A DNA stretch of 39,295 nt from an uncultured Candidatus Saccharibacteria bacterium (GCA_964548505.1 CAZJQE010000002.1:1-39295); one strand, 5' to 3'; positions 1 to 39,295 are shown, counted from the first letter of the stretch. Numbers and translations: made by a program. The notes: generated by a model not told the origin, from the letters alone.

Positions 1-368
1 ATTTAATTGTTAATATTTTGTAGCGAGCGACTACTCGTACTAAAAAGCTTGTATCGATCCCAAACTTCTTACATATATAGTTTTGATGTTTGGGTTCTTA
101 CATTTGATATGTAGGTATGGGGTGTAGTCCTGAATTAGGATCTATAGGTTGGTTGGTTCCATGGTTAAGGAACCAAACTGGTCGCACGAGTCAAAAACTC
201 AAAAAGACATAATGTATCACCTTGATGGTGTTAGTACTTGTAATCAATTTCAAGGTGTTATTTTTAAAGGGTTATTTAGAATCGTGTTTTGTATAAAGGC
301 ACTTAAGGGGTGGTCTAGTAATGAATCGGATCTATAAAACTGAGGGACCAAAAAAAATTTCAAAAATT

Positions 369-396
369 TTGTAGACTTTCTGGTAAATGGTATAAT
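369..396 (+). promoter_or_regulatory. Sigma70-like promoter with extended -10
   Basis: TTGTAG (369-374), 16-nt spacer, then TGg-TATAAT (TG 388-389, TATAAT 391-396). The predicted start near 403 feeds the structured region 440-575. Confidence 0.45.
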
Positions 397-439
397 TGCA
401 AAGTGTTCAAAATTAAATATGAAGTAGCCTAAACCAGTA

Positions 440-575
440 AGTAATTATCGGCATGGTGAATAAGTCTCGCTAAAGCATAAAAACCCTGTAATTAGGATTT
501 GCTTTAGCGAGCCGTATCTGGAAACGGATACGAGAGGTCGAAAGACCACTAACCTAGTTACAGGATTTTTGTTTG
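440..575 (+). ncRNA. Candidate structured RNA: a long 5' leader or sRNA with pseudoknot topology and two GAAA-tetraloop hairpins
   Basis: Helix A pairs 466-477 with 500-511 (12 bp, perfect). Helix B pairs 485-496 with 553-564 (12 bp, one G.U), and its 5' strand lies in the loop of helix A. Hairpin 513-532 has 8 bp and a GAAA loop. Hairpin 536-547 has 4 bp and a GAAA loop. A U-run lies at 566-570. The G.U pairs exist only on the + strand. Confidence 0.4.
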
Positions 576-616
576 CCTGCTTCTGGGATTTATCAATTAA
601 AAATAAAGAAAATCCC

Positions 617-1450
617 ATGAGAAAATATCTTACAGTTTTACTTTTAACGATATCTATAATTCCATCAATTGCTTCTGCGTCATGGTGGAATCCAATTTCA
701 TGGTTCAAAACACAAACTGTTCCATCTCCAGTAGTTCAAGCTACTGTTCCAATTTCAAATCAAACACTTCCTAAAAATACAGGATGTTATTCAGACAAGG
801 GTTTCAACTCAATAACTGGTATGCCATGTGGATCTACTACTATTTCTACAGCTACTACAAAACCCTCAAAAGAAAAGCAAAATATTAAACCTACAATAAA
901 GCAAAACACTACAACTACTTCTCCATCAGTTGTAGCTATTGATTCATTCTTAGCTAATCCAACAGTAGATAATTTGAAGACATTTTGTACTACAGCTAAA
1001 ACATTGCCTGGCATGGGAGAGAAGAAAGTTTTTAATGACACTAGAACAGATTATGTAACGAAGAAAAATACTCTATATGATGAATCTGAAGTTTGTGCTC
1101 TTGCTCTTGGTGAATATAAGACGCCTGCTGGTCTTTTAGTTAATGTTTCTTGGACTGTTTATAATCCGTCAGATATTTTTGATTTTAATAATGCTAGTGA
1201 ATCAGACAAAGTGAGAGCACTTAAAATAACTTATAACAATTACTGGAAAAGCTTGGCTACATATAAATTGATAGGATATAAATATTCTTCAGGTAGTGAG
1301 ATAATAACGCCCAAACAAGATCTACAAAATATAATCAATTCTAATAATATATTCGGGTTTGTTATTTATGAGAATAGATCAATTAGCCAAATGTTTGTTG
1401 TACCTGAACAAATATTATCAGAAGTTCGATTGAAGTTTTTAAATAATTAA
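617..1450 (+). CDS. Secreted hypothetical protein (signal peptide MRKYLTVLLLTISIIPSIASA)
   Basis: Long ORF. The internal ATG at 617 gives a classic signal peptide with an ASA cleavage motif. A Thr/Ser-rich linker follows. I recognise no family. Confidence 0.6.
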   Translation: MRKYLTVLLLTISIIPSIASASWWNPISWFKTQTVPSPVVQATVPISNQTLPKNTGCYSDKGFNSITGMPCGSTTISTATTKPSKEKQNIKPTIKQNTTTTSPSVVAIDSFLANPTVDNLKTFCTTAKTLPGMGEKKVFNDTRTDYVTKKNTLYDESEVCALALGEYKTPAGLLVNVSWTVYNPSDIFDFNNASESDKVRALKITYNNYWKSLATYKLIGYKYSSGSEIITPKQDLQNIINSNNIFGFVIYENRSISQMFVVPEQILSEVRLKFLNN

Positions 1451-1455
1451 AAGTT

Positions 1456-1962
1456 ATGGATATCAATTCAATTATCATTACTGGAACAATTAAAGAAATT
1501 ACAGAAATAAAAACATTAAAGAATGGACAGAAATGTTGTTGGCTTAATGTCTTTACTTATGTTTCTTTTAAAAACAAAGATGGAAGTATCGGACACAACA
1601 AAGCAAACCATCGTGTCATCGTTTATGGTAAATACGCAGACGTGATTAAAGAAAAGGCTAATGTTGAACAAAAGATATCTATCAAAGGAAGACTTAAAAC
1701 TAATGAATGGGAATATAAAGGAATAGCTTTTGAAAGAACCTTTATCGTTCTAGAAAGTTTTAAGCTTTATAAGGTTAAAGAACCAGAAAACTACGAACAA
1801 CAAGAGAATGAAGATTGTGAACCCGATGTTGAAGAAGAGCTGAAATTTAATGATGATCCAGATAGTGGCTTTATAGACGAGTACGATGATTATTCAGATA
1901 ATTTTGATATAATGGAATATCTAGATGAAATGGAGTGGCCTTATGAAAATAGCGAAACTTAA
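1456..1962 (+). CDS. Single-stranded DNA-binding protein-like (OB fold plus acidic tail)
   Basis: The N-terminal ~105 aa show an OB-fold-like pattern (ITGTIKEI...HRVIVYGKYAD...ISIKGRLKTNEW). The C-terminal third is strongly acidic (DDPDSGFIDEYDDYSDNFD), as in SSB tails. Confidence 0.55.
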   Translation: MDINSIIITGTIKEITEIKTLKNGQKCCWLNVFTYVSFKNKDGSIGHNKANHRVIVYGKYADVIKEKANVEQKISIKGRLKTNEWEYKGIAFERTFIVLESFKLYKVKEPENYEQQENEDCEPDVEEELKFNDDPDSGFIDEYDDYSDNFDIMEYLDEMEWPYENSET

Positions 1963-1978
1963 AGTACTAAAATATAAC

Positions 1979-2893
1979 ATGAGAAAATTCTTCAATAAAA
2001 TAAATGACAAGTGGCTAAGCTTCAGAAAGTGGAGTGATGGTAATATTTTCGGCTATTTAATCGGCAGTATTGTTAAACTTGTTTTAATTATCGCGATATT
2101 CATTTTAATTTTCTACTCTTTGTTTATAATAGGGCCATTTAAAGATAAAACATCATCAGATTCTTCTGTGGGTGATTCTTCTGCACAAGATCCTAATTGT
2201 AATGTTACAGGAATAAATTTACATGGAGAATTAGTAACTTATATTCCAAACCACGCAGACAGTGATACGACTTTTAATTATGACACTACCGCAAGTGAAG
2301 ATATTGTAGGAGCTATAAAGAGTGCCAATGATAATCCAAATATAAAAGCGATAGTAATAGAGGTTGATAGTGGTGGGGGCTCTCCAACTGGTGGAAGTGA
2401 AATAGCAGAAGCTGTAAAAGATAGCCAGAAACCAGTAGTAGCTTTTATCAGAGAGATGGGAGCTTCTGCTTCGTATTGGGCTATAAGCAGTGCTAGTCAA
2501 ATATTTGCAAATGTAAATTCAAATGTTGGTTCAATTGGGGTTACAAGCTCATACCTTAGCAACGTAAAAAAGAATCAAAAGGAGGGTTATACCTATGAGC
2601 AAGTAAGTGTTGGAAAATACAAAGATTCTGGCTCTCCTGATAAACCCTTAACGCAGGAAGAGAAAGACTTAATCATGAGAGATGATCTAATCGTATATCA
2701 AAATTTTATTCAAGACGTGGCTAACTATAGGAATATACCAATAAAGAAAGTGCGTCAGTATGGAGATGGATCCACAGTTTTAGGCCAAAAAGCCAAGGAA
2801 TTAGGCTTGATAGATTCTATTGGAGGATTATCAGAAGTTGAACAATATCTTGAGAAGACAACAAACGAGAAGCCTGACATTTGCTGGCAGTAA
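1979..2893 (+). CDS. Signal peptide peptidase SppA-like (S49 family), N-terminal TM
   Basis: Motifs IKAIVIEVDSGGGS, MGASASYWAISSA and VGKYKDSGSPDKPLTQEEK are typical of S49 peptidases. The start was chosen at ATG 1979. Alternatives are 1943 and 1925. Confidence 0.7.
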   Translation: MRKFFNKINDKWLSFRKWSDGNIFGYLIGSIVKLVLIIAIFILIFYSLFIIGPFKDKTSSDSSVGDSSAQDPNCNVTGINLHGELVTYIPNHADSDTTFNYDTTASEDIVGAIKSANDNPNIKAIVIEVDSGGGSPTGGSEIAEAVKDSQKPVVAFIREMGASASYWAISSASQIFANVNSNVGSIGVTSSYLSNVKKNQKEGYTYEQVSVGKYKDSGSPDKPLTQEEKDLIMRDDLIVYQNFIQDVANYRNIPIKKVRQYGDGSTVLGQKAKELGLIDSIGGLSEVEQYLEKTTNEKPDICWQ

Positions 2894-3647
2894 ACCCCAT
2901 ATAATACATATAGCAGGATAGATATCTGAATAGGGTTTTGTAATGTTTTATTTATAAGTAAGAATATCGGAATAATCCATAATCAGATTAGAAGAGGTCT
3001 CTATGTTTTATTTCAAACATAAAAGTTGTACGCACTTTGAGTTGCATTTTCGCAAATAATATGATGAAATTTAGTAAGAAGTTCGATTGTTAGGATAAGA
3101 CAAAAGAACTTCCAAAAAATATAAACATCACTATTTAAGCCTCAATATAAAAACCATTAAAATGGATAATTTAAAGGAATATATAATATAACAAACTAAT
3201 ATAACAGGGTTAATCTAGTTATAAAGGCAGGAATAACGATAGCTTATAGAGCAGAACTTTAAGGTTCATGCTTCTGTTTTCGTTTCTCTATAAAATAATC
3301 CGTGTCGATGGACCTATTTTAGAGGTACGTTCTTATAAGATTAATAAAACATACACATGATAAAAAAAATCAAAAAATGTACAAGAAAACATCTCAAGAA
3401 ACCAGTAATTAGTATGGAATATGAGATGGAAGAAGTTAGATCAAATAGAGCTGTCTTCCGAAAGTATCCAGAACTTCATGACGACAAATGGCCTAGAGAT
3501 TGGAATTAAAAGATGCCTTTCTAGGTTTTTATAAATAGGCAAATGATACATTAGTCCTTTTGGGTTTATGTGTAGCTTATAGCAACGCCTAGTGGCTGGA
3601 GTGAGGTTATAAAAGCGATTAATAACAATAATAAATATTAAAATGAT

Positions 3648-4667
3648 ATGAATAATAAAAACACAGAGATTAGATCACCCTACAATAGAACACAAAGAGA
3701 ACATTTCTTTATGGTCGATAATGACTATATAAAATATTACGCAAAACATTTAGGCAGAACAGCTACGGTTGTATATATGAGCCTTTTAATGCATGCAGAT
3801 TACGACACAAAGCGTTGTTTCCCATCGATGCAATTAATAGCAGAACAGCACGGTATTGATAGACATACGGTAGGAAAAGCAATAAGTAAGTTAGAGAAAT
3901 GGAATATGATTCGCATTGTACGCTTGTTTGATAGAAAACTAGTAAAAAGAAAGAATTACACATATACCTTAGTACCAATAGAACTTTGGAAGAAATTACC
4001 AGTTGAAGATACTGAAACTCTTGAGAATGAAAATGATGGTACCAAAGATGCCATGGATGACGATGATGATTTGCCGTTTATAGTTGGTGGGTATAATGAT
4101 CGTCATAAAAGTCATGGTAATAAAGATGCCACACATATGGTATCTAAAATGCCATATAGTGGCACCAAAGATGCCAATAACAATACTAACTTAATAATAC
4201 CCAAGGAAGAGAACTCATTCTGTGGGGAACCCACAGAACTATCTCTTTCTATTAAGAAGTTACAGCTTTTGAGAGAAGGTAAAAGTAAAAAATCTATACT
4301 GGGTATTTCTAAGTCAGCTGTTTGGAATTCCAATCAAGCGATTTTGTCTTTAGTAAAAAACTCGTGTAAGGACTATCAAATAATTGGAGAGTATTTCTCT
4401 ACAAAGGAATTATCATTCAATAATAAGTCAGCTTTTAACACAGCAATCAAGCGCTCATTAAAGGCTGCAAAATCTTTGATAGGATATAAGATTAATGATA
4501 TTAGAAAGACAATGCAGTGGTTAAATGAATATGATTTTGATTATAGTGAGCCAGATATTAGTTGGAGTCTTGAAGCTGTTAATAGACACATTGATGATTG
4601 TGTCGCAACAGATTTTATTTCAGAAAGTAAAGAGCGAATAGGGCAATTAAACATAATTAATGCGTAA
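3648..4667 (+). CDS. HTH replication-initiator / replisome-organizer-like protein
   Basis: The N-terminus FPSMQLIAEQHGIDRHTVGKAISKLEKWNMI looks like a winged-helix/HTH of the plasmid or phage replication-protein type. The central part is acidic low-complexity. It lies between an AT-rich gap and the integrase. Confidence 0.4.
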   Translation: MNNKNTEIRSPYNRTQREHFFMVDNDYIKYYAKHLGRTATVVYMSLLMHADYDTKRCFPSMQLIAEQHGIDRHTVGKAISKLEKWNMIRIVRLFDRKLVKRKNYTYTLVPIELWKKLPVEDTETLENENDGTKDAMDDDDDLPFIVGGYNDRHKSHGNKDATHMVSKMPYSGTKDANNNTNLIIPKEENSFCGEPTELSLSIKKLQLLREGKSKKSILGISKSAVWNSNQAILSLVKNSCKDYQIIGEYFSTKELSFNNKSAFNTAIKRSLKAAKSLIGYKINDIRKTMQWLNEYDFDYSEPDISWSLEAVNRHIDDCVATDFISESKERIGQLNIINA

Positions 4668-4674
4668 ATTATAA

Positions 4675-5595
4675 CTACATATTATTAAGTGGATGCTTCA
4701 TTATCTCACTTCTTAGGTGTTCTACACTAGCATATAAATATATGGTGGTCGTTTTTATGTTGGTGTGTCCCATGATTTTGGATAAGGAGTAAATATCAAT
4801 TCCACCCTCTAATAAAAGTGTAGCGAATGTATGACGAAGAGTGTGACAAGAATATTTAATACCAGTAATAAACCTAATTCTTTTTATCAATCTGATCAAT
4901 CCACTTTCTGATAATCCCATATCAAGGTTTGCAGAGACAAAAAAGCTAGGGCAAGTTTTCTTTAATTTCTTCCTTTCATCTAAATATTTCTTTAAATTCT
5001 GAGCTAGTGTAAAACTCATAGGCACAACTCTATCTTTTGATCCCTTTCCTTGTTTTATAAATATAGATAAATTCTCTATATCAACGTCCATAAATTTTAA
5101 ATTTAGCAATTCCTGTTTTCTTAATCCTGCAAACATAAACATTGAATATATAGCATAATTACGATGTCGCAAGAAACTAGAATCCCATGGATAATTAGAA
5201 ACAACTTCGAGAATTTTCATGGCCTCTTGTTTGGTAAGTTTTACTGGTAGTCTCTTTTCAAGCTTAGGAACTTCTATATCGTCCATTGGATTTACTTCCA
5301 TATATCCATTCTTGATACACCAACGAAAGAATACTCTCAATGATTTATGATAATGAAGAAAAGTATTTGCTGTCCATTTTCTTTCTATTCTTCCGTAGTA
5401 AAATAACGCTCTTAAATTATCTGGCGTAACTTCTTCAATATTAGTTATCTTCGCGAACCTATAATAGTAACTTATAGATTGTCTATACCTTCTTGTTGTC
5501 TTACTTGCAAAACCTTTTATGAAAGTAGAATATTCACAAAATTTCTTTGACAAAATTTGCATGTCCATAGTGTTTTTGGATCTCATGCGGTACAC
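4675..5595 (-). CDS. Tyrosine recombinase / phage-type integrase
   Basis: The C-terminal catalytic signature is present: GLRKQELLNL (Arg), SCHTLRHTFAT (H-x-x-R), MGHTNIKTTTIYLY (His and the Tyr nucleophile). The track start is GTG; an ATG lies 9 nt downstream. Confidence 0.85.
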   Translation of the reverse strand: MYRMRSKNTMDMQILSKKFCEYSTFIKGFASKTTRRYRQSISYYYRFAKITNIEEVTPDNLRALFYYGRIERKWTANTFLHYHKSLRVFFRWCIKNGYMEVNPMDDIEVPKLEKRLPVKLTKQEAMKILEVVSNYPWDSSFLRHRNYAIYSMFMFAGLRKQELLNLKFMDVDIENLSIFIKQGKGSKDRVVPMSFTLAQNLKKYLDERKKLKKTCPSFFVSANLDMGLSESGLIRLIKRIRFITGIKYSCHTLRHTFATLLLEGGIDIYSLSKIMGHTNIKTTTIYLYASVEHLRSEIMKHPLNNM

Positions 5596-5709
5596 ATTTT
5601 CTTGATTTTTAGAGCATTAGATAGGCCTACCCCTTACAGGGGGAGCACTTCAAGTAACATTTTTAGTAGAAATACCGTTATATAGCAACGTATAACTCGT
5701 TTGGATTTA

Positions 5710-5757
5710 GACCTACCCCACGTCAAGGGGTCGCTCTACCAACTGAGCTAACCGCGC
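5710..5757 (-). pseudogene. tRNA-Val(GAC) 5' fragment; T arm and 3' acceptor strand missing
   Basis: The reverse complement reads GCGCGGT TA GCTC AGTTGGTA GAGC G ACCCC TTGACGT GGGGT AGGTC. The sequence then diverges (TAAATCCAAACGAG...). No TTCGA loop and no ACCGCGC strand follow. Confidence 0.55.
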
Positions 5758-5760
5758 TTT

Positions 5761-6195
5761 TTATTTCCTTTTCTTTTTAAGAAAAAATTTCCAGACTACA
5801 AATAAAACTATAATTACTCCAAGACCAATCCCAATATAAGGCAAGGCTTCAGAACTGACGAGTGAGGGATGTAATTTTTTTTCTATCATTCTTACATATG
5901 TAGGATTTACTACTAATCTTGTCGCACCATCTTTTGTCACATAATATGGCACCGTGACAGTCTTTGAGCCATACGTTGCAGTAACATCATACTTTGTTGC
6001 ATTACCAAGTTTAAATTGTACTTCCCCCGCACTATTTGTAACATTCGACAAATCTCCTGGCATGACAGAAACTTTTGCACCTTCCGTAGGAATATTTTTA
6101 TCATCAAGCACAACTACCGTTAATGTTTTTGGTTGATCTGTTTTTACTACCGCCACAGGTGCTGGAGCCTCTTTTACATTTATACTTTTTGCCAT
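5761..6195 (-). CDS. Small surface protein: Ig/CarboxypepD_reg-like beta domain with C-terminal TM and a basic tail
   Basis: TLTVVVLDDKNIPTEGAKVSV...NSAGEVQF...YDVTATYGSKTVTV has a beta-sandwich pattern. The C-terminus is PYIGIGLGVIIVLFVVWKFFLKKKRK. This anchor style matches the giant gene just upstream. Confidence 0.6.
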   Translation of the reverse strand: MAKSINVKEAPAPVAVVKTDQPKTLTVVVLDDKNIPTEGAKVSVMPGDLSNVTNSAGEVQFKLGNATKYDVTATYGSKTVTVPYYVTKDGATRLVVNPTYVRMIEKKLHPSLVSSEALPYIGIGLGVIIVLFVVWKFFLKKKRK

Positions 6196-6205
6196 ATATT
6201 TATAT

Positions 6206-6273
6206 CCAGTAGTGAATTTTGGTTAATTATTTTTAATTCGCGACATTGTTGCATAACCAAAATCTACTACAGG
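6206..6273 (-). repeat. Asymmetric inverted-repeat module, copy 1
   Basis: On the + strand, CCAGTAGTGAATTTTGG (6206-6222) and CCAAAATCTACTACAGG (6257-6273) are separated by 34 nt. On the - strand the module is preceded by TATAATATAAT (6274-6284). Confidence 0.7.
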
Positions 6274-6307
6274 ATTATATTATACACCTTATAATAAATT
6301 TGTTAAT

Positions 6308-9300
6308 TTAAATTTTTCTTTTAATTTTTGGTTTTTCATTTTTTTCTTTAAGTAGTTCTTCGAAGGTATCAGGGATTCCGGTTTCATATAAATTAAATTT
6401 TCGACGTCTTTTAATAAAAATTATTATTCCACCACCCAAAATAGCAAGAGCCCCTAATATGGCAATGACCTGTAATATTATTTTTTTGATTAATGGATCA
6501 ATTTTCATTTCTGGGAAAATTGGCACTTTTGGATTTTCAATTGGTGTAACTTGTGCTTCATTTTTTTTAATTATCGTAGGTGGAATTATTTCTGGTGTTT
6601 GAGTTTCTCCCAGAGAGGTTGGTGGTGTTTTAGTAGGTCCCTCAATATTTTTTGTAGGTGTTTTGGTAATTTTTGTTTTATTTGAATTTGCTTGCGGTGA
6701 GCTTGTCGAACCCGTCGAATGAGTCGCATCTTTTACCACTTCTTTTGTTGGCGCTTCTATTGGAACTATTTGAGTCGGTGGTATTTCTGTTGTGGCAGGA
6801 GGTTGGACAGGAGGAATATATCCGCCGCCGCCTCGTCTTCCCGTTCCAGTTTCAATTTGAGTGTTTGCTGGTAGAGTTGCATTTATACTATTTATTAAAC
6901 TCTGCCCAACTAGATTCACAGCCGAAACTCTAAAATCATAAGTTAAATTATTTGTAAGCCCTGTAACAATAGCACTAGTTGTCGTTGATATTCCATCGGC
7001 AAAAACAAGCCATGTTGCATCAGTAATGAGTTTATATTCTACAACATAATCAGTTATCGGTGTGCCTCCATCGTTTATTGGAGCAGTCCATTCTAAAGTT
7101 ACTTGGTTGCTCCCAGCAGTTGCTGAGATAATCGTTGGTGAATCAGGCACGGTTACTGGAATAATACTATTTGATGGTGTTGATGATGGACTTGTGCCCA
7201 TAATATTTGTCGCTGTAACTGTGAAAAAATAAGATACTCCATTTGTAAGCCCGGTCACAATTATTGGTGAACTAATTCCAGTCGCGGTAATGCCTCCAGT
7301 ATTTGAACTCACTGTGTATCCTGTAATAACGCTTCCCCCATCAAAAGTTGGCAAGGTAAAAGAAATGGATGCTTGAGCATTGCCTGCCGTAGCGACTGGT
7401 AAAGTTGGTGCTTCTGGAAATGTTGCAAGTGCAGTAAAAGACTGATCTGCCCTTGATGAACTTGATCCATAAAAAACTTTGATATGAAAATAGTAATTAC
7501 CCGGTGAAAGAACCGTCGAATTTAAAGTGGTTTCCCAATTTTCATGTGAAGCTAAAAGTTTTGCTGCGGTAGAACTAAAAATATCATCTCCCCCACCACA
7601 AAGATTTGTATCAGAATCTGTCACACACCAGGTATATTGATATTCGTAAGAAATAGTTCCTTCATTTGTAATTTTTATATTTGTTCCAATACTTGAAACT
7701 GTCGTATCAGAAAAACCTTGGATAAATACTTGAGCAGGCTCTCCTGGACTTGCAGAAACTATAGCACTTGGGACACTTTGTCCAATTATATTTACCGCTT
7801 TCACTCGAAAATCATACGAAGTTCCATTTGATAATCCTACAACTGTCGCTGTCGTACTCGTATTTATTCCATCAGCAAAAACAGCCCAAGTACCACCCGT
7901 TGTAAGCTGATATTCAATAACATAATCCGTAATTGCACTTCCTCCATCAGAAATTGGCGCTGACCAAGAAAGTCCAATACTACTACCAAGAACACTAGAG
8001 GCAAGATTTATTGGTTGACCAGGCTCAGTAGAAAGAGTCACGGAATTTGACGAAGATGAAGGCAAGCTAGGTCCTACTATATTTGTCGCAACCACTGTGA
8101 AAGTATATGACAAACCATTTGTAAGTCCTGTTACCACAATCGGTGAGCCACTACTTGTGCCTGTAAAACTTCCTGGACTTGAAGTTGCCGTATAACTCGT
8201 TATTGGAGTTCCTCCATCAAAAGCTGGTGAAATAAATGAAATTGTCGCTTGAGAGTTTCCTGGAACTGCTGTCACTCCTGTCGGTGCATTAGGAATTGTC
8301 ACTGGGGTCACGGGAAGAGAGGGGTCTGATGCAATACTTGGACCCACTGCATTTGTGGCAATCACTGTAAAAGTATATTGAACTCCATTGGTAAGTCCAG
8401 TCACAAGTATTGGCGAAGCATTACCAGTATTTGAAATATTCCCCGGACTTGAAGTGACTGTATAACTATTGATCGTACTACCTCCATCAAAAAGTGGTGC
8501 TATAAATGATACAGTTGCTTGCGCATTTCCTGGAATGGCAGATACAGCCGTTGGTGGATCAGGCACAGTCACAGGCATCGCGCTCGCTGTTGCGCTCGCA
8601 CTTCCAGGGCCCACATCATTTACTGCTTTAATTCTAAAATTATAAGATAGACCATTTGTAAGTCCAGTAACAATTCTACTTAAATCCGGTGAAATTGGCT
8701 CTCCAAAAACTAACCAAGTTTCACTTGAAGAAAGTTTATATTCAATTACATAATCTATAACATCGGACCCTCCGTTATTTACTGGCGCTGTCCATGATAA
8801 TGAAACTTGTGCATTCCCTGCTGTCGCTATCGGTAAAGTCGGCGCATCGGGAACGGTTGCAGGTGTCACAGAGTTTGATGGTACTGATGCAAGGCCAGTG
8901 CCAGCCAAATTTGTCGCAGTAACTGTAAAAGTATATGGTGTGCCATTGGTTAGTCCAGAAACGATAACTGGCGACGCACTTCCAACTCCAGTGAAACTTC
9001 CAGGATTTGAAGTAGCAGTGTAACTAGTAATCGGAGAACCTCCATTATCAGGATTTGGTGAAGAAATATTTTCTTCACTTGCTACAGTATAAAAAGTTGA
9101 AGGAGAATTTTGATTGTAATATTCTGTTTTTATCCAATCTTGAGATCGAGCAGTATTTGAAACACGAACTTCATCGATAATACCCTTAGTGCTCCAATTT
9201 GTTCCAGAAGAACCTATCCAATCACCTAAAGTAAAATTTTTAGTTCCTGTTGGCCAAGTCATTCCGGCACCATTTGCACTACCAACTTCATTTCCATTTA

Positions 9301-12300
9301 TATAAACTTTAAGCAATGTTCCACTTTGAGTTGCTGTAATATAACGCCATGTATTATCTGTAAATGGAGTTGATGTAATACTAACCGAAGAACTCCCACC
9401 AATCCAAAAAGTAGTAGAATTACCTATTTGCCAAACATTAATATTGTTCCCAGTATTTGAACCAAGCAACACTGAACCGTTTGTATCAAGACCTGAAAGC
9501 TTAATCCATCCTGAAAACGTAGAATCAGTCGTTAAACCAGAAAATGCTGAAGAAATATTTATATAATCGTTTATTCCATCATAATTTTGTCCTTTATTTA
9601 TTTGTCCAGATATTTCGGCTGGTTCACCTACTGCTTTTTTTGTTCCTATTTTTTCATTTATAGTACTATCTAAAATAGTAGTACTGCTTGCATCTTGAGA
9701 ATGCCAAACACCTTGAAAATAATTATTTCCTCCATCATCCCAAACTTTTTGCGAACCGTAAGTAGAAGATGCTACTGGTTCAGTTGCCCCTCCATTTCCG
9801 TAATACATATAAATAATCGTGTCAGCGGAAGTAGAAAGTATCGGCACTTTTACCCAAGACACAAGTGCCCCTGATGAATACGATTCTATTTCTCGAGCAA
9901 GTTCTGTTGTCCCATTAAAAGATGTAAAACGAATATCTGTGCCAAGAGCATTTATATTTGAAAGTCCAGAGAGAGAAACTAAAACTGGAAAATTTGATTG
10001 TGAAATGTTTGGAACTTTTGTGTGATCAATCGTAATTTTTTTTCTATATGTCCAATTTGCGTTATACCAAGGAATTGATGGAGGAATAAATGCAACAGAG
10101 GCTTGGGTATTACCACGAGTCGCAACAGCATTTGTAGGTGCTCCTGGAACTGTTATCGGAATTGCTATCGCTGTACTACTAGCTGTTCCCTGTCCTGCAA
10201 TATTTACTGCGGAAACTCTAAAATCATAAGAAAGTCCATTTGTAAGTCCTGTTACAATACCAGTAGTATTTGTTGAAGTTCCATCTGCAAAAACTGCCCA
10301 TGTGCCACCTGTTGTAAGCTGATATTCAATAACATAATCTGCAATTGCACTTCCTCCATCAAAAGCTGGTGCACTCCAAAAAAGAGACGCTTGAGTATTC
10401 CCCGGAGTTGTTCCTAATGCAGTTGGTGCATTTGGCACGGTTCTAGGTGTCGCACTATTCGATGGTGCAGATGGAGAACTTGGTCCAACTACATTTGTGG
10501 CAGTTACAGTAAAAGTATATGATGTACCATTGGTCAATCCTGATACAACAATCGGTGAACCACTACCCGTGCCTGTGATACTTCCTGGACTTGAAGTTAC
10601 AGTATAACCCGTTATCGTACTTCCACCATTTGAAGCAGGCGGGGTAAAAGTTACAGAAACTTGCGCATTACCAGGAGTCGCAGTGCCTATTGTTGGTGCT
10701 CCTGGAATTGTCATTGGTGTTGCCACTGCTATCCCACTTACAGGACCCTGCCCCACAGCATTTATTGCAGAGACGCGAAAATTATAAGATAGGCCATTTG
10801 TGAGCCCTGTCACAACCCCAGTGGTAAGTGGAGATGTGCCATCCGCAAAAATTGACCAGACTGTCGGCTCACTAGCTAATTTATAGCCAAGAGCATAATC
10901 CGTAATCACCGAGCCATTATTCCCTGGCGCCGTCCACGATAGGCTCACCTGTGTATTTCCATAAGTTGCAACTAAATCTGTCGGAGCATTTGGCACCGAA
11001 GCAAAAATCCAATTTGTGTTTGTCCCAGTATCTGTAGTATTTATTCCAGCAAAAAAAGTATTAGTCTGCGTCGCCACAGACCTATTGAGCGTTAGCCAAT
11101 CCAGCGCAAAAACATTTGTTCCACTTGGTCGCGTGATCGTCCAAGTTCCTGTGCCTAAAACTGTATCTAAGTCGATTAAATTTCCTAGAGAACCTACCGC
11201 CACAATATTTGAAGACGGGCCCATGGTTATAGTTTTCCCGGTACCAACCCGTATTCTGTTTGGCGCAGCCATTGTAAATGTTCCATTCACTGTAAAATTA
11301 TTTGGAAGATTCCATTGAGCTGGAGCCGTAGTCTGACCAGAAAAATTTATATTATAAAAAGTAGTTCCTGCCATAGCCCCAAAACTTCTGGTAGTATTTG
11401 TACTATTGCCGGAAAATTCAAGAGTGGAAGTATTGCAATTAATTACCGTTCCGGAATTATTGGACCAAAGAGAACCGGCAGCAGTGACGGTTGTCTTCCA
11501 TATCCCTGATCCCATATTTATTGTTCCACTGGTTATCGAAAAATTATTAGCTGTTATGTTTTTATCATTAGCCGTAAATGTTCCAGCTGAATTTGTAAAA
11601 GTAGAAGCTAGAGTTAAATTATCTTGGAGAATATATGTTCCCCCTGAAGAATTTATAGCTACTCCATAAAATGTTTTTCCGGCCGATGTTATTGTCCAAC
11701 CACCAACAGGCATACCTGCTAATCTACCCTCAAGGGTTAAAATTTTATTTCCATTTGTCAAATTCATTCCAGATACCATAGTGAGTGATCCATACATCGT
11801 AAAATCATTTGCAAAACTCCATGTCGGCACATAAGTCGTTGTAGAACCTGTCCAATCAATGTTTGCCCCTGCTCTCGACACATCAAGTGATATTGTTGCG
11901 CTTGCTCCGAGTGAATGTGCATTTATGAAAACATTATCTTGTGGAAGCGGTGAGTCATCCGTCGCAATAGCATTTACTGGTGGGACTCCATCTGTCGTGT
12001 ACCAATTTGTAGCACCGGAAGTATTGCTCCATAATTTTGTTCCACTTGAAGATGTATACCAATACAAATTTCTTGAACTTGGGAAAATAATATTATTGTT
12101 TCCACCTGCATCTCCAGCTCCTCCTGGCACAGTCGTGTAAGACGACAAATCAAGTGAACTTCCAAATCCAACATCTCGAAAATCTACTCTCTGCATTGAA
12201 GTTGTCGCTCCTGAATTTAGAGTAAATGTTCTCCGCGTTCCTAAGGTACCCGACTGTACTAAAAATCTATATCTGTTATCTGCTCCACCTTTTAAAGTAA

Positions 12301-14617
12301 GCACCCCCGTAGAATCTATACTGATATTTTTATCAAAGAACAGATTCCCTGAAGTTGTAATCGTAGATTGATCAATCGTTAAATTATGAAAAGTTAAGGA
12401 ATAAGAATCAGTAGAATCTAGTATGCTAAAAATATTTCCTGTTCCTGAAAATTTTACTGTACCATTGTAAGCGATTGATTGAGATTCTGTTCCAAATTTA
12501 GCACTGTGGGTTATCGTTCCTCCTTGAAAATCTATTACCGTACTTGCATTAGTGGTAACAGTTAAGTTTGGATTTGTCAAAACAAAATAATAACCTGTTG
12601 ACGTTGAAATAAGATTTAAGGTAGTTCCAGAAAGATTTAAAATTCTTGTTTTATTCACATTACTTTGAAAAATTCCAAAATTATGAGTAAAAGATCCGCC
12701 AATTAAAGTACCCTCAGAAAAAAGGACAATCGCATTATTTCTAGTACTCACACCATCTCCAAGTGTAAAAGTTTGGGAAGTGCCATTAAAGGTTAGCGCT
12801 CCCATTGTATTTCCTACTGTCGTCAAGGTACCTGTTGCAAGCATTGTCAAATTTGCTGTATCACCACCGGCAGAGAATTTTCCAGAGGCAAGTGTCACAT
12901 TCCCGCTCACCGAAAGCTTCATCGCATTTGTGATAGTGAGCGTTCCCGCTGAACCTGTCATATTTAAAGTTTTTGCAACTGTTGTGGTTGTATCTACGGT
13001 CACATTTCCAGAATTTACATCGAATATCACATCATCCGTTGCCGTTGGAGCAGTAGTATCTGCAGGCCCTCCGGGTGAAGTACTCCATGTAGAATCTGCT
13101 GACCAATTGCCTCCTGTGCTACGCGCATACTTTACAGGCCCTGGGGTAGCAGATGCTGTCGCGCTTGCTGAGCCTTGTCCTGCGCCATTCACAGCACTGA
13201 CTCTAAAATTATACACAAGTCCATTTGTAAGGCCCGTCACTGTGGCTGTGGTAAGAGCAGAAACTCCATCAGCAAAAGTTGACCACACTGTGGGTTCTGA
13301 ATTCAATTTATAATCAACTACATAATCGGTAATCGGATCTCCGTTGTTTGCAGGTGCCGTCCACGATAAAAATATCTGAGTATTACCTTGCGCTCCTGCG
13401 AGTCCAGTCGGAGCATCAGGCTTATTAGCAAAAATCCAGTTAGTGTTTGTGCCAGTATCTGTGGTATGACTTGCATAAAAAGTATTCGTTTGAGTCGCAG
13501 CAGATCTATTTAATGTCAAATAATCAAGATCAAATTTCTGAGTTCCACTTGGTCTTGTGATTGTCCAAGTGCCTGTACCAGTCACTGTATCTATATCAAT
13601 AAGATTACCCGCACTTCCTGTAGCAACAATACCAGAAGCTGAACCCATTGAAATAATATTTCCACTCGTAATTTTTACTCTATTCGGAGCATTAATTGTA
13701 AAAGTGTTGGTAATGGTTGCACCTCCATCAATTTTATAATAACCAGCACCCGAACCAATACTAGCAAAAGAAAAATTGCGATAAGTATTTGCTCCGTTAA
13801 TTAAAGGAACTCCACTACTACTAGTCGTGAAAGTAACTGTCCCTAAATACGTAAGACCTCCTCCATAAAAACCTGGAGTATTATTACCAGAAATATTTAT
13901 TGTGGTACTTGAATTGGTTGAAAAAGTTAAATTTGTAGTATCAAACAAATACCATATTGCACCAGAAGCAGAAAGATTTGTAACATTTATTGTTGAATTG
14001 GAAATATTTAATGTTCTAGTGTTTGTGTTACTCGAAAGCAACCTGCCAAGATTATGAGTGTATGCTCCAGTAATGAGAGTACCAGCCGTTAAGTTTAAAT
14101 CATAAGTAGTTAAACTATCTCCGAGTGTAAAAGTTTGCCCACTCCCATTTAGTGTCAGTTTACCTAAAGTATTTCCCGTAGTGAGGATCGTCCCAGTCGA
14201 AAGCATTGCAAGTTCGGCTGTATTTCCTCCCGCTGTAAATTTTCCTGACGCAAGTGTTACATTTCCACTTACTGAAAGCTTCATTGAATTTGTGATAGTT
14301 AAAGTTCCTGATGAAGAATATGTCGCCATGTCGAGAGTTTTTGCTACAGCAGTCGTCGTATCTACTGTCACGTTTCCAGATGTACCATTGAAAATAACAT
14401 CATCTGATGCAGTTGGTGCAACTGTAGCATTTGCAGTTCCATTAGCATTTAATGTCCATGTTGCATCAGCACTCCAATTTCCACCCGTAGTTGTCGGATA
14501 CTTTGTCGCCGCAAAAGCGTGTGACGATGAATAGAAAAAAAATGCAAAAACAAAAACACCCAAGATCAAAATCTTTTTGAAAATTAAACTAATATTTTTG
14601 CCAAATATAAAAGGCAT
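6308..14617 (-). CDS. Giant cell-surface protein (~2770 aa): signal peptide, beta-solenoid-like modules, about 12 FN3 repeats, DUF2341-like plus LamG-like domain, P/T-rich stalk, C-terminal TM anchor
   Basis: Single uninterrupted ORF. The start is set at M25 (MPFIFGK...SSSHAFA signal peptide) because the upstream 72 nt are covered by an IR module and a TGgTATAAT box. FN3 signatures such as LSWTAP.NNG..ITDY...Y.FRVSAVN..G recur. The LamG-like block is NYDGINDYI...LLKVYINGNEV...IIDEVRVSN. The C-terminus is ILGALAILGGGIIIFIKRRRK. Confidence 0.85.
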   Translation of the reverse strand: MPFIFGKNISLIFKKILILGVFVFAFFFYSSSHAFAATKYPTTTGGNWSADATWTLNANGTANATVAPTASDDVIFNGTSGNVTVDTTTAVAKTLDMATYSSSGTLTITNSMKLSVSGNVTLASGKFTAGGNTAELAMLSTGTILTTGNTLGKLTLNGSGQTFTLGDSLTTYDLNLTAGTLITGAYTHNLGRLLSSNTNTRTLNISNSTINVTNLSASGAIWYLFDTTNLTFSTNSSTTINISGNNTPGFYGGGLTYLGTVTFTTSSSGVPLINGANTYRNFSFASIGSGAGYYKIDGGATITNTFTINAPNRVKITSGNIISMGSASGIVATGSAGNLIDIDTVTGTGTWTITRPSGTQKFDLDYLTLNRSAATQTNTFYASHTTDTGTNTNWIFANKPDAPTGLAGAQGNTQIFLSWTAPANNGDPITDYVVDYKLNSEPTVWSTFADGVSALTTATVTGLTNGLVYNFRVSAVNGAGQGSASATASATPGPVKYARSTGGNWSADSTWSTSPGGPADTTAPTATDDVIFDVNSGNVTVDTTTTVAKTLNMTGSAGTLTITNAMKLSVSGNVTLASGKFSAGGDTANLTMLATGTLTTVGNTMGALTFNGTSQTFTLGDGVSTRNNAIVLFSEGTLIGGSFTHNFGIFQSNVNKTRILNLSGTTLNLISTSTGYYFVLTNPNLTVTTNASTVIDFQGGTITHSAKFGTESQSIAYNGTVKFSGTGNIFSILDSTDSYSLTFHNLTIDQSTITTSGNLFFDKNISIDSTGVLTLKGGADNRYRFLVQSGTLGTRRTFTLNSGATTSMQRVDFRDVGFGSSLDLSSYTTVPGGAGDAGGNNNIIFPSSRNLYWYTSSSGTKLWSNTSGATNWYTTDGVPPVNAIATDDSPLPQDNVFINAHSLGASATISLDVSRAGANIDWTGSTTTYVPTWSFANDFTMYGSLTMVSGMNLTNGNKILTLEGRLAGMPVGGWTITSAGKTFYGVAINSSGGTYILQDNLTLASTFTNSAGTFTANDKNITANNFSITSGTINMGSGIWKTTVTAAGSLWSNNSGTVINCNTSTLEFSGNSTNTTRSFGAMAGTTFYNINFSGQTTAPAQWNLPNNFTVNGTFTMAAPNRIRVGTGKTITMGPSSNIVAVGSLGNLIDLDTVLGTGTWTITRPSGTNVFALDWLTLNRSVATQTNTFFAGINTTDTGTNTNWIFASVPNAPTDLVATYGNTQVSLSWTAPGNNGSVITDYALGYKLASEPTVWSIFADGTSPLTTGVVTGLTNGLSYNFRVSAINAVGQGPVSGIAVATPMTIPGAPTIGTATPGNAQVSVTFTPPASNGGSTITGYTVTSSPGSITGTGSGSPIVVSGLTNGTSYTFTVTATNVVGPSSPSAPSNSATPRTVPNAPTALGTTPGNTQASLFWSAPAFDGGSAIADYVIEYQLTTGGTWAVFADGTSTNTTGIVTGLTNGLSYDFRVSAVNIAGQGTASSTAIAIPITVPGAPTNAVATRGNTQASVAFIPPSIPWYNANWTYRKKITIDHTKVPNISQSNFPVLVSLSGLSNINALGTDIRFTSFNGTTELAREIESYSSGALVSWVKVPILSTSADTIIYMYYGNGGATEPVASSTYGSQKVWDDGGNNYFQGVWHSQDASSTTILDSTINEKIGTKKAVGEPAEISGQINKGQNYDGINDYINISSAFSGLTTDSTFSGWIKLSGLDTNGSVLLGSNTGNNINVWQIGNSTTFWIGGSSSVSITSTPFTDNTWRYITATQSGTLLKVYINGNEVGSANGAGMTWPTGTKNFTLGDWIGSSGTNWSTKGIIDEVRVSNTARSQDWIKTEYYNQNSPSTFYTVASEENISSPNPDNGGSPITSYTATSNPGSFTGVGSASPVIVSGLTNGTPYTFTVTATNLAGTGLASVPSNSVTPATVPDAPTLPIATAGNAQVSLSWTAPVNNGGSDVIDYVIEYKLSSSETWLVFGEPISPDLSRIVTGLTNGLSYNFRIKAVNDVGPGSASATASAMPVTVPDPPTAVSAIPGNAQATVSFIAPLFDGGSTINSYTVTSSPGNISNTGNASPILVTGLTNGVQYTFTVIATNAVGPSIASDPSLPVTPVTIPNAPTGVTAVPGNSQATISFISPAFDGGTPITSYTATSSPGSFTGTSSGSPIVVTGLTNGLSYTFTVVATNIVGPSLPSSSSNSVTLSTEPGQPINLASSVLGSSIGLSWSAPISDGGSAITDYVIEYQLTTGGTWAVFADGINTSTTATVVGLSNGTSYDFRVKAVNIIGQSVPSAIVSASPGEPAQVFIQGFSDTTVSSIGTNIKITNEGTISYEYQYTWCVTDSDTNLCGGGDDIFSSTAAKLLASHENWETTLNSTVLSPGNYYFHIKVFYGSSSSRADQSFTALATFPEAPTLPVATAGNAQASISFTLPTFDGGSVITGYTVSSNTGGITATGISSPIIVTGLTNGVSYFFTVTATNIMGTSPSSTPSNSIIPVTVPDSPTIISATAGSNQVTLEWTAPINDGGTPITDYVVEYKLITDATWLVFADGISTTTSAIVTGLTNNLTYDFRVSAVNLVGQSLINSINATLPANTQIETGTGRRGGGGYIPPVQPPATTEIPPTQIVPIEAPTKEVVKDATHSTGSTSSPQANSNKTKITKTPTKNIEGPTKTPPTSLGETQTPEIIPPTIIKKNEAQVTPIENPKVPIFPEMKIDPLIKKIILQVIAILGALAILGGGIIIFIKRRRKFNLYETGIPDTFEELLKEKNEKPKIKRKI

Positions 14618-14627
14618 TTGTGGGTTA

Positions 14628-14636
14628 ATTATACCA
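14628..14636 (-). promoter_or_regulatory. Extended -10 box TGgTATAAT for the giant gene
   Basis: The reverse complement of 14628-14636 is TGGTATAAT. It lies 10 nt upstream of ATG 14617 and directly abuts IR arm 14637-14653. Confidence 0.45.
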
Positions 14637-14709
14637 CCCCGTAGTGAATTTTTAAAACGTTTTTCAACGCAAATTTTAAAAATTTGCATTTTAAAAATCT
14701 ACTACAGGG
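14637..14709 (-). repeat. Asymmetric inverted-repeat module, copy 2
   Basis: On the + strand, CCCCGTAGTGAATTTTT (14637-14653) and AAAAATCTACTACAGGG (14693-14709) are separated by 39 nt. The arm sequences and the two-position asymmetry match copy 1. Confidence 0.7.
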
Positions 14710-14723
14710 TATCATCCATAATT

Positions 14724-14751
14724 TTGAAAAATTAGTTTAATTTGCTAGTAT
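14724..14751 (+). promoter_or_regulatory. tsaD promoter (leaderless type)
   Basis: TTGAAA (14724-14729), 16-nt spacer, TGc-TAGTAT (14746-14751), then exactly 6 nt before ATG 14758. Confidence 0.45.
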
Positions 14752-14757
14752 AAATGG

Positions 14758-15924
14758 ATGAAAATATTAAGTATTGAAACAAGTTGTGATGAAACTGGAG
14801 TAAGTATATTAGAGTGCACGGGAAGCCTAAAAAAGGCTTCGTTTAAAATAATTGCTAATAATTTAAATTCACAAATAAAAATCCATGCACCATATGGAGG
14901 AGTTTTCCCCGCTCTTGCAAAACGAGAACATCAGAAAAACCTACCAATATTACTTGAAAGAACCCTAAAAGATGCAAAATTAGAAAATAAAACTAAGCCC
15001 GTTGATCTAATTGTAGTAACATCAGGTCCAGGACTTGAACCTACCCTTTGGACAGGAATTGTCTTTGCCAAAGAACTTGCCAAAAAATGGAATATTCCAG
15101 TAATGCCCGTAAATCATATGGAAGGCCATATTGTTTCAGTATTTGGAAATAAAAAAAATAAATTTACAATTGATTTTAAAAAAATAAAATTCCCAATTCT
15201 TTCTTTACTTGTGTCGGGTGGACATACCGAACTTGTACTATCAAAAAAAATTCGTGATTATAAAATTATTGGTGAAACATTGGATGATGCAGCCGGTGAA
15301 GCATTCGACAAAGTTGCTCGCATGCTCGAACTCCCCTATCCAGGGGGCCCAGAAATTTCAAAATTAGCAGAAAGAAGCAGAACAAAAGAAAAACAATATT
15401 TTCGGGGTGTCTCAGAGGCCCTAGGGCCGAGAGGCAGCGCTGGTGTAGCAACACCAGACAGCGACCCCGAAAAAATTCGTTTTTCTTTTGTTCTGCCGCG
15501 CCCAATGCTTCATAGTAAAAATTTTGATTTTTCTTTTTCGGGCATAAAGACAGCAGTGCTGTATTTGATTCGTGATTTAAAAGAAAAAGATCCAAACATT
15601 TTGCAAAATGAAAATGTAAAAGAAGCCATTGCTCTGGAATTCGAAAATGCTGTTGTAGAAACTCTAATTTATAAAACAAAAAAGGCAGTTGATATGTATA
15701 ATGCTAAAACTATAATCGTGGCAGGCGGAGTTTCAGCAAATAAATTCTTAAAAGAGGAAATGAAAAAAGTTTTAAAAGAAAAAATAGTATTATTCCCTGA
15801 CATGAGTCTTGCTACAGATAATTCTATTATGATAGGAATGGCAGGATATATAAAATATTTAGAAAAAGGTGGTAAAATCCCAAAAAATCCTAAAATCAAG
15901 GCTGACGGTGGATTAAGACTATAA
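14758..15924 (+). CDS. tsaD: tRNA N6-adenosine threonylcarbamoyltransferase TsaD, with a ~30-aa insertion
   Basis: Motifs MKILSIETSCDETG, GPGLEPTLWTG, VNHMEGH, LLVSGGHTE, DDAAGEAFDK, PYPGGP, FDFSFSGIKT and AGGVSAN are present. The protein is 388 aa, against 337 aa for E. coli TsaD as I recall it. Confidence 0.9.
   Translation: MKILSIETSCDETGVSILECTGSLKKASFKIIANNLNSQIKIHAPYGGVFPALAKREHQKNLPILLERTLKDAKLENKTKPVDLIVVTSGPGLEPTLWTGIVFAKELAKKWNIPVMPVNHMEGHIVSVFGNKKNKFTIDFKKIKFPILSLLVSGGHTELVLSKKIRDYKIIGETLDDAAGEAFDKVARMLELPYPGGPEISKLAERSRTKEKQYFRGVSEALGPRGSAGVATPDSDPEKIRFSFVLPRPMLHSKNFDFSFSGIKTAVLYLIRDLKEKDPNILQNENVKEAIALEFENAVVETLIYKTKKAVDMYNAKTIIVAGGVSANKFLKEEMKKVLKEKIVLFPDMSLATDNSIMIGMAGYIKYLEKGGKIPKNPKIKADGGLRL
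15399..15473 (+). repeat. GC-rich imperfect palindromic element inserted in frame in tsaD
   Basis: The terminal arms TTTTCGGGGT (15399-15408) and ACCCCGAAAA (15464-15473) are complementary. Inside are the palindrome GGCCCTAGGGCC (15417-15428) and the hairpin CTGGTG-TAGCAA-CACCAG (15440-15457). By hand count 46 of 75 bases are G+C, in an AT-rich gene. Confidence 0.6.
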
Positions 15925-15943
15925 AAAATGCTAAAATAACCTT

Positions 15944-18106
15944 ATGGATGAAAGACTTTTAAAGCCTTACAACCCAAAAGAAACAGAAGAAAGAATTTAC
16001 AAACTCTGGGAAGAGAGTGGTTTTTTTAACCCAGATGTTTGCGTTGAGAAAGGAATAACTTCTCCTGAAGCTAAGCCTTTTACTTTAATAATGCCTCCGA
16101 CAAATGCCAATGGTTCACTCCATGCAGGACATGGTCTTGTAATGACAATTGAAGATATAATCGTGCGTTATAAAAGAATGCGCGGATTCCGAACTCTTTG
16201 GCTCCCAGGGCTTGATCACGCAGGGTTTGAAACCCAAGTTGTATATGAAAAAAAATTAGAAAAAGAAGGAAGAACTCGTTTTGAAATAGAAAGAGAACAA
16301 CTCTATAAAGAAATTCTTGATTTCACCTTAGAAAATTCAAAAAATATTAAAGGACAAATACGACGGATGGGTGCATCGTGCGATTGGTCTCGAGAAAAAT
16401 TTACTCTCGATGAGAGTATTACGAAAATTGTTTATCAAACTTTTAAAAAACTTTATGATGATGGTTTGGCATATAGGGGTAATAGAATAGTATCTTGGTG
16501 TACCAAACATCAAACTTCTTTTTCTGATTTAGAAATCAAAGACGAAGAAAGAGTTGAACCATATTATTATCTCAAATACGGTCCTTTTACTATTTCCACT
16601 TCTCGTCCTGAAACAAAATTTGGAGATAAATATGTAGTAATGCATCCGAGTGATGTGAGATATACGGAGTATAAAGATGGACAAAAAATAGATTTGGAAT
16701 GGATCAATGGTCCAATAACTGCAACAGTAATAAAAGATAATGCTGTTGACATGGAATTCGGTACTGGTGTTATGACTATCACTCCATGGCATGATCCTGT
16801 GGATTTTGAAATTGCAGAACGCCACAACTTAGACAAAGAGCAAATAATTGATGAAAATGGAAAACTTTTACCTATCGCAGGAGAATTTGCGGGACAACAT
16901 ATTAAAAAAGCTCGTCCTTTGATTATTGAAAAATTAAAAGGAAAAGGATTATTAGAAAAAACAGATGAAAATTACAAACACGTAGTGAGAACATGTTATA
17001 AATGCGGAACAATCCTTGAGCCCCAAATAAAAAATCAGTGGTTTATAAAAATGAAACCATTGGCAGAAAAAGCACTCGAGAGAATAAAACAAAATGAAAT
17101 AACCTATATCCCAGAACACTATCAAAAAATAACTGTTCATTGGTTAGAAAATATATTGGATTGGAATATCTCTCGGCAAATTGTATGGGGAATTCCAATA
17201 CCAGCAAAAATCTGCATCAAATGTGGGCATGGAATGGTTGACTTGGAAGATAAAATTTCAAAATGTGATAAATGTAATGGAGAAGTGAGACAAGATACTG
17301 ATACTTTTGATACTTGGTTTTCTTCTGGCCAATGGCCATATGCAGTACTTGGATATCCAGACAGTAGTGATTTTAAAAATTTCTATCCTACTGATGTAAT
17401 GGAAACTGCCGGAGATTTGGTTTTCTTTTGGGTATCTCGAATGATAATGCTTGGTATTTATGTCACAGGAAAAGTTCCATTTAAAAATGTTTATTATCAT
17501 GGCATGGTGCTTGATGCTAAAGGGCAAAAGATGAGTAAAAGCAAAGGTAATGTCATAGACCCACTCACATTAACAGACAAATATGGCACAGATGCATTTC
17601 GAATAGGAATGATTGTGGGCAACACTCCTGGTACATCGTTATCATTGTCAGAAGATAAAATTCGAGCATATAAAAATTATGCAAATAAACTTTGGAATAT
17701 AACTCGTTTTATTTTAAGTAATACGACTTTTACAAAATATGATGAAAGTTTTAAAGATTACACAAAAAATGATTTTGAATTAATACAAGAACGTGATTTA
17801 TTTATAAAAGAAATAACTCGTGAAATGGATGAATATAAATTCTACATCGTTGGAGAGAAAATATATCATTATACTTGGAATCGTTTTGCAGATGTAATAA
17901 TAGAAGAAAGTAAGGCAATTCTTGCAAGCGAAGATGAAAAGATAAAAAATTCTCGCGCACAATTTTTACTCGACACTTTAACGAAAATTTTGAAAGTACT
18001 TCACCCGTTTATGCCTTTTGTTACTGAAGAAATTTGGCAAAATATTGAACATGACGATAAAAAAACTTTATTAATGGTAGAGCAGTGGCCTCAATATAAT
18101 GGATAA
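15944..18106 (+). CDS. valS: Valine--tRNA ligase (short form, 720 aa)
   Basis: The HIGH-type motif is PPTNANGSLHAGHG. LWLPGLDHAGFETQ and KMSKSKGN (KMSKS) are present. Extended -10 TGcTAAAAT lies at 15929-15937, 6 nt before the ATG. Confidence 0.9.
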   Translation: MDERLLKPYNPKETEERIYKLWEESGFFNPDVCVEKGITSPEAKPFTLIMPPTNANGSLHAGHGLVMTIEDIIVRYKRMRGFRTLWLPGLDHAGFETQVVYEKKLEKEGRTRFEIEREQLYKEILDFTLENSKNIKGQIRRMGASCDWSREKFTLDESITKIVYQTFKKLYDDGLAYRGNRIVSWCTKHQTSFSDLEIKDEERVEPYYYLKYGPFTISTSRPETKFGDKYVVMHPSDVRYTEYKDGQKIDLEWINGPITATVIKDNAVDMEFGTGVMTITPWHDPVDFEIAERHNLDKEQIIDENGKLLPIAGEFAGQHIKKARPLIIEKLKGKGLLEKTDENYKHVVRTCYKCGTILEPQIKNQWFIKMKPLAEKALERIKQNEITYIPEHYQKITVHWLENILDWNISRQIVWGIPIPAKICIKCGHGMVDLEDKISKCDKCNGEVRQDTDTFDTWFSSGQWPYAVLGYPDSSDFKNFYPTDVMETAGDLVFFWVSRMIMLGIYVTGKVPFKNVYYHGMVLDAKGQKMSKSKGNVIDPLTLTDKYGTDAFRIGMIVGNTPGTSLSLSEDKIRAYKNYANKLWNITRFILSNTTFTKYDESFKDYTKNDFELIQERDLFIKEITREMDEYKFYIVGEKIYHYTWNRFADVIIEESKAILASEDEKIKNSRAQFLLDTLTKILKVLHPFMPFVTEEIWQNIEHDDKKTLLMVEQWPQYNG

Positions 18107-18800
18107 TCTATTTAAAGACCCAAGATCAATAGGTATCGCCATAGTAGAAGGTGTAATCCCTTCCCTTTTATGGCTCTGGTTTTGGTTAAGAGAAGATAGA
18201 GAAGACCCTGAACCAGCAGGAATACTTGCTTTTTGTTTTTTTATTGGCATGGCATTGGTAGTTTTTGCTGTACCAATGCAAAAATTTGTGCAAAGTGTAA
18301 TAAGTTCTAATCAAACCCAAATTATACTTTGGGCAACCATAGAGGAATTATTGAAATATCTTGCAGTAATATTACTTTTATATAAATCAAAATATTTAAA
18401 CAAACCGATAGATTGGCCAATATTTCTTATTACTATAGCGCTTGGTTTCGCTGCATTTGAAAATATACTTTTTATTATAAAACCATTATCTCTAGGACAA
18501 GCGACTGTTGGGCTTATGACTGGTCAGCTTAGATTTTTAGGTTCAACCTTACTGCATGCAGTATCAAGTGGAATAATTGGTATTTCGGTTGGATTGTCAT
18601 TCTATATGGGAAGTTTTTTAAAGAAACTTTATCTTATTATAGGAATAGGACTCGCGATCACCTTGCATAGTAGCTTTAATTTTTTTATAATGAATAATAA
18701 CGGAAGTGATTATTTAAAAGTATTCGCCTTCCTTTGGGTCGCAACAATTATCAATCTACTTCTCTTCGAGAGGTTACGAAGAATGAGTGGTGAAAATTAA
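18099..18800 (+). CDS. PrsW-family intramembrane metalloprotease-like protein
   Basis: Polytopic membrane protein carrying EELLKY, FAAFENILF and HAVSSG motifs. Its start overlaps the valS stop by 8 nt. Confidence 0.65.
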   Translation: MDNLFKDPRSIGIAIVEGVIPSLLWLWFWLREDREDPEPAGILAFCFFIGMALVVFAVPMQKFVQSVISSNQTQIILWATIEELLKYLAVILLLYKSKYLNKPIDWPIFLITIALGFAAFENILFIIKPLSLGQATVGLMTGQLRFLGSTLLHAVSSGIIGISVGLSFYMGSFLKKLYLIIGIGLAITLHSSFNFFIMNNNGSDYLKVFAFLWVATIINLLLFERLRRMSGEN

Positions 18801-18811
18801 AAATTATTAAC

Positions 18812-18840
18812 TTGCCCTCTATTTAATCAAAGGGTATAAT
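18812..18840 (+). promoter_or_regulatory. hsp20 promoter (leaderless type)
   Basis: TTGCCC (18812-18817), 17-nt spacer, TATAAT (18835-18840), then 6 nt before ATG 18847. Confidence 0.5.
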
Positions 18841-18846
18841 AGATAT

Positions 18847-19308
18847 ATGAGTAAAAAAAGAGGTTTTTTTGAAAGATTAACAGGTAGTATGAAAGCTGAT
18901 GATGACGAGGAGGAAATTAAAAAGATACCAGTACATGGAGACAAGAAAGATAACAATTGGATAGAAGAAGAAAACGAAGAAGCAGAACTAACTGTCGATG
19001 TGTATCAAACACAAAATGAAATAATAGTGCAAACAATGGTAGCAGGAGTAAGACCTGAGGATTTGGAGTTGACCCTTGCACGAGACATGATAACAATCCG
19101 AGGCAAAAGAGAAGAATCTCGAACTATTAGCGAAGAGAATTTTTTTACAAAAGAATTATATTGGGGTACCTTTTCAAGAACCATTTCACTCCCCGCTGAA
19201 GTTGACCCAGAAGAAGCCGAAGCAGTAGAAAAACATGGACTTCTTACCATCAAGCTTCCAAAAATAGACAAAGATAGAAAAACAAGTGTAAAAGTAAAAT
19301 CAATCTAA
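18847..19308 (+). CDS. Hsp20 / alpha-crystallin family small heat-shock protein
   Basis: The alpha-crystallin domain pattern is LTVDVYQT.NEIIV...GV.PEDLELTL..DMITIRGKREE...WG.FSR.ISLP..VD...A....G.L.I.LPK. Confidence 0.85.
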   Translation: MSKKRGFFERLTGSMKADDDEEEIKKIPVHGDKKDNNWIEEENEEAELTVDVYQTQNEIIVQTMVAGVRPEDLELTLARDMITIRGKREESRTISEENFFTKELYWGTFSRTISLPAEVDPEEAEAVEKHGLLTIKLPKIDKDRKTSVKVKSI

Positions 19309-19312
19309 ACAC

Positions 19313-19340
19313 AAAAAATTCCGCATTCGCGGAATTTTTT
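19313..19340 (+). terminator. Rho-independent terminator after hsp20
   Basis: AAAAAATTCCGC-ATTC-GCGGAATTTTTT: a perfect stem followed by a T-run. Confidence 0.7.
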
Positions 19341-19385
19341 GTGTTGCAAAAATATTAATTTTTAGTAATATGTAATAGTGCTTAT

Positions 19386-19457
19386 GCCGAGGTAGCTCAG
19401 TAGTAGAGCATTCGCCTGAAGAGCGATGGGTCGGCAGTGCGATTCTGCCCCTCGGCA
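19386..19457 (+). tRNA. tRNA-Phe(GAA)
   Basis: Cloverleaf by hand: GCCGAGG TA GCTC AGTAGTA GAGC A TTCGC CTGAAGA GCGAT GGGTC GGCAG TGCGATT CTGCC CCTCGGC A. CCA is not encoded. The T-loop reads TGC rather than TTC. Confidence 0.8.
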
Positions 19458-19464
19458 CAAATTT

Positions 19465-19490
19465 AAAAAACATCCATTCGGATGTTTTTT
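19465..19490. terminator. Bidirectional terminator hairpin between tRNA-Phe and the convergent small ORF
   Basis: AAAAAACATCC-ATTC-GGATGTTTTTT, with an A-run and a T-run flanking the stem. Confidence 0.65.
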
Positions 19491-19767
19491 ACTGCTTTAT
19501 ATTTATATTTTTCAAAATATCTTGCAAGGAAACACTATCAACACTTTGTTTCATTCCAGAAATATCATTATACATTTTCATTAACTTATCTACATAAGGT
19601 TGCAATACATAAAATGCTCCAATACTGATTCCGATAATAACAAGCCAATAAACGATTCTCATGAAAGATGCCCATTTTTGAGCACTTCTGATTTTATGGA
19701 GCATCACGTTGTTGTCTTTTACAAGCTCAAAAGTTTCTTCTAGTAATTTTTTTTCTTCTGGTTGCAT
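19489..19767 (-). CDS. Small single-pass membrane protein (92 aa), unknown function
   Basis: The ORF has one hydrophobic helix (IVYWLVIIGISIGAFYVL). Extended -10 TGaTAAAAT (reverse complement of 19774-19782) lies 6 nt before the ATG. Confidence 0.55.
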   Translation of the reverse strand: MQPEEKKLLEETFELVKDNNVMLHKIRSAQKWASFMRIVYWLVIIGISIGAFYVLQPYVDKLMKMYNDISGMKQSVDSVSLQDILKNINIKQ

Positions 19768-19808
19768 ATTTATATTTTATCATGATTGATTTAAGAATCA
19801 AATTTTTG

Positions 19809-19880
19809 TGCTCTCGCCGGGAGTCGAACCTGGATCAGCTCGTTAGGAGTGAGCCGTTCTATCCATTGAACTACGAGAGC
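19809..19880 (-). tRNA. tRNA-Arg(CCT)
   Basis: The reverse complement reads GCTCTCG TA GTTC AATGGATA GAAC G GCTCA CTCCTAA CGAGC TGAT CCAGG TTCGACT CCCGG CGAGAGC A. There is one A.C mismatch in the anticodon stem and one in the T stem. Confidence 0.8.
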
Positions 19881-20503
19881 ATTATTTTGTCTTTTACTAC
19901 ATTAATAAGTGACATTAACAGTTTAAACTCTTTTGAACTTTTTTCAACCCTTAGTCTACACATTCCAAATTTTAGTTTTCCTTTCTTGTTTCCTTTTATT
20001 AATTCAATTTTAAAAAACTGATTCTTGTTTAATTCTAAAATATTCGACCAATAGTTAATAGCCTCATTTTGGTTTATGTCATCATATAACCTAATAGAAG
20101 CTTTTATCCTATTTTTTGTTACGCCAATTTCCTTTATAAAATTTAAAAATGCACGAAGCAAAACAGGATCGCTATTTATAATATTTAATTCTTTTTTTGT
20201 TCCCTCTCCCCAATATATACCAATTAAAAGAAAAATTTTATCGCGTAATTTTAATTCTTTAATAATATTATTTGCATCTTTTTTAGATTTAATCCAAAGA
20301 TCTTCGCTTCTGGCTTTACTACCACCCTGTTTTTTATTCAAAACCAATCTATACTTTGGTAAAATATCCACTTCCTGTGTGTATTTTGAAACAATAGATT
20401 TACTTTTTCCTGTACGTAAAGAAATTTCAGAAATACTATTTCCTTTTGATCTTAGTTCAATTATTTTTAATATTATTTTTTGTGATATTTTCAATTTCCC
20501 CAT
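19871..20503 (-). CDS. HTH plus LAGLIDADG-like (single-motif) putative homing endonuclease
   Basis: The N-terminal HTH is IIELRSKGNSISEISLRTGKSKSIVSKY. FLLIGIYWGEGTK...NSDPVLLRAFLNFIKEIG resembles LAGLIDADG-family blocks. The start is set at M13 because TATAAT (reverse complement of 20510-20515) lies 6 nt upstream. The stop codon lies inside tRNA-Arg. Confidence 0.5.
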   Translation of the reverse strand: MGKLKISQKIILKIIELRSKGNSISEISLRTGKSKSIVSKYTQEVDILPKYRLVLNKKQGGSKARSEDLWIKSKKDANNIIKELKLRDKIFLLIGIYWGEGTKKELNIINSDPVLLRAFLNFIKEIGVTKNRIKASIRLYDDINQNEAINYWSNILELNKNQFFKIELIKGNKKGKLKFGMCRLRVEKSSKEFKLLMSLINVVKDKIMLS

Positions 20504-20582
20504 ATTTACATTATATAACAGAATACTAAAACTATCCATAGAATCACATAGGTTTCTAAATAGATATTTTAATTTGAATGAT

Positions 20583-21527
20583 TTAATTAATTTTAGAGAG
20601 CCTACAATACGCCCTTAAGGCATTTATGTCGTCTTCGGTTGGAATTAAACCATTACCAATATTTAATCTATACATTATCGCATCAGGATTATCTAAATGC
20701 TCCAAACCAAGTGCGTGCCCCAATTCATGCATTAAAACTCTTGTAAGGTTGTCTTTACTATCAAATTGATAAATATTTATATATTTTCCTGTTTTATCAG
20801 AAAGATATTGCCCTTCTTCAAATTCATCTCCAAGTTCATCTCCAGTAATATTGTATTCTTTTGCCTTATTATTAAAAGAAACTGCAATCTTATTTAATTC
20901 ATTAATAGAAAAATTAATTTTTTCTATGTATGTATTTAATTCTTGTCTCAATATATTTATTTCTGATAAATCTGATTCTAAAGATTTTTTTTCAAGATTC
21001 GCGGAAACAACTACCTCTTTCGTAGCTCCACCACGACTATTCCAATAAGCTATATCTTTTTGATACTTGCTTTGACGAACATCAAATGATGATTTCCTTG
21101 AATCAAAAATTGCTTTTTTTTCTTTGTATTCTATCTGAAGCTTACTTAACTCTGATTTTAAATTATTATAATTATTTTTATCACTTTCTAATATATTTCC
21201 CATTGCTGCTAATTTATCGGTACTTGCTTGACGTTTATCATACAAAAGACTAATTTTTAATTCACCTCCCGCAGGAATATATTCAAGTAAGTTTTTGCCT
21301 ATTGATGTCTCCCACATATCTTCATCTTGTTTAATTACACTTAAAAAATCTTCCTTGCTAACTCCAAAAGTATCATCAAAACTTCCAATAGAATAAGTCA
21401 TAACCCTAGAACAGGGAAAATATTTATCTTGCAACACAAAAAAACTCTTCTCGAGTGAGTTTCTAAAAACAAAAGCAACAATGCCAAGTACAACTAAGGC
21501 AATGACGTTTTGAAAAACATTTTTCAT
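20583..21527 (-). CDS. Membrane-anchored coiled-coil protein with a C-terminal matrixin-like zinc metalloprotease domain
   Basis: It has an N-terminal TM and a long heptad-rich middle part. HELGHALGLEH (HExxHxxGxxH) is followed by a Met-turn-like AIMY. Confidence 0.7.
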   Translation of the reverse strand: MKNVFQNVIALVVLGIVAFVFRNSLEKSFFVLQDKYFPCSRVMTYSIGSFDDTFGVSKEDFLSVIKQDEDMWETSIGKNLLEYIPAGGELKISLLYDKRQASTDKLAAMGNILESDKNNYNNLKSELSKLQIEYKEKKAIFDSRKSSFDVRQSKYQKDIAYWNSRGGATKEVVVSANLEKKSLESDLSEINILRQELNTYIEKINFSINELNKIAVSFNNKAKEYNITGDELGDEFEEGQYLSDKTGKYINIYQFDSKDNLTRVLMHELGHALGLEHLDNPDAIMYRLNIGNGLIPTEDDINALRAYCRLSKIN

Positions 21528-21534
21528 GTTTAAT

Positions 21535-21771
21535 TTAAATTAATTCCAAAAGCTTGGCTATTTCAGGCTTATTAAAACCAACAATCAATTGATCTTCAAT
21601 AATGATAACTGGCACTCCCATCTGCCCTGATTTTTCCATCATTTCTTTTCTTTTTGTGATATCACTTGCCACGTCGTATTCAACAAAAGGAATACCGTTT
21701 GCCTTAAAAAAGTCTTTTGCCATATGGCAGAAATGACAGGTTGGGGTCGAATATACTGTTACGTTTTTCAT
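21535..21771 (-). CDS. Glutaredoxin-like protein (NrdH/YruB type, CHFC active site)
   Basis: The 78-aa thioredoxin fold has VYSTPTCHFCHMAK, GVPVIII and the GF.. pattern. Confidence 0.8.
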   Translation of the reverse strand: MKNVTVYSTPTCHFCHMAKDFFKANGIPFVEYDVASDITKRKEMMEKSGQMGVPVIIIEDQLIVGFNKPEIAKLLELI

Positions 21772-21877
21772 GATGTTTTAAAAAATTAATTACTAATACC
21801 CTATTTTATCATACTTTTTAAAAAAGCAAAAAGATGCTAAAATCACTCTTATATAGTATTGATTTAGTCTGAAAAAC

Positions 21878-21948
21878 GCGAGTATGGTTTAGTGGTAGAA
21901 TGAGTCCTTCCCAAGGATTAGACGGGGGTTCGATTCCCCCTACTCGCA
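21878..21948 (+). tRNA. tRNA-Gly(CCC)
   Basis: GCGAGTA TG GTTT AGTGGTA GAAT G AGTCC TTCCCAA GGATT AGAC GGGGG TTCGATT CCCCC TACTCGC A. Confidence 0.85.
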
Positions 21949-21959
21949 CACAAAATTTC

Positions 21960-21990
21960 CCTGCCTACCGGCAGGCAGGCTTATTTTATA
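21960..21990 (+). terminator. Hairpin after tRNA-Gly
   Basis: CCTGCC-TACC-GGCAGG is followed by a weak T-rich stretch (CTTATTTTAT). Confidence 0.45.
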
Positions 21991-22003
21991 AGGCTTATTT
22001 TGC

Positions 22004-22032
22004 TTGACTTTTTCATTCAAATATGCTATACT
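22004..22032 (+). promoter_or_regulatory. Sigma70-like promoter with extended -10
   Basis: TTGACT (22004-22009), 17-nt spacer, TGc-TATACT (22027-22032). This predicts a ~135-nt leader for ORF 22175. Confidence 0.5.
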
Positions 22033-22084
22033 TATAGGGTATTTAGCACTTTGAAAATAATCATGATTTTGGGTTTTGGTGAAA

Positions 22085-22134
22085 GCGAATTCTCTTGAAT
22101 TATTAATTAATTTTGATGACTCAAGAGAATTCGC
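22085..22134 (+). promoter_or_regulatory. Perfect 14-bp inverted repeat in the leader of ORF 22175
   Basis: GCGAATTCTCTTGA (22085-22098) and TCAAGAGAATTCGC (22121-22134) are separated by 22 nt. No T-run follows. Confidence 0.5.
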
Positions 22135-22174
22135 AAATCAATCTAAAAATTTAAATTTTTAAAAAACCCTTATT

Positions 22175-22639
22175 ATGAAAACAAGAAAAATTATCCTCGG
22201 CATCAGTTTAATGGTATTACCTTTAATCATTGTTAATTTTTTTATTAACTCCTTGAAAGTTTTTGATTCAAGTCAATTGAAAATGACCCAAACGACAGGA
22301 ATAGAGAAAATTACCTGGGGAGATTTAATTGAATCAGCATTAGTAAAAAGCCATCCCAAAGATACAATTATTATTGGTAAGAGCGAAAATATAACTTTTT
22401 TTTCTCGCTCAAAACACAAAGTAATTACCGAACCCGGAGTACAAATATTCGACACCCCTGACGGATTAACGATTATTTATTCAGAAGGAGTGAATGGTAG
22501 AATATATATTCCTCTTGGGTCAGGCATCCTTGCTGGAGTCGAATTTGCGGTAGTCATTCTCTGCTTTATTTTCGGGCTTAGAATGATTCTACCGAGAATG
22601 AAAAAAGAAACCGTTAAACGAGCCAAATCATATGTTTAA
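22175..22639 (+). CDS. Hypothetical membrane protein (N- and C-terminal TM helices)
   Basis: ORF with TM segments at both ends. I recognise no family. Confidence 0.5.
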   Translation: MKTRKIILGISLMVLPLIIVNFFINSLKVFDSSQLKMTQTTGIEKITWGDLIESALVKSHPKDTIIIGKSENITFFSRSKHKVITEPGVQIFDTPDGLTIIYSEGVNGRIYIPLGSGILAGVEFAVVILCFIFGLRMILPRMKKETVKRAKSYV

Positions 22640-22660
22640 TGGCTATTCATAGTTTAGCTT

Positions 22661-22700
22661 AAAACCTGCGTACGAGCACAATTCGTACACAGGTTTTTTT
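22661..22700. terminator. Bidirectional terminator between convergent ORF 22175 and ppsA
   Basis: AAAACCTGCGTACGAG-CACAA-TTCGTACACAGGTTTTTTT: an imperfect 12-bp stem flanked by an A-run and a T-run. Confidence 0.6.
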
Positions 22701-22723
22701 ATTTACATTTTTAAAATCTTTTT

Positions 22724-25141
22724 TTATTTTATTCCTCCTAACGAAAGAATCGTTTTGATAACCGTGTCAGGATTGAGCGACATACTCTCTATCCCCTCGT
22801 CCATCAAGAACTTTGCAAATTCAGGATAGTCAGAAGGTCCTTGTCCACAAATTCCAATATACTTCCCTTTCTCTTTACACTTGTGAATAATTTCTGCAAT
22901 CAGTTTCTTCACAGCAGGGTTTCTTTCATTTCCAATGTGAGTGACAATTCCTGAATCTCTATCAAGCCCTAAGGTGAGTTGTGTTAAGTCATTGGAACCA
23001 ATAGACATACCATCAAAAATATTTAAAAACTCATCTGCCAGCAATACGTTTGAAGGAATTTCACACATAACATAAATTTTTAAGGTTTTGTCTTTTGTTC
23101 TATCAAGTCCAAATTCTGCCATAGTATCTACCACTTGCTGTGCCTCTTCAGGAGTTCTACAAAATGGAATCATTGGAATTACATTCGTGAGTCCCATTTC
23201 TTCTCGTACGCGTTTAAAGGCTTTCACTTCAAGTCCGAAAGCAGTTTTGAATTTAGGATCATAATAACGAGATGCCCCACGCCAGCCAATCATAGGATTT
23301 TCTTCATGTGGTTCATATGCTTCTCCCCCGATAAGGGTGCGGTATTCATTTGTTTTAAAATCAGAAAAACGAATTATTACATCATATGGATATAGCGTTG
23401 CTCCAATCTTTGCAATACCAAGCGCAAGCTGATCTACATAATAATCTGCTTTATTTTCATATCCTGGTGTAAGTTCATCTATTTTCTTTAATAATTTTTT
23501 AGTTTCAGGTGTTTGTTTACCTTTGCTCAATTTTTTGTAATCAAGAAGAATGTTTGGATGAATCTTTATATGTGAAGCAATGATAAATTCGAGCCTACCG
23601 AGACCTACACCCTTGGCAGGAAGTGCATAGTTTCGAAATGCTTCATCAGGCGAGCCAATGTTTACCATTATCTTTACCGGAAGCTCTGGCATTTTATCTA
23701 ATTTATGTTCCTTTACTTCAAATGGCATAATTCCTTTGTAAACATTTCCAACTTCCCCACTTGAACAATCAACTGTAACAGGACTTCCATTTTTTAATAC
23801 TTTTGTTGCATTTCCAGACCCAACAATACAAGAAATCCCAAGTTCTCGAGACACAATCGCTGCGTGAGAAGTTCTGCCACCCTTATCAGTAACTATAGCC
23901 GAAGCAATTTTCATAATTGGCTCCCAGTCTGGATCTGTAATTTCTGTCACTAATACTTCCCCTTTTTCAAATTTAGAAATCTCTTTTGCAGTTTTTAATA
24001 CTCGCACTTTCCCAGCTCCTATTTTCCCACCAACGGCAATACCAGACACAAGAACATCAGACTTTTTATCTAATTTGTATTCTTTCAAAACATTTCTATC
24101 TTTTCCAGATTGCACAGTCTCAGGGCGGGCTTGAACGATAAACAACTCTCCAGTCTTTCCATCTTTGGCCCATTCAATATCCATTGGGCTATAAGTTTCA
24201 CGTTTCTTTGAAAAATATTTTTCTACTTGCAGACACCACTTGGCAAGCTTGATGACTTCTTCTTCGGTCAAACAATAGTTTTGTTTATCTTTAGGTTGTA
24301 CATCAACTTTCTTGGTACCTGTTTTCCCATACACCAATTTTACATTTTTATTCCCAAGTGTTTTTGAAATAATTGACTTGTGTCCATTCTCTAGGGTAGG
24401 TTTGAAAATTATAAATTCATCTGGAATCACGATTCCTTGCACAATAAATTCTCCAAGCCCATAGATTCCATTTATTACTATAACTTTATCAAACCCAGTT
24501 TCAGTATCAATCGTAAATGCAACTCCTGAAGATGAAAGGTCTGAACGCACCATGAGCTGAATCCCAACAGAAAGTGCCGCGTCAAAATGAGAAAAACCTT
24601 TGTCTACACGATACGAGATTGCTCGGTCAGTAAAGAGCGATGCAATACATTTCCTGGTAGAAAGTAAGATATCTTTAATTCCACAGACATTTAGATATGT
24701 CTCTTGTTGTCCTGCGAATGAAGCACCTGGTAAATCCTCAGCCGTAGCACTAGATCTCACAGCAACGTCAATATTTTTTCTACCATACTTCTTCTCCATT
24801 TTTGCATAAGATTCTACAATCGTTTCATGAAGTAATGGTGGAAATTCTTTCTTTAAAATTGTCTCACGAACTTTTTTCCCACGTTCCTGTAGATTTTTGA
24901 TACTTTTTGTATTTAAATCACCGAGAATTTTTTGTATTTCTTTATCAAGTCCAGTTTTTTCAAAAAAATACCTATATGCATCTGCTGTCAGTGCAAACCC
25001 ATCTGGAATATTTACTCCAAGTGGTACTAAATTTGAGTACATCTCTCCAAGTGCTGCATTTTTACCTCCTACAATTGGAACATCTTTGATTCCAACCTCG
25101 CTATACCACTTTACAAAATTCTCCTTTTTTTCTTCTATCAT
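22724..25141 (-). CDS. ppsA: Phosphoenolpyruvate synthase (pyruvate, water dikinase)
   Basis: The 805-aa protein has GGKNAALGEM and the phosphohistidine loop GGRTSHAAIVSRELGISCIVG. The C-terminal PEP-utilising TIM-barrel motif is GSNDLTQLTLG. Confidence 0.9.
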   Translation of the reverse strand: MIEEKKENFVKWYSEVGIKDVPIVGGKNAALGEMYSNLVPLGVNIPDGFALTADAYRYFFEKTGLDKEIQKILGDLNTKSIKNLQERGKKVRETILKKEFPPLLHETIVESYAKMEKKYGRKNIDVAVRSSATAEDLPGASFAGQQETYLNVCGIKDILLSTRKCIASLFTDRAISYRVDKGFSHFDAALSVGIQLMVRSDLSSSGVAFTIDTETGFDKVIVINGIYGLGEFIVQGIVIPDEFIIFKPTLENGHKSIISKTLGNKNVKLVYGKTGTKKVDVQPKDKQNYCLTEEEVIKLAKWCLQVEKYFSKKRETYSPMDIEWAKDGKTGELFIVQARPETVQSGKDRNVLKEYKLDKKSDVLVSGIAVGGKIGAGKVRVLKTAKEISKFEKGEVLVTEITDPDWEPIMKIASAIVTDKGGRTSHAAIVSRELGISCIVGSGNATKVLKNGSPVTVDCSSGEVGNVYKGIMPFEVKEHKLDKMPELPVKIMVNIGSPDEAFRNYALPAKGVGLGRLEFIIASHIKIHPNILLDYKKLSKGKQTPETKKLLKKIDELTPGYENKADYYVDQLALGIAKIGATLYPYDVIIRFSDFKTNEYRTLIGGEAYEPHEENPMIGWRGASRYYDPKFKTAFGLEVKAFKRVREEMGLTNVIPMIPFCRTPEEAQQVVDTMAEFGLDRTKDKTLKIYVMCEIPSNVLLADEFLNIFDGMSIGSNDLTQLTLGLDRDSGIVTHIGNERNPAVKKLIAEIIHKCKEKGKYIGICGQGPSDYPEFAKFLMDEGIESMSLNPDTVIKTILSLGGIK

Positions 25142-25225
25142 AAATTTTTACCTGTCCCGTACTGAGCTAGGCTCTAGTACTAGAATTAAATATTAAACAT
25201 TAAATAATAATAAACGTACGGCCGT

Positions 25226-25234
25226 ATTATAACA
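25226..25234 (-). promoter_or_regulatory. Extended -10 TGtTATAAT for ppsA
   Basis: The reverse complement of 25226-25234 is TGTTATAAT. It lies about 85 nt upstream of the ppsA ATG and is followed by the palindrome TACGGCCGTA (25217-25226). Confidence 0.4.
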
Positions 25235-25244
25235 TATTTTTATT

Positions 25245-26489
25245 TTATATCTTTGAAATTTTTATTAATCTTTCATATTTTACCATTCTCTCAGGTTTCA
25301 GAGGAGAACCGGCTTTTAATCCAAAAGTACCAAAGGCAAATGCTAAATCGGCAATAAAATCATCATCAGTTTCTCCACTTCTGTGACTTATAATAAGTTC
25401 AATGTTATTTTCCCGAGCCAGCTTCATAGTTTCAAGTGTTTCAGATAATGTACCTATTTGATTTGGTTTTATAATCATTGAATTAATGCTTCCTTTTTCT
25501 ATAGCCTTTTTTAGAAGTAGAACATTTGTAACAGTTAGGTCGTCTCCCATTACCAAGAGACCATCATTTTTTTCTTTTAATTCTCTAAAACTATCAAAAT
25601 CTTCTTCCTCAAAAGGATCTTCAACAGAAATAAAATTAAATTCGGTAAGTAACAAATTATATATATTCAATAATTCTTCTTTTGTAACTTTTTCATTTTC
25701 AATACCATCTTTATGCATAAAATTTTTAATTTCATATTTCCCATTTTCATAAAAAGACGATGCAGCCATATCAGTGGCAACTTTTACTTTTTCTTTTAAG
25801 TTGTTTTCCATTATTGCTTCCGCCAAATATTCAAGGGGCTTTTTTATATCGTTTGTCTCCGGAGCATATCCACCTTCGTCTCCTTTCACTAAAGATTCTT
25901 CTCCTAATTCTCTTGTGATTATTTCTTTCAAGGAATTTTGTATTTTTATTCCCATGGAAACCGCTTCCTCCGCGTTTTCAGCTTCTGGAACTAAAAAATA
26001 CTCCTGAAAGGCAAGATTGTTCTTTGCGTGTTTACCTCCGTTGATTAAATTCATATAAAGATGCGGAATCCGACGAGATGGTTTTATCTCGGCTAAGGTT
26101 CGCAAATGTTCAAATACTTCTACTCCTGAAACTAATGCTGCCACTTTTGCAACCGCTATTGAAACTCCGATCGTGCTATTCCCTCCGAAATTATCTTTAT
26201 TCGGAGTTCCATCAAGTTCTAGCATAACTCTATCAATTTCTTTTTGATTAAGTACATCCATTCCAAAAAGTTTTGGAGCAATTACATTATTTACTTTTCC
26301 AATTGCGTTATTCACTCCTTTCCCATCTGAGTCTCGCAATTCATGGGCCTCATGCGCTCCAGTTGAGGCACCACTTGGTACAGAAAAACTACCTTCTTTG
26401 CCACCTGCAAAAACAGTTACTTTTAATGTGGGATTCCCCCGTGAATCCTTGATTTCTTCTGCCAAAACTTTTGTTATTTTATTTTCCAT
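25245..26489 (-). CDS. eno: Enolase
   Basis: Motifs IKDSRGNPTLKV, SVPSGASTG.HEA, IKPNQIGT and SHRSGETDD are present. Confidence 0.9.
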   Translation of the reverse strand: MENKITKVLAEEIKDSRGNPTLKVTVFAGGKEGSFSVPSGASTGAHEAHELRDSDGKGVNNAIGKVNNVIAPKLFGMDVLNQKEIDRVMLELDGTPNKDNFGGNSTIGVSIAVAKVAALVSGVEVFEHLRTLAEIKPSRRIPHLYMNLINGGKHAKNNLAFQEYFLVPEAENAEEAVSMGIKIQNSLKEIITRELGEESLVKGDEGGYAPETNDIKKPLEYLAEAIMENNLKEKVKVATDMAASSFYENGKYEIKNFMHKDGIENEKVTKEELLNIYNLLLTEFNFISVEDPFEEEDFDSFRELKEKNDGLLVMGDDLTVTNVLLLKKAIEKGSINSMIIKPNQIGTLSETLETMKLARENNIELIISHRSGETDDDFIADLAFAFGTFGLKAGSPLKPERMVKYERLIKISKI

Positions 26490-26544
26490 ATGCTTTATAT
26501 TTTAACATATTACTGATATAATCTACCAGTATCAAGATAAACAT

Positions 26545-27459
26545 ATGGAAACTATATTAATTTCCCTGCCAGTATTTTTAATAATATTCTTTGGTTGGTT
26601 TTGCCACAAAATAAAAATCGTAGATAAAAATTGGGTTCACACCCTAAATGGTTTTGCCTATTATGTTGCGCTTCCTGCCTTAATAATAAGCAGTTTTTGG
26701 AAAGTTGATTTTGCTAGTTCTGGTACTTGGTTTTTGATTTTTGAAAGTGTAGCAATAATTATTTTATTTTCGGCTCTCGTGTTTGGAATCCTGTCGTTAT
26801 TTAAAATTGATAAAAAAATAAAAACTACAATTCTATTGGGTTCTATTGTGGGTAATACTGTTTTCATCGGGTTCCCCCTTGTTGATATGAATTTTGGAAA
26901 AGAATATTTAAACCAGTCAGCCTTAATTGGTTCATTTTTTCTTATTATCCCAATAATATTTGTAATACTTTTTATCCAATACCAACATAAATCACAAGAA
27001 ACATCTATCAAAAAAGAATTGTTGGGTTTATTAAAAAATCCTTTAGTTATTTCTATCGTTCTTGGAATCATTTTAAGTTTTTTCGAATTAGAATATACCA
27101 TATTTGAAAGTATAGAGAAAACAATTGCCATGCTCGGGGCTACTGCATCCCCTGTTGCTCTTTTTGCGCTTGGTGCATTCTTGCATGGTCAGTCAAAGAA
27201 AAATCTTAAATTCTCACTTGTTATTTCATTTTTAAAAATGATTGTACTCCCCGTATTAGCGGTTCTCATTTCATTTTTTGTATTTAAAAATAATGACATC
27301 AAAGTGATAACTTTGCTTTCTTCAATGCCAGTCGCTGTGACCACATTTGTAATTGCTGAAAAATTCGGATTAAACAAAGACTTAATCGGAGACTCAATTC
27401 TTATTTCCACAATCTTCTCATTTATAATCGCCCCGATTGTTATTTCTCTTTTCTTGTAA
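26545..27459 (+). CDS. AEC (auxin efflux carrier) family permease
   Basis: A ~10-TM protein with the two-halves architecture and length typical of AEC/MdcF-like carriers. Confidence 0.6.
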   Translation: METILISLPVFLIIFFGWFCHKIKIVDKNWVHTLNGFAYYVALPALIISSFWKVDFASSGTWFLIFESVAIIILFSALVFGILSLFKIDKKIKTTILLGSIVGNTVFIGFPLVDMNFGKEYLNQSALIGSFFLIIPIIFVILFIQYQHKSQETSIKKELLGLLKNPLVISIVLGIILSFFELEYTIFESIEKTIAMLGATASPVALFALGAFLHGQSKKNLKFSLVISFLKMIVLPVLAVLISFFVFKNNDIKVITLLSSMPVAVTTFVIAEKFGLNKDLIGDSILISTIFSFIIAPIVISLFL

Positions 27460-27483
27460 AAATAAGAATGTTATTATTAAAAA

Positions 27484-28275
27484 ATGGAAGAAAGAATAAA
27501 AAAATTATATTTGCCACTTTTCAATGAAATTAATGCGTGGAAGTCTAATTCTAAAAAAAGAACTTTTGTAGTTGGAATTCAAGGAACTCAAGGTATCGGA
27601 AAAACAACTATCTGTTCTTACTTGATTAAAAAATTTGCAGAAAACAATCTAAATGCAGTTACTGTTTCAATTGATGATTTTTATTTAACGAGAGAAAAAC
27701 AAATTGAACTATCAAAAATTGGCAATCCTTATTTAGAAGAACGTGGTTATCCTGGAACTCATGATATAAAATTAGGAGAAACAACATTAAATAATCTCAT
27801 TAATTCTAACGGGGAAACAAAGATACCAAGTTATGATAAATCTTTATATAACGGCAAAGGAGATAGGGTTGAAGAAGAAAAATGGAAAACAGTTGAAACT
27901 CCTGTAGATATAATCATACTAGAAGGTTGGATGCTTGGCTTCACTCCAAAAACAGACATCACCGACCCAAATCTAAGTTATATTAACCAAAAATTAAATG
28001 ACTATTATGCTTGGTATAAGTATATAGATGCTTTTGTTTTTTTAATACCAAAAGAAATAAATTATGTTATGGATTGGAGAGTTGAAGCAGAAGAAAATAT
28101 GAAAAAATCTGGGAAACCAGGAATGACAGAAGAGGAGGTAAAACGTTATACGAGGAAATTTATTACTGCATATGAACTTTATCTACCTGACTTAAAATCA
28201 CCAATTGATGGACCAGTGTTAAAAATAGAAATAGGAAAAGACCGAATGCCAAGCGACAATTTTGGGAAAAATTAA
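27484..28275 (+). CDS. P-loop kinase resembling D-glycerate 3-kinase (GLYK type)
   Basis: The Walker A motif is GIQGTQGIGKTT. SIDDFYLT, RGYPGTHD, IPSYDKSLYNGKGDR and IILEGWMLGF match the blocks I recall from plant and cyanobacterial GLYK. Confidence 0.55.
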   Translation: MEERIKKLYLPLFNEINAWKSNSKKRTFVVGIQGTQGIGKTTICSYLIKKFAENNLNAVTVSIDDFYLTREKQIELSKIGNPYLEERGYPGTHDIKLGETTLNNLINSNGETKIPSYDKSLYNGKGDRVEEEKWKTVETPVDIIILEGWMLGFTPKTDITDPNLSYINQKLNDYYAWYKYIDAFVFLIPKEINYVMDWRVEAEENMKKSGKPGMTEEEVKRYTRKFITAYELYLPDLKSPIDGPVLKIEIGKDRMPSDNFGKN

Positions 28276-29283
28276 TTATTTCACCAAATTTTGTGGAGTG
28301 TTGGCAACAAAACCATTGATATTTTCTATGGTAGTTTTAATGATTTCCCCTTCTGCTTCTTTAGAATAAAATGCAATGTGGGGAGTAACAATAACTTGTG
28401 GCATTTCTATTAAAATATGATCTTCCACCAACATTTTATAATCAACTTCTCGTGCATTTGTAGAACCAAAAATTTCGTTTTCAATTTTCAAATCTCTCTC
28501 TCCTTCTAAAACATCAAGCCCAGCACCTTTTATTATCCCTTCTTTAATTCCCCAGATTAATGCTTCCGTATCAACGAGTGCACCTCGAGCCGTATTTATA
28601 AGTAAAGACCCTTTTTTCATTTTTGAAATATTATCTTTGTTTATCAAATGATAATTTTCTTTAGTATAAGGAGTGTGAATAGTAACAATATCAGATTCGG
28701 ATAAAACTTCTAAAAGACTTTTATAAGTAAAATTATTTTCTTTTGCAAATTTTTCATCTGGATACACATCATAAGCAACTACGTTCATTTCAAAACCTTT
28801 GGCTATTTTTACTGAATTTTTTCCGATTTTACCAGTCCCAATGACTCCAAGGGTTTTGCCCTGCAAATCAAAACCTTGCAAAGAAGAATAAAAATTAAAA
28901 TCCGTAGTTCCTCTTAAGTGATTATTGGCATTTATGTAATTTCTTGAAAGATTTAAAATTAATCCGAAAGCAAACTCTGCCACAGTATGAGGCCCGTAAG
29001 CTGGAACATTAGAAACTTTTATCCCTTTTCCCGCACAATATGCTAAATCAACATGCTCAAAGCCTGTAGAACGAGTAGTTATAAATTTTAAATTTGGTAA
29101 TAAATCCAGTGCTTTTTTGTCTAACAATGAATTAATAAAAACAGAAACAACGTCAGCATCTTTTGCCAGACCCGCATTTTTTTCTTCTAATTTTTCTTCA
29201 AAAAATAAAACATCAAAACCAGTTAAAAGACCCGCAAAAATACCTTGCTCTTCTTTTGGAACCTCAAAAAATATTATTTTCAT
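28276..29283 (-). CDS. D-isomer-specific 2-hydroxyacid dehydrogenase (D-lactate or glycerate dehydrogenase-like)
   Basis: The NAD-binding motif is GVIGTGKIGK. The catalytic R/E/H context is NTARGALVD, LDVLEGE, VTPHIAF. TGaTATAAT lies 6 nt before the ATG. Confidence 0.8.
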   Translation of the reverse strand: MKIIFFEVPKEEQGIFAGLLTGFDVLFFEEKLEEKNAGLAKDADVVSVFINSLLDKKALDLLPNLKFITTRSTGFEHVDLAYCAGKGIKVSNVPAYGPHTVAEFAFGLILNLSRNYINANNHLRGTTDFNFYSSLQGFDLQGKTLGVIGTGKIGKNSVKIAKGFEMNVVAYDVYPDEKFAKENNFTYKSLLEVLSESDIVTIHTPYTKENYHLINKDNISKMKKGSLLINTARGALVDTEALIWGIKEGIIKGAGLDVLEGERDLKIENEIFGSTNAREVDYKMLVEDHILIEMPQVIVTPHIAFYSKEAEGEIIKTTIENINGFVANTPQNLVK

Positions 29284-29325
29284 ACTTACATTATATCAAT
29301 AAGCAACAACCAATGCAAAAGAAAA

Positions 29326-29706
29326 CTATTTACCAAAAAGATTTTTTAAAAACGAGAAAAATCCTTTATTCTCATTACTTGGCTGGTTTTCAGTTTTATT
29401 TTTATCGTCAATTATTACGATTACATTCTCCCCTTCTTTCACCATTCCAAAGTTTTCCCGAATTACTTCTTCTTTGCCTTTGTCGGTATTCAATTTTTCT
29501 ATGTCAGAAGTAAGTTTTTCTTTTCTTTTTTCTAAATCAGAAATTTTCTCTTGCTCTATTTTTTTATTTTTATAAGTTTCTTGCAATTTCCCTGCTAAGT
29601 TAATTATGTTCCAAGTAAAAACAATCACAAGAATTGCGAGTAGCACCAAAACTGGCTTTGAACGTATAAATCTTTTAAATTTATTTTTTTCTTGAAAATT
29701 CGACAT
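29326..29706 (-). CDS. Septum formation initiator FtsB/DivIC-like protein
   Basis: It has an N-terminal TM, a coiled coil and a C-terminal VIRENFGMVKEGENVIVI motif. Confidence 0.7.
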   Translation of the reverse strand: MSNFQEKNKFKRFIRSKPVLVLLAILVIVFTWNIINLAGKLQETYKNKKIEQEKISDLEKRKEKLTSDIEKLNTDKGKEEVIRENFGMVKEGENVIVIIDDKNKTENQPSNENKGFFSFLKNLFGK

Positions 29707-29725
29707 AATATGATAATATAAGTAT
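29707..29725. promoter_or_regulatory. Back-to-back leaderless promoters with overlapping -10 boxes
   Basis: On the - strand, TATTAT (29713-29718) lies 6 nt from ATG 29706. On the + strand, TGaTAATAT (TAATAT at 29714-19719 offset, i.e. 29714-29719) lies 6 nt from ATG 29726. Confidence 0.4.
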
Positions 29726-29839
29726 ATGCTTTTCGATAAAAAACATCAAAAGAAGGTGAGAATCATCTGGTCAGTATTGTGTGTCCTAATCATTGTCAGT
29801 ATGATTCTTTTGTATTCTCCTTTATTTAAGCTTAAATAA
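29726..29839 (+). CDS. Small (37 aa) single-TM protein, below the ORF-track cutoff
   Basis: The translation is MLFDKKHQKKVRIIWSVLCVLIIVSMILLYSPLFKLK. The upstream -10 plus 6 nt plus ATG geometry matches nine other genes here. Confidence 0.4.
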   Translation: MLFDKKHQKKVRIIWSVLCVLIIVSMILLYSPLFKLK

Positions 29840-29845
29840 AATAAT

Positions 29846-31681
29846 TTAATCTTTCGCACGCATCATTTTCAAGAATACATCTTGAGTGATGTTTACTTTA
29901 GCGTTTTCTTTCATTCTCGCTTTTCCTTTCTTTTGTTTTTCTAATAGTTTCTTTTTACGGCTCACGTCTCCTCCACCAACTACTTTTGAGCCATGCATCA
30001 AGACGTCTTTTCTGAATGCCGAAACTGATTCGGATGCAATAATTCTACCCAAAGCCTTGCCTTGGATTTTAAATGGGAATTGTTGTCGAGGAATAATACT
30101 CTTTAAGCGTTCAACTTGAATGCGAGCTTCTTCTTCAACTCTCTTACGTGAGACAATTCTACAAAAAGCTACCATTGGTTCATCGGCAACGATGATATCG
30201 AGCTTTACTACATCTGCAACTTTGTATTCTCCAATTTCATAAGAAATAGATCCGTAGCCAGAAGTAATACTTTTTAAATCATCAAAAAAATTACGCATCA
30301 ATTCTCGAAGTGGCATCTCGAGTGTTATTGCCGATCGATTGTCACCAAAATTCTCTGTAGAGTGAACTGTCGCTTCGTGGTCAAAAAGAAATGGCATGAG
30401 GACACTCGCATAAGAATCAGGAGTAATTATTTTAACTTTTACCCATGGTTCATAAACTTTTATAACCTGACCATCTTCTGGAAAAAAATGTGGGGAATAA
30501 ATCATTTCTTCTTTCCCGTTTTTCAAAACAACTTTGTAAGTAATAGACGGCATGGTGACAACTAAATTAAGTCCAAATTCTCTCTTTAGACGTTCAGTGA
30601 TAATTTCTAAATGGAGCATCCCAAGGAACCCGCAACGAAAACCTTTGCCGAGAGTTCCAGAAGATTCTTCTTCGTAAGAAAATGCTGAATCAGATAATCG
30701 AAGTCGCCCTAGTGCTAATTTCAAATCGGAGAAGTCATCAGCATCTTCTGGATACACAGATGCCCACACTACCGGTTTTGGATTCATATATCCAGGTAAG
30801 GCTTCAAGTGGTTTTTTACTAAGTGTTATTGTGTCACCCACAGATGCGATTCCGGGTCTTTTAATTCCAGTTACAATGTATCCAATTTCTCCAGAATCAA
30901 TAGAACTTTTTGGGTTCTCTTCGGGTGAAAATATTCCGACCTCAAGAGAAATAAATTTCTCACCTGAAACAGAAAATAATAGTGAGTCTCCTTTTTTTAA
31001 GTGTCCGTCAAATACTCGAACATACACTATCACTCCTCTATGATTGTCATATTTGAAATCAAAAACAAGGGCTCGGACACTATCTTTTTCTTCATAATGT
31101 TTCTGCCCATCTGTCTCCATATTTTTTACCGGTGGTGGAATTCTTCTAATAATTTCAGAAAGTAAATTTTCTACTCCTTCACCTGTCTTTCCAGAAACTT
31201 CCAAAACATCATCCGGATCAATATCAAGTAATACGGCTACTTCCATTTTTACTTCATCAATTCTTGCAAGTGGTGAATCTATTTTTGATAATACTGGAAT
31301 GATAACGAGACCCGATTCTCGTGCCAATTCCAAAGTAGTTAGAGTTTGAGCTTGCACTCCCTGAGTAGCATCAACAAGTAAAATTGAGCCCTCAACCGCT
31401 TTTAAGGCACGAGAAACTTCATATGAGAAATCTATGTGCCCAGGTGTATCAATCAGGTTTAAAACGTATTTTTGTTCGTTTAAAGCATATTCCATACGCA
31501 CTGGTTGCATTTTTATGGTAATTCCACGCTCTCTTTCAAGCTCCATTGAGTCAAGCACTTGGTCACGCATTTTACGTGCTTCTATAGTATGTGTAATTTC
31601 TAGCATTCGATCAGCCAAAGTGCTCTTCCCGTGGTCAATATGCGCTATGATACTAAAGTTTCTTATGTGTTTTAAATCCAT
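29846..31681 (-). CDS. lepA: Elongation factor 4 (LepA)
   Basis: IRNFSIIAHIDHGKSTLADR, DTPGHIDF and the LepA-specific C-terminal domain are present. AGGA lies about 11 nt upstream, so this gene has a Shine-Dalgarno site and is not leaderless. Confidence 0.92.
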   Translation of the reverse strand: MDLKHIRNFSIIAHIDHGKSTLADRMLEITHTIEARKMRDQVLDSMELERERGITIKMQPVRMEYALNEQKYVLNLIDTPGHIDFSYEVSRALKAVEGSILLVDATQGVQAQTLTTLELARESGLVIIPVLSKIDSPLARIDEVKMEVAVLLDIDPDDVLEVSGKTGEGVENLLSEIIRRIPPPVKNMETDGQKHYEEKDSVRALVFDFKYDNHRGVIVYVRVFDGHLKKGDSLLFSVSGEKFISLEVGIFSPEENPKSSIDSGEIGYIVTGIKRPGIASVGDTITLSKKPLEALPGYMNPKPVVWASVYPEDADDFSDLKLALGRLRLSDSAFSYEEESSGTLGKGFRCGFLGMLHLEIITERLKREFGLNLVVTMPSITYKVVLKNGKEEMIYSPHFFPEDGQVIKVYEPWVKVKIITPDSYASVLMPFLFDHEATVHSTENFGDNRSAITLEMPLRELMRNFFDDLKSITSGYGSISYEIGEYKVADVVKLDIIVADEPMVAFCRIVSRKRVEEEARIQVERLKSIIPRQQFPFKIQGKALGRIIASESVSAFRKDVLMHGSKVVGGGDVSRKKKLLEKQKKGKARMKENAKVNITQDVFLKMMRAKD

Positions 31682-31783
31682 ATATAAAATTCCTAATGCC
31701 TGCCCGTCCGTAGCTTTAGCGAAGGAGGGTGTTTTAAGTCCATCGTTCTCTCATACTAGCAAAAAATGACCTAAAACAAAAGT

Positions 31784-33496
31784 TTAATATACCTCTTGCT
31801 GATAGCATCGCTCACAATAAACTTTCTCAGGTCTCTCTGGGGCATAAGTAGTTTCGAAAGTATTTTCACAACCTTCCTTCATGCATTTTCTATACCAAAG
31901 TTTCAAAGGATTTCTTTTTTGGGTTCTTTGATAGTGCCTACAATTAGGACAAAGATGGGGAATCGGTAAATTCATTCTTTGGTAGAATTTTAACTCATCA
32001 GGAATAATTTTAAATGCTTCAGTGCATTGTTCATTACAAGCGCCTTTGTGTTCACACTCTATTACTTTTCCCAAAATATCATCATTAATATTTTCTATAT
32101 TGTCAGGAATATTCTCATTTTTAATATCTATTTTGTAATTTCTTTCTTTCCTATCATTCCATTTATACCCTTGCAGGATAGCTTCTTCTTTTGTTAGTGG
32201 AAAATATTCCTGAGCTACTGTTTCGTTATAGAAAAATGGACTTAATTCTGGTGGAAAAAATTCCCCGTATTTATAAATCCTTCCATTGATATCTACATAT
32301 GGAATATCTTCCATTTGCTTAAGAATCTTAGGTATTAATTCTTCATATTCTTCTTTCTGATATTGTTTATTTAAAATACAATATTTTTTACTTTTCATTC
32401 CAACACATCCAAATAGATATGAGGAATCTGGACAGACATAAAGAAGATTCGAGTTTCTATTATTTTTTGACTGAATATAAAATTTAGTTTGGTAAGAATT
32501 ATCTCCTACGATTGAAGCTTCATAAATCAGTTCATTTTTCAAACAACCACATATGTCATAACTTGTTTTTGCCCCTTCCGTTGCTCGCCAACAATATTTA
32601 ATGTCTTCTCCTTCGCCATTAAAACACAAGTGGGCATTCTTAGAATTTGACATATTGTCACCAGTTACGTTGGTACACTTTAAAATATTGGCAAATTTAT
32701 GAATGGATTTTTTGTACAATTCATCAAATTCTTCTTTAAATAATTTCTGTGATTTATGAGAATTTATTTCATACTTTTCTAATTCTTTTAAATATTCTTC
32801 TCTTTCATATTGTTTATTTCTAATACAAAAACTTTTATAACGTAGATTTGAACACATAAAACAATCTGTGCAATTTACACAATCAAATAAAAAATTAGAA
32901 TCACTGCACTCTCGACAATTTACCAAATAAGAAGATTTATAGCATTTTGCGGTATTTAAATTTTGATAACATAATTCTGAATCGGTGGTCCAATAGCAAT
33001 CAACACAATCTTTACTTCGCTCCATTATTTGAGAATAAAAAACATTTTCACTTCTTACTGCAACAGAAAGATAAACATTTTTTGAATAAGCACTATGGTT
33101 TGAGTAATCTGTTTGGATGTTATTAAAACCCCATAAATTAATAATCGGGACAGTTTCAATCAATTCTTTATATTGCTGGAAAAAGGGTTTAGAAAAATCA
33201 TAGTCTTTACCATAGACAGTTGCATCCCAACCATCCCCCCACCAACAATCATGACAATAAACTGGGGATTTACAATCTCTAGAAATTGCACTAATAATAT
33301 TTTTTTTACAAAAATTACATTCGCGCTTATAGAAATTTCTTTCATTTCTCCAAATCAAACGTCTCACCAATCTACATTCCGGGCACCAAGTCGGTGCTGG
33401 AACTTTTATTTTTTCGTAAAAATTAAAATCCTCAGATTCGATTACGAATTCTTGCTTGCAATTCTGGCAGTTTTTTGTTTCACTTTTATATTCCAT
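31784..33496 (-). CDS. Cysteine-rich multi-zinc-ribbon protein, paralog A (570 aa)
   Basis: The N-terminus is CQNC...FYEKIKVPAPTWCPECR. The central cluster is DCVNCTDCFMC. YCI.NKQY..EEY occurs twice. C-terminal motifs are FYQRMNLPIPHLCPNCR and YCERCYQQEVY. Confidence 0.8.
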   Translation of the reverse strand: MEYKSETKNCQNCKQEFVIESEDFNFYEKIKVPAPTWCPECRLVRRLIWRNERNFYKRECNFCKKNIISAISRDCKSPVYCHDCWWGDGWDATVYGKDYDFSKPFFQQYKELIETVPIINLWGFNNIQTDYSNHSAYSKNVYLSVAVRSENVFYSQIMERSKDCVDCYWTTDSELCYQNLNTAKCYKSSYLVNCRECSDSNFLFDCVNCTDCFMCSNLRYKSFCIRNKQYEREEYLKELEKYEINSHKSQKLFKEEFDELYKKSIHKFANILKCTNVTGDNMSNSKNAHLCFNGEGEDIKYCWRATEGAKTSYDICGCLKNELIYEASIVGDNSYQTKFYIQSKNNRNSNLLYVCPDSSYLFGCVGMKSKKYCILNKQYQKEEYEELIPKILKQMEDIPYVDINGRIYKYGEFFPPELSPFFYNETVAQEYFPLTKEEAILQGYKWNDRKERNYKIDIKNENIPDNIENINDDILGKVIECEHKGACNEQCTEAFKIIPDELKFYQRMNLPIPHLCPNCRHYQRTQKRNPLKLWYRKCMKEGCENTFETTYAPERPEKVYCERCYQQEVY

Positions 33497-33504
33497 CTTT
33501 TTTA

Positions 33505-33531
33505 TTTATTCCACTTTAGTTTAGTAAAGTA
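33505..33531 (-). repeat. 27-nt intergenic block shared by the two spacers of the Cys-rich operon (copy 1)
   Basis: TTTATTCCACTTTAGTTTAGTAAAGTA is identical to 35246-35272. Confidence 0.8.
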
Positions 33532-33532
33532 A

Positions 33533-35230
33533 TTAATATACTTCCTTTTTATAACAATCTTCACAATATACGATTTCGGGTCGGTCAGAAGCCCAAGATG
33601 TTTTTATATCTTTATCACACTTTGCACATTTACGATTATGAATTTCAATTGGATTTAAAAGTTGTGTACGTTCCCTGTCTCGACAAATAAAACATTTATA
33701 TGGAATAGGTAAATTAAACTTTCTGTAAAATTCTAATTCCATTTTAATAAGTCGATAATTTTTCCCACATTTTTCACATTTTAAAATTTCTTTTAAAATA
33801 GAATCTTCCACATCTTTTATATGTTCCGGAGTCTTAATTGTTGCATCTTGATAATCCCTCGGCTCAGCATCACGCCAAACAAAACCTTCTTTCTCAGCCT
33901 CTTTTTTTTCTAAAGGGAACCACTCCATGGCTGTTGACTCATTGTATGCCCAAGGAGAAAATTCACTCGGCATCATTTCACCATAAAAATATTTCTTTCC
34001 AGTTTTATCAATATATGGAATATCCTTCATCTGTTTTCTCAACTTTGTTGTTATTTCTAAATATTGTTCTTTTGAATATTTTTTATTTAAAATGCAATAC
34101 TCTCCATTTCTGACCCCAACACAACCAAACATATTATTTGAGGAGTGACATCCAAAACAAAATTCAATATTACTTGTGGCATAATTCCAAACACTAAATT
34201 TTACATTGCTAATATTTTCTCCAACCCAACAAGATTCATAAACCAACTCCGCATTTTCACCAAAAAGAGAATAGTCATAACAATTTTCTACTGGTCCAGC
34301 TTTTAAGAATTGACAATATTTACAATCTTTCGCTTTGCGTACCATATATGAATCGTGAACATTTTTTGAATTATAAACATATTCACCTGTTGTGTTATCA
34401 CTTGCCCTATCATTAAATTGCTTACGTGGTTGTGTTAGTAAAAATTCCATTGCTTGTTTTCTAAACTTTTCTAAACTTTCCTTTGTACCAAAGTCATATT
34501 TTTTAAAAATTTTTTCATATTCACCTTTTTCGTATTGTTTATTGAAAATACAATATTTCTTCTTTGTAAGATTGGCGCAACCAACGCAGTCTGAACAGCC
34601 AACACAACTTCTACAAAACCACATATTTATTGAGCTAACCACATCTTCACAAAAAAATGCTTGATAACTTCTCCAAGTAAGTATGTTGCCATACCCCATT
34701 TGATCATGACGATTATAAGAACAATCAATACAATCTTTTACATCAGTAACTAAATTTACATAAGCACATTTTTCAGCCCCTGTGACTCGAAAACATAAAT
34801 AACATTCTTTACATTGGCTGGCAGCATTGCAATAATCACTTCGCACCATTAACGAATGCTCACTATAAAGATTTGGAAGTGGTACATCTTTTATAAGTTC
34901 TTTAAATTGTTCAAGGAATGGTCGCGACCAATCAATTTCCTTGCCATATTCTATCGGATCCCATTTATCGCTCCACCATACATCTTGACGATAAATTTTA
35001 TTTTTTGAATCAGGATGATGTGTTGTTATCAATTCTTCTCCAGTAAAATCACATTTTCTTTTATATAAAATTTGATATCCTTGCCAAGAAAGTCTTCTCT
35101 TTAGTCTACACTCTGGACACCAAGTCGGTGGTGGCACATTTATTTTTTCGTAAAAATTAAAATCATCGGGTTCTATTATGAAATCACATTTACAATTCTG
35201 GCATATTTTGTTTTCACTCTTATGTTCCAT
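33533..35230 (-). CDS. Cysteine-rich multi-zinc-ribbon protein, paralog B (565 aa)
   Basis: It has the same architecture as paralog A. The second N-terminal ribbon has lost its cysteines. The C-terminus is YCEDCYKKEVY. Confidence 0.8.
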   Translation of the reverse strand: MEHKSENKICQNCKCDFIIEPDDFNFYEKINVPPPTWCPECRLKRRLSWQGYQILYKRKCDFTGEELITTHHPDSKNKIYRQDVWWSDKWDPIEYGKEIDWSRPFLEQFKELIKDVPLPNLYSEHSLMVRSDYCNAASQCKECYLCFRVTGAEKCAYVNLVTDVKDCIDCSYNRHDQMGYGNILTWRSYQAFFCEDVVSSINMWFCRSCVGCSDCVGCANLTKKKYCIFNKQYEKGEYEKIFKKYDFGTKESLEKFRKQAMEFLLTQPRKQFNDRASDNTTGEYVYNSKNVHDSYMVRKAKDCKYCQFLKAGPVENCYDYSLFGENAELVYESCWVGENISNVKFSVWNYATSNIEFCFGCHSSNNMFGCVGVRNGEYCILNKKYSKEQYLEITTKLRKQMKDIPYIDKTGKKYFYGEMMPSEFSPWAYNESTAMEWFPLEKKEAEKEGFVWRDAEPRDYQDATIKTPEHIKDVEDSILKEILKCEKCGKNYRLIKMELEFYRKFNLPIPYKCFICRDRERTQLLNPIEIHNRKCAKCDKDIKTSWASDRPEIVYCEDCYKKEVY

Positions 35231-35245
35231 TTTTTACTTTTTTTC

Positions 35246-35272
35246 TTTATTCCACTTTAGTTTAGTAAAGTA
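35246..35272 (-). repeat. 27-nt intergenic block (copy 2)
   Basis: Identical to 33505-33531. Confidence 0.8.
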
Positions 35273-35285
35273 GGTATTATTTATC

Positions 35286-37013
35286 TTAATATACTTCCTT
35301 CTGGTAACATTTTTCACAGTATATGATTTCAGATCTATCTGGCGAATACGTTGACTCAAATTCTTCATGACACTTGCCACTATGTCCGTGACTTTCTTTA
35401 TCACACATACAAGACCTATGCCAGAGTTTAAATGGGTTTCTTCTTTTTACTCTATTCGCATGCCTACAATAAAAACATCTCCTTGGAATTGGAATTTCCA
35501 TTTTTTTATAAAAAATTAATTCATTTTGCACAATTTTATAATTCCTATTGCATTCAATACAAGATAAAATTTCATTCAAAATACTCTCATTAACATCATT
35601 TATCGATTCAGGTATATCCTCAGGCTTCAATGTCTCCTTTCCGGTCGTGTGTTGCGTATGGTCTTGCCATTTATATCCTTCTTTCAAAGCTTCTTCTTTT
35701 GTAAGTGGAAACTGTTCTGGGGCCTGGGTCTCGTTGTATCCAAATGGCGAAAGTTCACTTGGAAAAAATTCTCCATATTTATAGATATTCCCCTTTTTAT
35801 CGACATATGGCATGTCGTTCATATGTTTTATTATTTTCGGCAACAGTTCTTCATATTCTTCTTTGGTGTATTGTTTGTTCAAAATAGAATAATTGGTATT
35901 GCGAAGCGCGTCACAACCAATTACATATTTGCAGTTATGACAATGCTGAGTGTAATGAATGTCTTGATTTTTGGGAGAAAAAATTCCAAAACGATTGAGC
36001 TGTGAGTGATCAACCACTATTCCTTCGTAGCACTCCGAAAGTTCCCCGGATACTGTTAAGTCATAGACGTCTTTGTCTCTAGTACAAAAATCACAATATC
36101 TAGAATTTTCAAAACTTTTTACCACAAAAGAATCTCTAGTATTTTTACTATTTGAGATAACATCACCCGTGCAATTAATATTTTGAATCGCATTAACATA
36201 CTTTCTAGGAATTTTTAAAATAAACTCATCATATTCCTTTTGTGCTTTTTCAACTCCAGAAAATGTATCCAATCTATAACTTTTTAAAATTCTTTCATAT
36301 TCAACTTTCTCATATTCTTCGTTTTTAAAATGATATTTCTTACCTCGTAAGTTGGCACACATAAAACAATTAGAACAATCTCCACAGTTGTATAAAAATT
36401 GCGAATCGATACAGGCAATATTAAATTGTCCATATTTTAACTGATAACAATTACGAGCAATCATACACTCATAAAGCCATTCATTCTTTGACCTTAAGTT
36501 CATGCAATCCATTAAGTCTTTTCCACCTCTGTCGATAAAGAAACTATACATAACATTTTCCACATACCACCCAGAAAAAACCATATAACAATTTTTCGAA
36601 AACCAGAAGTCATGAGTATATTCACAATTGAGACTCGCTATTCCGTCATCGTTTACGATAGCCATATGCGGTACTTTGTGCATTAGTTCATCAAACTGCA
36701 CAAAAAACGGCTTTGTGAAATCATAATCCATGCCATAACTTTTTGGGTCCCATTTATCACTCCACCAACATTTATTGCAATAAACGATAATTTTAGATTC
36801 TGGAGAATATAAGGTCACAACTGACTTTCCGCAAAGGTCACATTTGCTGTTATATAACGACATTATATTTCTCCAAGCATATCTTCTTTGCATTCTGCAA
36901 GGTGGACAAAAGGTAGGTGGTGGAACCTTTACTTTCTCATAAAATCCAAAATCATTCGAGTCAATCACGAAATCATACTTACAGTTTTGGCAAATTCGAG
37001 TTTCAGTCTTCAT
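35286..37013 (-). CDS. Cysteine-rich multi-zinc-ribbon protein, paralog C (575 aa from MKTETRICQNC)
   Basis: The start was trimmed from 37274 to 37013 for three reasons: the upstream 87 codons overlap the dnaK 3' end and its terminator, the paralog alignment begins here, and TATCAT lies 6 nt upstream. Confidence 0.8.
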   Translation of the reverse strand: MKTETRICQNCKYDFVIDSNDFGFYEKVKVPPPTFCPPCRMQRRYAWRNIMSLYNSKCDLCGKSVVTLYSPESKIIVYCNKCWWSDKWDPKSYGMDYDFTKPFFVQFDELMHKVPHMAIVNDDGIASLNCEYTHDFWFSKNCYMVFSGWYVENVMYSFFIDRGGKDLMDCMNLRSKNEWLYECMIARNCYQLKYGQFNIACIDSQFLYNCGDCSNCFMCANLRGKKYHFKNEEYEKVEYERILKSYRLDTFSGVEKAQKEYDEFILKIPRKYVNAIQNINCTGDVISNSKNTRDSFVVKSFENSRYCDFCTRDKDVYDLTVSGELSECYEGIVVDHSQLNRFGIFSPKNQDIHYTQHCHNCKYVIGCDALRNTNYSILNKQYTKEEYEELLPKIIKHMNDMPYVDKKGNIYKYGEFFPSELSPFGYNETQAPEQFPLTKEEALKEGYKWQDHTQHTTGKETLKPEDIPESINDVNESILNEILSCIECNRNYKIVQNELIFYKKMEIPIPRRCFYCRHANRVKRRNPFKLWHRSCMCDKESHGHSGKCHEEFESTYSPDRSEIIYCEKCYQKEVY

Positions 37014-37045
37014 CTTAACATGATAATTCTTTTTAAGAATAAAAT

Positions 37046-37082
37046 CAAAAAGACCCAAACATATCGTTTGGGTCTTTTTTTG
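37046..37082 (-). terminator. Rho-independent terminator after dnaK
   Basis: GACCCAAAC (37052-37060), loop ATATC, GTTTGGGTC (37066-37074), flanked by an A-run and a T-run. Confidence 0.75.
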
Positions 37083-37089
37083 AAAAATC

Positions 37090-38988
37090 CTACTTATTTT
37101 CTTCAGGTTTTTCCCTTTCCTTGAATTCAGCGTCGTGAACTTCTGGATTTTGTTCTTCTGGGGTGGTGTCTTTTGTATCAGTTGCTCCAGCTTTTGCCAT
37201 CGCTTCTCCGATTTTAGACATCTCACTTGAAAGTTCTTCAGTAGCTTTTTTGATTGCCCCTTCATCAGAACCATCTTTCACAGCTCGCAAGGCAGAAATT
37301 TTTTCATTTACACCTTTCTTCACATCTTCAGGAATTTTAGCTTCATTTTCCTTTACAGATTTTTCTGCCGTATAAATAATCATCTCAGCCGTGTTTTTAA
37401 TTTCAACCAATTCTTTTTTCTTTTTATCTTCTTCAGCATGAACTTCAGCATCTTGTTGCATTTTTTTAATATCTTCGTCTTTAAGTCCTGAAGAAGCTTC
37501 AATTCTAATTGACTGAACTTTCCCAGATGCTTTATCCATTGCTTTTACATTAAGTATACCGTTTGCATCAATATCAAAAGTAACTTCAATTTGAGGCATA
37601 CCTCGATGTGCTGGTGGAATTCCATCTAAAATAAATCTACCTAAACTCTTATTGTCGGATGCCATTGGACGTTCACCTTGCACAATGTGAATTTCAACAG
37701 AAGTTTGATTGTCAGCTGCAGTTGAGAATGTTTGTGACTTACTTGATGGAATAGTTGTATTTCTTTCAACTAATTTTGTAGCTACTCCTCCTAATGTTTC
37801 AATCCCCATTGATAGTGGAATCACATCAAGAAGTAAAACGTCTCGTACGTCTCCTGCAAGTACTCCTGCTTGCACTGCGGCACCAAGAGCTACAACTTCG
37901 TCAGGATTAATAGACATATTTGGCATTCTACCGAAAAGATTTTTTACTGCTTCCACGATTGCTGGCATTCTAGTCTGTCCTCCAACCATTATGATTTCAT
38001 TAATTTCTGCCATCTTAAATGGTGAAGCTTCAAGTGCTCTTTTGGTAATTTCAATTGAACGGTCAACGTATTCTTTTGCTAAAGATTCCAAGGTTGCTCG
38101 AGACATTTTAAGAAGTAAGTGTTTAGGACCTGAAGCATCAGAAGTAATAAATGGGATATTAATTTCTGCCTCCATGGTGGTAGAAAGTTCATGTTTTGCT
38201 TTCTCAGCTGCTTCTTTTAATCTCTGATGTGCAAGTGGGTCTTTCGTTATATCAATACCAGATTCTTTTTTAAATTCATCAGCAATCCAAGTTACAATCT
38301 TTCGATCAATATCTCCACCACCCATATGAGAGTCTCCATCAGTTGATTTTACTTCAATAACGTCATCTCCAATTTCAAGCACGGAAACATCAAATGTTCC
38401 ACCTCCAAAGTCATACACCACTATCTTTTCATTTTTCTTTTTGTTAAATCCATATGCAAGTGCGGCCGCCGTTGGCTCATTGATAATTCTTTTTACATCA
38501 AGCCCTGCGATTGCTCCAGCATCCTTGGTTGCTTTTCTTTGTGCATCGTTAAAATATGCCGGCACCGTGATGACAGCTTCAGTAATTTTTTCTCCTAACT
38601 TTGCTTCAACGTCTGCTTTTATTTTTTGTAATACCATCGCAGAAATTTCTTCTGGACGATAAAACTTTTCAGACATTTTTACTTTTACTCCACCATCTTC
38701 ACCTGTTTCTATTTTAAATGGAGCAGAAGTTCTATCTTTTTGTACTTCTGGATCATCAAAACGATGACCCATATATCTTTTAATTTCTGAAATCGTATTT
38801 TCTGGATTTGTAACTGCTTGACGTTTTGCCAAGAGTCCCACAATTCTGTCTCCATTTTTTGCAGTTGCTACAATAGAAGGAGTCGTGCGATTACCTTCAA
38901 CATTTTCAATAATTTTTGGTGCACCTCCTTCGATAATTGCTACCGCTGAATTTGTTGTACCTAAGTCTATACCTATAATTTTACTCAT
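37090..38988 (-). CDS. dnaK: Molecular chaperone DnaK (Hsp70)
   Basis: [21 protein letters not shown] and VGGQTRMP are present, and the protein is full length at 632 aa. Confidence 0.95.
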
Positions 38989-39082
38989 AATTTTTTTAAA
39001 TTTTTCGGGAAAAGGTCGTTCCTCTGTTGAGCCCGAGGTGCGACCTTAAAGAGAAAAATTTTTAACTAACTTATAATGTTTT

Positions 39083-39150
39083 CCCGGTTAGTAGATTTTA
39101 ATGATGCCCCCTTGGGGCGTGCTTTGCATATCATTAAAATTCACTACCGG
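39083..39150 (+). repeat. Asymmetric inverted-repeat module, copy 3
   Basis: CCCGGTTAGTAGATTTTAATGAT (39083-39105) and ATCATTAAAATTCACTACCGGG (39129-39150) are separated by 23 nt. The spacer contains the hairpin GCCCC-TT-GGGGC. TATAAT (39072-39077) lies 5 nt upstream on the + strand. Confidence 0.7.
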
Positions 39151-39245
39151 GTTTTAATTTATTTTTTATACTATCCCGACTTCGACTTTCGGGGTTTGTA
39201 ATTAAATTTATCTACATAAAAGTATATACCAATATTATATTTTTG

Positions 39246-39275
39246 ACAAGTATTTCGCGACCGCAAAATACTTGT
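39246..39275. promoter_or_regulatory. Perfect 10-bp palindrome (operator-like) at the window edge
   Basis: ACAAGTATTT (39246-39255) and AAATACTTGT (39266-39275) are separated by 10 nt. The palindrome overlaps TTGACA (39243-39248) and precedes TGaTATTAT (39276-39284) and an ATG at 39293. Confidence 0.4.
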
Positions 39276-39295
39276 TGATATTATATTCATATATG

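Follow-up and report, generated by a model that had tools for sequence, protein, structure and literature searches.

The three cysteine-rich genes that lie between dnaK and lepA in the 39,295-nucleotide stretch of DNA analysed here (the window) raise the question of what kind of protein they encode, and whether their place beside a chaperone gene says anything about its function. The ORF list agreed with a preliminary description of this DNA in giving three co-oriented genes, all on the minus strand: paralog A (31784..33496, 570 aa), paralog B (33533..35230, 565 aa) and paralog C (35286..37013, 575 aa). The formal ORF of paralog C extends from 35286 to 37274, into the end of dnaK, but the ATG at 37013 is the homology-supported start, since it aligns with the N-termini of the homologs. 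The computed cysteine counts are 37, 36 and 34 for A, B and C respectively, the first being exactly the approximate value previously counted by hand. Hydropathy over 19-residue windows stays below 1.0 throughout all three, so that neither a transmembrane helix nor a signal peptide is predicted, as had been proposed; whole-protein pI is 6.3–7.3. All three proteins contain the N-terminal motif C-Q-N-C...FYEK..VP.PT.CP.CR, a second copy of this motif toward the C-terminus, and the terminal sequence YCE.CY..EVY.

Each of the three genes represents a separate subfamily, of ancient divergence, within a single very large unannotated family. Pairwise identity is 42% between A and B and 46% between A and C, in agreement with the earlier view of them as old paralogs. 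The family comprises more than 7,700 matches in 3,789 clusters at 50% identity; almost every named source belongs to the Paceibacteria type of Patescibacteria (CPR, ultra-small), and nearly all members carry the database name "hypothetical protein". No covering model was found in Pfam, NCBIfam, PADLOC or PHROG, which bears out the statement that the paralogs could be placed in no named family. Paralog B belongs to its own orthologous subfamily, with 75–79% identity and a constant length of approximately 563 aa. The subfamily of paralog C, which scores 780 bits with the family HMM, is cluster 5; it is present in 11 of the family-centred loci that we collected, several of which are chaperone loci. 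Up to 9 family genes can stand in tandem, the median gap to neighbours being 28–34 nt.

In the window, the genes show the operon-like packing behind the dnaK terminator that had been suggested for them. The spacers, 36 nt between B and A and 55 nt between C and B, each contain the same 27-nt block, TACTTTACTAAACTAAAGTGGAATAAA, which was found at both of its reported positions on the minus strand. The copy at 33505..33531 could form a weak 7-bp hairpin (folding energy −3.7 kcal/mol, z −1.5), and the identical copy at 35246..35272 gave −6.8 kcal/mol (z −2.0). In the window a 25-nt core of the block is present at exactly two places, versus zero expected from shuffles; the 27-nt block was absent from the 167 loci that had been fetched at the time of the search. 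The intrinsic terminator attributed to dnaK was confirmed as a 15-bp stem followed by a T run (37047..37079, minus strand), and a search for terminator-like sites between C, B, A and lepA found none. The −10 box TATCAT assigned to paralog C does exist, as part of a promoter-like site TTGATT-17-TATCAT (37020..37048, minus strand) that ends 6 nt 5′ of the ATG, but it is a consensus match only, and promoter-like sites in the region are no more numerous than in shuffled sequence. Transcription of the array probably begins at a start of its own beyond the dnaK terminator and may continue into lepA. HMMs for GrpE and DnaJ matched nothing in the window, as the preliminary description had it, and an HMM for the VirD4-like ATPase discussed below also gave no match there.

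To define the organization of the proteins, we combined profile-profile alignment with a deep-alignment AlphaFold model of paralog A (pLDDT 93.1, pTM 0.90). Each paralog is a soluble, compact protein, predicted to bind zinc, with the order of parts Z1 (zf_Tbcl)–Z2 (CxxC-x17-CxxC)–H1–helical linker–H2–conserved acidic module–Z3–Z4, where Z denotes a zinc finger and H a predicted beta-helix. In paralog A, Z1 (residues 1–50; 33347..33496, minus strand) is a zf_Tbcl-like treble clef with C10, C13, C38 and C41, and Z2 (residues 52–100; 33197..33343, minus strand) has C60, C63, C81 and C84. The C-terminal fingers (residues 476–570; 31787..32071, minus strand) are assigned C481, C491, C516 and C519 (Z3) and C538, C543, C561 and C564 (Z4). 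The fingers are related in pairs, with Z1 homologous to Z3 (probability 99.2%, E 2e-19) and Z2 to Z4 (probability 97.3%). The Z1 cysteines are conserved in approximately 100% of the family. By comparison, those of Z2 are retained in only about 54% of 174 copies, so that their loss from paralog B, correctly noted earlier, is a family-wide polymorphism.

The fingers resemble two known types. Z1 and Z3 share with zf_Tbcl (PF13451) the C-x2-C...F.FY...P..C..CR pattern, which is invariant or nearly so among 132 sequences; the knuckle pairs are C10/C13 with C38/C41 and C481/C491 with C516/C519, and in the model a hairpin leads into a helix at the zf_Tbcl-like finger. PF13451 matched Z1 of paralog A at 19.7 bits (E 8e-4) and paralog C at 16 bits, short of the gathering score of 24 bits; 13 of 53 relatives matched at E<0.1, and a few database relatives carry a precomputed match. 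Z2 and Z4 share spacing and profile likeness with zf_Tbcl_2/CxxC-x17-CxxC (PF23477, TIGR04272), the spacing being exactly CxxC-x17-CxxC in Z2 and CxxxxC-x17-CxxC in Z4. Direct Pfam and NCBIfam scores of the paralog fingers are below the curated cut-offs, but alignment by hhalign to the finger of a VirD4-like ATPase, which itself matches PF23477 at a Pfam E of 1e-14, gave probabilities of 96.6% for Z2 and 90.9% for Z4. The CxxC-x17-CxxC domain binds zinc in small proteins of Methanosarcina mazei, as determined by ICP-MS (PMC12704099). In the paralogs the fingers are attached to the two ends of a 570-aa beta-helix protein instead of standing alone as small proteins. PF13451 and PF23477/TIGR04272 are themselves families of unknown function. 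We also considered the LIM domain, because the C516...C564 spacing in paralog A resembles a double finger. This candidate was rejected: the best Pfam E was 0.013 and the best PDB E 0.003, with scores far below threshold (CRP1/CRP2 and PINCH matched at E 0.003–0.02, and 5 of 53 members weakly matched Pfam LIM). The ligand pairing also differs from that of LIM, because homology places C516/C519 in Z3 and C538/C543/C561/C564 in Z4.

Four basic fingers (module pI 7.5–8.4), with conserved arginines after each zf_Tbcl knuckle (R42, R45 and R46; R520 and R524), would be in keeping with binding of RNA or DNA, each paralog regulating or acting on the transcripts of its own operon, and different operons do house different subfamilies. 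We consider such a regulatory role decidedly unlikely, however, as the whole-protein pI is near neutral with H1 and the conserved module acidic, the only families matched by the fingers have no known function, and profile, PDB and Foldseek searches returned no nucleic-acid-binding family.

The remainder of the protein consists of two related halves and an acidic module. In paralog A, H1 (residues ~115–240; 32777..33154, minus strand) ends in CxxCxxCxxC and a YCI.NKQY..EEY cap, and H2 (residues ~265–392; 32321..32704, minus strand) ends in a second cap. The two halves align with a probability of 99.9% (E 5e-37, profile-profile), which substantiates the internal duplication suspected from the repeated (Y)CI.NKQY..EEY modules. 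The model of H1 shows 4-residue strands every 6 residues over residues 139–192, and the alignment has a hexad periodicity (autocorrelation 0.5 at lags 6, 12 and 18). H1 and H2 are duplicated beta-helices of hexad period, their class and handedness being predicted. Nearly all of the 50 PDB matches listed by Foldseek, the structural comparison that had been recommended, are left-handed beta-helix (LbetaH) proteins, among them the putative acetyltransferase 3c8v (E 1e-5), LpxD, GlmU, LpxA and gamma-carbonic anhydrase. The class and handedness are stated as a prediction because the TM-scores of these matches are very low (0.06–0.12), the small residue of the observed motif [VILC]-x2-[SCAGT]-x2 is at i+3 rather than the canonical i+4 of the hexapeptide repeat, [LIV]-[GAED]-x2-[STAV]-x, and no Hexapep match was obtained. 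The acidic module (residues 393–475; 32072..32320, minus strand; pI 4.5) is best conserved over its first approximately 50 residues and more variable thereafter; residues 393–445, with the motif PY.D..G..Y.YGEFFP.E.SP..YNET, have the lowest column entropy outside the fingers. Profile libraries and Foldseek returned no match to this module.

This organization accounts for the cysteine content of the paralogs, because the inward-facing beta-helix positions are largely occupied by Cys, Ser and Val. The closely spaced central runs pointed out earlier were located at residues 206–215 (A), 206–218 (B) and 210–219 (C), but they are not additional ribbons, because most of the central cysteines line the beta-helix core and are poorly conserved. 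Conserved cysteines are limited to the fingers and a few core positions, such as C355, C364 and C373 of H2 (79–98% of copies). A ferredoxin-like Fe-S cluster was rejected: CxxCxxCxxxC(P) is absent, and the cluster present is CxxCxxCxxC at interior positions of the beta-helix. With 34–37 cysteines per protein, at least four predicted Cys4 sites, heat-shock genes close by and a CutA-like gene adjoining some copies, the proteins might conceivably, like Hsp33 or metallothionein, constitute a thiol-rich cytoplasmic pool (about 35 Cys in each of many copies) for storing zinc or sensing oxidation. The DnaJ zinc-finger domain and Hsp33 likewise have Cys-zinc centres and are encoded in or near heat-shock operons; a search with the Hsp33 profile gave no match. 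Such a buffer or sensor is improbable, given that the cysteines outside the fingers are mostly poorly conserved and alternate with Ser or Val where they occupy structural positions of the beta-helix, and that strongly conserved non-Cys surfaces and the constant length of the B-type proteins favour a specific, fold-dependent function.

The likeness to LbetaH proteins raises the question of whether the paralogs are enzymes akin to acyl/acetyltransferases or gamma-carbonic anhydrase, with zinc fingers appended. In LbetaH acyltransferases and gamma-carbonic anhydrase an invariant His serves as catalytic base or metal ligand. The paralogs share with LpxA/LpxD, the GlmU C-domain, gamma-carbonic anhydrase and 3c8v the six-residue strand period and the alternation of aliphatic and small inward positions, and B-type genes occur among peptidoglycan genes. 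They differ in their Cys-rich interior, in the position of the small residue, and in having two helices in one chain, each closed by its own cap. No Hexapep or other transferase profile matched at E up to 1, and among 132 sequences the core contained no invariant or near-invariant His, nor was any invariant Lys found. These differences and the low TM-scores make an enzyme of this kind very improbable. The conserved acidic and amide residues D166, D314, E412, N227 and N376 could nonetheless belong to an active or metal site. A non-catalytic scaffold is the default reading because no catalytic residues were seen. Rigid beta-helices serve as non-catalytic platforms for protein-protein interaction in bactofilins, the LbetaH of dynactin p25/p27, CcmM and eIF2B epsilon/gamma, and bactofilins often have a link to genes of cell-wall synthesis, as do the B-type copies. 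We saw no sequence or Foldseek match to bactofilin, and zinc fingers are not known from any of these families.

We examined gene neighbourhoods in relatives, noting that neighbourhood is weak evidence in the co-directional, tightly packed genomes of CPR bacteria. Of 82 family-centred loci, a sample biased towards A-type orthologs, 17 encode DnaK, 16 DnaJ and 8 GrpE. Many genera have the chaperone backbone grpE-[FAM]-PaaX<-dnaK-[FAM]-T4CPz-[FAM]-T4CPs-dnaJ-[FAM], in which family genes (FAM) take three or four slots with 0 to 5 copies per slot. Two soluble VirD4-like ATPases are encoded at the chaperone locus, one of them with the same zinc finger as the family. For 19 of the long zinc-finger ATPase genes the next gene downstream could be observed, and in 14 cases it is a family gene; the short ATPase gene is directly 5′ of dnaJ in 12 loci. 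The pairing of the ATPase with the family is confined to closer relatives; more widely the ATPase is paired with the membrane protein DUF8128. The role of "orphan" soluble VirD4-like ATPases in Patescibacteria is an open question (PMC12102498). Close orthologs of B (78%) lie elsewhere, in VanY|B-FAM-MraY-FtsW-MurG and MreB-MreC-PBP2-B clusters, and other copies follow mnmA or stand between ftsW and murG. The proposed link to dnaK thus recurs in relatives, but with variable slots, with B-type genes elsewhere, and with one locus (L083) having the same chaperone backbone and no family gene in it.

These neighbourhoods bear on a role in proteostasis. A DnaJ/Hsp40 identity was rejected, as no DnaJ profile matched, CxxCxGxG is absent and the lone HPD in paralog B is outside a J-domain context; the absence of a J domain had been recognized earlier. 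The suggested anticorrelation with dnaJ was contradicted, since DnaJ co-occurs with the family, often as an immediate neighbour, and the family as a substitute for DnaJ falls with it. As regards the broader idea of a proteostasis or translation-quality-control function, the recurrent chaperone-locus link shows that the placement beside dnaK is no isolated case. In its most specific form, A- and C-type copies would be zinc-dependent holdases, co-chaperones or client adaptors acting with DnaK/DnaJ/GrpE and the two hexameric ATPases, for which the shared slots, the ATPase adjacency and the homology of Z2 and Z4 to the ATPase finger all speak. We nevertheless regard a dedicated factor as unlikely in view of the B-type orthologs in cell-wall operons, the backbone lacking family genes, the terminator between dnaK and the array, and the bias and common descent of the loci sampled.

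The turnover of these slots suggests a further possibility. In the closest relative (DnaK 93% and LepA 96% identical) the dnaK-lepA slot is filled by a different gene set, and paralog A is 81% identical to a gene (L003:7809-9515) that also lies before lepA. Such non-orthologous replacement between close relatives, the 0–9 copies per slot or array, and a central region that varies more than the protein ends (column conservation) might be expected of a fast-turnover conflict system, whether of intracellular immune sensors, host-directed effectors or selfish genes. This is the least probable of the explanations considered. The dN/dS of approximately 0.05, similar to that of DnaK, indicates strong purifying selection, and old subfamilies persist at 50–60% identity and fixed length across Nomura-, Lipton- and Staskawiczbacteria (candidate Paceibacteria lineages). 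Furthermore, PADLOC profiles of known anti-phage defence proteins gave 0 matches, PHROGs only one weak match (E 0.003, between paralog B and a family whose function is not known), a search of IMG/VR viral contigs found no family member, and the proteins have neither a secretion signal nor a nuclease motif.

We tentatively favour a reading in which the family consists of non-catalytic, zinc-stabilised rigid scaffolds or adaptors, a possibility that we hold with some reserve. Docking to partner proteins or nucleic acid would fall to the terminal fingers together with the conserved acidic module, and the more variable beta-helix surface would confer subfamily specificity. The subfamilies may be assigned to separate housekeeping machines: A- and C-type copies would act at the grpE-dnaK-dnaJ locus, which also encodes the two soluble VirD4-like ATPases, and B-type copies would act with the elongasome/divisome gene clusters. 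The array C + B + A of the window would represent a recent local reassortment in the dnaK-lepA slot, and the family would not replace DnaJ. A bolder and rather doubtful extension is that these proteins make up a Paceibacteria-specific, hitherto undescribed class of zinc-finger-capped, cysteine-lined beta-helix proteins, with some ten or more (~10+) subfunctionalised paralogs per genome (genome size assumed <1 Mb), that may act as dedicated structural adaptors between the "orphan" soluble VirD4-like ATPases and two essential machineries, the DnaK system and the elongasome/divisome.

Three cysteine-rich paralogs occupy the minus strand between dnaK and lepA, in the order C (35286-37013, 575 aa), B (33533-35230, 565 aa) and A (31784-33496, 570 aa). 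Their lengths, common orientation and spacers of 36 and 55 nt are as given in the preliminary description, as are the 37 cysteines counted in A (36 in B and 34 in C) and the lack of a transmembrane helix, no hydrophobic stretch near transmembrane values being found in any of the three. The formal ORF of C reaches 37274 and runs over the end of dnaK; its real start, judged from homolog alignments, is the ATG at 37013. A shares 42% identity with B and 46% with C, and orthologs exist elsewhere, so that the paralogs are diverged copies, as had been proposed, and an assembly duplication is rejected as their origin.

dnaK ends, as expected, in a terminator of its own (15-bp stem, 37079-37047, minus strand), and no terminator-like sites were found among C, B, A and lepA. 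A TTGATT-17-TATCAT site stops 6 nt short of the ATG of C. The -10 box proposed for C is thus present, but promoter-like matches in this region are no commoner than in shuffles, and the promoter before C is therefore a consensus match only. The identical 27-nt block reported in both spacers was confirmed (33505-33531 and 35246-35272, minus strand). Its 25-nt core occurs twice in the window against a chance expectation of none, and the block is more conserved than the coding DNA beside it. An A/U-rich hairpin of 7-8 bp lies within it (-3.7 and -6.8 kcal/mol; z of -1.5 and -2.0); candidate readings of the block are a local conversion tract and a small processing or RBS element. It was rejected as a family-wide element, being absent from 167 fetched loci and having a weak hairpin.

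Internal homology was tested by profile-profile comparison on 174 full-length copies from fetched loci (residue numbers are those of A). Finger 1 (Z1, residues ~1-50) aligned with finger 3 (Z3, ~476-530) at a probability of 99.2% (E 2e-19), and finger 2 (Z2, ~52-100) with the last finger (Z4, ~531-570) at 97.3% (E 2.5e-11). The two central halves (~115-240 and ~265-392) aligned at 99.9% (E 5e-37), which bears out the suggested internal duplication. Z2 and Z4 have the spacing CxxC-x17-CxxC, a domain that binds zinc in small proteins of Methanosarcina mazei (PMC12704099), and they align at 96.6% and 90.9% probability, respectively, to the finger of an ATPase encoded nearby in related loci, which itself matches PF23477 above threshold. 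The family's fingers show the motif and spacing of the zf_Tbcl and CxxC-x17-CxxC families, with direct profile scores under the cut-off. The likeness to LIM domains is one of spacing only; weak LIM-like matches from a profile search of PDB sequences were attributed to spacing analogy, and a LIM identity was rejected. Cysteines C10, C13, C38, C41, C481, C491, C516, C519, C538, C543, C561 and C564 are conserved at 89-100%. Those of Z2 are kept in only ~54% of copies, indicating that their absence from B, correctly noted but described as a loss, is a subfamily trait. Within the core, good conservation is confined to C206/C209/C212/C215 and C355/C364/C373. Residues 393-445 (PY.D..G..Y.YGEFFP.E.SP..YNET...) rank with the best conserved of the family; the module around them is acidic, and no matches to it were found.

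The quality of structure prediction depended on alignment depth. In the first AlphaFold model, built from 53 sequences, core pLDDT was ~60; a Foldseek search with it gave no PDB matches, and in BFVD the matches were confined to short zinc ribbons. Addition of B-subfamily sequences mended the low-pLDDT core, the model from 132 sequences having a pLDDT of 93.1 and a pTM of 0.90. The core of this model has 4-residue strands every 6 residues, and nearly all of its Foldseek matches in the PDB were left-handed beta-helix proteins, with TM-scores of only 0.06-0.12; these matches included the putative acetyltransferase 3c8v (E 1e-5, probability 0.87), LpxD, GlmU, LpxA and gamma-carbonic anhydrase. Independently of the model, the alignment shows a hexad periodicity (autocorrelation ~0.5 at lags 6, 12 and 18), with an aliphatic residue or Cys at position 1 and a small residue at position 4. 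The strands and the periodicity together indicate that the central cysteines are mostly residues of the predicted beta-helix interior that swap with Ser and Val, and on this basis they were rejected as extra zinc ribbons. The earlier multi-zinc-ribbon reading consequently holds for the four terminal fingers, but not for most of the central cysteines. An Fe-S cluster at CxxCxxCxxC was likewise rejected from the hexad-periodicity and motif analyses. Two rival readings of these fingers and cysteines are that the proteins would act as nucleic-acid-binding regulators, or would buffer metal or redox state. A beta-helix enzyme, the rival that the Foldseek matches bring to mind, is one of the two with most evidence against them: the core is predicted to resemble that of left-handed beta-helix proteins but does not show the sequence features and catalytic residues of hexapeptide transferases, and no invariant His or Lys was found among the 132 sequences. 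We conclude that family members are soluble proteins with several zinc fingers and a core predicted to be a duplicated beta-helix of hexad repeats.

Of 8,000 candidates scored in a search with A, more than 7,752 matched. The best 120 are all full length (50-81% identity); those that bear a name are 'hypothetical protein' entries of Candidatus Paceibacterota, Nomurabacteria and similar MAGs. HMMER, run exhaustively on 50%-identity representatives, returned 3,789 clusters with a cut-off of E≤1e-3, and 1,517 when this was tightened to E≤1e-30. Family loci were confirmed in at least 574 cases in species-representative genomes; among the best 80 of these, lineage-named titles are Patescibacteria (Nomura-, Giovannoni-, Jorgensen-, Staskawicz- and Liptonbacteria, Minisyncoccia and RAAC4_OD1_1), the exceptions being a set auto-labelled Saccharibacteria, one Burkholderiales and several given merely as 'bacterium'. 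B has its own orthologous subfamily of 75-79% identical proteins (561-567 aa), with homologs in Lipton- and Staskawiczbacteria at 50-60% identity. No model covering A, B or C was found in Pfam, NCBIfam, PADLOC or PHROG, where the sole matches were sub-threshold and to zf_Tbcl and zf_Tbcl_2, so the proteins indeed belong to no named family. No relative was found among IMG/VR viral contigs, and a phage or mobile origin was rejected on this result; a conflict system is the other rival with most evidence against it. A literature search turned up only zinc-finger and T4CP papers and no description of the family, which appears to be undescribed at the family level and made of known fold types. The family is ancient and subfunctionalised, and is known here only from Paceibacteria-type bacteria.

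Family copies numbered 193 in 83 sources (82 fetched loci and the window). The largest tandem array has nine copies across the 14.4-kb locus L058, followed by eight in L053 and seven in L077; 86% of adjacent gene pairs share a strand, and the median gaps are 28-34 nt. Neighbour clustering revealed the recurrent order rpoA ... GrpE> FAM> FAM> PaaX-like< DnaK> x> T4CPz> FAM> FAM> T4CPs> DnaJ> FAM> membrane protein (FAM, family gene). T4CPz, a soluble TrwB/VirD4/HerA-like ATPase, bears a zf_Tbcl_2 finger at the C-terminal end together with a disordered tail; at L003:2130-4394 and in other loci it carries a LADLGIEF motif and its tail ends EVPEDVLRKILE. T4CPs (e.g. L021:9837-11375) is a shorter paralog of ~490 aa, found directly upstream of dnaJ in 12 loci. 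DnaK was present in 17 of the 82 loci, DnaJ in 16 and GrpE in 8. For part of the family the dnaK neighbourhood is real and recurs, but the inference that the paralogs fill a DnaJ slot is unsupported: in relatives' loci DnaJ co-occurs with the family rather than being anticorrelated with it, and replacement of DnaJ was rejected for this reason. A, B and C have no J domain, as stated previously, and also differ from DnaJ in lacking the CxxCxGxG motif. A dedicated proteostasis factor would be a rival reading of this chaperone neighbourhood. Profiles for GrpE, DnaJ and the VirD4-like ATPase matched nothing else in the window. A PaaX_M/HTH_20 regulator lies divergently upstream of dnaK in L015, L018, L028, L067, L071, L086, L088 and L110 and is a candidate heat-shock regulator replacing HrcA; the equivalent position would fall just past window position 39295. 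A LAGLIDADG_3 homing-endonuclease ORF near family genes (L002:16658-17077) is probably unrelated.

Because the first loci had been picked by similarity to A, ATPase-centred loci were also sampled. The closest relatives in this sample have the same backbone with 0-5 family genes per slot, and in L083 no family genes were found in the chaperone backbone. Loci more remote than these pair the ATPase with the membrane protein DUF8128 and seldom contain family genes. An obligatory family-ATPase pairing was accordingly rejected, DUF8128 being the conserved partner in the ATPase-centred metagenome sample and family genes occurring only in closer relatives. In metagenome loci L113-L158, DUF8128 is usually immediately upstream of the zinc-finger ATPase as a conserved two-gene module; the ATPase matches phrog_5156 (E 1.6e-56). 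A CutA-like gene (~100 aa, identified by sequence appearance only) directly follows the VirD4-like ATPase in L030, L039, L055, L097, L098 and L111, and a family copy comes next in the first three.

Orthologs of B are found in other surroundings, VanY< B> FAM> MraY> FtsW> MurG and MreB> MreC> x> PBP2> B, and further family copies follow mnmA or separate ftsW from murG. The closest relative of the window, L003 (DnaK 93%, LepA 96% and A 81% identical), has the order DnaK> T4CPz> FAM> FAM> A> LepA. Neither of the two further copies in L003 is orthologous to B or C, identity reaching 44% at most, which suggests that the C, B, A array arose by recent reassortment in a hot slot. The window is without the T4CPz that L003 carries after dnaK. 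Values of dN/dS for A and B against their orthologs were ~0.05, similar to DnaK, and are approximate because dS is near saturation. The family expands in tandem, embeds in housekeeping operons and is under strong purifying selection.

Elsewhere in the window, a giant surface protein is probably encoded by a 2,793-aa ORF (6308-14689, minus strand) that contains Laminin_G_3, DUF2341 and at least 11 fibronectin-III repeats; its local GC is 0.39-0.42, compared with about 0.29-0.38 elsewhere. A cluster at 569-5595 (an unknown 293-aa ORF, SSB, Peptidase_S49, an HTH_36/DnaD-like protein and a tyrosine integrase) is a possible integrated element or prophage remnant. At 18099-19308 and 19386-21949, a PrsW-family protease and Hsp20 adjoin tRNA-Phe, tRNA-Arg(CCT) and tRNA-Gly(CCC), and a matrixin-like Peptidase_M10 protein is found at 20583-21527.

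Taken jointly, the data lead us to propose, tentatively and with rather less than even confidence, that the proteins are non-catalytic, zinc-stabilised scaffolds or adaptors with subfamily-specific partners. Docking to partners would fall to the conserved fingers and the acidic module, and subfamily specificity to the variable helix surfaces, A- and C-type copies being linked to the DnaK locus and VirD4-like ATPases and B-type copies to cell-wall synthesis clusters. Paceibacteria genomes are tiny and streamlined, yet they carry arrays of up to nine 570-aa paralogs under strong purifying selection with no functional annotation. The label 'hypothetical protein' can now be replaced by a testable domain map, comprising four zinc fingers and a predicted duplicated beta-helix, with a high-confidence structural model, and by subfamilies defined by gene neighbourhood, the chaperone locus with VirD4-like ATPases versus cell-wall operons. 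In a 2025 survey, 2,918 Patescibacteria genomes yielded 5,713 VirD4-like proteins, of which no more than 148 lay near virB4, and the authors raised possible exaptation (PMC12102498). Adjacency to the family is a candidate context for a subset of these genes, and the VirD4-like ATPases of Patescibacteria not encoded near virB4 thereby gain a concrete candidate partner.
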